From positions 41,065 to 105,064 of the forward strand of contig CABMEU010000029.1 of assembly GCA_902385225.1 (NCBI GenBank): DNA of 64,000 nucleotides. Direction: 5' to 3'. The notes under the pieces are model-generated. The model searched no databases and had not been told where the DNA came from. It was given only the letters and a program-made list of their open reading frames with translations. The position numbers were made by a program, and so were the translations under genes. Of the stretch, positions 1 through 64,000 are shown piece by piece. Every line of letters starts with the position of its first letter. Positions within the stretch are counted from its first letter, which is position 1. Source of the DNA: an uncultured archaeon. Its GTDB lineage: Archaea > Iainarchaeota > Iainarchaeia > Iainarchaeales > JAAZKV01.

Positions 1-108
1 AAGAGCTTCCTGCTTGTTATTTCTCAAAAGAAAAAGAGAAGAGCGGGGATAGAAGCATCAAGAATTTCTTTTCTTGACTTTCTTATTTGCCCCCTGATTT
101 TTTTTGTG

Positions 109-1248
109 CTACTTTATACTTTCAAATTTCACTGAGTTAATACAGTTCGGCAAATATTTTGGCTCTTTCAGTCCAGGGAGCTGTTTCACAAGCGGCAAAT
201 CATGCACGGAGTATTTCCCGTAGTAAAGCTCTTTGAGGGCATGAGTTTTCAAAAATTCCTCAACCTTAAGCATCCCGTTGAAATAAAGCGCGTCCTTAAA
301 GAGCGCCCCTCCCTTTGTCTGGTCCTTTATCCCGCGCTTTGCTCGAAGTGTAAGCCTAAACGCCGCTTCCCTATCAAAGTGCTTTGCCATTTCCGTGTAA
401 GTGTCAAAGAAGCTTTTTGTCTGCGCCTCATTAATCGCGATTAATCTCCCCGCATATTCCTTTACCTGTTTCTCAGAACTCACTCCGCTTAGTTTCTCAA
501 TGGTTGCGGCAAGTCCCTCTTCTGTTTCAGTTGTTTCTCTTGAGAATCCGTGCGCGAGTAATTTGTATGGCTGTCTAAAACCATTTTCATATCTGTAAAT
601 GTGCGCCTCAATTTCGTGAGCAATGAATCTTGCAACCATTTCCTTTGTAAAATCCGTATCATTGTTGATTAGTATCTCTCTGCGGGAATTAATTACGGCA
701 AATCTTGAGCCCGCCGGTTCGCGCAGGGTTATCTTGTAATTGAGTTTGCCTTTCTTTAAGCGTGTTTTAATTGTGTTAATTGCAGTGTCAAGGGAGATTC
801 TCTCCTCATATTGCTTCGCATCGGTTTGAAGGGCTTTTTTTGCGGCTGAAACAGATATTCTCTCAATGCTTCCATAGTATGCTTCAGAGTTTCCGCTAAA
901 ATTCTCCGTTCCGATGCTTTTGATGAGCTCAATTTTCTCAATGAGATCAATTATCTCGGATTCAAATACTATCCCAAGTTCGTCTCTTCCAACTTCTTTC
1001 AATAGTTCAGTGAGCTCTGATTTGAATGTATCAAGTTTTGAGCCCGCCTGAAAGTATGAATAATCAGGGTTTCTTTGCATGTATGAGAATACTGGGTTGT
1101 ATTGCTCATTTCTCTCAAGCGCCTCAAAGAATTTCAGTTTTTGCTGATTAAGGTTCTGCGGATTAATAAATTTGAGTAAATTAGTCTCAATTACTCCCGC
1201 GATTTCAAATGTCTTTTGGTCAAGCTTTGTGTAATCAGGGCAGTGCAT
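109..1248 (-). CDS. DUF1704 / QEGLA-motif family protein with an HExxH zinc-metallopeptidase-like motif
   Basis: 379-aa ORF. It contains AHEIEAH (HExxH) and TETEEGLAAT, a near-QEGLA motif. Length and motif layout match the flavohemoglobin-expression-modulating QEGLA (DUF1704) family that co-occurs with RimK-like ATP-grasp ligases. Its stop lies 75 nt from the start of the next RimK gene on the same strand. Confidence 0.6.
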   Translation of the reverse strand: MHCPDYTKLDQKTFEIAGVIETNLLKFINPQNLNQQKLKFFEALERNEQYNPVFSYMQRNPDYSYFQAGSKLDTFKSELTELLKEVGRDELGIVFESEIIDLIEKIELIKSIGTENFSGNSEAYYGSIERISVSAAKKALQTDAKQYEERISLDTAINTIKTRLKKGKLNYKITLREPAGSRFAVINSRREILINNDTDFTKEMVARFIAHEIEAHIYRYENGFRQPYKLLAHGFSRETTETEEGLAATIEKLSGVSSEKQVKEYAGRLIAINEAQTKSFFDTYTEMAKHFDREAAFRLTLRAKRGIKDQTKGGALFKDALYFNGMLKVEEFLKTHALKELYYGKYSVHDLPLVKQLPGLKEPKYLPNCINSVKFESIK

Positions 1249-1322
1249 ATTGAGAGAAAAGATTATTGGGGTTAATATTGGTTTTGGTTTAGAGAAGTTC
1301 GATAACTATTTTGAGTTAGTCT

Positions 1323-2222
1323 CTATTCACTTTCTTTTCCTTTCTTCGCATCCGCTTTTTCAGCGAGTAATCGTATCCACTCGTGTATTACTGTTGTTCC
1401 GAGGTATTTTTTGAATGGTCCGGGCATGAAATTTACCTCAATTACCACCCATTTGTTTTTGTATTCCATGAGGTCAACCGCGCACATGTCCATTCCGAGT
1501 GTTTTCGCTGCGCCCTTTGCAATAGAAAGCATTTCGGGGGTTGGGTTTATGAGGTGCGCGCTTCCCCCGCGGGAAATGTTTGCTCTCCAATCTCCTTTTT
1601 TGCATTTTCTTTTTACCGCAACAACATAATCACCGATTACATAGCACCGAACATCAGAATCCTTTCCTTTGATAAATTTTTGGGTGGAGATAAATTCCTC
1701 AAATAGGTGCACTGCGTCAAGTATGCTCTCCATTTGCTCTTTTGAGTTAATTAGAACAACTCCTTTTCCGGCGAACCCAGAGATTAATTTCATTACAAAT
1801 GGGTATCCTGTCTCATCAATCGCATAATCAGCGTACCTTGGCGAGATAAAGAGCGTGCTCGTTACCCCAGGGATTGATTTTGTGGAGAGTTTTTGCGAAG
1901 TAAAGAATTTGTGGTTAGTTACTTGGTATGATTCAAGAGTCACAGGGCAGTAGGCGTTTGTGCTTTGTATTGCTTTCATTACCGCTTCTCCCAGCAAAAA
2001 ATCACGTGAAGAAATTCTTGGGTAAATTGCGTCATATTCAAGCAAATTTTTCCCCTTATAAAATAATCCCGCTCTCCCCTGCGAGGTTTGAATTTGTATC
2101 TTATCAATTGTGACAAAAAGCACTTTGCCAAACTTCTGCTTTGCTTCTTCAAGCATGGAATTAATTGTGGATTCTTTGTAAGTTTTTGAGCCAATTATTA
2201 GGAGGCTTTTTTGCGAGGTCAT
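1323..2222 (-). CDS. RimK-family ATP-grasp ligase (alpha-L-glutamate ligase-like)
   Basis: Contains WRANISRGGSAHLINP ... MCAVDLMEYKNKWVVIEVNFMPG, which is the typical RimK/LysX C-terminal ATP-grasp signature. Its start overlaps the upstream ligase's stop by 4 nt. Confidence 0.8.
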   Translation of the reverse strand: MTSQKSLLIIGSKTYKESTINSMLEEAKQKFGKVLFVTIDKIQIQTSQGRAGLFYKGKNLLEYDAIYPRISSRDFLLGEAVMKAIQSTNAYCPVTLESYQVTNHKFFTSQKLSTKSIPGVTSTLFISPRYADYAIDETGYPFVMKLISGFAGKGVVLINSKEQMESILDAVHLFEEFISTQKFIKGKDSDVRCYVIGDYVVAVKRKCKKGDWRANISRGGSAHLINPTPEMLSIAKGAAKTLGMDMCAVDLMEYKNKWVVIEVNFMPGPFKKYLGTTVIHEWIRLLAEKADAKKGKESE

Positions 2223-3136
2223 TTTAACCGCCCTCCAAGCGCTGTTTTCTCAATTAGTTTTTCGAGTCCAAAGAAACTAAATTTCGGTTTATTCTTGTGC
2301 CTGTTCGTTTTCGCTTTTTCAATTAAGAAACTCGCAGCCGTTTCCTCAAGGCTCTCTGAGCTAATCCTGTCAAACTCAGCCCAGGGAATCATCGGCTCGA
2401 TTTTCACTACTCTTCCTTTCGCAAGATCCACTCTCGCAATATCAAATCCGCATGCGTGCGCGGCGCTTATTGCGGTTTTGTGGTCCTCTTCGCTTAGTTT
2501 GTATGTCTCTCCCGCGGAGAGTTCAGGAACTATTTCATCCTTTTGCTTTCTCTTAACCGCGAAAACCTTTTTTCCAATTACCGCGCATGAAATCGCATCC
2601 CCTGGAATATATTCCCTTAGCATAAATCCGTCAGTTTCAGTTCTAATGCTTTTAATAAAGTGATTTAGTTCAGTGCTTGTTTCTACAACAATTTCCTGCT
2701 GGGCTTTTCTCCCGACAAAATACTTTGCGATTAAAGGATAAGAGATTCTTGTTGAAACTTTCTCAATGTTCTTAGCGGAGCCCGAGGTTAGTGTCTTTGG
2801 GGTGGGAATATCCTCGAGTGCTAAAGTAACAAATTGATACGGCTCGTTCATTGCATTATAATATGCCCCTTTTTTCGCGCTCACATAGCATTCCTGGTCA
2901 TGTAATTCCTCAAGTAATGGTTCAATAAATGGGGCGAGAGTTGCTCGTACTTGGATTATTACCGCATCATAGTAAGGGATTTTTTCCCCAAGTGATTTGA
3001 TTAGGGTTTCCTTTTGTTTGCTCACAAGGGTAATTTTTGATACTCGCAGGTACTGCGCATGCGCGCCCTTTTCCTTAAGCGCCGCAACAATAGGGTTAGC
3101 GACCCCTTTTTTCTCAGCAATAACAAGTATATCCAT
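2219..3136 (-). CDS. RimK-family ATP-grasp ligase, second paralog
   Basis: Pre-ATP-grasp plus ATP-grasp architecture. FDIARVDLAKGRVVKIEPMIPW resembles the RimK D..G..V.EVN core. The probable start is MDILVI (3136); the track ORF extends to 3154. It is translationally coupled to 1323-2222. Confidence 0.75.
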   Translation of the reverse strand: MDILVIAEKKGVANPIVAALKEKGAHAQYLRVSKITLVSKQKETLIKSLGEKIPYYDAVIIQVRATLAPFIEPLLEELHDQECYVSAKKGAYYNAMNEPYQFVTLALEDIPTPKTLTSGSAKNIEKVSTRISYPLIAKYFVGRKAQQEIVVETSTELNHFIKSIRTETDGFMLREYIPGDAISCAVIGKKVFAVKRKQKDEIVPELSAGETYKLSEEDHKTAISAAHACGFDIARVDLAKGRVVKIEPMIPWAEFDRISSESLEETAASFLIEKAKTNRHKNKPKFSFFGLEKLIEKTALGGRLK

Positions 3137-3255
3137 GTCCCCACTAAAGCGCATAACACATGCAAGAGCATAAAAGAGTTTCTTTTTTGAGGTTTGCCTG
3201 CTTTTTTAGTTCCAACAATTAACCTTAATAATGCGGATTTCCTTATCATGGCGCT

Positions 3256-3699
3256 GTGGTCTTCTTGGGTAAATCAAAGAAAGTAATTGGTCTTGTTGAG
3301 ATTGTGCATATTAGGGGCAAAAAAGGAATTGTAAAAAAGAGAGCTCTTTTTGATACGGGTGCGACAAGAACGAGTATTGATGTTAAGACCGCCGCAAAAG
3401 CCGGTATTGGTCCGATTGTTTCTAGTGTTAGGGTAAAGAGCGCTTCTTCTTCAAGAGGATATTTGCGCAGAGCGATTGCTGAAGCCGTGATTGTTGTTAA
3501 AGGGAAAAAGTTCAAGAAGGGAGTGAATATTGAGGACCGTGAAGGAATGCCTTATTCTGTATTAATTGGAAGAGATATTATTCACAACAACTTTTTGATT
3601 GATGTTTCAAGGACCCACACAAGCAACAAGGTGCGGGATTCAAAGGACAAGAGCGAGAGAAAGAGAATTACAGAAATGTGGGATAAGCATCAGCAGTAA
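3256..3699 (+). CDS. RimK-associated retropepsin-like aspartyl protease (COG4067/PF05618-like, the family often annotated as putative ATP-dependent zinc protease)
   Basis: ALFDTGATRTSIDV contains the DTGA aspartyl-protease motif. The C-terminal LIGRDIIHNNFLIDVS matches the LLGRnfL..f.VD ending of that family. It is divergently transcribed from the RimK pair. Confidence 0.7.
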   Translation: MVFLGKSKKVIGLVEIVHIRGKKGIVKKRALFDTGATRTSIDVKTAAKAGIGPIVSSVRVKSASSSRGYLRRAIAEAVIVVKGKKFKKGVNIEDREGMPYSVLIGRDIIHNNFLIDVSRTHTSNKVRDSKDKSERKRITEMWDKHQQ

Positions 3700-3749
3700 T
3701 AATTATGTCTTTGTGTTTAGTGGGAAGAAATTAGTGTGGGTGGTTAGCG

Positions 3750-4211
3750 GTGGAAGGAATTGAGTTTAAAGAGCTTAGTAATACAAACCTCAGCACTATT
3801 GAGGAATTGCACGCGCTTTTTCCCCACTGGAAGAAATCCTCTGTTCAGAAAAAGATTAAGCTCACTAACAAGCGCAGAGACAAAAGATTTGTTGCACTAA
3901 GAAACGGAAAAATTATTGCTCATGTGAAATTGGTTTTCGGCAAGGGGCTTCATAATCACAGAGTGGAAGTCACTTCGCTTATTGTTGAGCCGAAAGAAAG
4001 GCGCCAAAAAATTGGAACTGAGCTGATGAAGTATGTTCTAAAACAGCTTCCAGGCGACCGCTCGCTTGTCCTCCTTGCGGTTGACACAAAGAACAAACCC
4101 GCGATTGATTTATACAAAAAGTTGGGCTTTGAGGAATACGGTTCGCTAAAGAAAGCCTCGAGGTTGAACGGAAAGTATGTTGATAATTACTTTATGAAGA
4201 AAGAACTCTAA
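3750..4211 (+). CDS. GNAT family N-acetyltransferase
   Basis: GNAT motif A, RRQKIGTELMKYVLKQL, and a C-terminal KLGFEEYG. GTG start, 50 nt after the retropepsin gene. Confidence 0.8.
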   Translation: MEGIEFKELSNTNLSTIEELHALFPHWKKSSVQKKIKLTNKRRDKRFVALRNGKIIAHVKLVFGKGLHNHRVEVTSLIVEPKERRQKIGTELMKYVLKQLPGDRSLVLLAVDTKNKPAIDLYKKLGFEEYGSLKKASRLNGKYVDNYFMKKEL

Positions 4212-4292
4212 GTGTATTGCCAAAAACTGCCTTCGCAGTAGCTTTATATATGAGTTTTTTTCTAATGATAGGAGTTAGTTGGTTGTGATTTT

Positions 4293-4853
4293 GTGGTTTT
4301 GAGTGTTCTATTCCATCCTACTGAGGTCTTCAAGAAGGTTGATTCCTCCCCCGTTCTTTATTCCCCCTGGCTTGTTGTAATTATTGCGGGTATTTTCCTT
4401 GCGATTGTTGGTTATTATGCCTCGGCAAGTTGGCTTACCGGGGTATATATGTTCATTGCGAATATTGTGCAGTGGTTCATTTTGACTTTATTTGTTTGGT
4501 TCTTTGGCTTTATACATTTGAGAAAGAAAAGAGGGATTGCGGAGGAAAGATTTGCGGAATGCGCCGCGGCTACTGGAAAACTTTGGACTATTACTCTTGC
4601 AACTAACTTGATAATGGCGATTCTCTCAGTCTTCTACGGGTTTGTGACAATTTTCCCTTTCAATATTTTGGCTATGATTGGTGTTATTCTTGCAATTATC
4701 CTTACTATTGGCTGGATTGTGGCGTCTTATAAGATGCTAAAAGTTGTATTAGGCATTAATGGCGGGAAATTATTTGTTAATTGGATACTTTTGCTCATTT
4801 TAAATGTGGTTACAAGCGCGTTTATTGTTGGGTTAATAGCAAAAATCTTCTAA
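4293..4853 (+). CDS. Polytopic membrane protein, possibly Yip1-domain-like
   Basis: About five hydrophobic helices with a GTG start. There is no catalytic motif and the assignment is weak. Confidence 0.35.
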   Translation: MVLSVLFHPTEVFKKVDSSPVLYSPWLVVIIAGIFLAIVGYYASASWLTGVYMFIANIVQWFILTLFVWFFGFIHLRKKRGIAEERFAECAAATGKLWTITLATNLIMAILSVFYGFVTIFPFNILAMIGVILAIILTIGWIVASYKMLKVVLGINGGKLFVNWILLLILNVVTSAFIVGLIAKIF

Positions 4854-4996
4854 TTTTAACAGCTCTCTTTAGTTTTCTGCCTTATTTATTTCCTGATTGT
4901 TAAGGCAATTGCCCAAAAACCCCCTGATACTACATAATTTGGCTGGTTTTCCCAAACATTTATAAAGGAAAATGAGAGGAAATTTATCGTGGTATA

Positions 4997-5221
4997 ATGA
5001 AGAAGCTCTGCTCTGAATGCAAGGCCCGTTTCGAGGTTCCAATTGATGATATGGAAGAAGGAGATGCTATTCCCTGCCCTGAATGCAATTTAGAGTACAC
5101 AATTATAGCTGACAAGAAAGGTGTTTTGAAACTAATTGAAAGCAAGACGTTTGAGATGGAGGAAGAGGAAGAAGACTCCGAGGAAGATTCAGACGCTGAA
5201 GAAGATTACGATTCTGATTAA
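4997..5221 (+). CDS. LysW-like zinc-ribbon amino-group-carrier-type protein with an extended poly-acidic C-terminal tail
   Basis: CSECKARFEV...(13 residues)...IPCPECNLEYTII followed by GVLKL. This matches the LysW layout: CPECGAELRL, a 13-residue spacer, CEDCGAELEVV, then GLDPL. The C-terminal 25 residues are E/D-rich and end EEDYDSD, compare LysW's EDWGE. A TATA-like box (tttataaagg) ends about 29 nt upstream of the ATG. Confidence 0.5.
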   Translation: MKKLCSECKARFEVPIDDMEEGDAIPCPECNLEYTIIADKKGVLKLIESKTFEMEEEEEDSEEDSDAEEDYDSD

Positions 5222-5320
5222 GCAAAATCATCTCATTCTAATTGACTTAGTTCCCTCACTCCCATATTCAAATCAAATTCTCAGTGCCCCAAAAACCCTT
5301 AAATACTTCGCCAACTACGA

Positions 5321-6739
5321 TTGTTTATCATGGTGCTAAAACTTTTCAATTCATTTGGCTGCAAGCTTGAGGAATTTAAGCCGATAAAAAAAGATTTTGT
5401 CGGGCTCTACACTTGCGGACCAACTGTCAATAATTACATTCACATAGGAAACCTCAAGTGCTATTCTTGGGAGGATTTGCTTAAGCGTTACCTTCTCTTC
5501 AAGGGCTACAAAGTAAAACAAATAATGAATTTTACTGACGTTGATGACAAGACAATTAAAGGATCAATAGCAAATAATGTTCCTCTCTCAGAATACACTG
5601 AGAAATTCAAGAAAGCGTTTTTAGAAGACATTAAGACAATGAATATTCTTCCCGCGGAAATTTATACTCCCGCAACTGAATATATTCCTGAAATGGTAAA
5701 GCTTGTGGAAAAACTTCTCGATAAAGGTTTTGCTTACAAGGGCGAGGATGGAAGTATTTATTTCTCAATAAAGAAATTCAAGAATTACGGGAAACTCGCG
5801 GGGATTGACACAAAAAAGTTAAAGGATGGGGCGAGAGTAAAACAGGATGAGTATGAAAAAGAGGGTGTAGGGGATTTTGCTTTATGGAAAGCTTGGGATG
5901 AGAATGATGGTCCTGTTTATTGGGAAACTTCTTTAGGGAAAGGAAGACCCGGGTGGCATATTGAGTGCAGCGCGATGAGCATGAAGTACTTGGGAGAAAC
6001 ATTTGATATTCACTGCGGGGGAGTTGATAATAAATTCCCTCACCACGAGAACGAGATTGCGCAAAGCGAGGCCGCTACAGGAAAAAAGTTTGTTAATTAT
6101 TGGCTACACACAGAGCACCTGCTCGTTGATGGGAAGAAAATGTCAAAGTCCCTGGGGAACTTTTACACTCTCCGCGAATTGACCTCAAAAGGTTATAGCC
6201 CAATGGCAATTAGATATGTTTTCCTAAATACTGATTACCGCCAGCAGTTAAATTTCTCCTTTAATGCGGTGAAGGATGCGGAGAAAACTCTTTTGGGATT
6301 GCAGAATTTTATCTCAAGATTGCGGGAAATAAAAAACAAAAAAGATGCTGATTCAATTGCCCCGCTGGTAAGCGCGGCTCTTGAGGGCTTCACCGCCGGA
6401 ATGGATAATGATTTGAATGTGCCTGAAGCGATGAAACATATTTTTGATTTTGTAAAGAAAATAAATAAATTAATTGATGAGGGGGAGATTGGAGTTAGCG
6501 CGGCGAACGAAGCCCTTGAATTCCTCAAAAAAATTAATTCAGTTATTGGAGTGCTTAATTTCACAGAGAAGTATTTTGAACTCACGGAAGAACAGCAGGC
6601 ATTAATCCTTGAGCGTAACCTCGCAAGAAAGCACAAGGACTGGAAGAAGAGCGATGAACTCCGCGATAAACTCAAGGCGATGGGGATTGAGGTTGTGGAT
6701 AATAAGGACGGGACGACTCTCGCAAAGCCCCTGAAGTAG
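5321..6739 (+). CDS. cysS: Cysteinyl-tRNA synthetase
   Basis: Class-I HIGH-type motif NYIHIGNL, KMSKSLGN, and the CGPTV zinc-site region near the N-terminus. Confidence 0.9.
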   Translation: MFIMVLKLFNSFGCKLEEFKPIKKDFVGLYTCGPTVNNYIHIGNLKCYSWEDLLKRYLLFKGYKVKQIMNFTDVDDKTIKGSIANNVPLSEYTEKFKKAFLEDIKTMNILPAEIYTPATEYIPEMVKLVEKLLDKGFAYKGEDGSIYFSIKKFKNYGKLAGIDTKKLKDGARVKQDEYEKEGVGDFALWKAWDENDGPVYWETSLGKGRPGWHIECSAMSMKYLGETFDIHCGGVDNKFPHHENEIAQSEAATGKKFVNYWLHTEHLLVDGKKMSKSLGNFYTLRELTSKGYSPMAIRYVFLNTDYRQQLNFSFNAVKDAEKTLLGLQNFISRLREIKNKKDADSIAPLVSAALEGFTAGMDNDLNVPEAMKHIFDFVKKINKLIDEGEIGVSAANEALEFLKKINSVIGVLNFTEKYFELTEEQQALILERNLARKHKDWKKSDELRDKLKAMGIEVVDNKDGTTLAKPLK

Positions 6740-6810
6740 TTCAATCCAAAAGCAGCCAGAAATCTTTTTAACCAAGAAAGTGTTACTATAAGCGAGAAAA
6801 GGGATTATTT

Positions 6811-8613
6811 TTGGATGCTTTATTGCTCTTTGTTCATATCGCGGAGATTATTATTGTCGCGGCGGTTGTGAGCGCGTTATTAAGAAAATTAAAGCAGCCC
6901 ACGCTCCTTGCGTATATTATTGCGGGTGTTCTGATTGGTCCGCTTGTGATTGGGGGCGTTGATTGGACCGCTTTTGGAATTCCTTTTCCCATTGGAATTA
7001 GCTCAATTACTCCTGAAGTGACAACTTTATCTGAGATTGGAATGGCACTTTTAATGTTTTCCATAGGAATAGAAACTTCTATCCACCGTCTCCTCAAAAT
7101 GGGGCGTTCGGTTATTCTTGCAACTCTTTTGCAGATAGGTCTTGTAATTTTTTTCACTTTTCTCTTAACAATTCCAACAGGGCTTCTTACAACCGAGCAA
7201 GCGCTCTTTGTAGGGGCAATTCTTGCATTCTCCTCCACAATGATCGTGGTAAAACTACTCTCAGATTCAAATGAGCTTAATTCACTTAACAGCAGACTAA
7301 TGATTTCCATTTTGCTTCTGCAGGATTTTTTGATGATTTTTTTTGTTCCAATGCTCTCAAATGTTTCAAATATTCTTGATGTATCCATTTTGTTTAAAGT
7401 GGTCTCAAATAGTTTGCTCTTGTTCATAATTGCTTTTGTAATGAGTCGTTTTGTTCTGCCGCGTTTCTTCAGAGTGGCTGTTGAGGAGCAGGAGCTTTTT
7501 GTTCTTACAAGCGTTGCAACAGCATTCATCTTTATTGGTTTAAGTGTGCTTCTTGATATTCCAAGTTCAATTGGTGCTTTCATCGGCGGTCTTGCCTTAA
7601 GCACCCTTCCGTACAATTTGGAAATATTCTCAAAAATTCGCGCCTTGCGTGACTTTTTCCTCACAATCTTCTTTGTTACTCTTGGAGCGCAGTTAAGTTT
7701 TGGTTTTTCCGTTTTAAATCCGTGGTTAATGGCTGTTATCATCTTACTCGTTTTTGTAATAAAGCCAATTGTTTTCTTTGTGCTCTCTCTATTCATAGGC
7801 TATGGAAGCAAAACCGTAGTAAAAATGGGGTTGAGTTTGTTTCAGGTTTCAGAATTTGGCTTTGTACTTGTAGGGATTGCTACAGCCACATTTATTTCAG
7901 GAGTTCCCATATTTTCCGCTGATTTGGCTTCCTTTATTATAACAGTAATTGCGATTTCAATGATTGTTTCCCCTTACTTAATGGGTTCCTCAAGCAAGGT
8001 TGGGCAATTCTTTTATAATAAAGCAAAGCATCTTCAAAGGCACCTCCGCACTGGTTTCTTTAGGAGAAAACTTGATGAGCTTGAAGTTATGCCTTCAAAG
8101 AAAGAGCTTGAGAATCACATAATCATTGTGGGAGGGGGAACTGTTGGGCGAGGGCTTGCTAAGGAATTAAGAAAAAATAATCAGGTGCTTGTGATTGACC
8201 ATGACCCTGATGTTGTTGAGCAGGGGCAAAGAGAAGGATTGCCGTTTGTTTATGGGACTTCAGAGAATGAAACGCTTTTTGATAAGCTTGACCTCCCCGA
8301 CGCTAAATTATTTATAATCTCAATTCTCAATCACTCAGAATCAATTAATATGATTAAGCAAGTGAGAAAGTTTAACCGCAAATTACCCATATTTACTATC
8401 GCCCACTATTTTTCTGATGCGCTTGACTTCTACAAACAAGGCGCGGAATACGTGTGCATGCCTTCAGTTATTGGCGCTAACTCTTTTATGCAGAAAATCT
8501 CGGAGTTCATTGACACTGGGAAGAACGCGAAAGTAAATAAGTTCAAAACCGAGTTCATGGATTATTTGGAAGAAAAAGTTAAAGAAGAGAAGAAGTATAG
8601 GCAAAGGGGATAG
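6811..8613 (+). CDS. CPA2-type cation/proton antiporter with a C-terminal RCK/TrkA-N domain
   Basis: About 12 transmembrane helices, then IIVGGGTVGRGLAKEL, a Rossmann GxGxxG motif of the TrkA-N type. Confidence 0.8.
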   Translation: MDALLLFVHIAEIIIVAAVVSALLRKLKQPTLLAYIIAGVLIGPLVIGGVDWTAFGIPFPIGISSITPEVTTLSEIGMALLMFSIGIETSIHRLLKMGRSVILATLLQIGLVIFFTFLLTIPTGLLTTEQALFVGAILAFSSTMIVVKLLSDSNELNSLNSRLMISILLLQDFLMIFFVPMLSNVSNILDVSILFKVVSNSLLLFIIAFVMSRFVLPRFFRVAVEEQELFVLTSVATAFIFIGLSVLLDIPSSIGAFIGGLALSTLPYNLEIFSKIRALRDFFLTIFFVTLGAQLSFGFSVLNPWLMAVIILLVFVIKPIVFFVLSLFIGYGSKTVVKMGLSLFQVSEFGFVLVGIATATFISGVPIFSADLASFIITVIAISMIVSPYLMGSSSKVGQFFYNKAKHLQRHLRTGFFRRKLDELEVMPSKKELENHIIIVGGGTVGRGLAKELRKNNQVLVIDHDPDVVEQGQREGLPFVYGTSENETLFDKLDLPDAKLFIISILNHSESINMIKQVRKFNRKLPIFTIAHYFSDALDFYKQGAEYVCMPSVIGANSFMQKISEFIDTGKNAKVNKFKTEFMDYLEEKVKEEKKYRQRG

Positions 8614-8851
8614 TAGAATATCTCACTGAATATCTATTTAGGTTTTGGCTTAACTCCCACAACCCTAATTACTCTTTTTGTTCTATTAACCGGCGGGTTA
8701 GGTTTCCTTGCGAGAGAAAGAGTCCAATTCTTTCCGCCAGCCACTATTGCTCTTTTTGGTCTGAATCTTAATGTAACCATAACTAAATTACGTTTCGCCC
8801 CTTAATAAATTATTTGGTTGTCAAAAAATTATTCATTTTGGGTAGTTGTAT

Positions 8852-9277
8852 TTAGTAATTCTTCGCAATTACATTCTTCCAATTCTCTTTTATCCACTTC
8901 TCTGATTTTTCTGTGATTTCTTCCCAGCCGTGCCTCGCGAGTTCTTTCTCCACTATGTGCCCCTTGTGCGGATGTTTGTGTTTTCGTTCATGGTTTGAGC
9001 CAAATCCCTGAAAGTAGTGTGTGAGTTCGTGCATGAGAACATAATCAAGCACATACTCAGGCACTTCAAGTGATTTTAGTAGCGGGTTTATTTCAATTAT
9101 TGAGCCGAATGCCGCGCTCTGCATTGGAGTAATGTGCCCGAGCTTTCGTTTTGATTTTCTCCCCCAGCGAACAACAAGTAAATTTGTTACCCCGCGCTCC
9201 GCAAAGTTTTCGCGTATAAGCGCCGCGGCTTTTGCTGCCAAGTATTTATCATAATCGGTCGCGGAAACCATGCACAA
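8852..9277 (-). CDS. SprT-like HExxH zinc metalloprotease-like protein
   Basis: VLMHELTHY is an HExxH motif in a small soluble protein of about 140 aa. Confidence 0.45.
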   Translation of the reverse strand: MCMVSATDYDKYLAAKAAALIRENFAERGVTNLLVVRWGRKSKRKLGHITPMQSAAFGSIIEINPLLKSLEVPEYVLDYVLMHELTHYFQGFGSNHERKHKHPHKGHIVEKELARHGWEEITEKSEKWIKENWKNVIAKNY

Positions 9278-9332
9278 AGAAGAGAGGAAAAGTAATTAAG
9301 TGCTTTGTGCGGGGCTGAAAACTAAATTAAAT

Positions 9333-9881
9333 TCACTTGCTCGAAATTAGTTCAAATACGGTCTTAATGTCCCCGAGGTTTGATGTAATATTAATTGTAT
9401 AATTGCCTGAGAATGCCGCGCTGTCAGGGTTTCTTCTTACAATGCAGGGAATTTTTCTTGTGTCTCCTGGAGCAATATTCTCAAGCACATACATTTTTTT
9501 GTTTGTATCAAATATCGCGTTTGGGCAGATGTAAATTATTTCCTGTGAAGTAGTTGAAACATTGAACATCGCGTCAAGTGTCTCTGTTTTTCTGTTAGTA
9601 ATTAAAATATCCATCTCGGCCTGCTTTACTTCCTTTGAAATATCAAGAGGATTATCTTTCCATGAAACACTTATCCCTTTCTCTTCAGGGAAAATATTAA
9701 AGTTTGTGTTCCCAATTCCCTGTATTGCTGAAGGGAGGAACAATACCGCAAGCACTATTATTACAATTATTACCGCCCCGATTGCAAGTATTTTTTTTTC
9801 CTTATCCAAATTCCACGAAGGGTTAGCAGGATTAGGTATCTCCACCCTTGGGAGGTGTATTCTTGGTCCATAAAGCGACAT
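9333..9881 (-). CDS. Membrane-anchored hypothetical protein
   Basis: Single N-terminal transmembrane helix (ILAIGAVIIVIIVLAVLFL) followed by an extracellular domain. No recognisable motif. Confidence 0.3.
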   Translation of the reverse strand: MSLYGPRIHLPRVEIPNPANPSWNLDKEKKILAIGAVIIVIIVLAVLFLPSAIQGIGNTNFNIFPEEKGISVSWKDNPLDISKEVKQAEMDILITNRKTETLDAMFNVSTTSQEIIYICPNAIFDTNKKMYVLENIAPGDTRKIPCIVRRNPDSAAFSGNYTINITSNLGDIKTVFELISSK

Positions 9882-9919
9882 GCCTAGATTAAGTTGTTAG
9901 GGCTATTTAAAGATTACGA

Positions 9920-10711
9920 GTGGCAATGATTTGTATGGAAGAAATAACCCTTGTTGATGAGAATCAGAATAAGGTTTCTGCAATCATCTCAATTCCGCCT
10001 AATGCTAAATCAGTAGTTGCTCTGTCTCATGGTTTTGGCTCATGCAAGGAGAGAAAAAATTACAAAGAATTTGAGACAGAACTAAATGCTGTTGGGATTG
10101 GCACTGTAAGATATGATTATTATGGGCACGGCAAATTGTATTGTGATAACTCAAAAAAATCAACTTATTCAGTTACCAAAGATGTCACTTTGAGCAAAAT
10201 GGTGGCGAGTCTTAGAGAAGTTGTGTCTTATATTAAAAAAAAGGGGAATTATTCCATTGGTCTTATGGGGAATAGTTTTGGTGGATTGCTTTCACTTATT
10301 GTTGCATCACAAGATTCTAGCATAAAGGCGTTGGCTTTGAAATCTCCTGTTGTTGAGCCGATAAGCTTTTGGCAAAATAGATTGGGAGATAAGAGAATTA
10401 AAGATTGGGAGAAAAAAGGCATTATGCATTGGGGCTGCGTTGGCGAGGATTTTGATTTAGAGTTTGATTTTTGGAAAGACCTTCAGGCGTATGATACTCT
10501 AACTTTAGCAAAACAAATGCGCTGTCCGGTTTTGATTGTTCATGGCGGTGCTGATACAATTGTGCCGATAAAACAAAGCCAAGCTCTTGCAAAAATCCTT
10601 GGTGTGCAAGTGCGTGTAGTAGCTGGCGCAGATCATGACTATGAAACTACAAAACAGCACAATGAAATGAAAAGTGCAATTGAGGAATTTCTTAAAGAAA
10701 AACTAGTTTAG
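9920..10711 (+). CDS. Alpha/beta-fold hydrolase (dienelactone hydrolase / esterase-like)
   Basis: GNSFGG nucleophile elbow (GxSxG), HGGADTIVP, and a distal DHDY. Confidence 0.7.
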   Translation: MAMICMEEITLVDENQNKVSAIISIPPNAKSVVALSHGFGSCKERKNYKEFETELNAVGIGTVRYDYYGHGKLYCDNSKKSTYSVTKDVTLSKMVASLREVVSYIKKKGNYSIGLMGNSFGGLLSLIVASQDSSIKALALKSPVVEPISFWQNRLGDKRIKDWEKKGIMHWGCVGEDFDLEFDFWKDLQAYDTLTLAKQMRCPVLIVHGGADTIVPIKQSQALAKILGVQVRVVAGADHDYETTKQHNEMKSAIEEFLKEKLV

Positions 10712-10716
10712 TATTA

Positions 10717-11007
10717 TTACGGAAGCGTAAACAACTGGTCATCCGTAGCTTCAAACACTTTTGCCCTTACTCCCGCATCAAGCCATGCGTGGGCGTAGGA
10801 GAATGCGGCGAGAGAGGTGAGTAAATTTCCATGTTCCTTGAAGTATTTGGCGTCATTAAAGTAATTCTTTGCCATTGAGAGAAAATCCTCCGCAATCGCT
10901 TTGTCCTTCGCATCAAGTCCTTTCTTTAATTTAATTTCTTTAAGTCCCTTCGCGGTGAGTTTCTCGTATTTCTCAACTTTTTCCTTAAGTTCTTTCTCAG
11001 TAACCAT
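10717..11007 (-). CDS. Small alpha-helical conserved archaeal-type protein, function unknown
   Basis: The ORF is trimmed to the internal start MVTEKEL so that it does not overlap the diphthine synthase gene. It is K/E-rich and helical. Confidence 0.3.
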   Translation of the reverse strand: MVTEKELKEKVEKYEKLTAKGLKEIKLKKGLDAKDKAIAEDFLSMAKNYFNDAKYFKEHGNLLTSLAAFSYAHAWLDAGVRAKVFEATDDQLFTLP

Positions 11008-11020
11008 TCTCTTCACCAAA

Positions 11021-11788
11021 TTAATGTAACTTTTCAAGCGCTTCCTTTTCTTTCTCATTAGTTTTTCCCAAAACAATTAAACTTTGCGGGAAAATATAAT
11101 GAATTTCCTTAAACTCGCGGATATTTTTCTCTCCATTAAGGATTTTTTGTTTTTCAGAGCCCATTCCCATTAGCGCAACATATTCAAATCCTTTCTTCTT
11201 CACGGTTTTCTTTTTCTCTTTTCCAGCAATCTTTTCAAGAACCTCAATCGCTTCAATTGCGTTCATCATTCTTTGTGGTGTTTCATCCTTCTTAATATCA
11301 AGTAAGCATAATGTGTGTAACCCTATTTTCTGGTTCGCAAGAATTTGTTTGTAAAAAGTATCAGGCTCATAATTTGGCGCGTGGTAGCAAATTGTTACGG
11401 TTCTCCCGAACTTGTACTCATCCAAACCCGATTCAGCAACAAAATTGGTAATTGAAATTCCAGGTATTACTTTTGTTTTTATTCCCTTTTCCTTCGCATC
11501 AAGGAGTAATTGTATGTGTGTTGTTGCGGTGAGTGGGTTACCAAACACAAGGAGCGCAATATTATTTGAACTCGCAGAAAGCAGCGCGCTTTCAAAATTC
11601 TCTTCAACACCCTTTCTACCAAGTTCCAAAAAATCTCTTCCGATTAATTCCTTTAAATCCTTAGTGAACCCTTGCGCGTATTGTGAGGTATAAGTTTCAA
11701 GGAATACCGAATCACACTTCTTTATCGCCTCAAGTGCCTCAATCGTCAAGTGTGAGGGTTTTAGCCCGAGTCCAATCAAATATAACAT
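11021..11788 (-). CDS. dph5: Diphthine synthase (EF-2 diphthamide biosynthesis methyltransferase)
   Basis: Starts MLYLIGLGL, a tetrapyrrole-methylase-fold signature typical of Dph5. Contains GNPLTATTH. Confidence 0.85.
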   Translation of the reverse strand: MLYLIGLGLKPSHLTIEALEAIKKCDSVFLETYTSQYAQGFTKDLKELIGRDFLELGRKGVEENFESALLSASSNNIALLVFGNPLTATTHIQLLLDAKEKGIKTKVIPGISITNFVAESGLDEYKFGRTVTICYHAPNYEPDTFYKQILANQKIGLHTLCLLDIKKDETPQRMMNAIEAIEVLEKIAGKEKKKTVKKKGFEYVALMGMGSEKQKILNGEKNIREFKEIHYIFPQSLIVLGKTNEKEKEALEKLH

Positions 11789-11846
11789 ATAAATCAAGTA
11801 ATTTATCTCCAGAAAAGTTTTAATACTGCCGAGCGGTGATTTAATC

Positions 11847-12305
11847 ATGATTAAAAGAAGAGTATCAGTGCGTGCTTTGGTAAGAAGAGGCGCTTTAGGG
11901 GGCGCGGTTAGTTTGGGAGAGGCGCGGGGCGGGGCTAATGGCGGGATGCGAAGCGAGTTAAGAGTTCACAATAAAAGCAGTTCTGATAATAAGGGTAGGA
12001 TTCCTTACAAAAGAGCTGTTATCAAATCCAAGCTGAATAGGGTTAGGAGAATAAGGAGTCCTGCGGAGCAGAGAATGGCACTTAGAATTGTTGAGTTAAT
12101 TAATTCCGGGAAGTATCCTCAAAGGGATGAAATTCTGAGACGCGCTGTGAGCACTTACAGAGCCCAATTTGTTTTTATTGAGGGGAATAAGAAAATCAGG
12201 TGGGACCCGCACCTCGCTTTTAAGGTTTATAAGAATCTAATCTCCTGGGGAGTAGTTACCGAGAAACCTTCCTCTCAAAAGTATGCTACTGTGACTAAGC
12301 GCTGA
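11847..12305 (+). CDS. Basic hypothetical protein
   Basis: R/K-rich 152-aa ORF and the only long ORF in this interval. No motif. Confidence 0.25.
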   Translation: MIKRRVSVRALVRRGALGGAVSLGEARGGANGGMRSELRVHNKSSSDNKGRIPYKRAVIKSKLNRVRRIRSPAEQRMALRIVELINSGKYPQRDEILRRAVSTYRAQFVFIEGNKKIRWDPHLAFKVYKNLISWGVVTEKPSSQKYATVTKR

Positions 12306-12362
12306 TTTTGGTGCGGGCATAATTTAGTTTAAAGAATCTTTTTTGTAAAAGAATGTTTTTTC

Positions 12363-13253
12363 TTATGCGAAACCTAATTTTAACAAACTCGCAAGTCCAG
12401 TGGCGAATCCGAGTATTGCGAGTATTACTTTAATGAACCCCGCAATATTTCTTTTCTCATTTATTTTTGCAAGCGTTTTGTGTTTCTTTATTTCTCCGTT
12501 CAGATAATCATCAAGGCTCCAGCAAATCAACAGGGCAAGAATTAATTTCGCTGAAATGAATAAAAGCGGGCTGATGTTTAAGAGAGCATTTGAGACAACG
12601 TGCTGTTCAGAGAAACTAAAATAAGTAATCGCAACACTGCTTGCGATTCCATCAATCCCCTGCCCAAGCACCACAAAAATATTTAATTTATCATTTAGTA
12701 TTTTGTATTTAGTAAATCGGTTTATTGCGGCGCACAACCCGTAGCACACGAGAAGGATTGCGATTGTTGTAAGTATTACTGCGCTCCAATTAGTGAATCT
12801 GGTAAGATTAAACAAAAGCGGAACAATTGCAACAATTACTCCAAACCTTGCGAGTGTTTTGTAATTAATTTCCTTTTTGTGCAATACTCCTGAGATGATT
12901 AATCCAATCACAACAAGAACAAAAGTAAGTATCCAAATTCCCGGGGTAAAAAACCAAAATCCAATTTCAAGCGGATTTGCAGTTTTTACGACCCCGCCAA
13001 GAACTAGCAGCCCGGCTTCAATTTGGTGCATTATTACTCTCATTGAGATTCCAAAAAGAATGTATGGGATTAGCGCAACAAAGAACTTTTTATCAAAAGT
13101 GATTTTCTTTCGCAGGGCGAGATAAATTATTGCACATGCAATAACAAGCAGTATCATATAAACCGCGGTGTTCACAAGGTTATACCCCTGCGTTTCAGGG
13201 CTTATGATGGGTTTAATGAAGTAATCGTAAACGAAACCGCTTGCTTCAACCAT
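12363..13253 (-). CDS. Polytopic integral membrane protein, function unknown
   Basis: About eight predicted transmembrane helices. Confidence 0.4.
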   Translation of the reverse strand: MVEASGFVYDYFIKPIISPETQGYNLVNTAVYMILLVIACAIIYLALRKKITFDKKFFVALIPYILFGISMRVIMHQIEAGLLVLGGVVKTANPLEIGFWFFTPGIWILTFVLVVIGLIISGVLHKKEINYKTLARFGVIVAIVPLLFNLTRFTNWSAVILTTIAILLVCYGLCAAINRFTKYKILNDKLNIFVVLGQGIDGIASSVAITYFSFSEQHVVSNALLNISPLLFISAKLILALLICWSLDDYLNGEIKKHKTLAKINEKRNIAGFIKVILAILGFATGLASLLKLGFA

Positions 13254-13296
13254 GCCAGATTTTAGTATAGGGTATGTTTAAATTATTGTTTTCTGA

Positions 13297-14130
13297 ATGT
13301 TATTTATGAATCTTAAAGAAGCATTAATCCAAAAGCTCCCCGCAAAGCTTGCGCCTTTCGCGCCTAAGGCATTTGATTCTTTTGGGAATATTGCGGTAAT
13401 GGAAATACCAAAGGAACTAAATAAGAAAAAGAAACTAATTGGCGAAACGCTTATTTCAATGAATCCAAGATTTGAAACGGTTTGTTCTATTGAAAGTGAC
13501 CATAAAGGAAAATTCCGCGTGCAGAAAGTAAAAGTAATTGCGGGAAAGAAGCAAACCATCGCGACTTACAAAGAATATGGGTGCACATTTCTAATTCCGC
13601 TTGGAAAAGTTTTCTTTTCGCCGAGATTGAGCGGAGAGCGGACAAGAATCGCCGGATTAATTCAGCCCGGAGAGATTGTTGGCGCATGGTTCTCGGGTGT
13701 CGGTCCTTACCCAATAATATTTTCCAAGCACTCAAAAATGCAGAGCGCGGTTGCGATTGAACTAAATCCATTCGGGCATAAGTACGCGAAGAAGAATGCT
13801 GAGTTAAATAAAGTAAAAAATGTTGAATTCGTTAAGGGGGATGTGAAGAAGGTTTACAAGAAATTCAAACAAAAGTTTGACAGAATCGCGATGCCTCTCC
13901 CGCACACTGGATACCAATTCCTAAAAGAAGCATTTTATTGCGCAAAGCCTGGTGCGGTGATTCACATGTATGAAATTATTCACAAAGGGGATTATTCTCT
14001 TCCAGAATCACAAATTATGGGCGAAGCAAAAAAAGCAAAGCGCAGAGTAGAGATTATTTACAAAAATAAGGTTCGCGAGTTCTCCCCCACAAAAGAGCAG
14101 GTTGTTTTTGATATTTTGGTGCTTGATTAG
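13297..14130 (+). CDS. Trm5/Taw2-family tRNA methyltransferase (class I SAM-dependent)
   Basis: FDSFGNIAVMEI in the N-terminal region. GAWFSGVGPYPI is a D/FxGxGxF-type SAM motif. ELNP and IAMPLP resemble the Trm5 NPPY-like region. Confidence 0.6.
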   Translation: MLFMNLKEALIQKLPAKLAPFAPKAFDSFGNIAVMEIPKELNKKKKLIGETLISMNPRFETVCSIESDHKGKFRVQKVKVIAGKKQTIATYKEYGCTFLIPLGKVFFSPRLSGERTRIAGLIQPGEIVGAWFSGVGPYPIIFSKHSKMQSAVAIELNPFGHKYAKKNAELNKVKNVEFVKGDVKKVYKKFKQKFDRIAMPLPHTGYQFLKEAFYCAKPGAVIHMYEIIHKGDYSLPESQIMGEAKKAKRRVEIIYKNKVREFSPTKEQVVFDILVLD

Positions 14131-14213
14131 TTGTTTAGCTCTTCTTCTCATTTTTGCCCCCGCACCCTAACGCATTTAAATTGTTCTGGCTTTCAATTCC
14201 TTTGGTGAGCAAT

Positions 14214-14888
14214 ATGGCATTGAATTTGATTTTTTTGGGTCCCCCTGGAGCAGGGAAGGGAACTGTAGCGCAGGCGGTAATGGATAAGTATTCTTTAGTT
14301 CAATTATCTACGGGGGATTTGATTAGAGCGGAAGTTGCGAGCGGCTCTGAACTTGGCAAAAAACTTGGTGTGATAATTAACTCCGGCCAGCTTGTTGGCG
14401 ATGATTTGATGGCCCAGATGCTTGAGAAGGACCTCGCTAAGAAGGTTTCCCAAAAAACATTCAAAGGAATTATTCTTGATGGATTCCCAAGGACTCTTCC
14501 GCAGGCTGATATGCTTGAGAGTATATTAAAGAAACTCAAACAGAAACTAACAGCGGTTATTTATATTGAGTCCTCAAAGGAAAGCGTTGTTTATAGGCTT
14601 TCGTCAAGATGGTCCTGTTCAAAATGCAAAAAAGTGTATAATACAATTACAATGCCTCCAAAGAATGCGGGTGTTTGCGATGATGATGGGGCAAAACTTA
14701 CTCAGCGCGATGATGATAAGCCAGAAACAATCGGGAAGAGGTATGATACATTCATAGAAAAAACAAGCCCTTTGATTAATTACTACGAGAAAAAGGGATT
14801 GCTGCACAGATACGATGGTAATGTTCCTCCAGGACCATCAATTGCTGCCGCGGAAAAGATAATCGCGGGTATTGTGAAGAAGAATTAG
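14214..14888 (+). CDS. adk: Adenylate kinase with a zinc-finger lid
   Basis: LIFLGPPGAGKGT P-loop, and a CSKC...CDDDG lid. The start is trimmed to MALNLIF. Confidence 0.85.
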   Translation: MALNLIFLGPPGAGKGTVAQAVMDKYSLVQLSTGDLIRAEVASGSELGKKLGVIINSGQLVGDDLMAQMLEKDLAKKVSQKTFKGIILDGFPRTLPQADMLESILKKLKQKLTAVIYIESSKESVVYRLSSRWSCSKCKKVYNTITMPPKNAGVCDDDGAKLTQRDDDKPETIGKRYDTFIEKTSPLINYYEKKGLLHRYDGNVPPGPSIAAAEKIIAGIVKKN

Positions 14889-14912
14889 TTTTGAGTGAAG
14901 TCATTGGGCTTA

Positions 14913-15569
14913 TTATAGCTCAATGCTTTCTCCACTTTTTAGGAATTTGTATTTCAGTTTATTCTTCTCAAGTTCTTGTCTCATCTTCTCAGCATCCCCC
15001 GGTAATTTTGGGTTATCATTGTGCATTGGAAGAACTAGTTCCGCTTCGGTTTCCTTTGCAAAGAGCGCGGATTCAAATGGCGACATGCATACTCCGTGGT
15101 TGTTGAATGGAAGCATTACAACATTACATTTGTATTCATTTGGGAAGCAAATAGTATCCGCAGTGTGGTAAATTCGTTTCTTTCCATTGTCAAGAATGAA
15201 TCCAATTCCCTCATTTACTTCTTTTCCGCCTTTTAGTAACGGGGTGTATCCATGTACCGCTTTAACCACTTCAACTCTTATTTTTCCAAGTACGCTGACG
15301 TCGCCCTCTTTTACTATTTCAAATTTTGTGTTAGGATAAAATGTAGCGACCTCGCGCGTGGAGAAAATTTTTGTTTTTGGCGAGAGTATTTTTTGAACCG
15401 CTTCCTCGCAAAAATGATCAAAGTGTTTGTGGGTAACAAGAACAAAATTCGGGTTCATCCATGCGTGAATAGTTTTTTCATCAAGAAGCAGAGCTCCAGG
15501 GTCAATTAGAATTTTTGTACCGCCCTCTTCAATCAGGAAGCAGGATTGCGCAAATTTTGTTAGTTTCAT
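14913..15569 (-). CDS. MBL-fold metallo-hydrolase
   Basis: VTHKHFDHF, the HxHxDH motif. Confidence 0.7.
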   Translation of the reverse strand: MKLTKFAQSCFLIEEGGTKILIDPGALLLDEKTIHAWMNPNFVLVTHKHFDHFCEEAVQKILSPKTKIFSTREVATFYPNTKFEIVKEGDVSVLGKIRVEVVKAVHGYTPLLKGGKEVNEGIGFILDNGKKRIYHTADTICFPNEYKCNVVMLPFNNHGVCMSPFESALFAKETEAELVLPMHNDNPKLPGDAEKMRQELEKNKLKYKFLKSGESIEL

Positions 15570-15863
15570 AAGATAAAGACTTATGGGGAATGATTTTATT
15601 CTTATTTATCTGTATTTCAAAAGATATGTTACCAAGATTTATTCTTTTAAAGATTTAAGTTTTTCAACTCTTGCCCTAAATTTTGCTTCCTTTGGAGAAC
15701 CAAATGTGGACCTGTTTAATCTAAATTCTGCGCTTTCTATTGCTCTTTGTAATTTTCTTCCGTTTTGGTTTCCTTTTAATTGGATGACCTTGCCAGGGGG
15801 GTTGCCTTTAATAGTTTTTTTTATTGGTAATAAGATTAATCTTCTTGGCATTAAATTCACCAG

Positions 15864-16574
15864 TTACTTAATCGCGTCCCAAATGATATTGTCCCTTGGG
15901 TTTACAACAATTCCTTTTTGAGTGATTTCGAGAGGGTGCGGGTTCTTGTCGTGTGTTGTTCCGCGCATCTTTCTGACAAATAAGCTTCTGTTTGGCGGGC
16001 TAAAATATAATGCAAGCACGCCGTCAACAACAAATTCCTCTACCCCGAATGCCGAGTAAACATTTTTGTTTGACTGGGTTTCTGATGTTAAAAGTGTAGT
16101 GCATCCGAATGTTTTGAGTCTGTCAGTAAGTTTGAATAGTGTTGTCCTTAGCATGCTTGTTTCCATGTACGCGCCAAACACAGTCGTGGAATCAATTACA
16201 AGTCTTTTTGCGTTAATTGATTCGACTTCTTTTGCGATTTCATCAAGCTGTTCGTTGAGTTTCTCTTCAACTCTTGTCCTATCCTTCATGAATTCCATGC
16301 TCAATCTGTAAATGTTAAACATTCCCTGGTCTTGTAAAGCTTTAATGTCCCATTGGAAGCTCTCCATGTTCCATGCGATATCGCGTACATTTCCCTCAAG
16401 TGTAACAAATAATCCGGGTTCGCCGTACTGTAGTCCGCCGTTGTATAAGTATTGTGTGGCAAGAATTGTTTTTCCAGTTCCTGGTCCGCCGGCAACAAGA
16501 ACATTGCTTCCTTTTGGAATTCCCCCGCTTAAGAGCTCATCAAGCCCCGGAATTCCTGTCTTTACTCGTTCCAA
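15864..16574 (-). CDS. KaiC/RadA-like single-domain RecA-superfamily ATPase
   Basis: GIPGLDELLSGGIPKGSNVLVAGGPGTGKT, a Walker A motif in KaiC/RadA context. Confidence 0.75.
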   Translation of the reverse strand: MERVKTGIPGLDELLSGGIPKGSNVLVAGGPGTGKTILATQYLYNGGLQYGEPGLFVTLEGNVRDIAWNMESFQWDIKALQDQGMFNIYRLSMEFMKDRTRVEEKLNEQLDEIAKEVESINAKRLVIDSTTVFGAYMETSMLRTTLFKLTDRLKTFGCTTLLTSETQSNKNVYSAFGVEEFVVDGVLALYFSPPNRSLFVRKMRGTTHDKNPHPLEITQKGIVVNPRDNIIWDAIK

Positions 16575-16703
16575 TTCAACACCTTTTTTCTGTTATAGTT
16601 AGCATTTTCATATATTTAAAGCTTCTTTGTGGGCGGTTAAAGCTTTGCGCTGATTTTTGGTGTTCTAATAAGAATTAAAAACAAGGGGAGACTTACTATT
16701 GTC

Positions 16704-17564
16704 ATGTCTAAGAGCAAGAAGAAAAAAGCAAAGAAATCAATCCCGATTTCAGAGAAGAAGCAGGGGGAGATTGTGGATAAAGTGATTTCGGAGCAGGAGC
16801 CAAAAATTGAGTTGCCCGCTCAAATCGAATCGGAAGTTTTGCCGATTGAGGAGGCTGAGTTTGAGCGTGATTATTCAAAAATGGATTTACTTGATTTAAT
16901 TGACCAGCCCGCGTGGAAAACAATTCTTCTAGACCTTGTTGAGACCGAAAAAATGGACCCGTGGAATATTGATGTTGTTGAGCTTGCGGAGAAATACTTA
17001 AAAAAAATTAATGAGCTTGAGGGGAATAATCTCCGTGTTCCCGCAAATGCTATCTTGGCATGCGCGATTTTAGTAAAAACAAAATCAAAGTATTTGCGTT
17101 TAAGTTCTCTTGATGATGAGGGCAAAGAAAAAGCCGTTCTTACTCCTGAGCAGCGCGCATTAATGCTGCAGGAAATTCCTGACCTTTTGAGCAACAGAAT
17201 GGCGAGAGAGGGAAGGATTACTCTTGATGAGCTTGTCACAAGCATTGAGGATATTATCCAGCGCACCACCCCGAAGAATAAGGCCGCAAGAAACATTCCA
17301 AGAATTGAGATTAATTTTGATTCATCCTCTATTGAGGAGAAAATAAAAGAAGTGTTTGATTTGATAAAACAAAGAGCTGACTCGCAGGGGATAGTATTGT
17401 TTAAGGATCTTGCGGGTTCAAGCGAAGTTGATGCGGTTGTTGAAACATTTATCCCGGTTCTATTCCTGATGAACAATGGAAAAATCCTCGCTTACCAGAA
17501 TGAGTTCTTCGGGGAGATTTTTGTTAAATTGCTTGAAGGGGTAGAGACAGTGCAAGAGCAGTGA
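16704..17564 (+). CDS. scpA: ScpA-like kleisin (segregation and condensation protein A)
   Basis: Lys-rich N-terminus, then MDLLDLIDQ...WNIDVVELAEKYLKKI. This resembles the ScpA N-terminal motif. ScpB is encoded elsewhere in the window. Confidence 0.5.
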   Translation: MSKSKKKKAKKSIPISEKKQGEIVDKVISEQEPKIELPAQIESEVLPIEEAEFERDYSKMDLLDLIDQPAWKTILLDLVETEKMDPWNIDVVELAEKYLKKINELEGNNLRVPANAILACAILVKTKSKYLRLSSLDDEGKEKAVLTPEQRALMLQEIPDLLSNRMAREGRITLDELVTSIEDIIQRTTPKNKAARNIPRIEINFDSSSIEEKIKEVFDLIKQRADSQGIVLFKDLAGSSEVDAVVETFIPVLFLMNNGKILAYQNEFFGEIFVKLLEGVETVQEQ

Positions 17565-18079
17565 TTTTTGTGGGTCTAAAGTTTCCAAAATTCCATCCTC
17601 CGATAAACCCCACGTTTACTTCCGCCTCTGAACCTAAAACCAGAATCTCCGGCTCTTTTGCGGTTACGAAATTATTTAGGTCACTGATTAGAAAAAACAG
17701 GTGGCTTAAAGCAACAAGAATTTTACGCCAAAGGGCAAAAGAAGAGCAAGCGAATAAAGTTAGTAATGGGGGCAATAAGCATACTCAAACAAAAGGCGCC
17801 GCAAAAGGAGCAAGAGCATCAACGATTGTTGCGCAAAAGCGTAAAGCGGATTTGGATAGATTGAACAAAGCACTTTCTGATTTGAAAAATGAAATTGTCG
17901 CAGGGAGAGTAAAGCCTTTTGCTTCAATGGAATCTATTGCCTGGCATCTTGAGAAGAACCCTCAATTGAAAATGGGTTCAGTGCGAATCAGAGGTTTACT
18001 AGAAACAGAAAAAATTAATCTCTCTGGATTGAGAGTTTCCCGCAGTGAAGTTCTTAGGCGCGCGAGGCTAAAAAGCTGA
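17561..18079 (+). CDS. Basic hypothetical protein
   Basis: GTG-initiated ORF whose start overlaps the scpA stop. R/K-rich with no motif. The true start is uncertain. Confidence 0.25.
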   Translation: MIFVGLKFPKFHPPINPTFTSASEPKTRISGSFAVTKLFRSLIRKNRWLKATRILRQRAKEEQANKVSNGGNKHTQTKGAAKGARASTIVAQKRKADLDRLNKALSDLKNEIVAGRVKPFASMESIAWHLEKNPQLKMGSVRIRGLLETEKINLSGLRVSRSEVLRRARLKS

Positions 18080-18145
18080 AAACACGTTACTTTGGTTAAT
18101 CCTAACAGGTAATATTAAATACTTCTTTTTTCCTACTAGTCCCTG

Positions 18146-18871
18146 ATGAGCAAGAAGAAATCAGTTTCTGTTAAGAAAAAGAAGCGTTTCGCTGCCGAAA
18201 AGAAACTCTCAACAAAAGAGATGGGGTTTTTTCAGAGATTAAAGGATGTTTTGCCTGAGCAGCGCCCTGCGGCGAAAGAAACTGTGCGCGTGAAAACTTA
18301 CATTGTTGAAAAACCGGTTTATATTAACGCGGGAGAAAGAGGAAGGGTATCTCCTCCGCCGCAGAAATATGGGTTTGATGACGGAAAGAAATTTGATTCC
18401 AGAAAAAGCAGGTATGCGAAAAGAAGGGCGGAGAAAGAAATTGCTCCCGAAGATAATCCTGAGGAATTTAATGATGAGGGTCTCACCCAGCAGGATGAAT
18501 TGAGCGCGGGAGAGACTGAGGGAGAGGATGCGCTTGCCCAAGGTGATGAACAATTTGAAGAGGGGGCTGGCGCTGAGGGAGAAGCGCTTGAAGGAGAAGG
18601 GGAGTTTGATGATGGTGCTGAAGAGGGAGGGTCCGCAACTAGCTTAGATAATCCTCACCGAAGCAGGGTAATGTTTAACGGGATTTGGTGGAAGAGAGCA
18701 TTATTTTGGGGAATACTTGCTTGGCTAATAATTCTTGCTGGGGAAGTTGCTCTTCACGCGATTAATTTGGTTGATTTGAACTTGAACCGCCAATGGTGGG
18801 TGTTACTTGGAATAATTATTTTTATTTCTCTGATTTATCATGCTTTTTTTGCCGACAAGCACTTAATTTAA
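18146..18871 (+). CDS. Tail-anchored protein with an acidic low-complexity region
   Basis: Basic N-terminus, a central E/G/A/D-rich low-complexity stretch, and two C-terminal transmembrane helices. Confidence 0.35.
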   Translation: MSKKKSVSVKKKKRFAAEKKLSTKEMGFFQRLKDVLPEQRPAAKETVRVKTYIVEKPVYINAGERGRVSPPPQKYGFDDGKKFDSRKSRYAKRRAEKEIAPEDNPEEFNDEGLTQQDELSAGETEGEDALAQGDEQFEEGAGAEGEALEGEGEFDDGAEEGGSATSLDNPHRSRVMFNGIWWKRALFWGILAWLIILAGEVALHAINLVDLNLNRQWWVLLGIIIFISLIYHAFFADKHLI

Positions 18872-18886
18872 CGGCTGGCGGTTCTA

Positions 18887-19255
18887 ATGAAAGAAAAAAT
18901 CTTGGGTTTTAAGATTGAGTGGGGCAAAATCTCTTTTGACGGTTCTTCGCTTCGTGATATTATTTTTGCAGAAGGAAAAGTAGCTGAGAGGGATTATGAA
19001 AGGATAAGAGCAAAGTATGAGACAAGCCATGTTGTTGATGAAATTGAAGCGAGGCTTTTATTGAAAGGAAATCCTGCGGAAGTGATTATTGGGACAGGGT
19101 TCAGCGGTATGATAAAACTTACTCCCGAAGCAGAGTCGATTCTAAAACAAAAAACCGCGCTTATTGTGATGCTGTCTCCGCAGGCGATTGACCTGCTTAA
19201 TGATAAATTAAAAAGAAATATTCGTGTGAATGCGCTGATTCACACTACTTGCTAA
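18887..19255 (+). CDS. Hypothetical protein
   Basis: 122-aa ORF with good coding appearance and no recognisable motif. Confidence 0.3.
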   Translation: MKEKILGFKIEWGKISFDGSSLRDIIFAEGKVAERDYERIRAKYETSHVVDEIEARLLLKGNPAEVIIGTGFSGMIKLTPEAESILKQKTALIVMLSPQAIDLLNDKLKRNIRVNALIHTTC

Positions 19256-19282
19256 AAATCTGCTTTTACTTAGCTAATACTC

Positions 19283-19531
19283 TTATTTGACTAATTTCTT
19301 CTTCTTGAGTTCTGATTCCATTTTCGGTCTGTCAAAGCCGATTATCACAGCGCCGTCAATATCAATTACTGGGACTCCCATCTGTCCGCTCTTATCAATC
19401 ATTTCTCTTGCTCTGTCCTGATTGATTCCTACATTAACATCCTCAAATTCCACTTTCTTCTCCTTAAGCCAGTTCTTTGCCATCACGCAGTAAGGACAAG
19501 TGCTTGTTGAATATACAATTACTTTAGACAT
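19283..19531 (-). CDS. Glutaredoxin/NrdH-like small redoxin
   Basis: VIVYSTSTCPYC CPYC active site within a thioredoxin fold of about 80 aa. Confidence 0.75.
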   Translation of the reverse strand: MSKVIVYSTSTCPYCVMAKNWLKEKKVEFEDVNVGINQDRAREMIDKSGQMGVPVIDIDGAVIIGFDRPKMESELKKKKLVK

Positions 19532-19691
19532 ACTTCCACCCCGTTACTTGAGTTAGGACTTACTATTAGCGTGTTTTTTTAAACCTTCTGGTGGAGTCAG
19601 TTCATCCTTGATTGGGCGGCATAAATTTTGCCGGTATATTTTACGCTTACAATATTAAATCTATTTATCGCTTATTTGTAAGTGATAACTA

Positions 19692-21479
19692 ATGGCCAAA
19701 GACGATCAAGTGGCAATGTTTGACATGAAGAAGGACTTGCGCGAGTACTTCAAGGTCGCAAGACCCTACGCTTTCTTTTTCGGTTTAATCGCGTTTTTTG
19801 TTCTCCTAATGAGTCTCGCCACGGTTGGGGAAAAGTTTGTTTTCAAAATCTTGCTTGATGAGGGGGCAAATTTTGTTGCGGGAAGCGTTACAAAAGCGCA
19901 GTTTATTGAATTAATTCTCTCTCTTGCGCTGGCATTTATCGGGGTGTTTGTAACAAAAGCCGCCTCAAATTGGCTGCGTCTTCACTTCATTAACCGCGCC
20001 GAAGGAAGCATGATGCTTGATTTAAAGAAAAAGTTTTTCGGGCACATAGTCGGGCTTTCATACAAATTTCACACAACACACAGAACCGGAAGTTTAATTG
20101 CCAGAATGACAAGGGGCGCCGGCTCAATTGAGGGGATAACAGATTTTATCAGCATCGGGATTTTTACTTTAATCATCCAAATGATTGTTGTCTTCATCTC
20201 AGTTGCGTTTTTTGATTTGGTTTCAGCTGTAATGCTTGTTGTTGTAATGCTCGCGTTTATTTTCTATGTGTTGTTCTTCCTTCGCGCACAGCAAAAAGCA
20301 AGGCTCGCGCTCAATAATGCGGAGGACTCTGAGAAGGCATTTGTGAGTGATGTGTTCACAAATATTGACACGATTAAATATTTTGGAAAGGAAAACAGGA
20401 CTTCCTCTTTGTTTGTTGATTTTGCGTCAAAAACCAAGGGCGGGTTCATAAAGAACTGGGATTTTGACCGCTGGACAGAGGCGGGTCAGACCTTTATTAT
20501 TGGAGCGGGGATTATGCTTCTGCTTTACTTCCCTTTAATAAAATTCCTTAACGGCGAAATCTCAATTGGAACAATCGCTTTCATTTACACAGTTTATCTT
20601 AATGTTGCCGAGCCGCTTGGCGCATTTATTTGGGGTATGCGAAGATTTTACCAATCCCTCGCGGATTTTCACTCGCTTACCCAGTACGGCGATTTGAAGA
20701 AGGATGTTGTGGATAAAGTAAATGCCCCCGCGCTGAAGATTGGCAAGGGTAAGATAGAATTCAATGATGTTTCATTTACTTATCACAAAAAGGAAGTAAT
20801 AACTAATTTCAGTCTCAAGGTTAATCCAAATGAGAAAGTGGCAATTGTTGGCTACTCGGGATCGGGAAAAACCACTTTGATTAAGCTTCTTTATCGTCTC
20901 TATGATTTAAATTCCGGAAGCATTTCTATTGATGGAAAAAACATCACGGGCGTAAAGCAGGAATCGCTGCGCTCTGAATTAAGCATAGTTCCGCAGGAAT
21001 GCATTTTGTTTAATGATACAATTTACAACAATGTTGTGTTTGCAAATCCGAAGGCTCCAAGAAGCGAGGTAATTAGCGCGCTAAAAGCCGCGCAGCTTTA
21101 TGATTTTGTCATTGGGTTGCCTGAAAAAGAAAATACTTATGTCGGTGAGAGAGGGATAAAGCTCTCCGGAGGGGAGAAGCAGAGGCTTTCAATAGCAAGA
21201 GCTATTTTGGCTAAGAGAAAAGTGTTGGTGCTTGATGAGGCGACCTCTTCGCTTGACTCAAAAACTGAAGCGCAGATAAAAGACGCGCTTAATATGCTTA
21301 TGAAAAACAAAACAACAATAATTATCGCGCACAGATTATCCACTATAATGGAAGCTGACAAAATAATTGTTCTTGATAAGGGGAAAATTGTTCAGAGCGG
21401 AAAACACAATGAACTCATAAATCAAAAGGGAATTTACAGGGGCTTGTGGAATATGCAAAAAGGAGGGTATATTGAGTAA
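19692..21479 (+). CDS. ABC exporter with fused permease and ATPase (MsbA-like)
   Basis: Six-TM N-terminal domain, Walker A GYSGSGKTT, signature LSGGEKQRLSIARA, Walker B VLVLDEATS. Confidence 0.85.
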   Translation: MAKDDQVAMFDMKKDLREYFKVARPYAFFFGLIAFFVLLMSLATVGEKFVFKILLDEGANFVAGSVTKAQFIELILSLALAFIGVFVTKAASNWLRLHFINRAEGSMMLDLKKKFFGHIVGLSYKFHTTHRTGSLIARMTRGAGSIEGITDFISIGIFTLIIQMIVVFISVAFFDLVSAVMLVVVMLAFIFYVLFFLRAQQKARLALNNAEDSEKAFVSDVFTNIDTIKYFGKENRTSSLFVDFASKTKGGFIKNWDFDRWTEAGQTFIIGAGIMLLLYFPLIKFLNGEISIGTIAFIYTVYLNVAEPLGAFIWGMRRFYQSLADFHSLTQYGDLKKDVVDKVNAPALKIGKGKIEFNDVSFTYHKKEVITNFSLKVNPNEKVAIVGYSGSGKTTLIKLLYRLYDLNSGSISIDGKNITGVKQESLRSELSIVPQECILFNDTIYNNVVFANPKAPRSEVISALKAAQLYDFVIGLPEKENTYVGERGIKLSGGEKQRLSIARAILAKRKVLVLDEATSSLDSKTEAQIKDALNMLMKNKTTIIIAHRLSTIMEADKIIVLDKGKIVQSGKHNELINQKGIYRGLWNMQKGGYIE

Positions 21480-21520
21480 ATAGCAGTGAATATTAATCCA
21501 ATAGAGATTAAACTAATTAA

Positions 21521-22102
21521 GTGTTAATGATGAAACCCGTTAGAATCCCTGCAAGAAGTATGCTTGAAAGGCAGCTAGAGAGATTGTATTCAAAGCGGAG
21601 AAGATTAAAGGTGCCTAGTCAAGGGCTCATGGTTGGTGCATCTGATTTAATTATTCGAAAGTTGTGTCCTAGCGGGAAATTTGTTCGCGCAAGGGGTATT
21701 GGAAGACATATGGTTTGGCTTATGTACTTTCGAGGTCAGAGAGAATTAGAAAAGGGGATTTCTGCCGAGGGGACGGTTATGGTGCTGGATAAAATGCTCA
21801 AAGAGTTTCCAGACTTTGCTGCGAGAAATGTGAAAACACAGAATAGTGTTTTATGCAAAAATCTCTCGAAGGTAGAACCCAAAATTCAAGAAGAGTTGCA
21901 AGCTTTGAAAGCAGCGATTGCCGCAAATCCAAGAACCGCCAAAGAGATGATTCCAATAACCGCTGATTTGTTGGGACTCGCTGCACTCATTCATGAGGAT
22001 GCGCTAGTGCGGGAGCTGGGTGAAGAGGGCGCTAGGAAATTTATGGGCGAATTATTTGCTGCCAAAGAATATTTTGCACAGAAATATCTTGAACGGAATT
22101 AA
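21521..22102 (+). CDS. Hypothetical protein
   Basis: 193-aa ORF with no motif. Confidence 0.3.
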   Translation: MLMMKPVRIPARSMLERQLERLYSKRRRLKVPSQGLMVGASDLIIRKLCPSGKFVRARGIGRHMVWLMYFRGQRELEKGISAEGTVMVLDKMLKEFPDFAARNVKTQNSVLCKNLSKVEPKIQEELQALKAAIAANPRTAKEMIPITADLLGLAALIHEDALVRELGEEGARKFMGELFAAKEYFAQKYLERN

Positions 22103-22109
22103 GTTTATG

Positions 22110-22958
22110 TTAATCTGCAGTGAATAAATACTTAGTCGCCGATTTTATTCCAGTCATCACAAAAAATGCCCCTTTCTTCTTAAGGAGCCATTTGATTTCC
22201 CCTATGCGCGCAATTTTAAGTTTTGGTTTTGAGGAAACGAACTCAATTCCATTTTCTTTAAACCATTCTTTAATCTCAGAAACGCTGTGATAGCTCTCAT
22301 GCACTTGCCCGTATTTATCAGCGAGCCACGCTTTTCCCGCTTTTATGTTTTTCCCAAAATGTTTCTCCCCAAATAAAATTCTTTTCTCAATATCTGCCCC
22401 GCAAAATGACCAAAGCAAGAATCTTTTCAATCGGTGTCTAAATCGCGCGTACTTATTGTAAAGCCCGATGACAATTATTCCTTCATTCTTCAAATTAGCA
22501 CATGCGATTTCAAACCCCTTTTTTGCATCAATTGTGTGGTGGAGAGAACCAAGAGCAATAACCGCATCAAATTTCTTCCCAAATTCATCTCCATTAAGCT
22601 CCAAAATATTTTTGCATAGGAAAGTAACTTTGCCATCCGCTCCAAGTCTTTTTGCGAGTGCCTTTGCATTCTTTATTGAGCTTGAGCTAAAATCAACCGC
22701 GATAACCCGCGCTCCGCTTAATGCAAGCCCGCAGTCAAGTTCCCCGGTACCGCACCCAAGTTCAAGCACTTCTTTCCCTTTCCAATAAGTTGCATCAGAG
22801 TCGAATGAATCAGCCGCCCATCTGGCAAAGTAAATTGCGCCCTCTTTTGTAATATTCTTCCTCGCAGGATAGGGGTATTTCTCATAGAGTTCTTTTACAA
22901 GCGCCTCTTTTTGCTTTCCATTTTGTTTTTCATTCATTAAATACAAGTTTGGAAGCAA
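22110..22958 (-). CDS. Class I SAM-dependent methyltransferase
   Basis: VLELGCGTGE motif I. Confidence 0.7.
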   Translation of the reverse strand: MLPNLYLMNEKQNGKQKEALVKELYEKYPYPARKNITKEGAIYFARWAADSFDSDATYWKGKEVLELGCGTGELDCGLALSGARVIAVDFSSSSIKNAKALAKRLGADGKVTFLCKNILELNGDEFGKKFDAVIALGSLHHTIDAKKGFEIACANLKNEGIIVIGLYNKYARFRHRLKRFLLWSFCGADIEKRILFGEKHFGKNIKAGKAWLADKYGQVHESYHSVSEIKEWFKENGIEFVSSKPKLKIARIGEIKWLLKKKGAFFVMTGIKSATKYLFTAD

Positions 22959-22990
22959 TGATTAAAACCCCTTTTGTTTGAGAATTACTT

Positions 22991-24070
22991 ATGCAGAAAA
23001 TAATTGGTTTGCTTGATTTGGATTATTTTTACGCGCAGTGTGAAATCTTAAGAAAGCCGGAGATTAGGGGAAAACCTGTGATTATTGTAATGCCTTCGCT
23101 TCGCGAAAACTCGGGGGCAATAGCGACCGCTAATTATGAAGCTCGGGCGCAAAAGATTCGCTCAGGAATGCCTCTTTCACTTGCAAAGAAACTTGCGAGT
23201 CCAGATAGTGTTTTCATTAACGCTGATAAGCCGTATTATGAGGAATTATCTCAGAAGGTATTTGAGATAGTTGATTTTTTCTGCGAGAAAGTGGAGCAGG
23301 TCTCAATTGATGAGGCATATTTTGAGCTCACTAATGCCTCAGACTTTGAGAAGGCGGAGGAGAATGCGAAGAAAATAAAGCAGAGAATTAAGTCAGAGCT
23401 TGGGCTTACTTGTTCTGTCGGGGTTGGTCCGAATAAATTAATCGCAAAAATGGCGGCTTCGGCAAAAAAGCCCGACGGGTTTTATTCAGTTCGACCAGAG
23501 CAAGTGGATTCATTTATTTCAAAGCAGAAAATATCCTCTCTGTTTGGGGTGGGTCCAAAAACAGAGGAAATTTTTAAGAAGCACGGTGTTCAGCTCGTTA
23601 GCGATGCGCGCAAGTATTCTAAAAAGGATTTTGTTGAATGGTTTGGGGAAGGAAACGGGGCAAAGTTTTACGAATATGTTTTTGGGAATGATTTGCGGGA
23701 GATTGAGGCGAATAGGGAGAAGCAGCAGCTCTCAAGGATGATAACAATGAAGCAGGACTCGCGTGATTTTGAATTCATCCGCCAGAACATTGATTTTCTT
23801 GCGGAGATGCTTTACAAAAAACTTGTTGAATTAAAAAAGAAATTCAAAACGGTTTCATTAATTATTGTCACGGAGCGGATGGACACAGTCACAAAATCCA
23901 GGACAAAAGAGCAGCCCATCGTTTCTTTGGAGGAGTTAAAAGAAATGGAATACACTTTACTTAAGGACTATTTGAATGAAGCCTTCTCAAATGTTCGAAG
24001 GGTGGGTGTTCGTGTCTCAAATTTTGATGAGAACACGGGTTTGCAGAGAAAGTTGCTTGAGTTTAAGTGA
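22991..24070 (+). CDS. dinB: Y-family DNA polymerase IV (Dbh/Dpo4-like)
   Basis: LDLDYFYAQCE N-terminal catalytic motif, SIDEAYFEL, and an HhH region GVGPNKLIAKMA. Confidence 0.85.
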   Translation: MQKIIGLLDLDYFYAQCEILRKPEIRGKPVIIVMPSLRENSGAIATANYEARAQKIRSGMPLSLAKKLASPDSVFINADKPYYEELSQKVFEIVDFFCEKVEQVSIDEAYFELTNASDFEKAEENAKKIKQRIKSELGLTCSVGVGPNKLIAKMAASAKKPDGFYSVRPEQVDSFISKQKISSLFGVGPKTEEIFKKHGVQLVSDARKYSKKDFVEWFGEGNGAKFYEYVFGNDLREIEANREKQQLSRMITMKQDSRDFEFIRQNIDFLAEMLYKKLVELKKKFKTVSLIIVTERMDTVTKSRTKEQPIVSLEELKEMEYTLLKDYLNEAFSNVRRVGVRVSNFDENTGLQRKLLEFK

Positions 24071-24096
24071 ATTATTAAATTATTTTTGGTGTTATT

Positions 24097-24723
24097 TTGG
24101 AAAATGTGAATTTAAAACAGCAAATTGCGATAAAGCAGCTTCTTGCTCTAAAAAAGCTTTCTTCAGCGCACAGGCTAGCCGCGGACGGGTGGGATGAGGA
24201 GTGGAAAATACTTGTAGCAACTCTGATGAGCGCAAGGACAACTGATAAGAAAACAATCCCTGTTGCCGAGGGGCTGTTCAAAAAGTACTCCTCAATAAAA
24301 AAATTAAGCAAAGTTTCTCCTGCGGCAATCGCAAAGCTAATCCGCCCGGTTAATTTTTACAAAACCAAATCAAGAAACATAAGCAGGCTAGCAAAGATAC
24401 TTGTGCGTGACTATTGCGCAAAAGTTCCGCATGATTTTGAGAAATTAATTGAGCTTCCCGGTGTGGGGAGAAAAACCGCAAATGTTTTCCTCGCGGAAGT
24501 CGGGCATAACACAATCGGGGTTGATACCCATGTGACTTATTGTTCCCGCTACTTGGGCTGGACGAAGCATGCGGAGCAGGAGAAAATAGAGGCGGACCTC
24601 AAATCACTCTTCCCGCAGAATTATTGGGGTGAATTAAACTGGATTCTTGTGCGATTTGGGCAAACTTACACAAATAGGCGCGAAAAGAATGAAATTCTTG
24701 ATAAAATAAAGCAAATTAAGTAA
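24097..24723 (+). CDS. nth: HhH-GPD DNA glycosylase, endonuclease III family, without the C-terminal 4-Cys cluster
   Basis: LPGVGRKTANVFL HhH-GPD motif. No Cys-rich C-terminus. Confidence 0.75.
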   Translation: MENVNLKQQIAIKQLLALKKLSSAHRLAADGWDEEWKILVATLMSARTTDKKTIPVAEGLFKKYSSIKKLSKVSPAAIAKLIRPVNFYKTKSRNISRLAKILVRDYCAKVPHDFEKLIELPGVGRKTANVFLAEVGHNTIGVDTHVTYCSRYLGWTKHAEQEKIEADLKSLFPQNYWGELNWILVRFGQTYTNRREKNEILDKIKQIK

Positions 24724-24789
24724 TTATTCCGACGCTTTGTGCGCCCCCTTGGAATGATTTATAAACACATATGAATTAACCTTCATTTA

Positions 24790-25311
24790 TTGGTGATGTT
24801 GTTGGCTGAAAAGAAAGTAGTTGGAATAAAGAAAACTGATACTCTTGGGAGTGTTATTGATTCTTACCCTGAAATCGCGCCGGTGCTTGCTACTGCAGGG
24901 CTTCACTGTATTGGCTGCCACGTCTCCGCATACGAATCAATTGAAGAGGGCTGCCGAGCGCACGGAATGAGCAAAAAAGATGTTGATGATTTGGTAAAAT
25001 CAGCGAATAAGAGAATAGCGGAGTATGAAAAATTACCAAAGGTTTCTTTCACAGAAAAATCTGTTTTAGAACTTGATAAACGCTTATCAAAATCAAAGCC
25101 GAAAAAGAAATTCGCCCGCCTTGTGCAGGTATTTGGGGAATTTGATTTTGAGGCAATGGATAAGAAAGAAAAAGAGGATATTGTCATTGAAGCAGAGGCA
25201 AAATCAAAGAAGATTAGTGTTATTGCGTCTCCAAGGGTTGAGCGAATGCTCCGCGGAGTAAGAATTGATTTTGACGCAAAACAAAATGATTTTGTCGCGG
25301 CTAGAACTTAA
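24790..25311 (+). CDS. DUF1858-domain protein
   Basis: N-terminus TLGSVIDSYPEIAPVLATAGLHCIGCH...IEEGCRAHGM fits the DUF1858 pattern. Confidence 0.45.
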   Translation: MVMLLAEKKVVGIKKTDTLGSVIDSYPEIAPVLATAGLHCIGCHVSAYESIEEGCRAHGMSKKDVDDLVKSANKRIAEYEKLPKVSFTEKSVLELDKRLSKSKPKKKFARLVQVFGEFDFEAMDKKEKEDIVIEAEAKSKKISVIASPRVERMLRGVRIDFDAKQNDFVAART

Positions 25312-26220
25312 CTAGTAGCTGTCCTTTTCCTGAACGTATTTTGCCGCAGTATGGGCGGCTGTTGCGCCTTCGCCGATGCAGGTTGCGATTTGTTTTAATT
25401 CTTTCTTTATGCAATCCCCTGCCGAGTATATTCCTTTAACACTTGTTTCCATTTTCTCATTAACAATAATTCTTCCTTCCTTGTCCTTCGCAACACTCAC
25501 AAACGAAGTATTCGGGTCTGAGCCGATATAAATAAATGCGCCGGATGCCGCGAGAGCGCTTTCCTTTCCTTTTTGTTTTATTAAGATTTTCTCAAGCATT
25601 TTTGCGCCCTCAAATCCAATAACATTAGTTTCAAGCATTATTTGCACTCCTTTTTCTCTGAGGGTTTTTTGTTTTGCGCTTTCCGCAGTAAGCTCTTTCT
25701 TTGAGGAGATTAAGTAAACCTTCTTTGTTACCCCCGCAAGATAAATTGCTTCTTCCGCGGCTCGGTTATCCGAGCCAATTACAGCGACCTCTTTTCCATT
25801 GTACATTGGTCCGTCGCATGTAGCGCAAAAATGCACTCCTTTGTTCAAAAATTCTTTCTCTCCTCTGACACCAAGCCATTTGCTTGAAGCTCCAACAGCA
25901 ACAATAATTGCTTTTGCGGTAATGGTTTTTTCTTGGAGGATAATTTCCTTTTCTTTTCCTTTTTCCTTAATTGCGCTTACTGAATCATAAACTATTTCCG
26001 CGCCCGCTTTTTGTGCTTGTTCCTGTATTTTTCCCATTAACTCCATGCCGTTAATATCAATGAAACCAGGGTAGTTTTGGATGCTGTTCGCCCAAGTAAC
26101 CGTTCCGCCCACAATGCCCTTCTCAATTACCGCGGTTTTTAGTCCGTATCTTGCGCAGTAAATTGCGGCGGTGAGCCCGGCAGGACCCGAACCAATAATT
26201 GCAACATCATAATCAGACAC
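25312..26220 (-). CDS. trxB: Thioredoxin reductase
   Basis: FAD motif IIGSGPAGLTAA and redox-active CATCDG. Confidence 0.85.
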   Translation of the reverse strand: MSDYDVAIIGSGPAGLTAAIYCARYGLKTAVIEKGIVGGTVTWANSIQNYPGFIDINGMELMGKIQEQAQKAGAEIVYDSVSAIKEKGKEKEIILQEKTITAKAIIVAVGASSKWLGVRGEKEFLNKGVHFCATCDGPMYNGKEVAVIGSDNRAAEEAIYLAGVTKKVYLISSKKELTAESAKQKTLREKGVQIMLETNVIGFEGAKMLEKILIKQKGKESALAASGAFIYIGSDPNTSFVSVAKDKEGRIIVNEKMETSVKGIYSAGDCIKKELKQIATCIGEGATAAHTAAKYVQEKDSY

Positions 26221-26331
26221 TACTAATCACGTATGAAGAGGAATGCGTGGTCTTTTTATTCATTCCTTTTTGGTTAAATTGTTCCTGCGAAAGGCAAAGT
26301 ATTTAAGCTTCTTTGGACCCTATTTTTTATT

Positions 26332-26784
26332 ATGCCAATTAAATCAAAAAAGAAAAAGAGTTCTTTTGCAGAGAGCGTGGCTCTCGCTGATTCGCTTGCG
26401 AAGAATAAAACACAGGCCGATGAGAATTACTCTGAAGAGAATTATTCAGGCAGTAATTATTCTGCTCCCAGCGAAGAGGTTATTGTTGAGGAAACTGTTA
26501 CTGAATCAAAGCAGAGGAAATCTGGTGGAAAGAAAAAGAAGGCCTCAATTAAAAAGAAGAAAAAAGTTCCCACTCTTGTTGATGTTGCGAAGAAGGAAGA
26601 GAGCGAAGAAACAAAGATAACTGTTGTTGAGAAACAAATCGAGACTTCCGGACCGCTTGTTGAAAAGCCATTTACAGGTCCTCGGGGAGGATTCTTTGAG
26701 ACTTTCGGCGGGCTTCTTGTTGTATTGATTATTATTGAGCTTATTGTAATCCTTGTGCTGGCCGCAATGATGTTTGTTAAGTAG
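26332..26784 (+). CDS. Lys-rich tail-anchored hypothetical protein
   Basis: K/E-rich low-complexity sequence plus one C-terminal transmembrane helix (LLVVLIIIELIVILVLAAMMFV). Confidence 0.3.
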   Translation: MPIKSKKKKSSFAESVALADSLAKNKTQADENYSEENYSGSNYSAPSEEVIVEETVTESKQRKSGGKKKKASIKKKKKVPTLVDVAKKEESEETKITVVEKQIETSGPLVEKPFTGPRGGFFETFGGLLVVLIIIELIVILVLAAMMFVK

Positions 26785-26794
26785 TGCTGGCATA

Positions 26795-27364
26795 TTATCT
26801 TTTTCTCGTAAAGAACCAGCCGATTATAATTCCTGCCACAAGAGCGATAAGCACGGCGAGCGCAAAAGACTCAACACTTATTCCAGCCGATGCGGTCACA
26901 GCTTCCCTCGCTGAAGCACTTATTGAGGCCCCCATTATTTGTTCCGAGGCAGTGCTCTTCAAGAATGGCGCAGAATTATCCGCTGCCCCCATTGCAGCGC
27001 TTTGTAGGTTCGCTGACTGCAGGAAAATAAAAATAAATCCTCCTACAACAAATACTCCAAGGCAGAGCATTATGAGAACTTTTACTTCATCAAAAAGATT
27101 TGGCTGGATTAACTGCTTTCCTTTTTTGGTGAGTTCATAATATTTCCATTTTCTTCCCTCATCCACCTGTTTAATTAAATCAGCGCCGATTAAAATATCA
27201 CAGTGCTCTTTTATCGTTGAGCTGCCAAGTTCAAGTTTCTGGCTCAATTCAGTGAGTGTTCTTCTCCTGTCAGTGAGATTCTTTAGTATACTCACTCTCG
27301 AATCAGCGGAGAGCGCTTTGAAGCTCTTTTCATCAAGTATAACGTTTTGCTGCATAAAAATCAC
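26795..27364 (-). CDS. ArsR-like winged-HTH regulator fused to a C-terminal membrane anchor
   Basis: RVSILKNLTDRRRTLTELSQKLELGSSTIKEHCDIL (wHTH), then transmembrane helices. Confidence 0.5.
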   Translation of the reverse strand: MIFMQQNVILDEKSFKALSADSRVSILKNLTDRRRTLTELSQKLELGSSTIKEHCDILIGADLIKQVDEGRKWKYYELTKKGKQLIQPNLFDEVKVLIMLCLGVFVVGGFIFIFLQSANLQSAAMGAADNSAPFLKSTASEQIMGASISASAREAVTASAGISVESFALAVLIALVAGIIIGWFFTRKR

Positions 27365-27412
27365 TAAGCTTAGGTTAGCACTTAATACTTCTATCTTTTG
27401 GGCTTTTTAACT

Positions 27413-28402
27413 TTACTTCTTTTGTTCGGCTTTGCCCTCAGTTTCATTTCTTTTGGAAAAAATACGCCTTATTAGGAAGTAAATTCCGGCGCCCAAGTTC
27501 CGCACAACCAAATTCCCGATGAATAAAGTCAGAATAAGGGCGGCAATTGGGTAAAGTATCCATGCGTATTTAGCGAAGAGGCTTAGCATTGGGAGTTGTT
27601 TTAGTATCCCTTCCCCCAAATCAACTTTCTGGTTCTTCAGGCTTTGAATGACCTGGTCCTTAAAGCTCTGCGAGGTAACATATGTTTTTGTCGCATCAAG
27701 CTGGGAAACAAGTGCTAGCCCGTCAGGGTCGCCTTTTGCCGCCAGATTCTTTACAGAATCAAGTGATTGTATTTGTGTAATTGTTTGCTGCTGCTGTGTT
27801 GACATCGCGCCCGCGAGGCTCTCATTGAACTGGTCGCTTAATATTGGTCCGTTTCCGATTGTGTATGAGAGAAGCTGCGGAATAAAGTCATCCTGGTATT
27901 TTTGGGTATTTGTTAATGTGAAAAATAATAAGTAAATAAAAAAACCCGCGCATACAATTGAAACAATCCTTCCTGTGGCTCCCGCTCCTGAACGCAAAAC
28001 CGCCATATACTTCAATTCTTTCTCCCTTGCCGAAAGGTTCTTCAGGCTTATTGGTATTGCGAGGAGAAGTATTGCCATTGGGGCAAAGAAATCAATTAAT
28101 TGCGGGAATAAAAGCAGTGAACCCGCGATTCCAATAAGCGCTCCAACTAAGGCAAACACCATTGCGTATTTGAATAAATATTTCTTCCCAATTGCAAGAA
28201 TAAATCCCATTGCAAATGAGGCGCTGAGTAAAAATGCCGCGAAATTAATTGTGATGATTTCTTTGAGGAGGGGAATTGTGTTAATTGTTAGAAATTGTTC
28301 GATTGTGATTCCCGTAATTGAGAAAAAATACGCCGCCACAATTATCATTACTGCCGTAGCAACTGCGAAAACTACGCCCGGCGCCTTCTCATTCATGAGC
28401 AA
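27413..28402 (-). CDS. Polytopic membrane protein, function unknown
   Basis: Multiple transmembrane helices. It lies 49 nt downstream of the ArsR-like regulator gene on the same strand and is probably co-transcribed with it. Confidence 0.35.
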   Translation of the reverse strand: MLMNEKAPGVVFAVATAVMIIVAAYFFSITGITIEQFLTINTIPLLKEIITINFAAFLLSASFAMGFILAIGKKYLFKYAMVFALVGALIGIAGSLLLFPQLIDFFAPMAILLLAIPISLKNLSAREKELKYMAVLRSGAGATGRIVSIVCAGFFIYLLFFTLTNTQKYQDDFIPQLLSYTIGNGPILSDQFNESLAGAMSTQQQQTITQIQSLDSVKNLAAKGDPDGLALVSQLDATKTYVTSQSFKDQVIQSLKNQKVDLGEGILKQLPMLSLFAKYAWILYPIAALILTLFIGNLVVRNLGAGIYFLIRRIFSKRNETEGKAEQKK

Positions 28403-28468
28403 AATAAGCTCTTTTTGGTATTTAAGGGTTACTTGGCGGTTTGTTTTTGTGCAGCGTTGGGATATGCC

Positions 28469-29269
28469 TCATATTTTTTCGAGCAAATAAATATGCTGGG
28501 TGTAATCCCCGCCGTCAAATTCATTTGCAGGCCGGTGGTATGATACTTTCTTAAAACCGCGGGGAATTATTGTGCGGTTCTCGCTTGTGAAGAGTATTTT
28601 GCCTCCTTTTCGCAAAATTGTGCGGCATTGTTGCAGGGTTTTTGTTAAATCCCCCGGGGTGTTATAAGATATTCCAAGGTTTGAATGAATAAAGTCCACT
28701 GAGTTTGGCTTAATCTTTTTTTCTAATTGCAGTGAGTGAAGTACCATCCACTTAATCTTCTTTGAGCCGCCCCATCTTCTCCACTCAGGCACTCTGGCAA
28801 GTCCTGTTGCGGTATAGCGCACCCCGGGAAGAGCCTTGACAATTTCTTTTGCAGCTTTCCCAACTCCCGTCCCAATTTCAAGTATCCTAAAATTTCTTTT
28901 GCCGGCTTTTTCACTGCGAATTAAATTCAATAAGTTTATTCCATAAAACTTGTTCAATCTCTTTAGCCCCGCGTCAAAACTGATTTCCCATTCACCATAC
29001 AGTTCGTAAGTTCTCTCCCGCCTATCCTTTTTTCTGCCTTGATTAATTAGTTCCAAATGATCCTTTCTTCTTATGCTCTCCTTCTCTCCAAACCTTGCAA
29101 CTGAATTAGCATGCGCCTTTTCTCTTAACCACTTTTCAAGCCTTACTTTATTTGGATCAATATTGTGCCTCTGCATTGTGTCCTCAGAAAATTTGTGGTA
29201 TCCGTCCCAGAGAATTTTGTCGAGCCTCTGTCGTTTCCTTGTGCCAAAACGCCTAATCATATAATACAA
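28469..29269 (-). CDS. Class I SAM-dependent methyltransferase
   Basis: FRILEIGTGVGKAAKEI motif I. Confidence 0.55.
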   Translation of the reverse strand: MYYMIRRFGTRKRQRLDKILWDGYHKFSEDTMQRHNIDPNKVRLEKWLREKAHANSVARFGEKESIRRKDHLELINQGRKKDRRERTYELYGEWEISFDAGLKRLNKFYGINLLNLIRSEKAGKRNFRILEIGTGVGKAAKEIVKALPGVRYTATGLARVPEWRRWGGSKKIKWMVLHSLQLEKKIKPNSVDFIHSNLGISYNTPGDLTKTLQQCRTILRKGGKILFTSENRTIIPRGFKKVSYHRPANEFDGGDYTQHIYLLEKI

Positions 29270-29368
29270 AGGGGCTTTGGAATTATTTATTCTTATGCGT
29301 TTAAGCGAAACTTTAGCCCCGATAAACCCTTAAAAATTCTTTCCTTGGTGACTTCTGTACTGATATTG

Positions 29369-32032
29369 ATGGATAATAAGAGCGGCTCGTTTTGGCTTGA
29401 GGTTGAGAAGAAGTGGCAGACTGCGTGGGAGAAAGAGAATATCTTTGAGGCAAAAGAGGATTCAAAGAAAAAAAAGTGCTATGTTCTAGAAATGTATCCC
29501 TACCCCAGCGCGAGCTTCCTCCACATGGGGCATGTAAGAAATTATGTTCTTGGGGATGTTTTTGCGAGATTCAAAAGAATGAGTAATTTTAGTGTTCTTT
29601 ACCCGATGGGTTATGACTCATTCGGTCTTCCTGCAGAAACCGCTGCGAAAAAAGAAGGGATTCATCCGAAGGTATACACTGAGCAGGCGATGGCAAAAAT
29701 AATGGGCTACCAAAAAGCGCTTGGGAATAGTTATGACTGGAATAGAACGCTTTCAAGTCATGAACCGGATTACTATAAGTGGAATCAGTTCTTTTTTATC
29801 AAAATGCTTGAAAATGGATTGGCATATAGAAAGAAAGCTCCTGTTAATTGGTGTGAAACATGCCAATCAGTTCTCGCGAATGAGGAAGCCGAAGGGGGCA
29901 AGTGCTGGAGATGCGGAAACGAAGTAATAAAGAGGGACATGGAGCAGTGGTTTTTGAAAATCACTGATTATGCTGACAGATTGCTTTCGGATTTGGATAA
30001 AATTGAGTGGCCCGAAAGAATCAAAACAATGCAGAGGAATTGGATTAACCGAAAAGAATGGATTGATATTGACTACAAAATTGACGGGGCTGATGAATCA
30101 ATCACCGTTTCAACTACAAGACCTGACACAAATTTTGGAGCGACTTTTGTTGTAATGGCCCCAGAGCATCCGCTCCTTTCAAGAGAAAAAAATCTTGTTC
30201 CTGCAGATAAGAGAAAAGCGGTTGATGATTACATTAAAATGGCATTGAAAAAAACTGATGAGGAAAGAATCGCGGAGGGAATGAAAAAAACTGGAGTATT
30301 CACGGGGCTTTATTGTGTGAACCAGTTGACAAAAAAGAAAATGCCTATTTGGGTAACTGATTTTGTTTTGCTAAATGTTGGGACAGGTGCGGTTGTGGGG
30401 GTTCCCGGGCACGATATTAGGGACTTTGAGTTCGCGAAAGAATTTGGTCTTCCTGTAATTAGAGTTGTTGTTGGAAAGGATGGGAATAAATCAGAAATAA
30501 CAAAAAAAGAACAGGTGCAGGAAGAAGAAGGAATAATGATTAATTCCGGATTCCTTGACGGAATGGATATTCACGCCGCTACAAAAAAAGTAATGGATTA
30601 TCTTGAAGAAAAAGGATTGGGAAGAAGAACAATCAGATACAAAATTAGAGACTGGATGATTTCCCGCCAGCGTTACTGGGGCACTCCAATTCCTGTTGTT
30701 TATTGTGATAAGTGCGGGGTTGTTTCGGTTCCTGAGAAAGAGCTTCCTGTTCTGCTTCCTGAGAAAGTTAATTTCAAGGTTACAGGTAATCCTCTTGCGA
30801 CAAGCGAAGAGTTTGTTAATACAAAGTGCCCGAAGTGCAAGGGAAAAGCAAGAAGAGAAACTGATACAATGGGCGGTTTCGTTGATTCATCATGGTACTT
30901 CCTAAGATACTGCGATAATAAAAATAAAACAAAGCCGTTTGATGATAAGAGAGTAAATTACTGGATGCCTGTTGACCAGTACATTGGCGGGGCGGAGCAT
31001 GCCGTAATGCACTTAATTTACGCGAGGTTTTTTGTTAAAGTGCTAAAGGATTTTGGGTTTGTTAAGTTTGATGAGCCCTTCCAAAAACTCTTTAATCAGG
31101 GAATTGTTTACAAAGATGGCGCGAAGATGTCAAAGTCAAAGGGAAATGTTGTTTTCCAAACAGATATTTCCGCAAAGTATGGAATTGATACGGCGAGATT
31201 GTTTTTGATGTTTGTTTCTTCTCCTGATAAACAAATGGAGTGGAGTGATGAGGGAATTGACGGCTCAAGCAGAATAATTAACCGATTCTTCAGGGTTGCC
31301 CAGAAAGTTAAACCCACAAAAGCGGATAAGAAAACAATTAGCAAATTAAATATGACCATTAAGGAAGCCGGAAAGAATATTGAAACATTTGACTATCCTA
31401 AAACAATTATCGCGATTTCGGATTTCTTAAACTATTTAGATTCGCTTGAGGAAGTTCCAAAGGAAGCGTTTGAATCGCTTTTGAAAATAGTTTCTCCGTT
31501 TTGCCCGCACATGGCGGAAGAGATTTGGCACGACTTGGGAAACAAATCATTTGTTTCAATCGCACAGTGGCCTTTGTTTGATGAGAAATTAATTGATACG
31601 CAGTTTGAGAAAATTGATTCGGTGATTGACTCTCTTCGCTCTGATATTATTAGAGTAAAACAACTCGCAAAGCTTGAGAAGGTTTCAAAAGTAAAATTAT
31701 TTGTTGCTCCTGAATGGAAATGGAAAGCTCTTGGAATTGTTCAAGTTGCGTGCAAGGAGCGCCCTGATTTTGGCGCTGCGATGAAAGCACTTATGAGCGA
31801 TGCTGAAATGAAGAAGCACGGAGCGGAAGTGCCAACTTTCCTAAAAACCGCGATGAATCGCTTGGCTGAGACCAGCGGGCTCGCTAAATTTGATGAGGCT
31901 GGCGTGCTTAATTCCGCAAAACCCGCGCTTGAGAAAGAATTCGGTTTAGTTGAAATAATTAAAGCAGAGGATTCAAAGGAAGTTAAAGCAAAGAACGCAT
32001 TCCCTGGGAAACCTGCGTTATTGATTGAGTAA
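29369..32032 (+). CDS. leuS: Leucyl-tRNA synthetase
   Basis: HMGHVRNY (HIGH-type) and AKMSKSKGN (KMSKS). Editing-domain-sized insertion. The start is trimmed to MDNKS; the track ORF's upstream extension overlaps the divergent promoter. Confidence 0.9.
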   Translation: MDNKSGSFWLEVEKKWQTAWEKENIFEAKEDSKKKKCYVLEMYPYPSASFLHMGHVRNYVLGDVFARFKRMSNFSVLYPMGYDSFGLPAETAAKKEGIHPKVYTEQAMAKIMGYQKALGNSYDWNRTLSSHEPDYYKWNQFFFIKMLENGLAYRKKAPVNWCETCQSVLANEEAEGGKCWRCGNEVIKRDMEQWFLKITDYADRLLSDLDKIEWPERIKTMQRNWINRKEWIDIDYKIDGADESITVSTTRPDTNFGATFVVMAPEHPLLSREKNLVPADKRKAVDDYIKMALKKTDEERIAEGMKKTGVFTGLYCVNQLTKKKMPIWVTDFVLLNVGTGAVVGVPGHDIRDFEFAKEFGLPVIRVVVGKDGNKSEITKKEQVQEEEGIMINSGFLDGMDIHAATKKVMDYLEEKGLGRRTIRYKIRDWMISRQRYWGTPIPVVYCDKCGVVSVPEKELPVLLPEKVNFKVTGNPLATSEEFVNTKCPKCKGKARRETDTMGGFVDSSWYFLRYCDNKNKTKPFDDKRVNYWMPVDQYIGGAEHAVMHLIYARFFVKVLKDFGFVKFDEPFQKLFNQGIVYKDGAKMSKSKGNVVFQTDISAKYGIDTARLFLMFVSSPDKQMEWSDEGIDGSSRIINRFFRVAQKVKPTKADKKTISKLNMTIKEAGKNIETFDYPKTIIAISDFLNYLDSLEEVPKEAFESLLKIVSPFCPHMAEEIWHDLGNKSFVSIAQWPLFDEKLIDTQFEKIDSVIDSLRSDIIRVKQLAKLEKVSKVKLFVAPEWKWKALGIVQVACKERPDFGAAMKALMSDAEMKKHGAEVPTFLKTAMNRLAETSGLAKFDEAGVLNSAKPALEKEFGLVEIIKAEDSKEVKAKNAFPGKPALLIE

Positions 32033-32041
32033 GGAACATTT

Positions 32042-32524
32042 ATGTCTGCAGAATCTGATTCTAAAGTAATTGTTTTTGGCGAACCTCATGAGGGCGAACT
32101 AAAGAGATATAGTGTTTCAGCCGTAATTCAAAGAAAAACAGATGGAAAATTCTTGTTATTAAAGTGGAAGGAATATGACTGGCTTTCTCCGTGTGTTGGC
32201 GGAATTGATGGTGACGAATCTCCTGAAGAAGCCGCGGAGAGGGAAGTGCTTGAGGAAACAGGGTATCATGCTAAGGCGATTAAAAAACTTGGCGGGTTAA
32301 TTGAGTCGCACTTTTTTGCGGAGCATAAGAATCTTTGGAGGCATAGAATCGACCAGCCTGTATTGCTTGAGCTTACTAGCGAAGAAAGAGAATCAGTTTC
32401 TGATGATGAACTAAAAAGGCACGAAGTAATTTGGATTACTCTTGATGAAGCACTTAAGAAAATTACTCATAAGTATAATTGTATTTGTATTTGCCGATAT
32501 TTAGGTCTTGAATGGAAACCTTAA
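32042..32524 (+). CDS. NUDIX hydrolase
   Basis: GGIDGDESPEEAAEREVLEETG Nudix box. Confidence 0.75.
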   Translation: MSAESDSKVIVFGEPHEGELKRYSVSAVIQRKTDGKFLLLKWKEYDWLSPCVGGIDGDESPEEAAEREVLEETGYHAKAIKKLGGLIESHFFAEHKNLWRHRIDQPVLLELTSEERESVSDDELKRHEVIWITLDEALKKITHKYNCICICRYLGLEWKP

Positions 32525-32530
32525 CTGTCT

Positions 32531-33136
32531 TTAAGTCCTTCTAATTCTCTTTTGTTTTGGAGTCATCCGTTTTTTTGATTTAGCAAGCCCTCTTGCGATT
32601 CGTAATGCCTCAATTTTTTGGCGTTCATTGATTGCCATTCTGCGAAGTCCGGAATAATCTCCCATGTCGCTTGGAGCAAAATATAATATGTTTGATTTTG
32701 GCAGCCCGAGGCGCTGAACCATCGCTTTGGCGTGCTCGGTGTGCATTACAATTACATCCCTGCTTGTGGTTCCTTGAAGCAGTCTCTCCCATTTCTTTTC
32801 GCGCAAGTCCATATTTCTATAGCGGTGATAAGATTCAGACAATGGCCACTTATTATGAAGCAGTTCTTCAGTGAACGGATAACTTGCCCGCTGATGTTTA
32901 CTTATGGTCCTTTTGCTTTTGTCAAGAGGCACAATCTCAACGCCTAATTTGTGCGCCTTATTTGCAAGCAATGCAAAATCACTCAAATCAGAACCCGGTT
33001 CGAAATGACTCATTTCAATGAATAAGCGCTTTTTTCCTTTAATTACCCGTAGAAAATCAGCCATTGCCGCTTCTACTTCCTGGTTAGTGTGCGGCAAAGC
33101 GAACATTATTGGTTTGTTGGGGCGAATTGGCATCAA
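32531..33136 (-). CDS. Hypothetical protein
   Basis: 201-aa ORF with no motif. Confidence 0.3.
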   Translation of the reverse strand: MMPIRPNKPIMFALPHTNQEVEAAMADFLRVIKGKKRLFIEMSHFEPGSDLSDFALLANKAHKLGVEIVPLDKSKRTISKHQRASYPFTEELLHNKWPLSESYHRYRNMDLREKKWERLLQGTTSRDVIVMHTEHAKAMVQRLGLPKSNILYFAPSDMGDYSGLRRMAINERQKIEALRIARGLAKSKKRMTPKQKRIRRT

Positions 33137-33264
33137 ATCACAAACATATACTTAGCCCATTTAATTTAATTGTTTCCTCGGATAATAAATTAAGTTTTTT
33201 CTCTCTTCAAAGCTATCTTTAAATACTTTAAACTCTTTCTACTTCTGACAATTTAAGTGATTTT

Positions 33265-33843
33265 ATGAACCGAATGGAAAAAGAGAAGATTCTTGAGGCG
33301 GCGCTCTTCATGTCGCCAAAGCCCTTGACTCTTGAGGAGCTTAACTCAATTGCGGAGATTAATTCAAGGCTTGAGACAAAAGCCATGATGCAGGAATTAA
33401 TGAGTTTTTATAATTCCAGAAAGAGCGCTCTTGAGATAGCTGAAACCCAAGTCGGTTACCAAATGCGTGTGAAGGAAGAGTATGAGGAAAAAGTACAGCA
33501 CTTCGCGCAAAACTCCATGTTTAACCGAGGAGTAATGAAAACCTTGGCGTTAATTGCATACAAACAGCCGATAAATCAATCCTTAGTTATTCAATTAAGG
33601 AACAATAAGGCGTATGACCACTTGAAGCTTTTGCTTACTGAGGGGTTCATAAAAAAAGAGCCAAAAGGAAGAACATTTTCTCTTTCAACAACAACAAAGT
33701 TCATTGAGTACTTTGGGAAGGATTTTGGTAAATCATCCAAACCGGTTGCCCCAAGCGCGAGCGATTTAAGGTCCTCAATAAACTCAGAAGTGAATAAAGT
33801 GATGGAGCAAAAAGAAGAACAATTTGCTCCAGACAATGAATAA
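33265..33843 (+). CDS. scpB: ScpB (segregation and condensation protein B)
   Basis: ILEAALFMSPKPLTLEEL N-terminal ScpB signature, with tandem winged-helix organisation. Confidence 0.65.
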   Translation: MNRMEKEKILEAALFMSPKPLTLEELNSIAEINSRLETKAMMQELMSFYNSRKSALEIAETQVGYQMRVKEEYEEKVQHFAQNSMFNRGVMKTLALIAYKQPINQSLVIQLRNNKAYDHLKLLLTEGFIKKEPKGRTFSLSTTTKFIEYFGKDFGKSSKPVAPSASDLRSSINSEVNKVMEQKEEQFAPDNE

Positions 33844-33852
33844 TTCTTCTGT

Positions 33853-34518
33853 TCAAAACAATTTCTGCTGTTTTGTCCCGATTTCCTCAAGCGCTTTTTG
33901 GCATGTGCTCCAAAATATTCGTGAGAATGGAGGGAGTTTTTTGTGCTCCTCAACATATTCTTTCAAGAATTTTTGTGTCTTTGGGTCGGCAGGGTATCCG
34001 CTTCCAATATCTCCGAATTTTTCCTTAATTGCCTCAATTTCCTCGTCGCGTTTAACTTTTGCGAGTACGCTCGCTGCCCCGACAACAACATAATTTGAAT
34101 CCGCTTTGTTCTCCGCAACAATTTTTGTTTTTGCGTGGGATTTGTTCAAGTATTTTCTAATTCTTTTCTCAAATGCGCCCTTTAGCGCATCAGGCGAATC
34201 AATGTAAATAATTTCTGGTTTCTTTTTGAGTCCATTAATTAATTCCCCAATTTTCATCGCCTCAATTTCGTTGAGCGAGTATTGTGCCATCAAATCATTT
34301 ATTTCAATCGGCTCAATAATGAGAACTTTGTATTCCACGCAGTGCTTCTTGATGTCATCAATTAACGCTTTTCGTTTATTTGGCAAGATTTGCTTTGAGT
34401 CCTTCACTCCGAGCGCTTTGAGTTCCTTCTCGCTCTCTTTCTCCATCACCGTGATTCCAATCGTCATCGGTCCAAACGCGGGTCCTCTTCCCGCTTCATC
34501 AATTCCGGCTATTAACAT
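33853..34518 (-). CDS. rnhB: Ribonuclease HII
   Basis: LIAGIDEAGRGPAFGPM catalytic DEDD-region motif. Confidence 0.85.
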   Translation of the reverse strand: MLIAGIDEAGRGPAFGPMTIGITVMEKESEKELKALGVKDSKQILPNKRKALIDDIKKHCVEYKVLIIEPIEINDLMAQYSLNEIEAMKIGELINGLKKKPEIIYIDSPDALKGAFEKRIRKYLNKSHAKTKIVAENKADSNYVVVGAASVLAKVKRDEEIEAIKEKFGDIGSGYPADPKTQKFLKEYVEEHKKLPPFSRIFWSTCQKALEEIGTKQQKLF

Positions 34519-34585
34519 AAAACCACTTCAGATGAATTAAGTAAAAAAGGTTATTAAAGAAACTACTACGCTTGTTTGTAATTAA

Positions 34586-34882
34586 TTACTTTTTGTAGTG
34601 GTGCGCAAGCCACTGTTTTTTGAAAAAAGGAAGCGTGAGGGTTGAGAGCAAGAATCCAACCGAAGGAACTATTGCGTTAAGCCAGGGGTTTGGAATATTT
34701 ATTACATTTAAGTAAATCCCAATCGCAAGGTAAGTGAATAGAACAAGCAGTCCTCTGCGGAAGTAACTTACTTCCCACGCTTTATCAGATTCAACGCGCG
34801 AGTTTCTCTCCTCAATTTTCTTTATTCTATTCTCTAGCTGTGTGATTGTAGCCATAAAAAAGCCGACTTTACTTGATATCAA
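34586..34882 (-). CDS. Small two-TM membrane protein
   Basis: 98 aa with two hydrophobic helices. Confidence 0.3.
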   Translation of the reverse strand: MISSKVGFFMATITQLENRIKKIEERNSRVESDKAWEVSYFRRGLLVLFTYLAIGIYLNVINIPNPWLNAIVPSVGFLLSTLTLPFFKKQWLAHHYKK

Positions 34883-35165
34883 TTAGTATTTCTTTGATTC
34901 TTGGTCTTTGTCTATCGCATGTCGCGCATGCATCAAGAGCATCAAGGCAAAGAACTTTACCGGCTTTTACTCTCTCAAGTTTCGTGAGTTCAGCGTCTTC
35001 TGCGCGCAGAGCAGTGAAAGCGGCTTTTAATGTTTCAACAGCTTTTTTTGTTGAAATAACAGCCATTTCTTTTTGTGAGTCGCTTGGTCTGAGATTTCGG
35101 TATGTGTGGCAAAGCATGCAATTTCTCTTTGCTGAGTCAAAATAAGCTGATAGTGTGGTTTTCAT
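34869..35165 (-). CDS. Small Cys-containing hypothetical protein
   Basis: CMLCH and CATC cysteine pairs. Function unknown. Confidence 0.3.
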   Translation of the reverse strand: MKTTLSAYFDSAKRNCMLCHTYRNLRPSDSQKEMAVISTKKAVETLKAAFTALRAEDAELTKLERVKAGKVLCLDALDACATCDRQRPRIKEILIDIK

Positions 35166-35296
35166 GACAAATACTAATACATAAAAGAATAAAAAGCATG
35201 GGGGGAGTGAAAAAATGCCTCTTAACCCAAGAAAGTGAAAAAAATAAAAAGTACCGGCGAATTACCGCCGGCACTCGAATTAGTTTTATTATTGCA

Positions 35297-36214
35297 TTAT
35301 GCAGCAACATCGATTGAGAGTCTCTTCTTGAGTTCTCTGTATCTGTTTCGGATTGTAACTTCTGTTACTCCCGCAACATTTGCAACTTCTTTTTGGGTTC
35401 TTCTTTCTCCCTTCAAGAGTCCTGCGATGTATACAGCAGCAGCCGCAACACCCGTAGGTCCTCTTCCTGAGATGAGTCCCTTCTTTATTGCTTCTTCAAG
35501 TATTCTGCGTCCCTCTTCCTGAACCTCTCCGCTCAAGTTGAGTTCGCTTGCGAATCTTGGGATGTAGTGTATTGGGTTTGTTAGTGGAACTCCCAAATTA
35601 AGTTCTCTTACTAAGAACCTGTATGTTCTCCCAATTTCTTTTTTAGTTAATCCGCTTGCTTCAGCCATTTCGTTTAGAGTTCTTGGAACGTGGTAGGTTC
35701 TGCATACTGTGTATAGTACGGCAGCAACAACCGCTTCAATTAATCTTCCTCTAATGAGCCCCTTCTTTACGGTTTTTCTATAAAGCAAAGCAGCAGCTTC
35801 AACGAGTGTGTCAGGTATATTTAGGTATGACGCAACTCTCCTCATTTCTGTTAGCGCGATTGATAGATTTCTTTGCATTGAGCTTGATACGCTTGCCCTC
35901 TTGTGCCACTTAATTAGGCGGTACATTTGCGCTCTTCCTTTGCTCGAAAGTTTATTTCCACGAAGGTCAGTTCCTCTGCGGTCAATCATTGTAACTAAAC
36001 CCTTGTTTAGCTTTACATACTTCATCGGGCTTCCGCCTCTTGATGAGTCCTCAGAATCCTCAAAGCTTCTCCACTCTTTTCCCGTGTCAATCATTTCTTC
36101 TTCAGACACGATGAGTCCGCAGTTCATGCAAACCGCTTCTCCTTTTCCGTGGTCTACGCGGATTTTTTCGCTACCGCATTCAGGGCATTTTGTTACCAAA
36201 TCTACCGCCTCCAA
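35297..36214 (-). CDS. tfb: Transcription initiation factor TFB (TFIIB)
   Basis: N-terminal zinc ribbon CPECGS...CMNCG, and two cyclin-fold repeats. Confidence 0.9.
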   Translation of the reverse strand: MEAVDLVTKCPECGSEKIRVDHGKGEAVCMNCGLIVSEEEMIDTGKEWRSFEDSEDSSRGGSPMKYVKLNKGLVTMIDRRGTDLRGNKLSSKGRAQMYRLIKWHKRASVSSSMQRNLSIALTEMRRVASYLNIPDTLVEAAALLYRKTVKKGLIRGRLIEAVVAAVLYTVCRTYHVPRTLNEMAEASGLTKKEIGRTYRFLVRELNLGVPLTNPIHYIPRFASELNLSGEVQEEGRRILEEAIKKGLISGRGPTGVAAAAVYIAGLLKGERRTQKEVANVAGVTEVTIRNRYRELKKRLSIDVAA

Positions 36215-36435
36215 TATAACGTGTGTTGGGCACCGAGGATTGTTCTACCTTAAAAAATCACAAAACTAGTGCTTAATTATATAAAGGTTCTATGAGGAGG
36301 TTTATAAATGTTTCTCAAAAAGGTAAAAATTGCTATAATTTGGGCTAGGGCGAATTTGAAAGGGTTTAAGGAGTTTTAGCATTTGTTTTTCACTGGCGAG
36401 TTAAGCCTTTTATACTTTGGAAGAAGTGTTTTGTT

Positions 36436-37071
36436 ATGCCTAAACATTCTACTGGCCCTGTTCAACTTTCTTTGAAATTAAGTCCAGGGCAGATTCCTTG
36501 GCGCGGGAGGGGAAATGTGTTTTCTCTTTTTAGATCTTATGGCAAAACGAGGGGTAAAGGAAAGACGATGTGGGTTGCGGCAAAGCAAATATCTAGTTCT
36601 CGCAGGTTTCCCACTTTGGATAAATTTTTGAGAAAACACAAGAGCCAAATCAAAGTCTTTGCCGAGGTTGGCGCCGCAAATGGTAAGGGCGCCCCAATGG
36701 CTTTTGATGCAAGGAACGCACTTGGAAGAAGCGCTAAAGTCTTTGCTGTTGATGTTGTGAAAATGCCAAATTTGTATTTGAATCAGCGGAGAGTTACTCC
36801 AGTTCTTCACGCGATTTCAAGAAAGCCTCTCCCGTTTAAGTGCGATGCAATTCGTCTCACCAATGTTACAATGTATATGTCCGAGAGCGATGTGCGAAGA
36901 TCCATTGTAAATATTTGGAAAAGCCTTAATGAGGGCGGTTTTTTGCTTGGCTCAAATATTAACAAGCTCTTTATTCTAAGGAAAACAAGCACGGGTTTTG
37001 AGGAAGTTTTGGGCTGGAAAAGGGGGCCGACAATGATTCGTCCGGTTCTTCCAGACTTTCTTCATGTGTAA
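36436..37071 (+). CDS. Hypothetical protein, possibly a methyltransferase-fold protein
   Basis: FAEVGAANGKG, a weak motif-I-like glycine-rich loop. Divergent from tfb. Confidence 0.3.
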   Translation: MPKHSTGPVQLSLKLSPGQIPWRGRGNVFSLFRSYGKTRGKGKTMWVAAKQISSSRRFPTLDKFLRKHKSQIKVFAEVGAANGKGAPMAFDARNALGRSAKVFAVDVVKMPNLYLNQRRVTPVLHAISRKPLPFKCDAIRLTNVTMYMSESDVRRSIVNIWKSLNEGGFLLGSNINKLFILRKTSTGFEEVLGWKRGPTMIRPVLPDFLHV

Positions 37072-37101
37072 GATTATTTGGTTTGTTGTTTGAATAGAAT
37101 T

Positions 37102-37521
37102 TTATTCAACAAACTCTGCGTTAACAACGCCTTCTTGTCCGGGTCTGTTAGTAACTCTTGCGAGTTTTTCTGCGCCGTCAACTTTTACGCGTATTACTGC
37201 GCCTTTTGTTGATACATTTGATCTTGCGAACAATCTGTTAGCGTCATTAGTTTTAACTGAAACGATTTCGTATTTAGCGATTTTTCCTTTCTTATCAGTA
37301 ACATTAGCGTTCTTTACAAATATAGCTCTAGTTTTGCTTGTATTTCCCATGCCTGCTTTTGCCTCTATTTTATCCTTAGCAACGCTTGTATCAGTTTTAG
37401 TTAGCGCAGCTGCTCCGCCTTTTGCGGATAATTTTCTTGAATTAGCGTTAATAGTATTGCGTCTTCCGCCGCTTGCTTTCTTATCGCTTCTTTCGTGCCA
37501 CTGAACCATTAATCTCACCAA
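37102..37521 (-). CDS. Hypothetical protein
   Basis: 139 aa with no motif. Confidence 0.3.
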   Translation of the reverse strand: MVRLMVQWHERSDKKASGGRRNTINANSRKLSAKGGAAALTKTDTSVAKDKIEAKAGMGNTSKTRAIFVKNANVTDKKGKIAKYEIVSVKTNDANRLFARSNVSTKGAVIRVKVDGAEKLARVTNRPGQEGVVNAEFVE

Positions 37522-37583
37522 GTATTAACAAAATCCTGCACGGGCAGGTTTTTAAATGTTTCAAGGAGGGTCAAAAATTGGTT

Positions 37584-38042
37584 TTACCTTTTGCGCTGAG
37601 GGATTTTTAGCTGTGAAGGATTAGTGGAAACCCGTCTCCCAAATAGCCTTCCGTTTGGCTTATATCTTACTTCTTTTCTTGTCACGTTGTGTCTTAATCC
37701 GCCGTAGCGCTCAGTGAGTCTTCTCTTTAATTCGCCTTTTTCGTTGTATATCCTTGTAATTACTGAAGAAGAAAGTAATCCGGTTGGGCTGCGGGTGGTT
37801 GCTCTTGTATGAATATATCCTCCGTCGTGTGTTCCAAATACATCCTCAACGTATCTGCTTCCCAAATTTCGCTTAATTTGAACCTGTCCCCTTTTCTTAA
37901 TAAATGCCATATCTTCCGGCGCAAGCCTTCTTTTTGTGGCTTCCTTTAATTTTCTCTCAACAAATTGGAATGGTTTTAGTAGTGATGATAGAAAGCCCAT
38001 TTTATCAGAATAACAAAGGTGTTTGAAATATTTAAACCGCAC
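37584..38042 (-). CDS. Hypothetical protein
   Basis: 152 aa, basic, no motif. Confidence 0.3.
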   Translation of the reverse strand: MRFKYFKHLCYSDKMGFLSSLLKPFQFVERKLKEATKRRLAPEDMAFIKKRGQVQIKRNLGSRYVEDVFGTHDGGYIHTRATTRSPTGLLSSSVITRIYNEKGELKRRLTERYGGLRHNVTRKEVRYKPNGRLFGRRVSTNPSQLKIPQRKR

Positions 38043-38046
38043 TCAC

Positions 38047-38763
38047 TTAGGGCAGTTTTCTAACTGGTTTTGTAATAATAATTACTTCATTTCCAACGAG
38101 CCGGTAATCTTTTGGGCTTATCCCGTTTTGAATTAGCATTGCATTTAATTCTTCTCCGAATCCCAAGTGTGATTTGAGGAAGTGTATTGCTGCAACCCCT
38201 CCCGGTTTTAGCATTGTAATTGCTTTTTCTATTGCGCTTACTGGTGCCTGTCCGTGAATTGCCGGACCATAATGCGAAAAAATAAGGTCATATTTTCCCG
38301 GGACTCTTGTTGTCAAAAAATCCCCCTCAATTATTCTATCAACCGCATCGTGGAATAGGGGGGTTTTTGTCTTCTCTAATTCTTTTGGATTAGGTTTCTT
38401 TAGAATTGTTCCAGTAGTAAATATCCTTCCGCCAAATTCTGCTTTTAGTTCGCTTAGTGCTCTAGCGTTCCCGCAGCCATAATCAAGCACCATTACTTTT
38501 TTGCCGTTTTCTGCTCTGGTCAGTCTTTGCTTTATTTCCTTTCTTATTCTAAAGTTAAGCTGGTTCTCAATAGTGGATAGTGGTGCGCCAAAATAATTCC
38601 AACTACCTTTTCTGTCCTTTTGAAGACTCTCACTTAGTTTCATTCTCCATCTAATGGCTCTTGGATAATCTGGGGGCGTATTAATTGTCTCAACTTGTTT
38701 TCTTGTCCGTTCGGGTTTGTTAAGCGGGCGAAACATTTGCTTTACTGCGCGGCGGTCAATCAT
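38047..38763 (-). CDS. Class I SAM-dependent methyltransferase
   Basis: VLDYGCGNARAL motif I. Confidence 0.65.
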   Translation of the reverse strand: MIDRRAVKQMFRPLNKPERTRKQVETINTPPDYPRAIRWRMKLSESLQKDRKGSWNYFGAPLSTIENQLNFRIRKEIKQRLTRAENGKKVMVLDYGCGNARALSELKAEFGGRIFTTGTILKKPNPKELEKTKTPLFHDAVDRIIEGDFLTTRVPGKYDLIFSHYGPAIHGQAPVSAIEKAITMLKPGGVAAIHFLKSHLGFGEELNAMLIQNGISPKDYRLVGNEVIIITKPVRKLP

Positions 38764-38819
38764 ACAAAAGAGTTGTTTGTTGTAGTATAAATTAGTTTTT
38801 GCGGGTTAATTGGCGCAAG

Positions 38820-41207
38820 TTATTCATCAACAGGCTCTTCATCAATAATTACTTCTTCATTATTTTCCTCTCCCGCGCCCTCTGTGTTTTCAGAATTCTC
38901 AGTATCCTGCGGCTCAAGGTAAATTGTTTTATTATCATCATACTTTTCCTCAAGAACTTTTTTTATCATTCTTGCTTTCTTCTTCCCCAAATTCTCCACG
39001 TTTTGTAATTCTTTTTCGCTCGCGTTCGCGATTGCTTTTATTGAGCCGAATTTCTCAAGCAGTCCTTTTGCGAGGAGCGGTCCAACGAGAGGGAGTCCTT
39101 CAGTAATGAATCTCTGCTGTTCGGATAGTGTTAGTCCTTTTCTCCCAACACGCAAGCGCACTTCCTTATCCTGCCCGATTTGTTCGCGTTTTGCTATTAC
39201 ATAAAGGTATTCAGCGGTTTCCGCGGGGGTTTTTGTATTAAGCACAGGGACTTGGTAATCAAGCGCAATTGAAGTGAGCGCGCCAATAATTGAATTTCTG
39301 TGTATGTTTCGCAGGGTGAACATGTCCTGCATATTTCCTTCAATAATTATCATGGGTTTTGCGTAATTCTGCCTCATGTTCATGAGCTGGGCGAATAATC
39401 TCCCATCAACCATTGAATTCACAAAATCATCAATTGTTTTTCTTTCCACGCAAACATCCTTGCTCAAAACATAATCCCCAATATCAAGCGGCTTCATTAT
39501 GATTTTCACTTTTTCTTTTCCAAAGAGTTCCTTATTCACTGTTGAGGCCTGCTCGCGCGAATCAACAAAAATAATTATCTGCTCCCCTTTGTTTTCAGTG
39601 AAAGTCGAAAGCAATGTTTGTGCGGGCATTGCAGAAGTCACAGCTTCGGCTTTCTTCATTTCGTGCAGGGTTTCCTTCATTTTCCTTTCCTTTGAGCGCG
39701 CGGTCCAGTAGAACGCCTCATCACGCGTATTTTTTGCCATGAGAATTATTGCTTTTCCTTTTCCAAATCTCCCCGTTCTTCCTCTTCGCTGAATTGTTCT
39801 AATTTCGCTAGGAACCGGTTCAAAGAATACAACTAGTTCAACGCTAGGGATATCAAGTCCCTCTTCCGCAACCGAACTCGTAACCAAAATATTGTGTTTT
39901 CCGTTTCTTAGTTCCTCAAGCACTTCCTGCTGGAGTTTTTGATTCATTCCCTTCTCAGTTCCCTTTGTCGCCTGCCCGATGAATTTTGTCGCTTTGATTT
40001 TTTCCGCGCCCGCCTCCTCCGCGGAATTTAGAAATTCCACAACTTCCCTTATGGAATCGCGGTAGTGATTGAAAACAATTATTTTGCTTTCCGGTTGTGC
40101 CTCAAGCTGGCGGAGAACAATTTTCTTCAGCTCCGCGTATTTTGGGTGCTGTACTTTTTCCTCAAATAATTTGTGTGTTAGTGCAATCGCTTGCTTGATA
40201 TTATCATCCATTGTAATTGCCCGCGCGGCTTTGCTTTTTCCAATTCGCGCTTCCTCAATTAATTTATCAAAATAATTATTCAAAGCACCTATCCCCTGTG
40301 TTTCAATTAATTCCTCCGCGTGAGAAACTTTCAAAAGCGCAGCGCACTTGCTCGCCGCAAAGAATAAACTCGGTTGGGTTTTTCCGTGTGAGATAATTCT
40401 TCTCCGAATATTTGACTGCATTTCAAGTAGTTTGAATTTATTCCAATATCTTCGGTTTTCGGTTACGGCAAACCCAAGTCCTTTGAGTACTTTGAGCTGG
40501 GAAGTTTGGAATTCCTCAAGGTGTTTTTTTATTTTAATAAAATCCGCGGGGAGATCAACCTTCACCCAATCAATATCAATTTCATTTACATATGGTTTGA
40601 CATCAGAATCATTTGCATCTTTTATCTCAATATTTTTTATGAAAAGATTTCTGCATACGTCCTGTATGTGCTCCGCCTCGCTTCCCGGGCTTGCGGTGAG
40701 CGCGAGTGTTAAACAATTAGGGTTTTGTTTTTGTAATTGGAGCGCAACAAACACATAAGCGTAATCCCCTACTGCCCTGTGCGCCTCATCAAATATTACC
40801 AGCCCAAACTCTTTTAGTGAAAATCTTCCCGAGAGTAAATCATTCTCAATTGTCTGCGGAGTAGCGTTAATTATTGTTTTATTTTTGTAAATCTCTTCTC
40901 GTTGTTTTGCGGGAGTGCTCCCTGTCATTGAAATAATTCTCTCTTCCGGAATTTCAAGAAACTTTTTGAAGCTCTTCTCATGCTGAACCGCTAAGGGTTT
41001 TGTTGGCGCAAGGAAAAGTATTTTTGAATTTGGTTTATTTTCAAGAACATAAGCCGCAAGCATCACAGCGACAATTGTTTTTCCAAGTGCCGTGGGTGCA
41101 ACAACAAGCGTATTTCCCTTCTCAACTACCCGCGTAACAATTACTTCCTGATAGAGCCTAGCCTCAACGCTGTCAAGCTTAATCAGATTATGCTTAATGA
41201 AGGACAT
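38820..41207 (-). CDS. hef: Hef helicase-nuclease (DEAH helicase + ERCC4/XPF nuclease + HhH2)
   Basis: Walker A APTALGKT, FDEAHRAVG (DEAH), ERCC4 nuclease motif VCVERKTIDDF, and a C-terminal HhH. Acidic tail. Confidence 0.85.
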   Translation of the reverse strand: MSFIKHNLIKLDSVEARLYQEVIVTRVVEKGNTLVVAPTALGKTIVAVMLAAYVLENKPNSKILFLAPTKPLAVQHEKSFKKFLEIPEERIISMTGSTPAKQREEIYKNKTIINATPQTIENDLLSGRFSLKEFGLVIFDEAHRAVGDYAYVFVALQLQKQNPNCLTLALTASPGSEAEHIQDVCRNLFIKNIEIKDANDSDVKPYVNEIDIDWVKVDLPADFIKIKKHLEEFQTSQLKVLKGLGFAVTENRRYWNKFKLLEMQSNIRRRIISHGKTQPSLFFAASKCAALLKVSHAEELIETQGIGALNNYFDKLIEEARIGKSKAARAITMDDNIKQAIALTHKLFEEKVQHPKYAELKKIVLRQLEAQPESKIIVFNHYRDSIREVVEFLNSAEEAGAEKIKATKFIGQATKGTEKGMNQKLQQEVLEELRNGKHNILVTSSVAEEGLDIPSVELVVFFEPVPSEIRTIQRRGRTGRFGKGKAIILMAKNTRDEAFYWTARSKERKMKETLHEMKKAEAVTSAMPAQTLLSTFTENKGEQIIIFVDSREQASTVNKELFGKEKVKIIMKPLDIGDYVLSKDVCVERKTIDDFVNSMVDGRLFAQLMNMRQNYAKPMIIIEGNMQDMFTLRNIHRNSIIGALTSIALDYQVPVLNTKTPAETAEYLYVIAKREQIGQDKEVRLRVGRKGLTLSEQQRFITEGLPLVGPLLAKGLLEKFGSIKAIANASEKELQNVENLGKKKARMIKKVLEEKYDDNKTIYLEPQDTENSENTEGAGEENNEEVIIDEEPVDE

Positions 41208-41355
41208 GATTAGTTATTGGTTTGATGGTTTTTAAAAGCTCTCGAAGTGAATTGCCGGCATTTGATTCCTTTAATTCCTTTTTTCTCCCCAAAAAGCCAA
41301 CCTTTATATTCTTTTAAGTTTTTATTGTGAAAGCAAGGTTTGTTTTGCTATTTGG

Positions 41356-41568
41356 GTGATTATAATGAGTGAACTGCCATTAGCAGCTGTTGATAGAATA
41401 ATTAGAAAAGCCACTGGTGTGAGGGTGAGCGAGAGCGCTGCGAAGGAACTTGGTAATTATTTGGAAGAAGAGGGAATGAAGGTTGCCCAGCAGGCGGCGG
41501 TGTTCTCAAAGCATGCCGGAAGAAAAACTGTTACGGATGAGGATATTAGGCTTGCGTTGAAAAAATAA
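41356..41568 (+). CDS. Archaeal histone (single histone fold, HMf-like)
   Basis: MSELPLAAVDRIIRKATGVRVSE...SKHAGRKTVTDEDIRLALKK. This aligns well with archaeal HMfA/B. Confidence 0.8.
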   Translation: MIIMSELPLAAVDRIIRKATGVRVSESAAKELGNYLEEEGMKVAQQAAVFSKHAGRKTVTDEDIRLALKK

Positions 41569-41580
41569 TTTCTCGCTTTT

Positions 41581-41907
41581 ATGAATTCTCGTTTCAAGGC
41601 GCAAAGAGCAGGACCTCCTAAGTTTAGGGTTGTTCCGCCAAGGTGGGCGGTTAATTATAAATTATTCCTCAAAACTTATTCCGCGGAGCTTGAGATTCTT
41701 GAAGGAAAAACTTTTGCGGAGTTTCTAAAGTTCAAAACTGTGAGCAGGGAAAATGCCATTAAATTTGAATTAAAGCGTCTTTTGGAAATGCGGAAAGAAT
41801 GGTTAAGCGACCCAAAAGAAGTTAGTTTCGCTAGGAATCTCACACCGAAGGTATTACTTGGTATGGCGGAGCGAAACATATCAATTGCCTATGGGGCAAA
41901 AAAATAA
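41581..41907 (+). CDS. Hypothetical protein
   Basis: 108 aa with no motif. Lies between the histone and RuBisCO genes. Confidence 0.3.
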   Translation: MNSRFKAQRAGPPKFRVVPPRWAVNYKLFLKTYSAELEILEGKTFAEFLKFKTVSRENAIKFELKRLLEMRKEWLSDPKEVSFARNLTPKVLLGMAERNISIAYGAKK

Positions 41908-41979
41908 CTTTCCTGTTCTGTTTTTGCTTCGGCAGGGCAATCTTTTTATTCTGCAAATCCCATTTAAGTATGGTGTTTT

Positions 41980-43332
41980 TTGATGAGCGAGAAGGGAAGG
42001 GTAAAGGAATACGAGGGTTATTTGGATTCTAATTACAAGCCGAACAGGGATGATTTGGTTTGCGAGTATTTTTTGGAACCCGCAAAAGGAATTACGCTTG
42101 AGAGTGCCGCGCAGAGAATCGCCTCAGAGTCAAGCATCGGAACTTGGACTGATATTGGAACTCTTCCTAAGAGAATGTTTGATGAACTCTCGCCAAGAGT
42201 TTTCTTCGTTGATAAAAAGAATAGTATTGTTCGAATCGCTTATTCAAAAAAACTCTTTGAGCCGAATAATATTTCACAGATCTTAAGCTCCGTTGCGGGA
42301 AATATTTTCGGAATGAGTGATGTGAAGAATCTAAAATTATTAGATATTGATTTCCCCGAGTCTTTTGTTGACAAGTATATGGGTCCGCATTATGGAATCG
42401 ACGGGGTAAGAAAGCTAATGAAAGTAAAATACAGGCCATTCGTTGGAACAATTGTAAAACCAAAACTTGGTCTTGATGAGAAGAAGCACGCGCAGGTGGC
42501 GTATGAGGCGTGGAAGGGCGGGTGCGATTATGTTAAGGATGATGAGAATCTCACCTCAATGAGCTTCAATAACTTTTACAAAAGAATTAATGTGACTCTT
42601 AGGGCGAGAGAAAAAGCGGAGCGGGAAACCGGCGAGCGAAAAGCGTATTTGCCAAATGTAACCGCGCCTTATGATGAAATGTTAAGAAGAGCAAGGCATG
42701 TTGTCCGCATGGGCGGAGAATTTGTGATGGTTGATGTGCTCACGGTTGGATTCTCCGGTATACAGGCGCTTCGTGACCACGATTTGAATGTGGTCTACCA
42801 TGGTCACCGCGCAATGCACGGCGCGTTTACCCGAAATCCTCATCATGGAATCTCAATGCTCGTGATAGCAAAACTCTGTCGTTTAATTGGAATTGACCAA
42901 TTGCATGTCGGCGGAGTTGTTGGGAAAATGTATGAAGGAAAAGAAGAGGTTACGGCTGTTGGGGAGGAAATTGAACAGCAAGTGGTAAGCAAAGATATTT
43001 TTAGGCACAGGCTTCAGCAGGACTGGTGTGACTTAAAGCCAATCCTTGCGGTTTGCTCTGGGGGGCTTCATCCTGGAAAAGTTCAGCCATTAATTCACGC
43101 AATGGGGAGAGATATAATTATCCAAGCCGGCGGAGGAATCCACGGCCACCCAAGAGGAACACTCGCGGGCGCAATGGCGATGAGGCAGGCGGTTGATGCG
43201 GAGATGGAAGCAAAGAGTCCTATTGAGTACGCAAAAACCCACTCGGAGCTTCGAGAAGCCTTGCAAAAATGGCACGGAATGAATTTTTACGAAAGGCATC
43301 ATGAGAGTTTGAGAAAAGGCGGGAAGAGATAG
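41980..43332 (+). CDS. rbcL: RuBisCO large subunit, form III (archaeal type)
   Basis: GGCDYVKDDENLTS, the carbamylated-Lys/KDDE active-site region. GLHPG and the GGGIHGHP C-terminal motif. 450 aa. No small-subunit gene nearby. Confidence 0.9.
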   Translation: MMSEKGRVKEYEGYLDSNYKPNRDDLVCEYFLEPAKGITLESAAQRIASESSIGTWTDIGTLPKRMFDELSPRVFFVDKKNSIVRIAYSKKLFEPNNISQILSSVAGNIFGMSDVKNLKLLDIDFPESFVDKYMGPHYGIDGVRKLMKVKYRPFVGTIVKPKLGLDEKKHAQVAYEAWKGGCDYVKDDENLTSMSFNNFYKRINVTLRAREKAERETGERKAYLPNVTAPYDEMLRRARHVVRMGGEFVMVDVLTVGFSGIQALRDHDLNVVYHGHRAMHGAFTRNPHHGISMLVIAKLCRLIGIDQLHVGGVVGKMYEGKEEVTAVGEEIEQQVVSKDIFRHRLQQDWCDLKPILAVCSGGLHPGKVQPLIHAMGRDIIIQAGGGIHGHPRGTLAGAMAMRQAVDAEMEAKSPIEYAKTHSELREALQKWHGMNFYERHHESLRKGGKR

Positions 43333-43411
43333 TCTGATTTTTTGTTTCCTCCATCCAAACCAACACTTTTTTTAACCCTAAAGCACTCTTTATATTAGAA
43401 ATTGTTTTTGC

Positions 43412-44020
43412 GTGGTGATATTTGTGGAAGAAACTCTAAAGAATTTGGGTAAAGCGTTTATTGGGGAATCACAGGCGAGGAATAGATACACTTTTTTTGC
43501 AAAACAGGCGCTTAAGGAGGGGTATATCCAACTCTCGGATATTTTTACAGTAACCGCTGAACAGGAACGCGAGCACGCAAAGAAAATTGCGATAATGATT
43601 CAGGATGTTAAGGACTTAATGAAGAAAGCCAAGAAGAAGGTTCCCGAGACGATTGAACTTGATACCCACGCGGACGCTGGGATGGGGGACACTCAATTTA
43701 ATTTAAAGGGTGCAATTGCCGGAGAAACTTACGAAACCGAAGAGATGTACCCTGCTTTTGCCAAACAAGCTGATAAGGATGGCTTGCCTGAGGTAGCTAA
43801 GAGATTACGCTCAATTGCGGTTGCGGAGAGGCACCACGCTGAACGCTACCAAAAATTCCTTGACGGAATCAAAGCCGGCTCCTTGTGGAAGAAAGAAAAA
43901 GTAACTATTTGGGTTTGCAGAGAATGCGGCTACCAGCACATCGGAAAAGAGCCTCCAAAAGAGTGCCCATCATGCGGACACGCGAGCAATTACTTCCTGG
44001 TTAAGTGTGAAGAGTATTAA
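43412..44020 (+). CDS. Rubrerythrin (ferritin-like di-iron domain + C-terminal rubredoxin)
   Basis: Diiron ExxH motifs (EREHAKK, ERHHAERY) and a C-terminal CRECGYQH...CPSCGH. Confidence 0.85.
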   Translation: MVIFVEETLKNLGKAFIGESQARNRYTFFAKQALKEGYIQLSDIFTVTAEQEREHAKKIAIMIQDVKDLMKKAKKKVPETIELDTHADAGMGDTQFNLKGAIAGETYETEEMYPAFAKQADKDGLPEVAKRLRSIAVAERHHAERYQKFLDGIKAGSLWKKEKVTIWVCRECGYQHIGKEPPKECPSCGHASNYFLVKCEEY

Positions 44021-44036
44021 TCTCTCAGTTTTCTTT

Positions 44037-44071
44037 GTGCGAGGAGGCAGAAATTTTGCCCTCCTTTGCAC
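44037..44071 (+). terminator. GC-rich hairpin immediately after the rubrerythrin stop
   Basis: gtgc-gaggagg...cctcct-ttgcac: a 6-bp aggagg/cctcct stem plus an outer 4-bp gtgc/gcac stem. It starts 17 nt after the taa stop. Confidence 0.35.
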
Positions 44072-44654
44072 TTAATTGTTTTTAGTGGCATCACCACTCA
44101 TTAGGCATTAACACCCACTTCTTATTTGAAATCACTATAAGTTGGGCGATATCGATCACTAGTTTGTTATGTTAGTTGTTGTTTTGAAATATTTGGTGCG
44201 CAAACTTTCTCCAAAACCCTCAAAACCGCTGCTTTTCTTAATGTATAATTAGGCTTATTTTGTGTTTAATTTGGGATTTAAACCATTTCGCCCTTTTTGC
44301 ATATATTTAAACAATTCGTTCTTCGACATAACAAAAATATGCCTTCTAAGGGGGGTGGAGGCAAAGTCGTCAAAACAAGGCTGATAAAAGCTCAGAACTA
44401 TCAAAATAAGCTATTTTAACACTTTTCACTAGTAAAATTCCTGTTTTTTTACGTCATGTTGGTTATATTTGGGTTTAAAGCGTGTTTAACGTACTTTGCA
44501 TAGTTCCACAATCAACGAAGTGAGTGAAATAAGCCTTATTTGGGCTTCTTTTTGTGTTTAAGGCGTTATAATCCTATACATAAAAGCAAAGGTTTATAAG
44601 TAAGGTGTGAGGCAATATAAGCAATTAAATTTTAGCCTTTTAAGGCAGGGTGAT

Positions 44655-45749
44655 ATGATGAAGTCATTAATTGAAGCTTCCGTTCATAAGAGCGGAACTA
44701 CTGTAGCAGACGATAAATTGGAGGAATTCGGCACACCAAAAATCATGGTTATTGGTGCAGGCGGAGCTGGATGTAACGCGGTAAACAGACTTGCGGCTAT
44801 GGGAATAGCAGGCGCACAGTTAGTTGCTGTTAACACAGATAAGCAACACCTCGCAATTGTTAACGATGAGATAACAAAAGTTCTTATCGGTAAAAGCGTA
44901 ACAAGAGGACTAGGAGCAGGCGGTTACCCAGAAGTTGGTGCTAAGGCTGCTGAAGTATCAAGAAACGCTCTTGAAGAAGTAATGGCTGGAGTAGATATGT
45001 TATTCTTATCATCCGGAATGGGTGGAGGAACAGGAACAGGCTCAGCTCCAATAATTGCAGGAATTGCAAAAGAACAGGGGGCAATTGTAATCGCAATGGT
45101 TACTTACCCGTTCGCTCTAGAAAAAGCTAGATTAATTAAAGCTGAAGAAGGTATTGACGCTTTGCAGAAAGTCTGCGACACAGTTGTTGTTATTGATAAC
45201 AACCGATTGGTTGAATTAGTACCTAACTTGCCAATACAGGACGCATTCAAAGTTGCTGATGAAGTAATTGCAAGAACTGTAAGAGGAATTACAGAGACAA
45301 TCACACAGCCTTCATTAATCAACTTGGATTATGCTGATGTTCGCTCAATAATGAGTAACAAAGGACTATCAGTTATCGCTGTTGGTGAATCAAAATCTGT
45401 TGACAAAGTTAACGAAGTTGTTGAAGACACTTTGAAGAACGCTTTGTTAGATATTGATATCGCTGGAGCTACTGGATGCTTAATCCACATCACAGGCGGG
45501 CCAGACCTAACTCTAGGTGAAGCTAACGCTGTTGGTGAAATGCTAACAGAAAGAATTGATCCTAAAGCTGTTGTAATATGGGGAGCAAGAGTAGACCCAA
45601 CTTTTGAGAACAAACTCGAAGTTATCTGCATCTTCACTGGAGTTCACAGCCCATACATCAAGTCTTCTCCAAGCAAATTCAGCGGAAAAGGCGAGAAAGG
45701 AAGCCACTCATACAGAAACAGTGACTTAGACCTTGACTTCATTAGGTAA
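44655..45749 (+). CDS. ftsZ: Cell division GTPase FtsZ
   Basis: GAGGAGCNAVNR and the tubulin signature SGMGGGTGTGSAP. The start is trimmed to MMKSL. Confidence 0.9.
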   Translation: MMKSLIEASVHKSGTTVADDKLEEFGTPKIMVIGAGGAGCNAVNRLAAMGIAGAQLVAVNTDKQHLAIVNDEITKVLIGKSVTRGLGAGGYPEVGAKAAEVSRNALEEVMAGVDMLFLSSGMGGGTGTGSAPIIAGIAKEQGAIVIAMVTYPFALEKARLIKAEEGIDALQKVCDTVVVIDNNRLVELVPNLPIQDAFKVADEVIARTVRGITETITQPSLINLDYADVRSIMSNKGLSVIAVGESKSVDKVNEVVEDTLKNALLDIDIAGATGCLIHITGGPDLTLGEANAVGEMLTERIDPKAVVIWGARVDPTFENKLEVICIFTGVHSPYIKSSPSKFSGKGEKGSHSYRNSDLDLDFIR

Positions 45750-45770
45750 ATAGTTTTTTAGTATTGCAAA

Positions 45771-45840
45771 AGAGGGGACCCCAACCCCCTCTGAAGCATG
45801 AAGGGCAGCAAAAATAAAGTTTTGCCCTTGCCCTTCATGC
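45771..45840 (+). terminator. Tandem strong hairpins downstream of ftsZ
   Basis: Hairpin 1: agagggg/cccctct, 7-bp stem, 45771-45792. Hairpin 2: a perfect 11-bp inverted repeat gcatgaagggc...gcccttcatgc, 45796-45840, with an inner gcaaaa/ttttgc pairing. Confidence 0.4.
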
Positions 45841-45942
45841 TTCACTTGCACATCCTTTTTTAATCTTCAAATTTGTTCTTTGTGTTGATTCCGCCTAACC
45901 AAAAGCATTTCTTTTATATTCTCTTTAGTCTTTTTTCTTTAC

Positions 45943-47541
45943 ATGCCTTTGAAATCAAAACATCATCGTCATTTGCATCGTGCGCATGAGAATCAGGATA
46001 ATGCTTTCAAGAAACCTAAACCACTGCCAAAGCGCTCGCTTAATGGTGCCTTAATTCTTGGGGTACTCGGTTTGGTTCTCGCGGCAGGAATTTTCTTTTC
46101 CGCGGGAGAAAACATGTACTTTTGGGTTCTTTTAATCCTTGCAATTATTTTAACCGCAAATGCAATCCTCCTTCGCTTTAATTTCTCAACCCCCTTCCTT
46201 TTACCGTTTGTAATTACAATGGTAAAAACCAAGCACACAATTAATTTCATTTATTCCATCGCTCATCACTCTAAATGGTTTGAGAAAATATGTCTGGTGG
46301 GAATGTTCCTTGGCTTTGGAATCACGGGTGTTGATTATTGGTATGGGCGAAAGCTCGGCGGGTGGAAGAGGGTAGCACTTCTCTCACTCTCAACAGTTAT
46401 TCTTGGAGTAATATTTGAATTTGGAATAAAGTTTCTTTTCTCAGTTCCTCTCTTCGCCCCATTATATATTCCTTGCTTAGTTGGTTTCCTTTTCCTTGGA
46501 TTCGGGGGAATGACATTCGCATTAATGCTTGGATATGGGTTGCTTTCACTAAATGGAGCATTCTTTGGCCAGCAGTACTGCCCCTCAGTTGCGCCAGTGA
46601 TTCCAGGCGCGCCAATTCCTGGACTTGGGACGGTAATTCCACTAATAGCGTGGGTTTCGCTAGCGCTTGTACTAATTATTCACGAGTTCAGTCATGGAAT
46701 TCTGATGGCTTATTACAAAGAGAAAATAAAATCCGTTGGTCTCCTTTTGGCAGGAATTTTCCCAATCGGGGCGTTTGTTGAGCAGGATGATAAAACATTC
46801 AATAAATTAGATGATAAAAAATCTTTGATGGTGCTAAGCGCGGGCTCTGCAAGTAATTTATTCAGCATTGCAATTGCGGTAATATTAATGGTCGCGATTG
46901 GCTTTGCTTCACAGCCGCTCGCAACTTCCTTTAATGCTGAGTACAACAAGGCTTACAATGGAGTGAAAGTGCTCTCAGTTGAGGACACAGTTTCTTTTTG
47001 CGGAACAACCGTTCCTGCTCCTGCAAAAGGAAAGTTTCTTGCTGGGGATATTATTAATTCAATAAATGGGGTGGATGTCAATAGCCTCTCCGGAATAAAC
47101 CGCGCAATCCTTTCCTCAAGCGGGGACCTTAATTTTTCTATTTTGCGTCTCTCTGACAAGAATGTTTTAGTTCCAGCCTCCGTTTCATTAACACCATATC
47201 TATTCAAGGATTTGAATTTGAAGAAAGTTGGGGTGGTATTTGCCGCGCTTCCGACAGGTTATGAAATGGACGGGGGAATTGTGGCATCAGAAACAATTGT
47301 TCAAATGATTCTGCAAATACTTTTGTTCTGGGCAATACTAAGCTTTGCCGCCGGGAGTTTCAATTATCTTCCAAGCGATCCTTTCGATGGCGGAAGAATG
47401 GGAAAAATAATTCTCGCGCCGTATTTCGCTTTTATGGGGCTGAATAAAAAAGAAACGCAAGTATTAATCGGGAGAATATTTATGTGGCTCTTAGTTATTG
47501 CGCTAGTGCTGAACATGGTTCCATACTTGACGATGATATAA
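45943..47541 (+). CDS. Site-2 protease (M50 family) with a PDZ domain
   Basis: IIHEFSHG (HExxH within a transmembrane helix), the NYLPSDPFDGG LDG-type motif, and a PDZ-like region GDIINSINGVDVNS. Confidence 0.7.
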   Translation: MPLKSKHHRHLHRAHENQDNAFKKPKPLPKRSLNGALILGVLGLVLAAGIFFSAGENMYFWVLLILAIILTANAILLRFNFSTPFLLPFVITMVKTKHTINFIYSIAHHSKWFEKICLVGMFLGFGITGVDYWYGRKLGGWKRVALLSLSTVILGVIFEFGIKFLFSVPLFAPLYIPCLVGFLFLGFGGMTFALMLGYGLLSLNGAFFGQQYCPSVAPVIPGAPIPGLGTVIPLIAWVSLALVLIIHEFSHGILMAYYKEKIKSVGLLLAGIFPIGAFVEQDDKTFNKLDDKKSLMVLSAGSASNLFSIAIAVILMVAIGFASQPLATSFNAEYNKAYNGVKVLSVEDTVSFCGTTVPAPAKGKFLAGDIINSINGVDVNSLSGINRAILSSSGDLNFSILRLSDKNVLVPASVSLTPYLFKDLNLKKVGVVFAALPTGYEMDGGIVASETIVQMILQILLFWAILSFAAGSFNYLPSDPFDGGRMGKIILAPYFAFMGLNKKETQVLIGRIFMWLLVIALVLNMVPYLTMI

Positions 47542-47560
47542 CTCGCGGCATGGGGCAAAA

Positions 47561-47956
47561 TTATTTTCTGCGTAATCTTCTCGCCAAGTTCGCTCTTGGT
47601 AAAGTCTTTGGTTTATTTGCCCGCATTTTTCGCAGTGCATCTAATCTGAGTTGTTGGGTTTCAACAAAATCGTTTTTTTCAAGTATTAATCTGTGCACCT
47701 CGTTTGCAAGCCTGCGGACTTTTAAACTATTGAATGCCTCTGTTGTTTCTGAATCTTTCCTCAGTTCATCTAACCAATTAATTGGATATTTGTTTCTCTT
47801 TTCCCCATCAATATACTTTGAAGCGAGGTTTGGGTCGCTTGCGGAAAGCAGTATGCTTAGCGCTGCGCCAATTGCTTTCTCTCTTGCTCTTATTCCAGCA
47901 GCATAAGCTCTTCTTGTCAAAGGCGGTACAGACTCGCCGATAAATTGTTTAGCCAT
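47561..47956 (-). CDS. Hypothetical basic protein
   Basis: 131 aa, R/K-rich, no motif. Confidence 0.3.
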   Translation of the reverse strand: MAKQFIGESVPPLTRRAYAAGIRAREKAIGAALSILLSASDPNLASKYIDGEKRNKYPINWLDELRKDSETTEAFNSLKVRRLANEVHRLILEKNDFVETQQLRLDALRKMRANKPKTLPRANLARRLRRK

Positions 47957-48393
47957 AAATAAATTACTTTGATCCAGTATTAAAGACTTTTTAATAATTT
48001 AAGTCGCAAAACGAAGATAATAATGGAGAATAAAGCGAGCAATTAACACAAGGGGGAGGGTAATGCAAGCAAACCGGACAAGCAACAAGTTGCTCATCCG
48101 ATCGCTTAGAGAGTTATGTTTTTGGAGATTAGAGTAGGCTCACCATAAGCTACTCAATCTAATTTTTCCGCGTATTACTATCTTTGACATAACTTATATT
48201 TATACCTTCCTATAAAATCTAATACATAACTAATTGCTTTTTTTGCCACTAAACTTGGTTTATTAGCAAGCAGGATGCATTTAACCACAAGTAAGTTGGG
48301 GGTTGATTTAAGTAAAGAATTGGTCAAATATTTATCACTTTGCAACTCAATAAAAAGCGTAATTTTAAGTTTTGAAGTGGTATTTGTAGGTAA

Positions 48394-49437
48394 GTGAGCA
48401 GCATGGGAGTAAATCTTTCTGATTTAGTTGAAAAAAAGGAGCTTTCGCTTGATTTTCTTGCAGGCAAACGAGTGGGAATTGATTCTTACAACATGCTCTA
48501 TCAATTTTTGGCCTCAATTAGGGGTCCTGATGGTTTACCTTTAGCTGATACGCACGGACAGGTAACCTCTCACCTCACTGGTTTGTTTTATCGAACGCTG
48601 AACATGGTTGACATGGGTATTAAACCCGTCTTTGTTTTTGACGGGAAGCCTTCAAAACTCAAATCAGAAACTTTGAAGAAACGAAGAGAAGCACGAACTG
48701 ATGCCGCGCAAAAATCAGAAACCGCTCTTCAGGAAGGAAACTTGGAGGAAGCGCAAAAATTCGGTTCGCGCGCGCTAAAATTAACTCCCGATATGGTGGA
48801 TGAGGCAAAAGAACTCTTAAGATTTTTAGGAATTCCAGTTATTGAGGCTCCGCAGGAAGGGGAAGCGCAGGCAAGTGTAATGGTTTCAAAGGGACAGCTC
48901 TTTGGCGCGGTGAGTCAGGACTTTGACTGCTTGCTGTTTGGAGCGAATCACTTATTTAGAAATGTTGGAATTACCGGAAAACGCAAAGTTGCGGGGAAAA
49001 ACTTTTATGTGGATGTAAAACCCCAGCACATTGAGCTTGACGGAGTATTAAAGCAACTTGGAATCACTAGACAAAAGTTAATTTGGCTCGGAATATTAGT
49101 CGGAACCGATTTTAATGAGAAGTTTCCGCGCATCGGACCAAAGACCGCGCTAAAACTTGTTCAAAAGAATAATTCTTTTGAGGAAATTATTAAGGAAACA
49201 AAGTTTGAACCCGATTTTGATTACAAAGAAATTGAGGGGTTGTTTATGCATCCAGTGAGTGTTGAAGTTAATTCAAAATTACTTGATGCGACTCTCCCGC
49301 AGAAAGAAAAAGTAATTGAGTTCCTCGTTGAGAAGCATGATTTCTCAAGAGAAAGAGTAGAACACACGCTAAACGAGTTTTTGAAGAAGAAAGAAGAAAA
49401 ACAAAAGCAGAAAAGTTTGGGCGAATGGTTTGGTTAG
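48394..49437 (+). CDS. fen: Flap endonuclease 1
   Basis: N-domain with DGLPLADTHGQVTSHLTG, I-domain GIPVIEAPQEGEAQ, and an H3TH. 347 aa. Confidence 0.9.
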   Translation: MSSMGVNLSDLVEKKELSLDFLAGKRVGIDSYNMLYQFLASIRGPDGLPLADTHGQVTSHLTGLFYRTLNMVDMGIKPVFVFDGKPSKLKSETLKKRREARTDAAQKSETALQEGNLEEAQKFGSRALKLTPDMVDEAKELLRFLGIPVIEAPQEGEAQASVMVSKGQLFGAVSQDFDCLLFGANHLFRNVGITGKRKVAGKNFYVDVKPQHIELDGVLKQLGITRQKLIWLGILVGTDFNEKFPRIGPKTALKLVQKNNSFEEIIKETKFEPDFDYKEIEGLFMHPVSVEVNSKLLDATLPQKEKVIEFLVEKHDFSRERVEHTLNEFLKKKEEKQKQKSLGEWFG

Positions 49438-50039
49438 AGTTTCTTAATCAAACTTGTGAGTTCTTTTATGGTTCTAACTTCATAATTTGCATCAAATTCA
49501 ATTTTATTTCTCGAATTGTCATCCTTGTTGTTAAACCAAATCGTTACAAAACCCATTTCTTTTGCGGTGAGAAGATTTGTTTTTGAGTCATCAACAAAAA
49601 CGCATTCGCTTGGAGAGTATCCGGTTTCTTTTAGCATTATTTCAAAGAACTTTTTGTCAGGCTTTGCGGCTTTCATTTCAAAACTCACAAATATTCTCTT
49701 AAAGAATTTTTTAATTCCAAGATTCTTAATCGCTCTTTCAAATAATTCCGGTGTGTGGTTGGACGCCAAAAAAAGAGGATATTTATTTTCAATCTCGCTA
49801 AGCGCCCTAGTTGCGCCCTCTTTTGCTTTTATTTCATCCGCTGTTTTTAGTAATTCTTCCAGTGGGATTTTGGCAAATGCTTCCTTAAGAGAAAGTTTTC
49901 CGCACCGTGCGTCCTCGTACATTTTTCTTAACTCATCAAGAGTTGCGTATTCTTTTAGTTTTGGGTAAAGAATATTTCGGACAATGCTTCCTTCGGTAGT
50001 GAGCACTCCCTCAAAGTCAAGAAAAATTGCCTTAATCAT
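49434..50039 (-). CDS. HAD-superfamily hydrolase
   Basis: FLDFEGVLT (motif I, DxxG variant) and FVDDS (motif IV). Confidence 0.7.
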   Translation of the reverse strand: MIKAIFLDFEGVLTTEGSIVRNILYPKLKEYATLDELRKMYEDARCGKLSLKEAFAKIPLEELLKTADEIKAKEGATRALSEIENKYPLFLASNHTPELFERAIKNLGIKKFFKRIFVSFEMKAAKPDKKFFEIMLKETGYSPSECVFVDDSKTNLLTAKEMGFVTIWFNNKDDNSRNKIEFDANYEVRTIKELTSLIKKL

Positions 50040-50059
50040 TCTATCACATACAAATTTTG

Positions 50060-50632
50060 TTAAACCAAACCTTGTTCCGCTAAATTCTTATTAAGTGTTT
50101 TTGGTTCTGTAAAAAGCATGCCCTTTATTCCATATTTAGCTGCAATATCCAGCACACTTTGCTTATCATCAATAAAGAGTATTTCATTTGGTTTAACATT
50201 TAGTTTTTTTATTATTAAGCGATATGTTTCTTCATCCTGTTTTCTTGAGCCGATTTCTGATGAGAGAAAGAGTCCGTTTGCATTTTCAAATATCTCGGGA
50301 TATTTTGTTTTTATAAAATTCAAATGTAAGGGGTTAGTGTCGGAGAACAAATATCTTTTGCATTTGGTTTTGTTATATAATTCCACAACAGGGTTTATTT
50401 TGGTAATTGGATAATAAGCTTTAGCGTATTTGTCTAGAAATTCGTTCTTTTTGATATTGAGCATTGCTGATGCTTTTTCTGTAAAATCCTCTTTTGATAT
50501 TTTTCCAGAGCCAAATTTGTGGCGAAGTTCTTTGCTGCCTGTTGCATCTTCCCAAAATTCACCTATCTTTGGGTCAGCAAGCAGGACTCCGCCAATATCC
50601 CAAAGTACTGCCTTAATCATTTTATTCACCAA
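50060..50632 (-). CDS. HAD-superfamily hydrolase
   Basis: VLWDIGGVLL motif I and a FIDDK motif. Confidence 0.7.
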   Translation of the reverse strand: MVNKMIKAVLWDIGGVLLADPKIGEFWEDATGSKELRHKFGSGKISKEDFTEKASAMLNIKKNEFLDKYAKAYYPITKINPVVELYNKTKCKRYLFSDTNPLHLNFIKTKYPEIFENANGLFLSSEIGSRKQDEETYRLIIKKLNVKPNEILFIDDKQSVLDIAAKYGIKGMLFTEPKTLNKNLAEQGLV

Positions 50633-50641
50633 AAAAATTGC

Positions 50642-51469
50642 TCATTTGAATCCGGCAAGTATGAATGCAAAAAGACTCACAAGCATTCCTTTTTTTGAGA
50701 GTGATTGGCTCTGTATTGGTTTTTTGTTGTAGAGCGCTTTTACAGCGTATGCGAATACGAGCGCCCCAAGTACTGTGAAGAGTAAATAGAAGTAACTCAA
50801 AGCAAATATTGAGAATGCGCCAATTCCTAAAACTATTGCGAGGATGTAGTAGAGCGCCACAAAGTGTTTTGCGCTTTTTGTTTTCATTGGGAGCGTAACT
50901 TTTGTTCCCTTATCTTTCTTCAAATCCTCAATATCTTTTGTGATTTCTCTCGCCATGTTTGAGAAGAACGCGCTTAATGCGAGCACTACAACAAGCGCTG
51001 GTATGTTTCCGGCAGCCGCCGCCCCGAAAACAAAAGTGATTGCGGTGCCAAGCGCGACAACAACATTCCCCACGTACTTAATTTTGTTCATGAATGCGGG
51101 GTACGCGAATAAGAGCAGCGCCATAATTATTGCAATTGCGAGCGCCATTTGATTGATAAAAATCGCTGAGAGTATTCCAACTAAAAATAATGCGAGTGAG
51201 AAGTATAATGCTTCTTGCGGCAAGATTCTTTTGCTTGGGATTGGGCGCTTCTTTGATAATTTCGCGTCAATTTTCGCGTCAAAGTAATCATTTACCGCTT
51301 GTCCGGCTCCGCAAACGAGGAAGGAAACACCAAACGCAATTAGTGCGAGGTTTAGATCAGTTCCATTTGCAAGAAAATAACCGATTAGTACCGCAATTCC
51401 AGCCATGAAACAATTTCCAAGTCGCATTAGTTCCGCGAATGCGTCAAACTTCTCAGCTAGTCCAGTCAT
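50642..51469 (-). CDS. UbiA-family prenyltransferase, possibly DGGGP-synthase-like
   Basis: NDYFDAKIDAKLSKKRPIPS (the NDxxDxxxD motif with a downstream RPIPS) and a second Asp-rich motif DIEDLKKD. About 8-9 transmembrane helices. The start could be ATG at 51469 or GTG at 51478. Confidence 0.8.
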   Translation of the reverse strand: MTGLAEKFDAFAELMRLGNCFMAGIAVLIGYFLANGTDLNLALIAFGVSFLVCGAGQAVNDYFDAKIDAKLSKKRPIPSKRILPQEALYFSLALFLVGILSAIFINQMALAIAIIMALLLFAYPAFMNKIKYVGNVVVALGTAITFVFGAAAAGNIPALVVVLALSAFFSNMAREITKDIEDLKKDKGTKVTLPMKTKSAKHFVALYYILAIVLGIGAFSIFALSYFYLLFTVLGALVFAYAVKALYNKKPIQSQSLSKKGMLVSLFAFILAGFK

Positions 51470-51474
51470 TTTAT

Positions 51475-51624
51475 TCACTTTAGCTTTGTGGCAATCTCAT
51501 TATAGCATTTAACACACAAATGGTGTTTTCTTACTTTGTTTTCCTTATCTGGAGGGCTCAACAATATCCCGCCAAATTCGCTTAATTCTTCTTTGCACTT
51601 ATCGCAAAGAGGTTTAATGCTCAT
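51475..51624 (-). CDS. Small zinc-ribbon protein, 49 aa, missed by the 60-aa ORF cutoff
   Basis: MSIKPLCDKCKEELSEF...HHLCVKCYNEIATKLK has two CxxC pairs. Its stop abuts or overlaps the UbiA start. Confidence 0.35.
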   Translation of the reverse strand: MSIKPLCDKCKEELSEFGGILLSPPDKENKVRKHHLCVKCYNEIATKLK

Positions 51625-51749
51625 GCAGTAATTATGCTCAGGGCATTATTTAATGGTTTTGAGTAGTTTGATTTGGCGTCAGATTTTAATATTTGGCTAT
51701 CTTAATCTTGTGTATGGTTCTGCCAAAACAAAAGTTTGTTATCCCGAGA

Positions 51750-52619
51750 ATGAAAACCGCACGGCAGTTTCTCTCGCCTGTGCAGTCAAACCAAATATTT
51801 TCAGACAATAGAAAAACACAGCTGTTTCGAAATCTTTTATCTAGGTCACTTGGTTTGAATGCGGTTCCGGAGATAAAGTTAAGGTCAGCGGCGAGGACTG
51901 CTGCAAGAATAGTGCTTGAAGAAAGAAACGCACTTAAGCTGGTGCAAGTTAAAAAAGGCAAGTATCAAACCCTGACTGAGTCATTTGCACAGCATGTGAG
52001 ACTAAAAATTCCGGTTGTCTTTAAGAGTGGTGTGAGAGCAAGGATTGAATTTGTGACTGGCGGACCCATTCATGAATTTAGGGAACATTTTGAGCGCTCC
52101 ATTCGTGTAATGGTGAAACCAATCGGACTTGACCAAGCATCAGTGAGAGAGTTAAATACATTAGTCTCTTCACGCGATTATATTAACGAACTCGCGGGTT
52201 CGATTGGCTATTTGGGGCTTAATTTTGCTGAGCAACAGGTTGGCATAGCTAAAGGCAATGCTGTATTGGACCGTATCGCATTTATTTCTGTAGCCCAGGA
52301 GAGAGGGCTTCCTTCGCTTAAAAATAATGTGCGAAAAAGATATTCTGATTGGGCATTTGAAACTATTTCTGTTGTGGAGGAGGAAGCAAAACGCCTCGGG
52401 ATTAAAAGAATTGCATTTATTGATCAATCCTACTTTACCGGCGGGGCATGGTCAAGTCCGGAACTGGATGCGCACATACTGAAAAAATACGGGCACATTA
52501 AAACGCGTTTGTTAAAGAATGGCTGGAGAAGTATTGATGGTAAGTCATTTGTGGCATTTGATGATTATGATAACAAAATAGGGTTTGGGTTTTTGCCCGT
52601 GCTCGTTAAGGAATTATGA
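51750..52619 (+). CDS. Hypothetical protein
   Basis: ORF of about 290 aa with good coding appearance and no motif. The track ORF starts at 51693. Confidence 0.3.
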   Translation: MKTARQFLSPVQSNQIFSDNRKTQLFRNLLSRSLGLNAVPEIKLRSAARTAARIVLEERNALKLVQVKKGKYQTLTESFAQHVRLKIPVVFKSGVRARIEFVTGGPIHEFREHFERSIRVMVKPIGLDQASVRELNTLVSSRDYINELAGSIGYLGLNFAEQQVGIAKGNAVLDRIAFISVAQERGLPSLKNNVRKRYSDWAFETISVVEEEAKRLGIKRIAFIDQSYFTGGAWSSPELDAHILKKYGHIKTRLLKNGWRSIDGKSFVAFDDYDNKIGFGFLPVLVKEL

Positions 52620-52658
52620 GAAATAACTCTAAGAACCAAACTTATTTTCTGCCTTTTA

Positions 52659-52802
52659 TTAAGCAGCAGCTTTTCTTTTCTTTTTCTTTAGTCTTAGTCT
52701 CTGTGAGCCGCATTTTCTGCACTGCGGAGGTTTTCCTGAAGAGGACCTGTTAGTAGCATTGCATCTCTGGCAGACGAATACGTTATTGAATCTTCTTGCC
52801 AT
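52659..52802 (-). CDS. rpl40e: Ribosomal protein L40e
   Basis: MARRFNNVFVCQRCNATNR...CRKCGSQRLRLKKKKR. Zinc-ribbon pattern and basic tail match archaeal L40e. The start is trimmed to MARRF. Confidence 0.7.
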   Translation of the reverse strand: MARRFNNVFVCQRCNATNRSSSGKPPQCRKCGSQRLRLKKKKRKAAA

Positions 52803-52917
52803 TGATTCCTTAAAGTCAACCATTCCACGCTCACCTAATAACAAAAACAAAAACACAAACCTTTATAAACGATTTCCGTTGCTTCTTTTTTACCAAGGAA
52901 AAGATAATGAATTCTTT

Positions 52918-52990
52918 TTCAAAAACTGCCCCGATAGTGCAGTGGTCAAGCACATGAGCCTTTCAAGCTTGTAACCCGGGTTCGAATCCC
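52918..52990 (+). tRNA. tRNA-Glu (anticodon UUC)
   Basis: Manual fold: acceptor gccccga/tcggggt with a G1-U72 wobble. D-stem gtgc/gcac. Anticodon stem tgagc/gcttg with loop cTTTCaa, anticodon TTC. Variable loop taac. T-arm ccggg-ttcgaat-cccgg. Discriminator a. CCA is not encoded. Confidence 0.7.
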
Positions 52991-53014
52991 GGTCGGGGTA
53001 TTAAACGAATCCGT

Positions 53015-53917
53015 TTAGTTTAATTTGGTTCTGTAGTCCAGCATGCCGCATGCTGCGTCAATATCGGAGCCAAGAAGGTCTCTGATTGTAGTCATTATTC
53101 CCTTGGAATTCATGAGTTTCATAATTTCTGCGTATTTCTTGTCTGGCGGTGACGAGAATGCTTTTCCAATGTTTTCAGAGTATTTTGTGAGTTTAACTTC
53201 TGCATCAAATTTTTTTGCAAGGCTGATTAGTTTCTTAATGTGCTTTTTGGAATAATTGTTTTTCCCGCTTGGAAAGTTTAACAGCATATAATTTATCTTA
53301 AGTTTTTTTCCAAAGAAGTCCGCTAGTTCCTTGAATTTTGGCAAAATTTCTTCTATTTTGTATTTTTTGCCCAGATTTGGAATTAGCATCGCGCGTTCTT
53401 TGTCATATGGGCTGTGGAGCGATAATTGTATTCTGAATTCTACTTCGGGCATATTTTTCTTGTTTTTTAGAACCATTTCTTTGTATGGTTTAATCAAATT
53501 CAAGTTTCCAGCCGAGCTAATCCTAAAGACAATTCTGCGGAATCTGCTCTTTTTTCTTTTGAATGAAAGGAATCCGTTAATGCAGTTCTTAAGATTGTAG
53601 CTGGCTTCTCCCATGCCTTCAATGAGGATAAATAAGTCCTCGGGTTTTTTATCAAGAATCAGTTTTTTCATCGCCAAAATTCCTGAGTTTATTTGCTCGG
53701 TTATTTCATTTTTTGTTAAATTCCTGACAAACGGCGCGTCTCCTGTGGCGCAGAATGCGCATTTCTCAATGCAACCAACTTGTGATGAAACACAGAGATT
53801 TATTGAATTCACTTTGGCATCGTAGAATGAAACAGTGTAAAAGTGTTTGCCGTGTTTGTCCTCGAATGTTATCTTCTTCAATGGATCCGTTTTTGAATTT
53901 ATTATAATTTCTTTCAT
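53015..53917 (-). CDS. RlmN/Cfr-family radical SAM RNA methyltransferase-like enzyme
   Basis: SSQVGCIEKCAFCATGD matches the RlmN SSQVGCxxxCxFCxTG signature. At 300 aa it is shorter than bacterial RlmN. Confidence 0.7.
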   Translation of the reverse strand: MKEIIINSKTDPLKKITFEDKHGKHFYTVSFYDAKVNSINLCVSSQVGCIEKCAFCATGDAPFVRNLTKNEITEQINSGILAMKKLILDKKPEDLFILIEGMGEASYNLKNCINGFLSFKRKKSRFRRIVFRISSAGNLNLIKPYKEMVLKNKKNMPEVEFRIQLSLHSPYDKERAMLIPNLGKKYKIEEILPKFKELADFFGKKLKINYMLLNFPSGKNNYSKKHIKKLISLAKKFDAEVKLTKYSENIGKAFSSPPDKKYAEIMKLMNSKGIMTTIRDLLGSDIDAACGMLDYRTKLN

Positions 53918-53989
53918 AAATATTAATTTTGTTTGGGGCTTTTTAGCAGCCCCACCGCACTGACACTGAAATTATAATTAAAACCATTC

Positions 53990-55546
53990 TTATACCTTTT
54001 TTTTGTGCTTGATTCTCACTCCTTTTTTCATATACACTAGTCTTTCTGTCAGTCTTTTCTCAATGCCTATTTCTTTCAGCGGGAGCTGCGATAAACCCTG
54101 TATTCTTGAGTGCTTGTTAAATTTATTATAATTCTTTATGGCGAGAGTGATCTTGGCTTTTGGCAAAGTGTAGTGGCCAAGGCGTATTAACTCAAGAAGG
54201 TCACGCCACTTTATGCCTGAATTAATATTTTTTGAATATTGGTCGACTATGCTATAATCTGATTTAAGGTACTTTGACTTAACTTCTTCTTTTGTTGATT
54301 TTATAAGCGAAACTAATTCTTTTGGCATGCAGTCTAATACATCATAATTTACCCTGCCTTCTTTTAGGTAATCCTGAGTTACCCGAATCGAGTAATATAA
54401 CTTTAAACGGTCTTCTTCAAACAGCGATGAACTTGCAAAATCGCGCAGACTAATGGCTTTCATTCGGAGCATTGATTTTGGGTCAACCTCAAGAATTATT
54501 TTCTCCCGGTATTTCGCTCCTTTTTCAATAAATGAAAGCCTGAGGGGGTCGCTAAAAGTCGAATCGAGTATTTTCTCATAACTGTCCTCATACAAATTAA
54601 ATAAACCGTCCAATGATTGGTTTTGCCAGGTGGTAATATTCCCATTATAATAAACGCTCCAGTCGAGCCCCTTTGAGCCGTTTGTGTTGAAAACAACTGA
54701 AGGAAAATAATCTTCTGATTCTTTTAGGTCTTTGTCAAAAACATTCGTTGCTTTTTGGCAGTCTTTTTTTGAGTTTAAATTAATTCTCAGATTGCAAAAG
54801 AATACTTTGGCGAGTCCGACAACAATTTCTAGTCCCGAAGGAAGAGTAAGCGTGATTTTTTTTGGGATTACTTTAACTAATAATTTGTTATCGGAAGCTC
54901 TTTTGTGCGGATCGCCTTCCATAATTTTCACGGAAGGGTAGTGTAAAAGTAATTTAGTCAGGGTTTTATCGCCAAAAAATGAGTGCAGCTGCAGTTTGAG
55001 GGTGTCGGATTTGGCGTAGCGCTGATTGAATATATCGATTAGATTTCTGGCAGGTTCTAAACCCAAGTTTATTGAGTGGTCCGCGCTAAGGCTGAGGCGG
55101 ATGACAACTTTTGTGGGGGTTTTTCTTTTTTTTATTGTGTCTTCAATGCAGTCCAGATATGCAGTTGCGCTTTTTTTTGTCATCGCCCAAATTCCGCTTG
55201 TGACGAGGACTATGTGCGGCGTATTAATTTTCTCGATGCAAGTGAGCACTGCTTTTTTCATGTCCATTGGCTCTCCGCCGCCTGAGATGTGGAGATAGCC
55301 AACATTTGCTTTATTCGCAAATTCAACAAACTTCATGATGCCTGCGTCTGAGAACTGGTCTTTTTCCCTTTGTGGTCCCCTTGCCGGCTTTGACTTGAAA
55401 AAACAAAACGGACATGCTACGCGGCAGTATCTTGTGAAGAATACGCTGATAATTGATTTTCCTAAAAATTCTTTGCAGTCATAGCGAATCAGTTTTTGTT
55501 TTAAGAATTCTCTTCGGTATTTCTCCGGGGTATTAAAAATATTCAT
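53990..55546 (-). CDS. Radical SAM enzyme of unknown specificity, 518 aa, non-SPASM C-terminal domain
   Basis: CRVACPFC (CX3CX2C) near the N-terminus, and ISGGGEPMD. The roughly 300-aa C-terminal extension has no Cys cluster. The start ATG overlaps the stop of the downstream kinase as ATGA. Confidence 0.7.
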   Translation of the reverse strand: MNIFNTPEKYRREFLKQKLIRYDCKEFLGKSIISVFFTRYCRVACPFCFFKSKPARGPQREKDQFSDAGIMKFVEFANKANVGYLHISGGGEPMDMKKAVLTCIEKINTPHIVLVTSGIWAMTKKSATAYLDCIEDTIKKRKTPTKVVIRLSLSADHSINLGLEPARNLIDIFNQRYAKSDTLKLQLHSFFGDKTLTKLLLHYPSVKIMEGDPHKRASDNKLLVKVIPKKITLTLPSGLEIVVGLAKVFFCNLRINLNSKKDCQKATNVFDKDLKESEDYFPSVVFNTNGSKGLDWSVYYNGNITTWQNQSLDGLFNLYEDSYEKILDSTFSDPLRLSFIEKGAKYREKIILEVDPKSMLRMKAISLRDFASSSLFEEDRLKLYYSIRVTQDYLKEGRVNYDVLDCMPKELVSLIKSTKEEVKSKYLKSDYSIVDQYSKNINSGIKWRDLLELIRLGHYTLPKAKITLAIKNYNKFNKHSRIQGLSQLPLKEIGIEKRLTERLVYMKKGVRIKHKKKV

Positions 55547-56364
55547 TGTGTTTGTCTCCTTAGTATTTGTTTTAGGCGCCGGTTTGTTAATTGGTGAACC
55601 CTCATTTTGTCAAGTTGTATGCAGTTTCTGCCAAAATACATTGTGGGGATTTTAAAAAGCAAAGTAATCTCCGAGTGCTGGTCGCCAAAGCTATTGTTTT
55701 TTGCATAATCTAACAGAATCTTTCTCTCATTTGGAAAAGAACTTACATTGTTTTTTCCTCTGGTGCCGGGTGCAATTATTCTCTTTACTGTCAGGTAAAT
55801 CTCTCTCATTGACCGGTTCTCAGTTCTGATAATCTTATAGGGACCGCTGCAGATTTTTGGCAGCTCGTGCAAGTAAAAATCTCTTACGTGCTTGAGGAAT
55901 CTCTTTGATGTCCAAGGGAATTCCATTCTTTTTGAGCTCTTCTTTCGTCTTGCGATGCTTGATTTTGGAGAAGTATCAAAAATTAATACTAATTCAAACG
56001 GGTAGCGCGCCAAGTCCCTTTCGTAATCTCTTTTTACTTTTGAATATGTTTTGCTGTTATTGCATTTATCAAAAGCATATGAAAAAGCCAAATTACAGTA
56101 AAACGACCTGTCTAATAATAAATTCTCGGTTGACGGGCAGTATTTTTGAATAATTCTCATTCGCTGAACCCATTTCTTGTGGAATAATCTGCTCTGGGCC
56201 GAATTTGACATTCCTTTAAGCGATTCGCCGGGGTCAGTATGCATTTCCGGCAAAATATTATACTTGCCAAAATATGATTTTGCTAATTGGAATAATATGG
56301 TGGATTTGCCTGTTCCTGGCAGTCCTTCAAAAACAATCATAAAAACACCTTTGGTTTTTCGCAA
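55543..56364 (-). CDS. Deoxynucleoside-kinase/thymidylate-kinase-like P-loop kinase
   Basis: FEGLPGTGKSTIL Walker A. LLLDRSFYCNLAFSYAF resembles the dNK ERS(xx)S..F motif. Translationally coupled to the 518-aa radical SAM gene. Confidence 0.6.
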   Translation of the reverse strand: MRKTKGVFMIVFEGLPGTGKSTILFQLAKSYFGKYNILPEMHTDPGESLKGMSNSAQSRLFHKKWVQRMRIIQKYCPSTENLLLDRSFYCNLAFSYAFDKCNNSKTYSKVKRDYERDLARYPFELVLIFDTSPKSSIARRKKSSKRMEFPWTSKRFLKHVRDFYLHELPKICSGPYKIIRTENRSMREIYLTVKRIIAPGTRGKNNVSSFPNERKILLDYAKNNSFGDQHSEITLLFKIPTMYFGRNCIQLDKMRVHQLTNRRLKQILRRQTQ

Positions 56365-56594
56365 TATTTTTTTGAGTTCAGACCTGAATTAGCTAATGAA
56401 TTATTGTCTATACGCTAAAGGCATTCTTTGGCAACCAGGCTAAGCACTAACTTACGTATACTATGAATATCTTTGGAGTTTTAAATATTTTTGGTTCATG
56501 TTTTTGGAAATGCGGAGCTATTTTTGTTTCTCTTCTTGGTGTTGTATTTATTTGCCAAGTAGTTCTTTTATACTTCTTTTTTCATACTAAGCTG

Positions 56595-56693
56595 CATGCT
56601 TGCCGATAATAATTTTGTCCTGGATGCAAATGAGTCTTGGGGCGGCTCATACGGCCCGGTTTTTAACGGCGCCGCGGGATATTTTACTGGATG
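56595..56693 (+). CDS. 32-codon mini-ORF duplicating the promoter/start and the 3' end of the pilin-like gene at 61462-62802
   Basis: Peptide MLADNNFVLDANESWGGSYGPVFNGAAGYFTG. Nucleotides 56566-56597 are 30/32 identical to 61433-61464 (TATA-like element through the ATG). Nucleotides 56631-56678 are 48/48 identical to 62740-62787 (C-terminal ESWGGSYGPVFNGAA). It is in frame and ends at tga. Confidence 0.35.
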
Positions 56694-56769
56694 ATAATGC
56701 GAATTTGTGTTTTTGGTCAATAATGAAATTATTTTAAGCGTATTGTGGCGGATAATGGTTGTTGGTTTA

Positions 56770-57276
56770 ATGGATTTTTTAGAGCTCGCGAAGAAAAGGT
56801 ATAGTGTGCGTGGATACAAGCCGCAAGAAGTTGAAAAAGAAAAACTTGATTATGTTCTTGAGGCTTTTCGAATGGCTCCGACCGCATGCAACTTGCAGCC
56901 GTTTAAATTATTTGTGATTAAAACCAAGGGAAAAGAAAAAGCTCTTGGCGAGATTTGCGGTTCGTGGAAGTGGTTTACTGAGGCTCCGCTGCTGCTTTGC
57001 GTTTGTGCGCTTCCCAAAAAAGCGTGGTCGCGCGCTGATGGAAAGAATTATTCTGACGTGGATTGCGCAATCGCGTTTGATCACTTGGTGCTCGCAGCTA
57101 CAGAGAAGGGTCTTGGCACCTGCTGGGTGGCAAAATTTAATGTTGCTAAGGCAAAAGAATTGCTTGGAATTAAAAATGATTTTGAGCCGATTGCTTTTAC
57201 TCCGCTTGGATATCCTAAAGTTGAGGCGGGAAGGAAAATAAGAAAACCCGTGGAAGAGTTAGTTGAGTTTCTCTGA
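56770..57276 (+). CDS. Nitroreductase family protein
   Basis: MDFLELAKKRYSVRGYKPQEV and PTACNLQPFKLFVIK. The start is trimmed to MDFLEL. Confidence 0.8.
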   Translation: MDFLELAKKRYSVRGYKPQEVEKEKLDYVLEAFRMAPTACNLQPFKLFVIKTKGKEKALGEICGSWKWFTEAPLLLCVCALPKKAWSRADGKNYSDVDCAIAFDHLVLAATEKGLGTCWVAKFNVAKAKELLGIKNDFEPIAFTPLGYPKVEAGRKIRKPVEELVEFL

Positions 57277-57317
57277 TTAATCTTTTAGTTGAGAAAATAA
57301 ATATTGGGCAATAAAAA

Positions 57318-58679
57318 TTAAGAAAATAAATACTCTTTTGCCTCTTTAAACACTCTTACAATATTAAATGATTTTATCAGCATAAAAGAAACATGCCGGG
57401 TGCTTTTGAAGAACAAAAGGCTAGTGTATATTGGCAGCGTGTATGAAATTACTGTGGCAAGAGCCGCCCCGTTGATTCCGTAAAGCGGAATGAGAATCAA
57501 ATTCAGAATTATATTTGTCACCGCTCCGAAGAATGAGATAAAAAACAAAGTTTTCAATTTGTTCTCATTAATAAGATACTTTTCCAAAATAAACTTTACC
57601 GATATTGCAAGAGCGCTCCAAACAATAATTGAGAGGGTGAATCCTGCTGAGAGATATTCGGAGCCGTATAAAACATATATTATAAAGTCCGAGAAGAAGA
57701 AAATTGGGACCATGAATAAGAATGGCGCCCAAGTCATTAAATCAAAAACTTTCTGCAAGCGAGAGTGGTAAATAATAGCTGATATTTTCTTTGACCTGAC
57801 TAGGGTCGGGAATACCGAAACGCTGATTAATCCCGGGATAAATACAAACAACTCGGATATTTTTACCGCCACCGAATAAAGTCCCACTTCATAATCATTC
57901 ATCATAAATCCAAGCATTACCTGGTCGATTCTTAGATAGATTATTACCATCGCGCCCGAGAAGATGAGCGGCCAGCTGGATGAAATCAGTCTTTTTGCCA
58001 AACCAAAATCAAATTTCCATAAGAACAAGCTTTGTTTGTCTTTAAAGTATGAGTAAAAAATAAAAGAGATTCTGACTATTGTGTCAAAAAGGCTCGCGAT
58101 TACAATAAATATCAGGCTGAAGTTCAGAAGAATAAATACTATCTTAAGCAGATTGGAAACAATAAGCCCGCCGGTTCTTGAAATCACAATTGTTTTTGAC
58201 TCAATTTTTGATTCAAACCAAAATGAGGGCAGGTCAAATGCGGATATAACATAACCTAGCGAGAATACAAATACCACCCAGAACGACAGCATATCAAGCG
58301 GGCGGAGAATCAGAATGAACACGCACATTAATGCCATTGAAATAGTTCCTGTGATGAATTGAATCCAAAAAGTTGTTCCAAATAAAACGTTTCTCTTTTT
58401 TGGAAAATTAATGAGTTCGCGGACAAGTATTGATGAAACCCCCAGTCCCACAAACGGACCAAAAAGAGAGGTAAACGCAATCGCAAAATTCATCAGTCCA
58501 AAATCGCTTGGTCCAAGGTATCTTGCAACCCAAAGCCCGACCAAAAGTGACACTACTAGCTGCAGTATTCTGTCGGCGGTCAGCCAGCTTACGCTGAAAA
58601 CTATTTTTTTCAGCTCGGGGCGCAAAAACAGCTTCTCTTTTACGAAAAGAATCTTTCCCACTATACCTTTTTTGGCCAT
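57318..58679 (-). CDS. Wzx-like MOP-superfamily oligosaccharide flippase (polysaccharide biosynthesis protein family)
   Basis: About 12-14 transmembrane helices. N-terminal ...LVGLWVARYLGPSDFGLMNFAIA matches the ARyLGpxxyG signature of Polysacc_synt proteins. Confidence 0.65.
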   Translation of the reverse strand: MAKKGIVGKILFVKEKLFLRPELKKIVFSVSWLTADRILQLVVSLLVGLWVARYLGPSDFGLMNFAIAFTSLFGPFVGLGVSSILVRELINFPKKRNVLFGTTFWIQFITGTISMALMCVFILILRPLDMLSFWVVFVFSLGYVISAFDLPSFWFESKIESKTIVISRTGGLIVSNLLKIVFILLNFSLIFIVIASLFDTIVRISFIFYSYFKDKQSLFLWKFDFGLAKRLISSSWPLIFSGAMVIIYLRIDQVMLGFMMNDYEVGLYSVAVKISELFVFIPGLISVSVFPTLVRSKKISAIIYHSRLQKVFDLMTWAPFLFMVPIFFFSDFIIYVLYGSEYLSAGFTLSIIVWSALAISVKFILEKYLINENKLKTLFFISFFGAVTNIILNLILIPLYGINGAALATVISYTLPIYTSLLFFKSTRHVSFMLIKSFNIVRVFKEAKEYLFS

Positions 58680-58730
58680 AATTAAATGAGCTATAATAAG
58701 ATATAAATACTCAGTTAGTACAAAGTAAAT

Positions 58731-59417
58731 TTACTGTTTGAAGACATAAAGAAATACTGCGCCTTTTAGTTCAATAGGAAGCCAGAACAGAAGAGCTTTT
58801 TTTATTCTTGAATTAGGGTGGGAAACATAATAGCTGTCAAGTTTTAGCCCCGCTCTTCTTGATAGTTCAAGAGCCAAAGAAGGCGTGACCCATGAGATGT
58901 GCTCAAGGTTTGCCACTACCGTTCCCTCAGCAGGAATTCTAAGTATTGTTCCTATAAAATACGGGTTTGGGGTGGAGACTAAAATCTGCCCGTTTTTCTC
59001 AAGATGCCTTTTTGCAAACTTCAATAATTTAACCGGGTCATTTACATGCTCAATAACGTCCCCGATATTTACAATATCAAACTTTTCGCCAAGATATTTA
59101 TCTGACGTCGCGTCGGCAAACATGCAGTTATACCCCTCTTTTTTCAGATAACTAATTAGCTCTTTATTAATATCAATTCCAAGGCAGTACTTCGCAAGCT
59201 TGGATATTTTTCTGTGGCTCCATGAATCTGATTTAATGTGGGCTATTGAGTGCTCGCAGATTCCAATATCTAAAACTCTTTTTCCCTCAATTTTCTTTAG
59301 AACCAGTTCCTTAAGATTTCCTTTTTTATTTATTATTCTGTGCGCAAGCAGATATTCGTGCGCTTTATCAGAATCCGATTTATCAAGCGGATTATTGCTC
59401 TTGTCTGCCCAGCTCAT
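58731..59417 (-). CDS. Class I SAM-dependent methyltransferase
   Basis: VLDIGICEHS motif I, then DIVNIGDVIEH. Confidence 0.65.
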   Translation of the reverse strand: MSWADKSNNPLDKSDSDKAHEYLLAHRIINKKGNLKELVLKKIEGKRVLDIGICEHSIAHIKSDSWSHRKISKLAKYCLGIDINKELISYLKKEGYNCMFADATSDKYLGEKFDIVNIGDVIEHVNDPVKLLKFAKRHLEKNGQILVSTPNPYFIGTILRIPAEGTVVANLEHISWVTPSLALELSRRAGLKLDSYYVSHPNSRIKKALLFWLPIELKGAVFLYVFKQ

Positions 59418-59538
59418 AGCTGAATAAACAAAAAACGAATTTAAATAGCTTTCTTCAAAATTAATCGCACTTAATTAGGTGCCTATTCGGTTGCTCGCCT
59501 GCGGATAGAAATAAATTCTCATCCGCGAAATAGTCTTC

Positions 59539-60540
59539 TTATATTTTAGGAATGTAAAATGTGCATTTCTCGCACACTTTTGGAATAGTTCCATTTTCAA
59601 ATCCAGCCAAGATAGAATCATACTTTTCTGAGTTAAATGCTTCCTTCAGAGTCATCTTTAGAATATTTCCAACAATTAATTCATCATCAAAAGTTTTCAA
59701 CACTCTGCATCCGCACGCCCTTATGTTTCCGTTCGGGAGAATTGAGAATCCAAATAAGTTCTGGCAGGGGTATTTCTTAATTTTTGGCGCGCCGCTCATA
59801 GTTTGAAATCCAATAAGGTCCTTCTTTGAAATAGACCCTCCCCAGTTATCATATGCCGTCAAATAATCCATTTTGAATAGGCCCTTCTGGTAATATTCCC
59901 AAAAAGGGGTTTTTTTCATATCTTTTATGATTTTATTAAATTCCCTCATGGGTCTAAACGAAAGCTGGATATTGATTTTCTTATTTCTTTTTATTAATTC
60001 CAAAATGGCATCTAATTTCTGCCTGCACTGCTCCTCTGATACTTGAAACACTTTGGATTCATACAGGGGGATTACATCAGCCACATCAATTAGTATGGTC
60101 TCAAGTTTGGAACTGAGGATTTTGTCAATATTATTTTTAATTAAAAATCCGTTTGTGTAAAAAGAGCAGGTCATTTTGTTTTCGTAAATATAATCTATTT
60201 TCTCAAATAATCCATTGTCAAGCAGCGGTTCTCCAATCATGGGTGTTAAGCCGATGGAAGTAATTCCCAGCTCTTTAAATTCATCAACAGCTTTTTTGAA
60301 TATTTCAAAAGGCATGATTCCTCTTTCGCTCTCAATGTGCCGATTAGCGCAGAATGTGCAGTTCGCGTTGCAATAGGTGGATGGGAATATTCCTCCGCCA
60401 AGGAGCTCTTTTTTGTATTTCTTTCCTGTTGCCAAAGCGGTTATGCTTTTGCAGTCCTCAATGATAAACTTATTTTTATAATATATTTTCTTCGCATTGC
60501 AAAAATTATATTTTAAAAAGTCGGATATTTCTTTATTCAT
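59539..60540 (-). CDS. Radical SAM enzyme with a Cys-rich, SPASM/twitch-like C-terminal region
   Basis: YCNANCTFCANR (CX3CX2C) and a C-terminal CQNLFGFSILPNGNIRACGC...CEKC. Confidence 0.7.
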   Translation of the reverse strand: MNKEISDFLKYNFCNAKKIYYKNKFIIEDCKSITALATGKKYKKELLGGGIFPSTYCNANCTFCANRHIESERGIMPFEIFKKAVDEFKELGITSIGLTPMIGEPLLDNGLFEKIDYIYENKMTCSFYTNGFLIKNNIDKILSSKLETILIDVADVIPLYESKVFQVSEEQCRQKLDAILELIKRNKKINIQLSFRPMREFNKIIKDMKKTPFWEYYQKGLFKMDYLTAYDNWGGSISKKDLIGFQTMSGAPKIKKYPCQNLFGFSILPNGNIRACGCRVLKTFDDELIVGNILKMTLKEAFNSEKYDSILAGFENGTIPKVCEKCTFYIPKI

Positions 60541-60642
60541 TTTGAAGCACTTCCATGCAGGGTTTAATCACATTCAGCCGGTATCAGTTAAGAATTAATT
60601 GAATAGTGTAATTATTTAAACAACAACTAACTACTATGTGTC

Positions 60643-61332
60643 GTGAGTTTAATGCTGGCAAAATTACAAAAAGCGACAGATAAAGTATTCTCAGTGCTCT
60701 CTGATTTAAATCACGCAAATATATATTACTCGCAGACTGGGGAAGATATAATATTGAGGGATATTTTTTGGAAAAAAGATAATGGGTTTTATGTGGATAT
60801 TGGGGCTCATCACCCGAAAAGATTCTCCAATACTTATTTATTGTATAAAAAGGGGTGGAGCGGAATTAATGTTGATGCTGATAAAAGAAGCATTGAGCTT
60901 TTCTTGCGGCACCGAAAAAGGGACATTAATTTGAATTTGGCGGTTTCGGATAAAAAGCGCGAGTTGGAATTCTTTGAGTTTAACGACGGGGCAATAAATA
61001 CTTTTTCGCAGGAAGAAGCAAAAAGAATAGCGCTGTCAAGAAAAGAAACTCCTAAGAAATATTCTCTTCAAACAGTCACTTTGAAGTATTTGCTTGACAC
61101 CTATCTTCCAAAAGACAAAAATATTGATTTGCTGACAATAGATATTGAGGGATTTGACGAGAAAGCCCTTAAATCGAATGACTGGAAAAAGTACAGGCCG
61201 AATTATATTCTCGTGGAAATGTTTGACAGTCCGTTCAAAAAAGAACACAAGTCAATAATTAAATTACTTGAAAGAAACGGATATGAGTTTTACGCGAAAA
61301 CTAATATAACTGCGATATTCAAAAGAAAATAA
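60643..61332 (+). CDS. FkbM-family methyltransferase
   Basis: FYVDIGAHHPKRFSNTYLL...GINVDADKRS matches the FkbM DIGAN.G core. Confidence 0.65.
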   Translation: MSLMLAKLQKATDKVFSVLSDLNHANIYYSQTGEDIILRDIFWKKDNGFYVDIGAHHPKRFSNTYLLYKKGWSGINVDADKRSIELFLRHRKRDINLNLAVSDKKRELEFFEFNDGAINTFSQEEAKRIALSRKETPKKYSLQTVTLKYLLDTYLPKDKNIDLLTIDIEGFDEKALKSNDWKKYRPNYILVEMFDSPFKKEHKSIIKLLERNGYEFYAKTNITAIFKRK

Positions 61333-61461
61333 ACGCGCCGTCCAAGAAGTGCCGGTGGTTAATGCAAGTTCTCCTAAGAATAAGTCCTGTTCTTGGCGTG
61401 ATAAACTCTCAAAATAGTTTTGCGGGTAGATATTTATACTGCTTTTTTCATACTAAACTGC

Positions 61462-62802
61462 ATGAATACATTTAGTTTTCGGGCGCAGGGTACCGCCGAG
61501 TACTTGGTGATAATAGGGGTAATCGTTGTTATTTCCCTTGCGGTAATTGGGCTGTTAAACTCCCAATCAACTTCTATTGAAAGTGTTTCAGGAAACTCTT
61601 CTCAAGTAAAGCAAAAAATCGGGGTTTATGGGGTAAGTATTGTTGATGCTATCGGGGGGCTGGATGAGAACGGGCTGCTCGTTTTGAGTAACACAAGCGG
61701 AGAGAATTTCACTGTGACAAATATTAATGTGGATGGGGTGGATCATGAATATTCTAATTTGGTTTTCTCTGGAGAATCAAAGCCATTCAAATTGCAGAGC
61801 ATTCTTGCGTGCGAGGGCGCCAGCAGAAATTATTCCATAAAAATTTATTATACGAGCTCCACCGGACTTGAGAAAGTGGCTGATTTTGATAAAATATCTA
61901 TTGACTGTGCCTTAGCTGTGACTGGAAATACAGTTTTTGTTGAAGAGGGTTTGGATTTTACTCCCCCTTCAATTAATTTGTATTCTCCTGCGGATAATAA
62001 TTCAATATCCTCCGCGGACAGCAATGTTGAATTTATTTTCAGTTCCGACCAGGATACGAACGCATGCTATTTGTATGTTCAGGACGAGGGGGTTTGGAAT
62101 ATTGCGGATCAAAATCTCTCAACGGTTCTTGCGGACAGTAATTACTATATGGACGCGAACATTGCATATTTTGGGGAAGGAGATCATTATTGGGATGTGA
62201 ATTGCACTGATACTAATGGTCTTGTGGGAACGGCGGCTGATAGAAACATTAATTATACCGCGCCGGTAGTACAGGGAGCTTCTTTTACAAATCTTCTAAC
62301 AAATCCAGGAATGGAAACTGGCACTTACACCGGGTGGACGCCGAGCATAACTGCGCAAGTTGCGGGGGCATGCACTTGGAACGGGCTTGTTCTTTGCATT
62401 GACACTGGTCCGCTGTATGAAGGAAATTATAGTGTTCGTTTTAGCTATAATCCCGCAACGCTAAGCCAGGAAATTGATTTGGTTTCAAAGGGTTATGCGG
62501 CAAATTATCTTGACACCTCTCCTGATGTGAATATCGTGGATCATGTTATTGGATATTTTAACACTTCAGATTATTACCGGCTTAAAGTGGAATTAAGAAA
62601 CTCAAGCCATGGTGTGATAACAAGTTACAACACGGGGATTCTGACTTCCTCAGGAAGCTGGGCTACAATAAATTATTTATTCAGCGGTTATGCGTCCGGA
62701 CTGAGATACATTTATTTTGAGAGATATGGTGATGATGTTGAGTCTTGGGGCGGCTCATACGGCCCGGTTTTTAACGGCGCCGCGGTTTATTTTACTGAGT
62801 GA
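61462..62802 (+). CDS. Secreted surface protein with a class-III (archaeal type IV pilin-like) signal peptide, rich in N-glycosylation sequons
   Basis: MNTFSFRAQGTAEYLVIIGVIVVISLAVIGLL fits the Class_III signal-peptide pattern (QxxAEYL plus a hydrophobic stretch). The mature domain of about 410 aa carries many N-x-S/T sites (NTSG, NFT, NYS, NNS, NLS, NCT, NYT, NSS and others). The track ORF starts 42 nt upstream at 61420. Confidence 0.65.
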   Translation: MNTFSFRAQGTAEYLVIIGVIVVISLAVIGLLNSQSTSIESVSGNSSQVKQKIGVYGVSIVDAIGGLDENGLLVLSNTSGENFTVTNINVDGVDHEYSNLVFSGESKPFKLQSILACEGASRNYSIKIYYTSSTGLEKVADFDKISIDCALAVTGNTVFVEEGLDFTPPSINLYSPADNNSISSADSNVEFIFSSDQDTNACYLYVQDEGVWNIADQNLSTVLADSNYYMDANIAYFGEGDHYWDVNCTDTNGLVGTAADRNINYTAPVVQGASFTNLLTNPGMETGTYTGWTPSITAQVAGACTWNGLVLCIDTGPLYEGNYSVRFSYNPATLSQEIDLVSKGYAANYLDTSPDVNIVDHVIGYFNTSDYYRLKVELRNSSHGVITSYNTGILTSSGSWATINYLFSGYASGLRYIYFERYGDDVESWGGSYGPVFNGAAVYFTE

Positions 62803-62838
62803 ATTTTCTGGCTAATATTTTTTAGCTGATTAATTATC

Positions 62839-64000
62839 TCATTCGTATCGTAGTGCTTCCACTGGTCTTAATTTTGATGCGGCTCTTGCGGGCATTATGC
62901 CTGAGAGGATTCCGACTACTGTTGAAAGTAGAATTGCGACTATAACAAGTTCCGGTGTAACAAGCGTCATTGTTCCTCCTCTGGCACCCGGAATCGCAAT
63001 TATTCCTATTGAGGACATTCCAAGCGAGGCAATCCACCCTATAATTACTCCTATTACTCCTCCAAAAAATCCGAATAAGCCTGATTCAAACAAAAATATC
63101 ATAAGCACTTCGTTATTCTTTGCTCCGAGGGCTTTTAGTATCCCGATTTGTTTTGTTTTCTCAAGCACTGAAGTGAACATGCTGTTTGCTACTCCTATCG
63201 CTCCAACGATGAGCGAGATTGCGGCTATTGCGCTTAGGAACAGCGTGAGTGTGCCTGTTACCGAGCTGACTTGTTCTTTTATCGCAAGCGCGGAAGTTAT
63301 TGTAAAGTCCTGGCTTTTTTCATTTACTTTTCTTGAAAGGAGAAGCATATCTGTGAGGGTAGCGGTTGTTCCTTCTACTACATCCGCAGAGATTGTTTTT
63401 ACTTGTATTGTGGAGTATTCGCCGTAATTTATATCCGCTGAGAGCACATTCCATGCTGATGTCTGGCTCATGATGATTGTTCCGTCGCTTCCCCCGCCGC
63501 CCATCCCTGAGCCTGATGCTTTTAGTATTCCTACTACTACGAATGGCTTGTCCTCAACTATCAGCTGTTTTCCGACAGTGATTGGCTGTTTAAACATTGA
63601 ATTTGCTACGCGGTCGCCGATTACAATTCCAGAAGCATCGCTTGTTGTGAGAAATCTTCCCGCCGCGAGTGTTGAACTTGAGATATCGGGCCAGGTAAGT
63701 GGATTGACTCCTTCAATGCTCGCATTTACTTTCTCCGCAAGGAAAACAACCGCGCCTCGTCCTGAAACTATTTCATTTACTGATTTGACATTTTGGTCTG
63801 AGAGAATAACTTGCGCGTCTCTCTTTGTGAGTGTGGGTGTCTTGGTTGTGGTTGAAGTGCTTCTGGTTGTAGTTCTTCCCCCGCCGGCTATATCAAACCC
63901 GCCTTCTCTAAAATTCCCCCCAAATCCTCCTGCTCTGCTGTAACCCGGACTTATTGTTATAACATCAGCTCCGAGGCCGGAGAGTTGCGCGTTAACACTT
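62839..64000 (-). CDS. FtsX/MacB-like ABC transporter permease (partial; 5' end beyond the window)
   Basis: The C-terminal four-TM bundle ends IMPARAASKLRPVEALRYE, the FtsX-family signature. The reading frame stays open upstream to the window edge. Confidence 0.6.
   Translation of the reverse strand, partial: SVNAQLSGLGADVITISPGYSRAGGFGGNFREGGFDIAGGGRTTTRSTSTTTKTPTLTKRDAQVILSDQNVKSVNEIVSGRGAVVFLAEKVNASIEGVNPLTWPDISSSTLAAGRFLTTSDASGIVIGDRVANSMFKQPITVGKQLIVEDKPFVVVGILKASGSGMGGGGSDGTIIMSQTSAWNVLSADINYGEYSTIQVKTISADVVEGTTATLTDMLLLSRKVNEKSQDFTITSALAIKEQVSSVTGTLTLFLSAIAAISLIVGAIGVANSMFTSVLEKTKQIGILKALGAKNNEVLMIFLFESGLFGFFGGVIGVIIGWIASLGMSSIGIIAIPGARGGTMTLVTPELVIVAILLSTVVGILSGIMPARAASKLRPVEALRYE

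What the first reader, a model, noticed from the sequence alone, without database searches (positions are those of the whole stretch)
4904..5221. Orphan LysW-like gene with its own promoter architecture (10-bp palindrome plus TATA) and an unusually long acidic tail
Upstream of the ATG at 4997 there is a TATA-like box, tttataaagg (4959-4968), and about 45 bp further upstream a perfect 10-bp palindrome GGCAATTGCC (4904-4913), a plausible transcription-factor operator.

The encoded protein keeps the LysW zinc-ribbon layout, but its tail is 25 acidic residues ending ...EEDYDSD rather than LysW's short ...EDWGE. A long Glu/Asp tail is the kind of substrate RimK elongates on protein S6. It is also the kind of tail that ends up on LysW-type carriers.
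Basis: partly seen in the sequence, partly recalled or inferred. Interest (0 to 1): 0.7.

Follow-up and report, generated by a model that had tools for sequence, protein, structure and literature searches.

The report
LysW-like zinc ribbon with acidic tail
A real, conserved 74-residue archaeal protein (DPANN, Iainarchaeota) joins the zinc-ribbon head of the lysine-pathway carrier LysW to a long acidic tail; it is not a true LysW, and it may be the protein that neighbouring RimK-type enzymes modify, although that link is unproven.

Summary
The ORF at 4997-5221 is real. It matches about 80 protein clusters, all from Iainarchaeota/Diapherotrites MAGs. The window copy is VVB75682.1, annotated 'Uncharacterised protein'.

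It is not a LysW family member. It lacks EDWGE, its last residue varies between species, it fails the curated score cut-offs, and no lysine-pathway genes were found in the window.

The tail is 22 residues with 16 acidic ones, not 25. An acidic tail with an aromatic residue near the C-terminus is conserved.

The TATA box is conserved at the same distance from the ATG in nearly all close relatives. The 10-bp palindrome is at chance level and is absent from the closest orthologue.

The gene is not really orphan. Close relatives share a block of MATCAP-like peptidase, RimK, a degenerate RimK paralogue, RimB-like retropepsin, GNAT, Yip1-like membrane protein, this gene and CysRS. That clade is shallow. 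Deeper relatives keep only membrane protein, zinc ribbon and CysRS.

My best guess, at about 0.38, is a LysW-style tail acceptor for the RimK-type ligases.

The parts
4997..5221 (+). ORF for the 74-aa zinc-ribbon/acidic-tail protein (VVB75682.1), stop codon included
   Evidence: It has 47 homologous clusters plus 34 in a deeper group.
4997..5152 (+). Residues 1-52: 4-Cys zinc ribbon homologous to the LysW globular domain, ending in the short conserved helix (L)IESKxxEM
5153..5218 (+). Residues 53-74: disordered acidic tail EMEEEEEDSEEDSDAEEDYDSD (16 of 22 acidic) with the near-C-terminal motif E-D-Y-D-S-D
   Evidence: pLDDT is below 50 for residues 57-68. The motif is conserved in alignment A1. 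The last residue varies, but an aromatic residue 2-6 positions from the end is kept.
4959..4966 (+). TATA box TTTATAAA of the gene's own archaeal promoter
   Evidence: It is conserved 31-40 bp upstream of the ATG in nearly all group A loci. The octamer occurs only 5 times in 64 kb. The transcription start has not been mapped.
4904..4913 (.). 10-bp palindrome GGCAATTGCC; not supported as a functional element
   Evidence: It is at chance level and is not conserved. Its left half overlaps a semi-conserved T-rich TTTTG(G)CCATT stretch downstream of the upstream gene.
4293..4853 (+). Yip1-like multi-pass membrane protein, the most deeply conserved upstream neighbour
   Evidence: Pfam Yip1 scores 27.6 bits against a cut-off of 28.6. 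A homologous membrane protein precedes the zinc-ribbon gene in both groups: hhalign probability 84%, E 7e-6 over 163 columns.
5330..6739 (+). Cysteinyl-tRNA synthetase, the conserved downstream neighbour
   Evidence: The ATG is at 5330.
3750..4211 (+). GNAT acetyltransferase of the group A block
3256..3699 (+). Retropepsin-like aspartic peptidase (RimB/RloA-like) with a DTGA motif
   Evidence: Pfam PF05618 scores 31.5 bits. NCBIfam hits to RloA3 and RimB are below their cut-offs. The DTGA motif is visible in the translation.
2219..3154 (-). Divergent RimK paralogue ('RimK2'), probably degenerate
   Evidence: It matches only positions 11-152 of the 188-position RimK profile. The Gly-rich loop is replaced by GRKAQQ and the ExN region does not align. 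The family is confined to the same clade, with 48 clusters. It overlaps RimK1 by 4 nt.
1323..2222 (-). RimK-type alpha-L-glutamate ligase ('RimK1')
   Evidence: TIGR00768 scores 151 bits against a 143.4 cut-off. E. coli RimK scores 120 bits, while LysX/ArgX score 41-54. K141, the Gly loop, D248, E260 and N262 are all kept.
109..1248 (-). MATCAP/DUF1704-type metallo-carboxypeptidase homologue
   Evidence: Pfam MATCAP E 5e-46; TIGR02421 scores 168 bits, below its cut-off.

Best explanation
**What it is.** The gene encodes a lineage-specific derivative of the amino-group carrier protein LysW, found in Iainarchaeota/Diapherotrites (DPANN).
- It has a 4-Cys zinc-ribbon head.
- It has a flexible tail of about 22 residues that is strongly acidic and carries an acidic-aromatic motif close to the free C-terminus.
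- It is transcribed from its own TATA-box promoter with a very short leader.

**How it probably works (inferred).** It works the way LysW does. The head docks on partner enzymes and the tail feeds its C-terminus into their active sites.
- The most likely partners are encoded just upstream: a RimK-type alpha-L-glutamate ligase, probably helped by its degenerate paralogue.
- A MATCAP-like carboxypeptidase and a RimB-like retropepsin in the same block would trim the tail.
- Together these would give a reversible cycle of adding and removing C-terminal amino acids, most likely glutamate.
- This would be the archaeal counterpart of the bacterial S6/RimK/RimB system, in an organism that has no S6.

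**Shown:** homology of the head to LysW, conservation of the tail, the conserved promoter, and the gene neighbourhood.

**Inferred:** any covalent modification, and the identity of the partners.
For: **LysW homology**
- Foldseek's top five PDB hits are all LysW chains (probability 1.0-0.84).
- The family profile finds EDWGE-ending LysW proteins in 1.84 billion representatives (P0059, E 1.4e-5, 41 bits).
- P0059 is followed by a LysX-like ATP-grasp gene and is 49% identical over 45 residues to the window protein.

**The tail looks functional**
- An acidic tail with Y/F 2-6 residues from the end is kept in about 80 clusters of both groups. LysW's EDWGE has the same acidic-acidic-aromatic pattern.

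**Candidate partners**
- RimK1 is a bona fide RimK-type enzyme with all ATP and Mg ligands.
- The only proven protein substrates of this ATP-grasp subfamily are acidic C-terminal tails: bS6 for RimK and LysW for LysX/ArgX (established knowledge). bS6 is specific to bacteria.
- In 64 kb this is the only small ORF with a strongly acidic C-terminus.
- The block MATCAP-RimK1-RimK2 / retropepsin-GNAT-Yip1-zinc ribbon is present in every close relative with enough flank.
- One deep relative (L007) also has a RimK pair 3.5-5 kb upstream.
- RimK2 and the zinc-ribbon protein have equally narrow distributions: 48 and 47 clusters from the same clade.
- RimB-type retropepsins are known to trim Glu tails (PMC11957791).
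Against: - Group A is a shallow clade (CysRS 63-90% identical). Shared gene order there could be simple inheritance. CysRS and a Na+/H+ exchanger are equally conserved neighbours.
- In three deep relatives with 10 kb on each side (L043, L044, L045), no RimK, MATCAP, retropepsin or GNAT gene is present. Only the membrane protein, the zinc ribbon and CysRS persist.
- The C-terminal residue is not conserved: D, S, E, K, N or A. E. coli RimK needs a C-terminal Glu-Glu (established knowledge).
- Runs of Glu long enough for Pseudomonas RimB (at least 5-6) occur in only some orthologues.
- The gene has its own promoter and need not be co-expressed with the cluster.
- No complex prediction could be run.
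- The RimK/GNAT/peptidase cluster could act on small molecules or free peptides instead.
Confidence: 0.38

Rival explanations
1. The protein is an unmodified acidic adaptor unrelated to the RimK cluster. It works with the Yip1-like membrane protein encoded immediately upstream, and perhaps with the CysRS / Na+/H+ exchanger block. The acidic-aromatic tail would act as a non-covalent binding motif.
For: - The pair 'about 200-aa multi-pass membrane protein followed by the zinc ribbon' on one strand is the deepest conserved feature. It is seen in group A and in L007, L037, L040, L041, L043, L044 and L045.
- The membrane proteins of the two groups are homologous: hhalign probability 84%, E 7e-6.
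- CysRS follows directly in L043-L045, with a gap of 25-145 bp.
- No RimK genes lie within 10 kb in those three loci.
Against: - General synteny between the groups also seems high. For example, histone-Hef adjacency is kept in both L005 and L045, so position alone is weak evidence.
- The membrane protein evolves fast (22-40% identity within group A) while the zinc ribbon is well conserved.
- No function is known for prokaryotic Yip1-domain proteins.
- The gene has its own promoter.
Confidence: 0.3
2. It is a canonical LysW/ArgW amino-group carrier used in lysine or arginine biosynthesis.
For: The globular domain is homologous to LysW. ATP-grasp genes of the RimK/LysX subfamily lie nearby.
Against: - There is no EDWGE motif and the last residue is not a conserved Glu.
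- It scores 30.3 bits against the 75-bit cut-off of NF041070, and 19.2 against 27 for PF21344.
- The neighbouring ligase is RimK-type (120 bits) rather than LysX/ArgX-type (41-54 bits).
- No LysZ, LysY, LysJ or LysK was found among the larger ORFs of the 64-kb window.
Confidence: 0.03
3. It is an archaeal relative of the CSL zinc-finger protein Dph3/Kti11, a small metal-binding electron donor for diphthamide or radical-SAM enzymes.
For: - The best hits of the family profile among PDB sequences are Kti11/Dph3: E 4e-4, about 40% identity over 35 residues.
- Pfam CSL is hit weakly by 42 of 48 members.
- A probable diphthine synthase (Dph5, TP_methylase fold; the Dph5 assignment rests on my reading of the N-terminal sequence) lies 6 kb downstream at 11021-11848.
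Against: - The CSL score is 18.3 bits against a 29.2 cut-off.
- The first zinc knuckle is CxxC, not the CxC of CSL.
- In the 1.84-billion-protein search, LysW-like proteins score 35-41 bits. No hit looks like Dph3: none carries its CxC first knuckle or its N-terminal extension.
- The family is confined to one archaeal phylum, whereas diphthamide is universal in archaea.
Confidence: 0.05
4. It is simply one more member of the generic class 'zinc ribbon plus acidic low-complexity region' (the Pfam FYDLN_acid type). Its resemblance to LysW would then say nothing about function.
For: FYDLN_acid is the top Pfam hit at 23.6 bits against a 23.9 cut-off. It matches 39 of 48 members at E < 0.01, and several homologues carry a precomputed PF09538 hit.
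Against: - The defining [KR]FYDLN motif is absent; the window protein has KARFEV.
- The match is driven largely by the CxxC pairs and the acidic composition.
- FYDLN_acid is a bacterial family of unknown function, so membership would explain nothing.
- The specific similarity to EDWGE-type LysW is much stronger.
Confidence: 0.1

Closest known systems
LysW / ArgW amino-group carrier protein (Thermus, Sulfolobus, Thermococcus; PDB 3WWL, 3VPB, 5K2M)
   Same: - Both have a homologous 4-Cys zinc-ribbon head followed by a flexible acidic C-terminal extension with an acidic-acidic-aromatic motif (EDW in LysW, EDY/EDF here).
- Both are small and very acidic.
- Both are encoded near ATP-grasp ligases of the RimK/LysX subfamily.
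   Different: - The tail is about twice as long.
- It ends in ...EDYDSD, or variants ending in S, E, K or N, instead of the invariant EDWGE.
- It fails the curated family thresholds.
- No LysZ, LysY, LysJ or LysK genes were found.
- The neighbouring ligase is RimK-type, not LysX/ArgX-type.
Bacterial ribosomal protein bS6 with RimK and RimB (C-terminal polyglutamylation and trimming)
   Same: - An acidic C-terminal tail (E. coli S6 ends ...GDSEE).
- A RimK-type alpha-L-glutamate ligase with intact catalytic residues.
- A retropepsin-like peptidase in the same gene block.
   Different: - The candidate acceptor is a zinc-ribbon protein, not a ribosomal protein.
- The tail does not end in Glu-Glu.
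- The block has additional parts: a degenerate second ligase, a MATCAP-like carboxypeptidase, a GNAT, and an M29 peptidase or second MATCAP in relatives.
- No modification has been shown.
Alpha-tubulin tail cycle (ATP-grasp ligases TTL/TTLL and the carboxypeptidase MATCAP)
   Same: - An acidic tail with a tyrosine near the C-terminus.
- A MATCAP-family metallopeptidase homologue and ATP-grasp amino-acid ligases encoded together.
   Different: - The ligases belong to the RimK family, not the TTL family.
- The substrate is not a tubulin or FtsZ. The window's FtsZ has a non-acidic tail.
- This is purely an analogy.
Dph3/Kti11 CSL zinc finger and Pfam FYDLN_acid
   Same: - Weak sequence similarity of the zinc-ribbon core to Dph3/Kti11.
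- The same zinc-ribbon-plus-acidic-region architecture as FYDLN_acid.
   Different: - Scores are below both families' thresholds.
- The defining motifs (CxC/CSL and FYDLN) are absent.
- Fold searches do not find Dph3.

Membership tests
LysW/ArgW amino-group carrier protein | Zinc-ribbon globular domain homologous to LysW | tested here: met
LysW/ArgW amino-group carrier protein | Conserved C-terminal EDWGE motif with an invariant terminal Glu as the attachment site | tested here: not met
   The tail ends in EDYDSD. Across species the last residue is D, S, E, K, N or A.
LysW/ArgW amino-group carrier protein | Score above the curated family cut-offs (NF041070 at 75 bits, PF21344 at 27 bits, TIGR01206) | tested here: not met
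   The scores are 30.3 and 19.2 bits. TIGR01206 is not reported at E <= 1.
LysW/ArgW amino-group carrier protein | Genomic association with LysX/ArgX, LysZ, LysY, LysJ and LysK | tested here: not met
   The neighbouring ligase is closer to RimK (120 bits) than to LysX/ArgX (41-54 bits). No kinase, reductase, aminotransferase or M20 gene was found among the scanned ORFs of the window. Only ORFs of roughly 200 aa or more were scanned beyond 12 kb.
RimK substrate of the bS6 type | Acidic C-terminal tail ending in Glu-Glu | tested here: not met
   The tail is acidic (16 of 22 residues) but ends in DSD. Some deep relatives end in EEE or EEEEE.
RimK substrate of the bS6 type | A catalytically competent RimK-type ligase in the same organism | tested here: met
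   RimK1 passes TIGR00768 and keeps K141, the Gly loop, D248, E260 and N262.
RimK substrate of the bS6 type | ATP-dependent addition of Glu to the C-terminus | not testable with these tools
   This needs mass spectrometry or an enzyme assay.
CSL zinc finger (Dph3/Kti11) | CxC...CxxC ligand pattern with the CSL motif, and a score above the Pfam cut-off of 29.2 bits | tested here: not met
   The pattern is CxxC...CPECNL, the score is 18.3 bits, and no Dph3 structure appears in the fold searches.
FYDLN_acid (PF09538 / TIGR02300) | [KR]FYDLN motif between CxxC pairs, a long acidic region, and a score of at least 23.9 bits | tested here: not met
   The window protein scores 23.6 bits and lacks the motif, although it has the acidic region and the CxxC pairs. 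Some orthologues are flagged PF09538, so the family as a whole is borderline.
Archaeal TATA/BRE promoter | A/T-rich octamer at a fixed distance upstream of the gene, conserved among orthologues | tested here: met
   A TTTATAAA-type box lies 31-40 bp before the ATG in nearly all group A loci. The transcription start itself has not been mapped.

The most novel reading that the evidence does not exclude
Iainarchaeota run a dedicated protein-tail code. A LysW-derived acceptor protein would have its acidic, tyrosine-bearing C-terminus extended by RimK-family ligases. A MATCAP-family carboxypeptidase and a retropepsin would trim it back. This would be a prokaryotic system combining the logic of LysW carriers, S6 polyglutamylation and the tubulin tyrosination cycle. 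The modified tail might signal to the conserved Yip1-like membrane partner.
Probability: 0.22. Interest if true: 0.8.

Novelty: new variant of a known kind. Interest (0 to 1): 0.5.

Why it matters
LysW-type carriers are known only from lysine and arginine biosynthesis and from a few secondary-metabolite pathways. RimK-type protein glutamylation is known only for bacterial S6.

A LysW homologue with an S6-like tail, next to RimK, RimB-like and MATCAP-like genes, in an archaeon that has no S6, offers a concrete and cheap experiment: co-express the proteins and weigh the product. That experiment could reveal what RimK-family enzymes do in DPANN archaea. It could also show how carrier-protein chemistry and tail-modification chemistry are related in evolution.

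If the link is false, the protein is still a conserved, unannotated family with a clear fold assignment. It marks a gene pair (Yip1-like membrane protein and zinc ribbon) that is conserved across a phylum.

Tried and rejected
1. **Palindrome as operator.** Rejected. It is at chance frequency and is not conserved.
2. **The CCCAAAAACCC motif.** It is found upstream of both this gene and CysRS. There are 5 matches within one mismatch against 2.4 expected, and 7 of 100 shuffles reach that count. The spacing to the TATA box differs between the two sites. Not pursued.
3. **Fused-chain AlphaFold model** of RimK2-RimK1-zinc ribbon with a paired 14-species alignment.
4. **Metagenome scan for deep relatives.** It returned a single 8-kb locus. 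An earlier attempt failed because no stretch was conserved enough.
5. **The afdb50 fold library** was unavailable.
6. **An error of mine.** In some searches the CysRS query was translated out of frame (5332 instead of 5330). That gave 35-45% identities and suggested deep divergence of group A. The corrected value is 63-90%. The early argument that the zinc ribbon is far more conserved than CysRS is withdrawn.
7. **The Dph3/Kti11 lead**. Examined and ranked low.
8. **FtsZ as an alternative MATCAP/RimK target.** Its tail is not acidic.
9. **Poly-Glu run as a RimB site.** The window tail has five consecutive Glu, but orthologues have 1-6, so it is not a conserved feature.
10. **Tail ending versus extra enzymes.** I looked for co-variation between the tail ending and the presence of a second MATCAP, an M29 peptidase or a third ATP-grasp. 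No clean pattern emerged.
11. **Literature searches** found no description of this family.

Full report
**1. What is at the coordinates**

The + strand carries an ATG at 4997 that opens a 74-codon ORF ending at 5221. The protein is MKKLCSECKARFEVPIDDMEEGDAIPCPECNLEYTIIADKKGVLKLIESKTFEMEEEEEDSEEDSDAEEDYDSD.

- TTTATAAA lies at 4959-4966, 38 bp upstream of the ATG.
- GGCAATTGCC lies at 4904-4913.
- The tail (residues 53-74) is 22 residues long with 16 Asp/Glu, not '25 acidic residues'.
- The exact protein is in public databases as VVB75682.1, 'Uncharacterised protein [uncultured archaeon]', on a 134,907-bp contig.
- The closest named genome is a Candidatus Forterrea MAG at 95% identity. Others are Candidatus Iainarchaeum/Diapherotrites, which belong to DPANN.

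**2. Promoter claims**

The palindrome is not significant.
- The window has 58 perfect 10-bp palindromes, against 83 +/- 8 expected. It has 13 with at least 6 G+C, against 15 +/- 4 expected.
- The dyad is lost in the orthologous loci, including L009, whose protein is 95% identical.
- Only a T-rich TTTTG(G)CCATT stretch that overlaps its left half recurs. It is probably the 3' end of the upstream gene.

The TATA box is well supported.
- TTTATAAA(G/C), or a close variant, sits 31-40 bp upstream of the start codon in nearly all close orthologous loci.
- The octamer occurs only five times in the 64-kb window.
- An independent archaeal promoter with a leader of about 10 nt is therefore likely. The transcription start has not been mapped.

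**3. The protein family**

A word-index search found 47 clusters, nearly all 72-77 aa long. I call these group A.
- In the alignment, C5, C8, C27 and C30, the EEGD turn, CPECNLEYT and LIESKxxEM are invariant or nearly so.
- Most tails end in E-D-(Y/F)-D-S-D.

A profile search of 1.84 billion representatives returned only 38 hits at E < 1e-3.
- Among them is a second, deeper set that I call group B. It comprises 34 clusters, also from Diapherotrites MAGs.
- Group B has the same head and a shorter acidic tail, again with Y/F a few residues from an acidic C-terminus. Examples are ...EFYGEEEEE...ELFEEED and ...QYYEDDA.
- Across species the very last residue is D, S, E, K, N or A.

So the acidic tail and a near-terminal aromatic residue are conserved. 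The terminal residue is not.

**4. Is it LysW-like?**

Curated models do not accept it.
- NF041070 scores 30.3 bits against a cut-off of 75.
- PF21344 scores 19.2 against 27.
- FYDLN_acid scores 23.6 against 23.9.
- CSL scores 18.3 against 29.2.
- Members hit many zinc-ribbon models weakly.

Homology of the head to LysW is nevertheless well supported.
- The AlphaFold model has pLDDT of about 82 for residues 1-48 and a disordered tail.
- All top five Foldseek PDB hits are LysW chains, with probability 1.0-0.84 and target-normalised TM-scores of 0.48-0.65.
- The family profile recovers genuine LysW proteins ending in EDWGE, P0059 and P0083.
- P0059 carries the Pfam LysW domain and is followed by a LysX-like ATP-grasp gene. 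It is 49% identical to the window protein over 45 residues, with a pairwise E of 5e-12.

A competing lead came from the profile search of PDB sequences. Its best hit is Kti11/Dph3 at E 4e-4.
- That is only 24 bits, against 35-41 bits for LysW-like proteins in the large search.
- No Dph3 structure appears in either fold search.
- The first zinc knuckle is CxxC rather than CxC.

Verdict: the head is a LysW homologue, but the protein is not a LysW family member. It has no EDWGE motif and no conserved terminal Glu, it scores below threshold, and it has no lysine-pathway neighbours.

**5. Neighbourhood**

The gene is not isolated. Reading upstream to downstream, the window holds:

| Coordinates | Strand | Gene |
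|---|---|---|
| 109-1248 | - | MATCAP/DUF1704 metallopeptidase homologue |
| 1323-2222 | - | RimK-type ligase (RimK1) |
| 2219-3154 | - | divergent RimK paralogue (RimK2), overlapping RimK1 by 4 nt |
| 3256-3699 | + | retropepsin-like peptidase with DTGA |
| 3750-4211 | + | GNAT |
| 4293-4853 | + | Yip1-like membrane protein |
| 4997-5221 | + | the zinc-ribbon gene |
| 5330-6739 | + | CysRS |
| 6811-8613 | + | Na+/H+ exchanger |

- RimK1 is much closer to E. coli and Pseudomonas RimK (120 and 110 bits) than to LysX/ArgX (41-54 bits). It keeps K141, the Gly-rich loop, D248, E260 and N262.
- RimK2 has lost the Gly-rich loop and has no alignable ExN motif. It may be non-catalytic.
- The same block is present in every group A locus with enough flank. 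Beyond MATCAP lies either an M29 peptidase or a second MATCAP paralogue, and sometimes a third ATP-grasp gene.
- The RimK2 family is as narrowly distributed as the zinc-ribbon family, with 48 clusters from the same clade.
- No other small ORF in the 64 kb has a strongly acidic C-terminus.
- The larger ORFs elsewhere in the window are housekeeping genes. No LysZ, LysY, LysJ or LysK was found.

**6. How much the neighbourhood means**

Here I must correct myself. In some searches my CysRS query was out of frame, which gave 35-45% identities. I briefly concluded that group A is deeply diverged.

In the correct frame, CysRS is 63-90% identical across group A. That is similar to RimK1 (median 72%), the retropepsin (78%) and the zinc-ribbon head. 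Group A is therefore a shallow clade, and its shared gene order may be inherited rather than selected.

The deeper group B has CysRS at 40-47% identity.
- Three loci with 10 kb on each side keep only the order membrane protein, zinc ribbon, CysRS, with the Na+/H+ exchanger further downstream in two of the three (not in L044). They have no RimK, MATCAP, retropepsin or GNAT gene.
- One group B locus, L007, does have a RimK2-like and a RimK1-like gene 3.5-5 kb upstream, together with M20 and C39-like peptidases.
- The membrane proteins upstream of the gene in groups A and B are homologous: hhalign probability 84%, E 7e-6 over 163 columns.

The most deeply conserved partner by position is therefore the Yip1-like membrane protein, followed by CysRS. 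General synteny between the groups also seems appreciable; histone-Hef adjacency, for example, is kept in both. Position alone is weak evidence for any partner.

**7. Most likely mechanism**

All known LysW-type proteins work by presenting a flexible acidic C-terminal tail to enzymes that dock on the zinc-ribbon head. The first of these enzymes is always an ATP-grasp ligase of the RimK/LysX subfamily (established knowledge; the PDB entries show LysW bound to ArgX, LysX, LysZ and LysY).

The only other proven protein substrate of this subfamily is the acidic tail of bacterial S6, which archaea lack. RimB-type retropepsins trim such Glu tails (PMC11957791).

A LysW homologue with a long S6-like tail and an acidic-aromatic end reminiscent of EDW sits in group A beside several relevant genes:
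- an intact RimK;
- a degenerate RimK paralogue;
- a RimB-like retropepsin;
- a homologue of the tubulin-tail carboxypeptidase MATCAP.

This makes it the obvious candidate acceptor. I therefore favour a reversible cycle of C-terminal ligation and trimming on this protein, with confidence about 0.38. Every step beyond homology and neighbourhood is inference.

The main rival, at about 0.3, is an unmodified acidic adaptor tied to the Yip1-like membrane protein. Canonical LysW, Dph3-like and generic FYDLN_acid readings rank low.

**8. Novelty and verdict**

No paper in the searchable library describes this family, and databases call it hypothetical.

- It is a new variant of a known kind: a LysW-type carrier fold with a different tail and context.
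- The operator palindrome does not stand, 'orphan' is only half true, and the RimK idea remains plausible but untested.
- Interest is moderate. A simple co-expression and mass-spectrometry experiment would decide whether this is a new archaeal protein-tail modification system.

Noticed in passing
window 2219-3154 (-): The second RimK paralogue looks catalytically degenerate. The Gly-rich ATP loop GxQGxG is replaced by GRKAQQ, the ExN Mg site cannot be aligned, and only positions 11-152 of the 188-position Pfam RimK profile match. It overlaps RimK1 by 4 nt, which suggests translational coupling. It may be a non-catalytic partner or adaptor subunit.
   Followed up: partly
window 109-1248 (-); L011, L012, L015, L017, L019, L022, L023; L001, L005, L013, L026-L035: A MATCAP/DUF1704 carboxypeptidase homologue sits next to the RimK pair. 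Directly beyond it, relatives carry either a second MATCAP paralogue (about 33-35% identical to the window protein) or an M29 aminopeptidase, seemingly never both. L005/L033 and L035 add a third ATP-grasp gene.
   Followed up: partly
window 4293-6739; L007, L037, L040, L041, L043, L044, L045: The order Yip1-like membrane protein, zinc-ribbon protein, CysRS is kept across Diapherotrites lineages whose CysRS is only 40-47% identical to the window's. A TrkA-N Na+/H+ exchanger often follows. The membrane proteins of the two groups are homologous (hhalign probability 84%).
   Followed up: yes
window 4912-4922 and 5288-5298: An exact 11-mer, CCCAAAAACCC, occurs upstream of both the zinc-ribbon gene and CysRS. 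Its distance to the TATA-like box differs between the two sites. It is marginally enriched: 5 matches within one mismatch against 2.4 expected.
   Followed up: partly
window 11021-11848 (-): A TP_methylase-fold protein that looks like diphthine synthase (Dph5) lies 6 kb downstream. I noted it because the zinc-ribbon profile's best hit among PDB sequences is Dph3/Kti11. The proximity is probably coincidental.
   Followed up: partly
P0164, P0165, P0073, P0071 (no window coordinates): Other LysW-like zinc ribbons, from unidentified lineages, carry even longer poly-acidic tails (up to about 40 residues) without EDWGE. JGI labels one of them LysW. Long-tailed LysW derivatives may be a wider phenomenon.
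   Followed up: no
window 61420-62802 (+): A 460-aa protein has a C-terminal match to the eukaryotic F-box-associated (FBA, PF04300) sugar-binding domain (66 bits). That is unusual for an archaeon.
   Followed up: no
window 41980-43332 (+), 44607-45749 (+), 52927-53001 (+): The window also carries a RuBisCO large subunit, an FtsZ whose C-terminal tail is not acidic, and the only RNA gene found, tRNA-Glu(UUC). A TTTATAAA box lies 65 bp upstream of the tRNA.
   Followed up: partly
L007 1-4499: In one deep relative, the RimK2-like/RimK1-like pair sits with a third RimK-like gene, a C39-like peptidase and an M20 peptidase (the family that contains LysK). MATCAP and the retropepsin are absent. This is a different peptidase set around the same ligase pair.
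   Followed up: no

Follow-up and report, generated by a model that had tools for sequence, protein, structure and literature searches.

A kinase and an uncharacterized radical SAM enzyme as a candidate nucleotide-modifying module in an uncultured Iainarchaeales archaeon

Gene arrangement and the kinase

The window analyzed here is a stretch of 64,000 nucleotides from an uncultured archaeon (contig CABMEU010000029.1). Its minus strand carries, in order of transcription, a P-loop kinase gene of the TMK/dNK superfamily (55543..56340), a gene for a 518-aa radical SAM (rSAM) enzyme of an uncharacterized family with weak generic rSAM matches (53990..55546), and, 72 nt downstream of the latter, a gene for a 300-aa RlmN/Cfr-like class A rSAM methyl synthase (53015..53917). 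The kinase ORF as called is longer (55543..56364, minus strand; 273 aa, TTG start at 56364); the true start is likely the ATG at 56340, which has a GGTG 5 nt upstream and yields the 265-aa protein of NCBI record VVB75802.1. The minus strand reads ...cacaATGAat at the junction of the first two genes, so that the rSAM ATG (55546-55544) and the kinase TGA (55545-55543) overlap by 4 nt (55543..55546), and a Shine-Dalgarno-like AAGGAG lies inside the kinase gene, 9 nt ahead of the rSAM start codon. The earlier note on this DNA took the overlap as an indication of translational coupling and shared function. The overlap is indeed there, but such 4-nt overlaps are by themselves common within operons; the functional link is carried by unrelated bacteria, in which this kinase subfamily again adjoins members of this rSAM family, as described below.

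The GC profile dips slightly (0.36-0.40) over 53-61 kb of the window, too little for a genomic island to be called. Upstream of the kinase, at 57318-61332, lie genes for a flippase, two methyltransferases, and an rSAM-SPASM protein, a proximity that accords with the earlier idea of a modified nucleotide-sugar supplied to neighboring glycan genes; an RmlD-like reductase gene also follows the most distant homologue of the rSAM gene, in Acinetobacter albensis (L056). However, an opposite-strand nitroreductase gene (56707-57276) lies between the two sets of genes, and glycosyltransferase or sugar genes are not recurrent neighbors in 46 loci, so that service to the glycosylation genes appears extremely unlikely.

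The translation of the kinase contains both motifs quoted earlier, i.e., Walker A (GLPGTGKST, 56299..56325, minus strand) and LLLDRSFY. An alignment of the subfamily (A2) shows G6, P8, G9, G11, and K12 of the P-loop as invariant and the TMK-type features EGLPGTGKST, LLLDRSFY, and the Arg-rich lid ARRKKSSKR as conserved. The protein thus shares with the TMK/dNK superfamily the P-loop, the DR(S/T)(F/Y) motif, and the Arg-rich lid, but it misses all curated cut-offs and adds a conserved C-terminal extension of ∼70 aa, found in only ∼6 protein clusters. It scored 23.3 bits against Pfam Thymidylate_kin (PF02223; cut-off, 27) and 29.6 bits against AAA_28, with further weak matches to PF01712 and to the deoxynucleoside kinase in PDB 8puu (E = 9.8e-5). 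The match to the PADLOC VakA model is likewise weak (E = 3.9e-6; 25.5 bits; positions 5-158 of 163), and this model has no curated cut-off and scores similarly to generic TMK models. A generic thymidylate kinase, which would have spoken against a nucleotide-modifying module, is not what the comparison returned (32.5 bits against NCBIfam dTMP kinase TIGR00041; cut-off, 83.25), and on sequence grounds the kinase is a member of a rare TMK/dNK subfamily. Its AlphaFold2 (AF2) model, built from a 5-sequence alignment, is poor (pLDDT 55.9). Bacterial members of the subfamily have signal-peptide-like N-termini.

The radical SAM family and its relation to known enzymes

The 518-aa protein contains a predicted [4Fe-4S]-binding motif, C41-x3-C45-x2-C48 (55403..55426, minus strand), and a predicted SAM-binding "GGE" motif, G89-G90-G91-E92 (55271..55282, minus strand), all columns of which are invariant in 42 aligned family sequences; R150 is a further invariant residue. 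Pfam Radical_SAM matched the barrel weakly (27.7 bits, slightly below the cut-off of 29.5), and the AF2 model (pLDDT 91.7) matched rSAM structures in Foldseek at a probability of 1.0. The CX3CX2C and GGE motifs together with the partial TIM-barrel fold of the model place the protein in the radical SAM superfamily. A homologue search gave 82 full-length clusters, and at E ≤ 1e-30 the family has ∼158 representatives; the sequences nearest to the window protein are 48-50% identical to it. The family is coherent, all members sharing a helical C-terminal domain of ∼200 aa that corresponds in the window protein to residues ∼320-518 (53993..54589, minus strand). In the AF2 model this domain is entirely helical, and its residues R368, D369, L383, Y384, L453, H458, and R502 are invariant. 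It has neither a Pfam match nor a structural match by Foldseek against the PDB, in line with the earlier description of an unrecognizable C-terminal domain lacking a Cys cluster; the size of ∼300 aa given then has to be reduced to ∼200 aa, the remainder being rSAM barrel. Searches for a curated model or a paper describing the family, for a characterized homologue, and for literature on its domain combinations returned nothing relevant. Queuine lyase was rejected as an identity, as no curated model matched and the literature found on it was uninformative.

Viperin, MoaA, and QueE had been put forward as possible nearest subfamilies. Curated models, Foldseek, and profile comparison concur that the window protein is no family-level relative of any of them. 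The curated viperin model NF038283 (viperin_w_prok) gave 20.7 bits, over residues 32-119 only, against a cut-off of 180. Similarly, PADLOC pVip matched at E = 1.1e-3, the family profile aligned with the viperin structures 5vsl and 6q2p only across the cluster loop (residues 36-97; E = 0.59), and the 50 best Foldseek hits of the model in the PDB included no viperin. By these sequence and model comparisons the enzyme is not a viperin and does not show the viperin-type fold with its NTP-binding C-terminal extension; it also differs from viperin in being ∼200 aa longer and in its unique helical C-terminal domain.

The nearest solved structures in Foldseek were EpeE/YydG, a peptide epimerase (E = 5e-8; TM-score, 0.42 on the query and 0.64 on the target), and MoaA (E = 9e-6). 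MoaA and BlsE act on a nucleotide or nucleoside. These and other SPASM/twitch enzymes (anSME, BtrN) have the barrel core and cluster loop in common with the window protein, but identities are 12-14%, all curated models stay far below their cut-offs, and the C-terminal domain is unrelated. Only three cysteines are invariant in the rSAM family, the next most conserved Cys columns (79% and 69%) not being Cys in the window protein; the family therefore lacks the auxiliary Fe-S cysteines of the SPASM/twitch type.

This bears on the alternative that the rSAM enzyme is a RiPP maturase, modifying a ribosomal peptide for export while the nearby nucleotide enzymes are incidental. EpeE/YydG is not only the nearest solved structure but also the best profile match, the operons of the closest relatives carry ABC-2 exporters, and Peptidase_S51 is the commonest neighbor of the family. 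Nevertheless, the rSAM_yydG model scored 23.6 bits against a cut-off of 300, the auxiliary cluster is missing, no precursor-like small ORF adjoins the window genes, and it is difficult to see why a peptide enzyme should occur covalently fused to nucleotide or phosphoester enzymes of at least six kinds. We regard peptide maturation as very unlikely.

Fusions and gene neighborhoods in other genomes

The rSAM protein is fused to His_Phos_1 in 12 of 47 non-redundant loci. Other fusions join it to NUDIX, at either the C- or the N-terminus, to adenosine deaminase, to a dCTP-deaminase/dUTPase-like domain, to PHP, and to an ARMT1-like phosphatase. The fused adenosine deaminase belongs to the same group as the free-standing one that adjoins the rSAM gene elsewhere (33-55% identity). 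Same-strand genes within two genes of the rSAM gene (46 loci) most often encode Peptidase_S51 (8), NUDIX (7), Radical_SAM (6), and Thymidylate_kin (5) proteins, alongside adenylate kinase (above its curated cut-off), an NDK-domain protein, CYTH, RelA/SpoT, separate His_Phos_1 proteins, a Vut_1/YhhQ transporter, and ABC-2 and MFS exporters.

Co-occurrence of the pair in other genomes, the check proposed at the outset, was borne out: the kinase subfamily with the C-terminal extension adjoins the rSAM gene in the window and in unrelated bacteria (L009, L011, L012, L040, and L091-L097), and a TMK-type kinase does so at L021 and L052 as well. Gene order in the archaeon differs from that in the bacteria, and on the rSAM tree the members linked to a kinase fall into at least three separate clades. 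The kinase subfamily forms part of a STAND-rSAM-kinase-adenylate kinase cassette in Alphaproteobacteria and in a MAG labeled Nitrospinae. The operons of the closest relatives of the window rSAM protein lack the kinase and contain proteins of unknown function and an ABC-2 exporter, and three metagenomic loci have the kinase subfamily without the rSAM gene.

The RlmN/Cfr-like gene, overlooked in the earlier note, is a recurrent third partner, adjoining the rSAM gene in 5 of the 47 non-redundant loci (the window, L010, L014, L015, and L021). Its product scored 134.5 bits against TIGR00048 (cut-off, 290), the match starting at model position 78 of 355, and among PDB chains it best matches Cfr (9p0p; E = 7.6e-25), in an alignment that begins at Cfr residue 68. 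Like RlmN/Cfr, it contains the cluster motif together with both mechanistic cysteines and aligns over the full length from the core onward; C42, C49/C53/C56, and C290 are invariant in five members, C42 and C290 being the equivalents of C118 and C355 of Escherichia coli RlmN. Unlike RlmN/Cfr, it has no N-terminal accessory domain (∼65 residues), remains below the equivalog cut-offs, and sits beside a putative nucleotide-modifying rSAM enzyme rather than in housekeeping contexts. Its recurrence suggests that it is probably part of the unit; with the 72-nt spacer of its own upstream, it could also be a housekeeping RNA methylase.

Alternatively, both rSAM proteins might act on tRNA or rRNA, with the kinase being the ordinary thymidylate kinase of the archaeon that merely shares the operon. 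The RlmN/Cfr mechanistic cysteines are all retained, NCBI annotates the kinase as thymidylate kinase with no second TMK seen within the window, and partners elsewhere include RelA/SpoT and a protein resembling the AlaRS catalytic domain. On the other hand, the kinase fails the dTMP kinase cut-offs and belongs to a rare, extended subfamily that travels with the rSAM gene in bacteria, the RlmN-like protein is without its accessory domain, and partners such as the TIM-barrel adenosine deaminase and the NUDIX, dUTPase-like, NDK, and adenylate kinase proteins have free nucleotides, not RNA, as their substrates. RNA modification is accordingly a distinctly improbable account of the gene set.

Hosts of the family are Chlamydiae, Paracaedibacteraceae, Patescibacteria, gut Bacilli and Clostridia MAGs, and a Woesearchaeota MAG. 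Such hosts would suit a salvage or repair function in genome-reduced symbionts, in which the module would recycle or detoxify nucleosides or cofactors that are damaged or unusual, e.g., of the 7-deazapurine or 5'-deoxyadenosine type. The Vut_1/YhhQ-family transporter (L102) and the fusion to an ARMT1-like damage-control phosphatase point in the same direction, as does a RuBisCO large subunit also encoded in the window; archaeal RuBisCOs of this type often serve nucleotide salvage. However, the family is rare and its distribution very patchy, it is linked to STAND NTPases, a SIR2-like fusion, serine recombinases, and IS or T4SS genes, and exporters outnumber importers among its partners. Salvage is thus rather unlikely.

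A few partner families gave little further information. By eye, families c10 and c12 resembled minimal nucleotidyltransferases, but hhalign did not relate them to each other (probability, 0.5%) and neither could be related to a PDB chain, so that this label is a guess. Family c8 matched only designed propeller proteins, spuriously, and c9 gave only weak class II adenylate cyclase signals.

A candidate nucleotide-modifying module

Viperin showed that an rSAM enzyme working with a nucleotide kinase can produce antiviral nucleotides of the chain-terminating kind, a useful source of drug leads; the viperin product is a 3'-deoxy-3',4'-didehydro-NTP made from an NTP. The earlier proposal of a nucleotide-modifying module built on this logic is strongly supported by the fusions, the neighbors, and the recurring kinase subfamily in other genomes, and to these may be added the weak VakA match of the kinase and the ATGA overlap with its internal Shine-Dalgarno-like motif; the rSAM protein itself is not a viperin. 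In both systems, an rSAM gene is genetically coupled to an NMP kinase of the thymidylate kinase family, phosphatase- or triphosphatase-type fusions occur occasionally, and the distribution is patchy and mobile. The nucleotide substrate has been demonstrated for viperin, whereas we infer one for the rSAM family. Among viperins, an NMP kinase gene lies nearby in 12% of the bacterial and 5% of the archaeal cases, and some viperins are fused to a triphosphatase (bioRxiv 10.1101/2023.09.13.557418); kinase linkage is seen in ∼13% of rSAM-family loci.

On balance, we favor as probable the reading that the kinase, the rSAM enzyme, and probably the RlmN/Cfr-like protein work as a single unit to produce a modified nucleotide, probably of the purine/adenine type. 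The gene structure, the coherence of the family, its radical SAM motifs and fold, the fusions, and the neighborhoods are observed; substrate identity, reaction type, step order, and biological role we infer as follows. The TMK-like kinase would phosphorylate an NMP or an analogue toward the di- or triphosphate, supplying or trapping the substrate as CMPK2 does for viperin. The rSAM enzyme would cleave SAM at its single [4Fe-4S] cluster to generate a 5'-deoxyadenosyl radical, which would take a hydrogen from the ribose or base of the nucleotide and lead to rearrangement, dehydration, or oxidation, while the conserved, Arg/Lys/His-rich helical C-terminal domain may cap the barrel and hold the phosphates. 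The shortened RlmN/Cfr-type enzyme could then methylate an sp2 carbon, e.g., adenine C2 or C8. In other lineages, phosphatases, NUDIX proteins, deaminases, and exporters would trim the rSAM product to the nucleoside and see to its release. Alternatively, the adenosine deaminase could be there to clear the 5'-deoxyadenosine by-product. The dCTP-deaminase-like fusion suggests that the base differs between rSAM clades, which leaves adenine uncertain in this archaeon.

An antimetabolite or conflict molecule is the most likely role we would assign to the product of the module. A search of viral contigs and of phage and plasmid records turned up no homologue. More tentatively, and with clearly less than even confidence, the family may represent a second, independent rSAM lineage that makes nucleotide analogues, here a new modified, possibly C-methylated, adenine nucleotide or nucleoside directed against viruses or competitors. 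If so, no class A methyl synthase before its RlmN/Cfr-like partner would have been seen to use a free nucleotide, and not RNA, as substrate. An unrelated rSAM family appears to follow the genetic logic of viperin, complete with phosphatase, NUDIX, and deaminase fusions, and its solution could yield a new nucleotide analogue, a new rSAM reaction, and perhaps the first small-molecule substrate of an RlmN/Cfr-type methylase. Through the fusions, the range of candidate substrates is small enough for a direct biochemical test to be practical. In the second-lineage reading, the family reaches across DPANN-type archaea, Patescibacteria, Chlamydiae, and gut bacteria.

Gene organization of the kinase/radical SAM unit

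ORF calls in the window placed three consecutive genes on the minus strand at 53015-56364, which encode a TMK-like P-loop kinase, a 518-aa radical SAM protein (rSAM), and an RlmN/Cfr-like radical SAM protein. The kinase ORF was called mechanically at 55543..56364 (−) from a TTG, but its start is more likely the ATG at 56340, with GGTG just before it; the resulting 265-aa product is recorded at NCBI as VVB75802.1, 'Thymidylate kinase [uncultured archaeon]'. The rSAM gene (53990..55546, −; NCBI VVB75800.1, 'Uncharacterised protein') has an AAGGAG motif 9 nt upstream of its ATG. Its reported ATGA overlap with the kinase stop was confirmed in the sequence at 55543-55546 (−), and the motifs quoted in the earlier note (EGLPGTGKST, LLLDRSFY, and CX3CX2C) were all found. 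The third gene (53015..53917, −; 300 aa) follows after a 72-nt spacer. A tRNA-Glu(TTC) gene (52927-53001, +) abuts the unit on the side of the RlmN-like gene, 14 nt away. Together with the slightly lower GC (0.36-0.40) across 53-61 kb of the window, it hints weakly at an island boundary.

A glycan-type set lies upstream at 57318-61332, encoding a Wzx-like flippase, a class I methyltransferase, a 333-aa rSAM-SPASM protein (its best match, to the tungsten-cofactor maturase model, reached 67 bits and fell well short of the cut-off), and an FkbM methyltransferase. The suggestion that the module serves these adjacent glycosylation genes is disfavored, since a plus-strand nitroreductase gene (56707..57276) intervenes and none of the glycan-type genes is a conserved neighbor of the rSAM family in other loci.

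Family and fold of the radical SAM protein

Searches of curated libraries returned only generic, subthreshold matches, all to the first ~130 residues of rSAM: Pfam Radical_SAM at 27.7 of the required 29.5 bits, the NCBIfam models YydG at 23.6 of 300 bits and viperin_w_prok at 20.7 of 180 bits, and the PADLOC prokaryotic viperin model pVip (E 1e-3). Residues 135-518 had no match in these libraries, and Pfam, NCBIfam, and PADLOC hold no model for the family. Judged by its homologues, rSAM is a member of a well-defined family: a word-indexed search gave 82 clusters with full-length alignments to it (32-50% identity), and an exhaustive HMMER search recovered 158 representatives at E<=1e-30. The alignment revealed invariant C41, C45, C48, G89-G90-G91-E92, T116-S117, R150, and S152, together with D273, Y300, G302, W307, R368, D369, L383, Y384, H458, and R502 in the C-terminal half. 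Because the three cluster cysteines are the only invariant ones, rSAM is predicted to lack an auxiliary Fe-S cluster. In the confident AlphaFold2 model (pLDDT 91.7), the barrel core ends at ~residue 310, and residues ~320 to 518 form an all-helical domain. Foldseek found no structural match for this C-terminal domain in the PDB. The core was nearest the peptide epimerase EpeE/YydG (E 5e-8), followed by MoaA, anSME, and BlsE, with viperin absent among the top 50 PDB matches. Likewise, the family profile matched YydG among PDB sequences at 3e-8 and viperin at 0.59, over the cluster loop only. The curated models, alignment, Foldseek comparison, and family profile therefore identify rSAM as a true radical SAM enzyme of a new family; it is none of viperin, MoaA, and QueE, the subfamilies named as examples in the earlier note.

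Scanning a single genome from each species yielded ~58 loci with true rSAM homologues, in Chlamydiae, Verrucomicrobia, Patescibacteria, a MAG labelled Nitrospinae, Alphaproteobacteria (Paracaedibacteraceae and Enterousia among them), many gut Bacilli and Clostridia MAGs, and one Woesearchaeota MAG; the most distant member was from Acinetobacter albensis. ORF calling, clustering, and neighborhood mapping reduced these to 47 non-redundant loci, the window included. No homologues were found in phage, plasmid, and viral collections, and literature searches on the domain combinations of the family returned no paper that describes it.

Partners and fusions across loci

The kinase belongs to the TMK/dNK superfamily, scoring below every curated cut-off; its top defense-library match was VakA, the viperin-associated kinase model (E 3.9e-6). 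Its subfamily is rare (~six protein clusters), and its hallmark is a C-terminal extension of ~70 aa in which FAK-N-LG, IPT-YF, and IQL motifs are conserved. Co-occurrence of the pair, which the earlier note proposed to test, was found in Alphaproteobacteria and the Nitrospinae-labelled MAG, where this subfamily directly follows rSAM. The conserved bacterial cassette runs LuxR-NB-ARC-TPR STAND protein, rSAM, kinase, adenylate kinase, often close to IS or T4SS genes. Gene order is reversed in the archaeon, and the kinase-rSAM adjacency has therefore outlived rearrangement. Loci L052 and L021 carry other TMK-like kinases, and a neighbor-joining tree of the rSAM core placed the kinase link in at least three separate clades; the nearest sequence relatives of the window rSAM lie in Chlamydiae-type operons without a kinase. 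Three metagenomic loci contain the kinase subfamily without rSAM, in one case surrounded by adenosine deaminase, PfkB kinase, and CysQ-like genes. In such a locus, L086 (3780-12817), motifs judged by eye pointed to four Gfo/Idh/MocA-like oxidoreductases, an EamA-like transporter, a CysQ/IMPase-like phosphatase, a PfkB-like kinase, and an adenosine deaminase, which looks like a different, nucleoside-related cluster. Bacterial subfamily members and the adjacent adenylate kinase have hydrophobic, signal-peptide-like N-termini (L009 11598-13330; L084 7920-8798; L086 7920-8777), an unusual feature for nucleotide kinases that is absent from the archaeal enzyme.

Fusions of the rSAM gene provided the clearest signal in the comparative genomics. 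A C-terminal histidine phosphatase (His_Phos_1) domain occurs in 12 non-redundant loci, and L101 and L102 encode it as a separate gene overlapping rSAM. NUDIX is fused C-terminally in L033, L042, and L044 and N-terminally in the library protein P0120, and adenosine deaminase is fused in L045, L049, and L052; these fused deaminases form one group (33-55% identity) with free-standing ones beside rSAM at other Clostridia loci. Further fusions involve dCTP-deaminase/dUTPase-like (P0116), PHP phosphoesterase (P0105), ARMT1-like phosphatase (P0150), B12-binding rSAM (P0135), and SIR2-like (P0103) domains. The rSAM domain also resides in very large proteins of 1,474 to 6,629 aa (P0103, P0149, P0153, and P0157), one with a SIR2-like and one with a His_Phos_1 domain.

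Among 112 same-strand genes within two genes of rSAM, the commonest Pfam families were Peptidase_S51 (8), NUDIX (7), Radical_SAM (6), Thymidylate_kin (5), NB-ARC/TPR (4), and RelA/SpoT (3). Neighbors also included an adenylate kinase scoring above its curated cut-off, an NDK-domain protein, a CYTH triphosphatase, a Vut_1/YhhQ-type transporter, a member of the EEP (endonuclease/exonuclease/phosphatase) family alongside ABC-2 or MFS exporters, and an AlaRS-catalytic-domain-like protein. Cluster c6 (320-340 aa; L024 8993-9973 and 11 other loci), usually just upstream of His_Phos_1-fused rSAM and accompanied by Peptidase_S51, is similar to the N-terminal catalytic part of alanyl-tRNA synthetase (NCBIfam E 2.6e-5; PDB 1riq E 0.14), which hints at an aminoacyl-nucleotide product in this clade. 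Cluster c9 (~280 aa; L001 10209-11072; L103 4051-4890), from Chlamydiae-type operons, may be a nucleotidyl cyclase: its sole PDB matches were the adenylate cyclase toxins CyaA and ExoY, in an alignment covering the ATP-binding lysine motif (E 0.3), with a weak match to Pfam Anthrax_toxA and weak class II adenylate cyclase signals.

In the RlmN/Cfr-like protein the cluster motif is intact, as are the two mechanistic cysteines, C42 and C290 (equivalent to RlmN C118 and C355); its alignment to Cfr begins only at residue 68, so the protein lacks the N-terminal accessory domain. Its group lies directly beside the rSAM family in five of the 47 loci (window, L010, L014, L015, and L021, with overlapping genes in L015), from four differently labelled lineages, and it therefore probably belongs to the pathway. 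By analogy with established RlmN/Cfr chemistry, the protein would act by methylating an sp2 carbon, for instance C2 or C8 of adenine.

Proposed pathway and role

A nucleotide substrate was assigned mainly because nearly all identifiable partners handle nucleotides or phosphate esters. The kinase would supply or trap a phosphorylated substrate, rSAM would perform radical chemistry on the nucleotide, and the RlmN/Cfr-like methyl synthase would tailor the product. For other lineages, conversion of this product to a released nucleoside would fall to phosphatase, NUDIX, and deaminase modules together with exporters. That the kinase/rSAM unit modifies a nucleotide is reasonably likely, and any specific substrate or role is considerably less so. 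A conflict or antimetabolite role fits the patchy distribution, mobile-element neighbors, STAND/SIR2 links, and exporters; salvage in genome-reduced symbionts is a less likely possibility.

The module is proposed to work like viperin with CMPK2/VakA. Among viperins, an NMP kinase is found next to 12% of those from bacteria and 5% of those from archaea, and some viperins carry a fused triphosphatase domain (bioRxiv 10.1101/2023.09.13.557418). Nonetheless, every membership test applied placed rSAM outside viperin and also outside the SPASM/twitch families, its nearest structures. The viperin-kinase parallel drawn in the earlier note holds for the kinase coupling, but rSAM itself is no viperin. 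The unit is a putative kinase-coupled nucleotide modifier whose radical SAM enzyme comes from an uncharacterised family.

Elsewhere in the window, a 450-aa RuBisCO large subunit (41980-43332, +; Pfam E 7e-88) is encoded ~11 kb from the module; archaeal RuBisCOs such as this often serve AMP/nucleotide salvage. The 955-aa leucyl-tRNA synthetase (29165-32032, +) matches bacterial-type TIGR00396 above cut-off (897 bits) and falls far below the archaeal models, which suggests acquisition from bacteria. Finally, a 460-aa protein (61420-62802, +) bears a C-terminal F-box-associated domain (FBA, PF04300; E 4.6e-18), a glycan-binding type typical of eukaryotes.

Follow-up and report, generated by a model that had tools for sequence, protein, structure and literature searches.

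A 32-codon mini-gene in an uncultured archaeon, probably the collapsed remnant of a second lectin-pilin gene

We have characterized a mini-gene of an uncultured archaeon that consists of three collinear, in-frame pieces of a copy of a nearby gene for a 446-aa protein. It occupies positions 56567 to 56694 of the 64-kb stretch of DNA that was analyzed (the window). Our preferred explanation, which we hold to be probable though well short of certain, is that it is the remnant of a second paralog of the 446-aa gene, reduced by two in-frame deletions and homogenized at its ends against the intact copy.

Results

Anatomy of the mini-gene

The following features of the window are referred to throughout.

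56567-56598, + strand: block 1, core promoter through start codon, a copy of 61433-61464 (30/32 identical)
56567-56572, + strand: TATA box TTTATA of the mini-gene, 29 nt before the ATG
56571-56589, + strand: promoter-proximal motif TACTNCTTTTTTCNTACTA, between TATA box and ATG (one of three mismatch-free copies in the window)
56596-56694, + strand: mini-ORF, 32 codons and a stop, translation MLADNNFVLDANESWGGSYGPVFNGAAGYFTG
56599-56631, + strand: block 2, with its counterpart in the Ig-like module (BLOSUM62 score 41, spliced-chain alignment, tblastn)
56631-56694, + strand: block 3, last 20 codons of the FBA domain and the stop (60/64 against 62739-62802)
56704-56714, + strand: T-rich run TTTGTGTTTTT, 10 nt past the mini-ORF stop, a candidate oligo-T terminator (read from the sequence)
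61433-61464, + strand: core promoter and ATG of the intact gene, counterpart of block 1
61462-62802, + strand: intact 446-aa gene, VVB75809.1 (Pfam and PDB matches)
62128-62160, + strand: counterpart of block 2, codons 223-233 of the intact gene (peptide match, spliced chain)
62739-62802, + strand: counterpart of block 3, codons 427-446 and stop of the intact gene (alignment)
18120-18138, + strand: third copy of the motif TACTNCTTTTTTCNTACTA, upstream of the ORF at 18146-18871 (motif scan)

Blocks 1 and 3 are close copies of the two ends of the intact gene. The 32 nt of block 1 differ from their counterpart only at 56575 and 56591 (E 8e-8 by blastn-short within the window), and the 24-nt promoter pattern TTTATACTNCTTTTTTCATACTAA has just two sites in the window, one at the mini-gene and one at the intact gene, with none expected from 100 shuffles. 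Block 3 agrees at 60 of 64 positions, stop codon included (by BLAST, 57/59 aligned positions, E 6.5e-24 within the window), and its longest perfect run is 47 nt (56631-56677, identical to 62739-62785). The two pairs are the two outstanding direct-repeat families (D7 for block 1, D1 for block 3) of the 50-64 kb region. The copies of the C-terminal block lie 6,108 nt apart and the start codons 4,866 nt apart, and 18 of the last 20 residues of the mini-ORF are the same as the C-terminus of the 446-aa protein. The mini-ORF ends in ESWGGSYGPVFNGAAGYFTG, with final residues GYFTG against VYFTE in the parent, such that peptides of the two products are distinguishable.

A preliminary description of this DNA had reported a mini-gene at 56566-56693 that combined the promoter and start of a gene about 6 kb downstream with the codons for its C-terminus. 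The feature itself is confirmed, both similarities being far beyond chance and readily reproduced by alignment at the E values given above; its coordinates are one base too low. The count of 30/32 for the promoter block was obtained again, with the mini-gene side at 56567-56598, and the 32-codon ORF translates in frame as described. Near-identity at the 3' end likewise holds, although the perfect match of 48/48 is a run of 47 nt and the match of the last 20 residues is incomplete. The distance of 6 kb is correct for the C-terminal copies and too large for the start codons.

Between the two ends lie 11 codons (nucleotides CTTGCCGATAATAATTTTGTCCTGGATGCAAAT), whose homology to the intact gene had been missed in that description. 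They encode LADNNFVLDAN, homologous to LADSNYYMDAN at codons 223-233 of the intact gene. The BLOSUM62 score of this peptide match, 41, was not equaled once in 20,000 shuffled peptides or in 20,000 random ones of matched composition; residues 223-233 were the best match within the 446-aa protein, and tblastn returned the same pairing. Orthologues carry the same motif at this position (SADTNYFFDAN and SADTNISLDTN). Nucleotide identity is 21/33 (64%), with 9, 8 and 4 matches and 2, 3 and 7 mismatches at codon positions 1, 2 and 3, a sample too small (not significant) to indicate past purifying selection.

A spliced-chain alignment was performed in which large gaps were allowed only in the large gene. 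At every jump penalty of at least 8, the result was the promoter and ATG, then 56599-56630 aligned to 62128-62159, then the C-terminal block; the three blocks are collinear and have the same reading frame in the mini-gene and the intact gene. A four-block model, in which 56599-56614 is paired with 61987-62002 (14/16) and 56615-56630 with 62474-62489 (11/16), arose only at the lowest jump penalty and is held to be the less likely of the two. The three-block model is favored because of the 11-residue match at the protein level, and the four-block model is also less parsimonious.

The parent gene

The 446-aa product is identical to VVB75809.1, named "F-box associated region [uncultured archaeon]" and derived from a 134,907-bp contig. 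Its predicted layout starts with a pilin-like N-terminal module that bears a candidate class III signal peptide; a single Ig-like module follows, and an FBA domain, of the Fbs1 sugar-binding type, forms the C-terminus. The FBA domain (PF04300) was matched at residues 277-442 with an E value of 4.4e-18 and 66.1 bits, against a gathering cut-off of 32.4, and spans profile positions 9-173 of 175. Sugar-binding domains of FBXO44, FBXO2 and FBXO6 in the PDB were matched at E values of 2.5e-14 to 1e-12 (FBXO44, 2.5e-14; FBXO2, 6e-13). In the PDB alignment, ESWGGSYGP of the parent is paired with HYWAGWYGP of FBXO44, a region that contributes to the sugar-binding pocket in the Fbs1 structure. By these matches, the C-terminal motif common to the mini-gene and the parent is one of the structural elements that make up the FBA lectin fold. 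The class III signal peptide profile (PF04021) scored 17.6 bits (E 0.0038) at residues 7-29, the correct place, though below its cut-off of 23.7, and the N-terminal motif FRAQGTAEYLVIIGVIVVISL is common to the relatives P0002-P0006. A structure predicted for the 446-aa protein from a four-sequence alignment had a mean pLDDT of 36.8 and was not used; domain identity was taken from the Pfam and PDB sequence matches. Altogether, domain content predicts a modular surface protein of pilin-like type, with a lectin at its tip that would bind sugars. No gene for a prepilin peptidase or a pilus ATPase was seen among the proteins of the window. The window belongs to an archaeal chromosome and encodes TFB, Hef, FEN1, FtsZ, form III RuBisCO and aminoacyl-tRNA synthetases.

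Only three close relatives of the parent were found in 5.8 billion proteins; the count of Ig-like modules separating N-terminal module from FBA domain in them is 0, 1 or 2. Two distant relatives, P0005 and P0006, keep the N-terminal module and have different C-terminal modules. In-frame gain and loss of modules is normal among the parent's relatives. The FBA domain is otherwise known from eukaryotic F-box proteins, and nothing on archaeal FBA-domain pilins or comparable mini-genes was found in the literature. Type IV pilins of modular build that bear a grafted module for adhesion or a lectin have been described, such as PilB of Streptococcus sanguinis (PMC8179133), as have archaeal SPIII proteins with sugar-binding domains (bioRxiv 10.64898/2026.04.22.720090). 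The parent resembles such pilins in its candidate class III signal peptide and hydrophobic helix, behind which come Ig-like and lectin modules, and its relatives P0005 and P0006 resemble them in swapping the C-terminal module. It differs from them in that its lectin is of the FBA/Fbs1 type, and the mini-gene differs in that it has no pilin features.

Divergence, flanks and genomic context

The three blocks have diverged from the intact gene to unequal degrees. Mismatches number 2/32 in block 1, 12/33 in block 2 and 4/64 in block 3, and block 2 differs from both ends taken together (6/96) with a Fisher p value of 8e-5; the ends are 94% identical to the intact gene, compared with 64% for the middle island. 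This inequality calls for later gene conversion at the ends, or else to a mixed origin of the pieces. The perfect run in block 3 covers 15 whole codons with every third position identical, for which the probability is near 3e-7 at the third-position identity of block 2 (4/11). Because orthologues vary at many synonymous sites across this stretch, its identity is attributed to recent exchange rather than to constraint at the nucleotide level. The four differences in block 3 form two dinucleotide changes, which produce V442G and E446G. The family alignment of four members shows no variation at V442, where the mini-gene has glycine, in a sample of only 31 codons.

Outside the TATA box and the stop codon, similarity between the flanks of the mini-gene and those of the intact gene was not significant, which suits an old duplication rather than a fresh one. 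Composition does not break anywhere in the 56.7-62.8 kb region, and thus a signature of a genomic island or of horizontal transfer is absent. The spacer that holds the mini-gene, between a kinase-like gene and a nitroreductase gene, measures 405 nt and is one of the few long ones in the window, where the median is 62 nt. The mini-gene occurs once in the 64 kb and is the sole gene fragment in any spacer of the window.

Promoter and transcript

In the window as a whole, TATA-like hexamers show a sharp peak at -30 to -28 relative to candidate ATGs, and 22 genes have this geometry. In archaea the TATA box sits about 26 nt ahead of the site where transcription starts, so this spacing indicates leaderless mRNAs. 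In both the intact gene and the mini-ORF, TTTATA begins exactly at -29 from the ATG, which is the modal geometry of the window. The mini-gene is probably still transcribed and, as a leaderless mRNA, its ORF probably translated, because the promoter is intact and has the standard leaderless geometry.

The motif TACTNCTTTTTTCNTACTA has three mismatch-free copies in the window (at 18120, 56571 and 61437), compared with 0.49 expected even when three mismatches are allowed. It is absent from the other 20 promoters listed with a TATA box at -29 and hence is not a general promoter feature; it has the look of a regulatory motif common to the three genes. The mini-gene copy has the majority base (two of the three genes) at each of its two variable positions. 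The third copy stands before an ORF (18146-18871) for a 241-aa membrane-anchored protein with an acidic disordered region, for which no family match was found.

Downstream, a nitroreductase gene (56770-57276) follows in the same orientation, 76 nt from the mini-ORF, and a TATA-like element, TTATTTTAA, is located at 56729-56737 upstream of its start. No hairpin terminator was found between the mini-ORF and the nitroreductase gene. A run of five T's is a typical archaeal termination signal, and the T-rich run at 56704-56714 could end the mini-gene transcript. RNA structure at the mini-gene gave no signal (fold z-score -0.3). An RNA element was also considered and rejected: Rfam had no match in 56200-56900, and the only match above the gathering score in the whole window was a tRNA-Glu.

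Searches for relatives and other copies

The mini-ORF had no match in Pfam, and its exact sequence is absent from a collection of 15 billion proteins. A search of 1.84 billion representatives gave no true relatives, only two spurious matches to repeat proteins. A scan of GTDB genomes with the family alignment recovered a single locus, on the P0002 contig, and a scan of JGI metagenomes with a degenerate form of the C-terminal motif recovered only the P0002 and P0004 contigs. Neither of these two related loci has a mini-gene within 10 kb, and neither is syntenic with the locus described here. Further carriers of the motif and further mini-proteins, for which the preliminary description had allowed, thus came to nothing real among the 1.84 billion representatives and, in the JGI scan, to P0002 and P0004 alone. 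No second full-length paralog from this organism was found among public proteins, and the protein of the kinase-like neighbor had no homologue except itself in the collections searched. The depositors seem to have left the mini-ORF unannotated, as the protein accessions run without a slot for it.

Discussion

The preliminary description offered three explanations for the mini-gene: the scar of an in-frame deletion in a second paralog, a recombination cassette, or an expressed peptide akin to a RiPP precursor. A remnant is the best supported of the three, with the amendment that a single deletion gives way to two (about 222 and 193 codons) on either side of a diverged 11-codon island. We propose that a second copy of the gene at 61462-62802 lost approximately codons 2-222, and with them the signal peptide, the pilin-like module and the front part of the Ig-like module, and that another deletion took approximately codons 234-426, nearly the whole lectin domain. 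This would leave the core promoter with the ATG, a stretch of 11 codons from the Ig-like module, and the final 20 codons with the stop. After the copies had diverged, the ends may have swapped sequence with the intact gene through short-tract gene conversion limited to the remaining homology. The order of these events is conjectural, the second paralog itself is hypothetical, and conversion at the ends is inferred. The mini-gene lacks the pilin-like module, the candidate class III signal peptide with its helix (residues 7-29), and residues 277-426 of the FBA domain. With neither a signal peptide nor any complete domain, the product can serve neither as pilin nor as lectin, and most likely it would have no function of its own.

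Origin as a collapsed paralog accounts for the collinear in-frame blocks, their unequal divergence, V442G, the missing parts, the want of any matching small protein, the uniqueness of the mini-gene and the size of its spacer, and in-frame module loss is normal among the parent's relatives. Degraded pseudogenes homogenized by gene conversion offer a close parallel: the pieces are collinear with the parent, essential domains are lost, an invariant residue is changed and a perfect tract lies beside a diverged one. The mini-gene departs from such pseudogenes in that both deletions are in frame, in that the core promoter and start codon are fully kept and look functional, and in that it sits in a compact genome with a median spacer of 62 nt. 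These departures are also what speaks against the remnant. Two in-frame deletions have a chance of about 1 in 9. The limits are tidy, with the left deletion starting right after the ATG and similarity running from TATA box to stop codon, an outcome also to be expected if an expressed mini-gene had been under selection. An intact promoter with the majority bases of the motif is unexpected for decaying DNA in a compact genome.

The same observations would be explained by a functional micro-gene, a reading that we regard as unlikely. A 32-aa peptide would be made from a leaderless mRNA under the same promoter and operator as the lectin-pilin gene and would have a cytoplasmic role. It might regulate, for instance, or it might engage the C-terminal strand and the Trp loop of the FBA domain, as a decoy or in the manner of a chaperone. 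The intact promoter with its TATA box at -29, the proximal motif common to the intact gene and a third gene, the in-frame junctions, the limits at TATA box, ATG and stop codon, and the retention of ESWGGSYGP, which aligns with HYWAGWYGP of FBXO44, would all fit. Against this, a homologous small protein was found neither in the collections nor beside the related genes, V442G strikes a family-invariant residue, 20 residues taken out of a beta-sandwich are unlikely to fold or bind alone, and the depositors seem not to have annotated the ORF. We are somewhat more doubtful that the promoter has been kept for the nitroreductase gene, with the mini-ORF merely a translated leader. The mini-gene is directly upstream in the same orientation, there is no hairpin terminator in between, and only the promoter and a short ORF are preserved; however, a T5 run (56710-56714) follows the ORF, the nitroreductase gene has its separate TATA-like element, and the near-identity of block 3 to the intact gene would be left unexplained. 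Such a role would be compatible with origin as a remnant. Equally doubtful are the bolder prospects that the mini-gene is a deliberately retained, co-regulated micro-gene, read as a leaderless mRNA off the operator-bearing promoter that it has in common with the lectin-pilin gene and a third gene, for a membrane protein, and that its 32-aa product (Trp loop and last FBA strand) modulates production, folding or glycan recognition of the full-length lectin, or that the repeat pair forms a pop-out switch for the 6-kb segment of glycan-modification and lectin genes.

That the mini-gene serves as a recombination substrate for surface variation, its direct repeats (32 nt; 47-64 nt) exchanging with the surface-protein gene or popping out a 4.9-6.1 kb segment, is in our view improbable. 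Near-perfect repeats do flank genes for the nitroreductase, a Wzx flippase, a methyltransferase, a radical SAM enzyme and FkbM, such that the excised segment would carry the genes for glycan modification and perhaps also the lectin gene; past exchange between the two sites is implied by the perfect 47-nt run, and recombination between the repeats could in principle delete the 4.9-6.1 kb that separates them. Pop-out would be irreversible, however, and no site-specific recombinase, transposase or reverse transcriptase is encoded in the 64 kb. Like the silent pilS cassettes that serve pilE in Neisseria, the mini-gene is a partial copy of a pilin-like gene near the expressed one and has signs of exchange. 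Silent cassettes (pilE/pilS, vlsE) are promoterless, multiple and without 5' ends, whereas the mini-gene is single, has its own promoter and ATG, and offers almost no variable content (11 non-identical codons); no recombination-initiating element was identified for it in the window. The cassette proposed earlier is on these grounds set aside. A diversity-generating retroelement, which would likewise place a 3'-end repeat of a ligand-binding surface-protein gene a few kb away, was considered and rejected: there is no RVT domain among the approximately 64 proteins of the window, the repeat is only 64 nt, and the four mismatches of block 3 (G/T, A/T, G/A, A/G) are not adenine-specific. Misassembly of the metagenome or a collapsed strain variant is very improbable. 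The contig of this uncultured archaeon was assembled from a metagenome, and assemblers can go wrong at repeats, but the unique 33-nt island and unique flanks would need two false joins at points without shared k-mers. We give the least credence of all to the mini-ORF as a RiPP precursor modified by the nearby radical SAM/SPASM enzyme and methyltransferases, the third of the earlier proposals. What it shares with RiPP loci is a short ORF less than 3 kb from a radical SAM/SPASM gene, and the adjacent nitroreductase-fold protein has a very weak match to the SagB family (E 1.8e-4, below the cut-off). In contrast to RiPP loci, the radical SAM/SPASM gene (59539-60540) is on the opposite strand, 2.8 kb off with two genes between, and it runs with a methyltransferase and a Wzx-type flippase, next door to an FkbM methyltransferase, neighbors that point to glycan modification. 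The enzyme is 333 aa long, too short to accommodate a peptide-recognition domain given that its radical SAM domain begins at residue 53, and it falls outside the maturase families: its best NCBIfam model, a tungsten-cofactor maturase, scores 67 bits against a cut-off of 380, and the models for peptide maturases reach 20-35 bits where 400-850 are required. Cys is absent from the peptide, which belongs to no conserved precursor family, and its sequence is wholly explained as pieces of the lectin gene, its motif being an element of the FBA fold.

Conclusions

On its own the mini-gene is of little consequence; it is most likely a decaying remnant rather than a precursor of a peptide antibiotic or a variation cassette. 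Its value is as a well-resolved example of how a surface-protein paralog may decay in a compact archaeal genome, with in-frame loss of modules, a surviving promoter and patchy gene conversion. For annotation, the short ORF beside the radical SAM/SPASM gene at this locus should not be named a RiPP precursor. Two by-products of the analysis are more interesting, namely a rare archaeal family of FBA-tipped pilin-like proteins and a promoter motif that the intact gene shares with two other transcription units. Should the remnant turn out to be both expressed and conserved, it would exemplify the birth of a micro-protein from a decaying gene.

Differences between the mini-gene and the lectin-pilin gene

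When the C-terminal block of the mini-gene (56631-56694) is compared with that of the intact lectin-pilin gene (62739-62802), all four differences fall in adjacent pairs, at 56678-56679 (GA in the mini-gene vs. TT in the intact gene) and at 56690-56691 (GA vs. AG). Both of the adjacent-pair changes lead to the codon GGA (Gly).

The lectin-pilin gene and its relatives

In the intact gene (61462-62802, + strand), a putative archaeal class-III-signal-peptide/pilin-like module is fused with an FBA sugar-binding domain of the Fbs1/FBXO2 type. Such FBA domains are elsewhere typically found in F-box proteins of eukaryotes. Among 5.8 billion proteins there are just three close relatives, which carry 0, 1 or 2 Ig-like modules. 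Genes of two relatives lie at these positions on their contigs:

L001, 10001-11635: lectin-pilin relative
L004, 9534-10556: lectin-pilin relative, encoding P0004

P0004 is the shortest member of the family, and a reverse-transcriptase (RVT_1) gene lies ~7.5 kb upstream of its gene, at L004 704-1987. Two more distant relatives, P0005 and P0006, keep the N-terminal module and have C-terminal modules other than those of the lectin-pilin protein.

Genes and spacers of the window

Beside the mini-gene, positions 53015-56364 (- strand) are occupied by a head-to-tail run of three genes:

first gene, - strand: RlmN/Cfr-like radical SAM methyltransferase, 300 aa
second gene, - strand: radical SAM protein without a family-level match, 518 aa
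third gene, - strand: dTMP-kinase-like P-loop protein, 273 aa

The second and third genes overlap by 4 nt; the product of the third had no homologue but itself among 5.8 billion proteins. The spacer holding the mini-gene (405 nt) is exceeded in length by five others, the window median being 62 nt:

47542-48393: longer spacer
34519-35296: longer spacer
44021-44606: longer spacer
4854-5320: longer spacer
19256-19691: longer spacer

These five contained zero fragments of any window gene and zero Rfam matches.

Elsewhere, in the region 109-3699, a MATCAP homologue (PF08014, E 5e-46; MATCAP is a microtubule-associated tyrosine carboxypeptidase) adjoins a pair of ATP-grasp ligases of the RimK type and one small gene resembling a Zn/Asp protease; the group could be a cassette that adds and removes C-terminal amino acids of proteins. 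A Y-family polymerase gene is present at 22991-24070. A RuBisCO large-subunit gene (41980-43332, + strand; PF00016, E 7e-88), presumed form III given the archaeal context, lies close to rubrerythrin and FtsZ genes, an arrangement that fits a DPANN-like nucleotide-salvage metabolism.

Promoter motif and probable leaderless transcription

Three transcription units have a copy of the 19-nt motif TACTNCTTTTTTCNTACTA downstream of the TATA box and before the ATG:

18120-18138, + strand: ahead of the gene for a 241-aa acidic membrane protein
56571-56589, + strand: ahead of the mini-ORF
61437-61455, + strand: ahead of the lectin-pilin gene

The motif was not found in 20 other TATA(-29) promoters of the window; it could serve as an operator, or be a promoter module that has been propagated. 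Window-wide, at least 22 genes have TATA-like hexamers peaking at -30 to -28 relative to their ATG starts (examples at 5330, 9881, 13253, 38763, 41207, 45943, 58679 and 59417). Judged from sequence, this geometry implies that leaderless mRNAs would be the rule in this archaeon.
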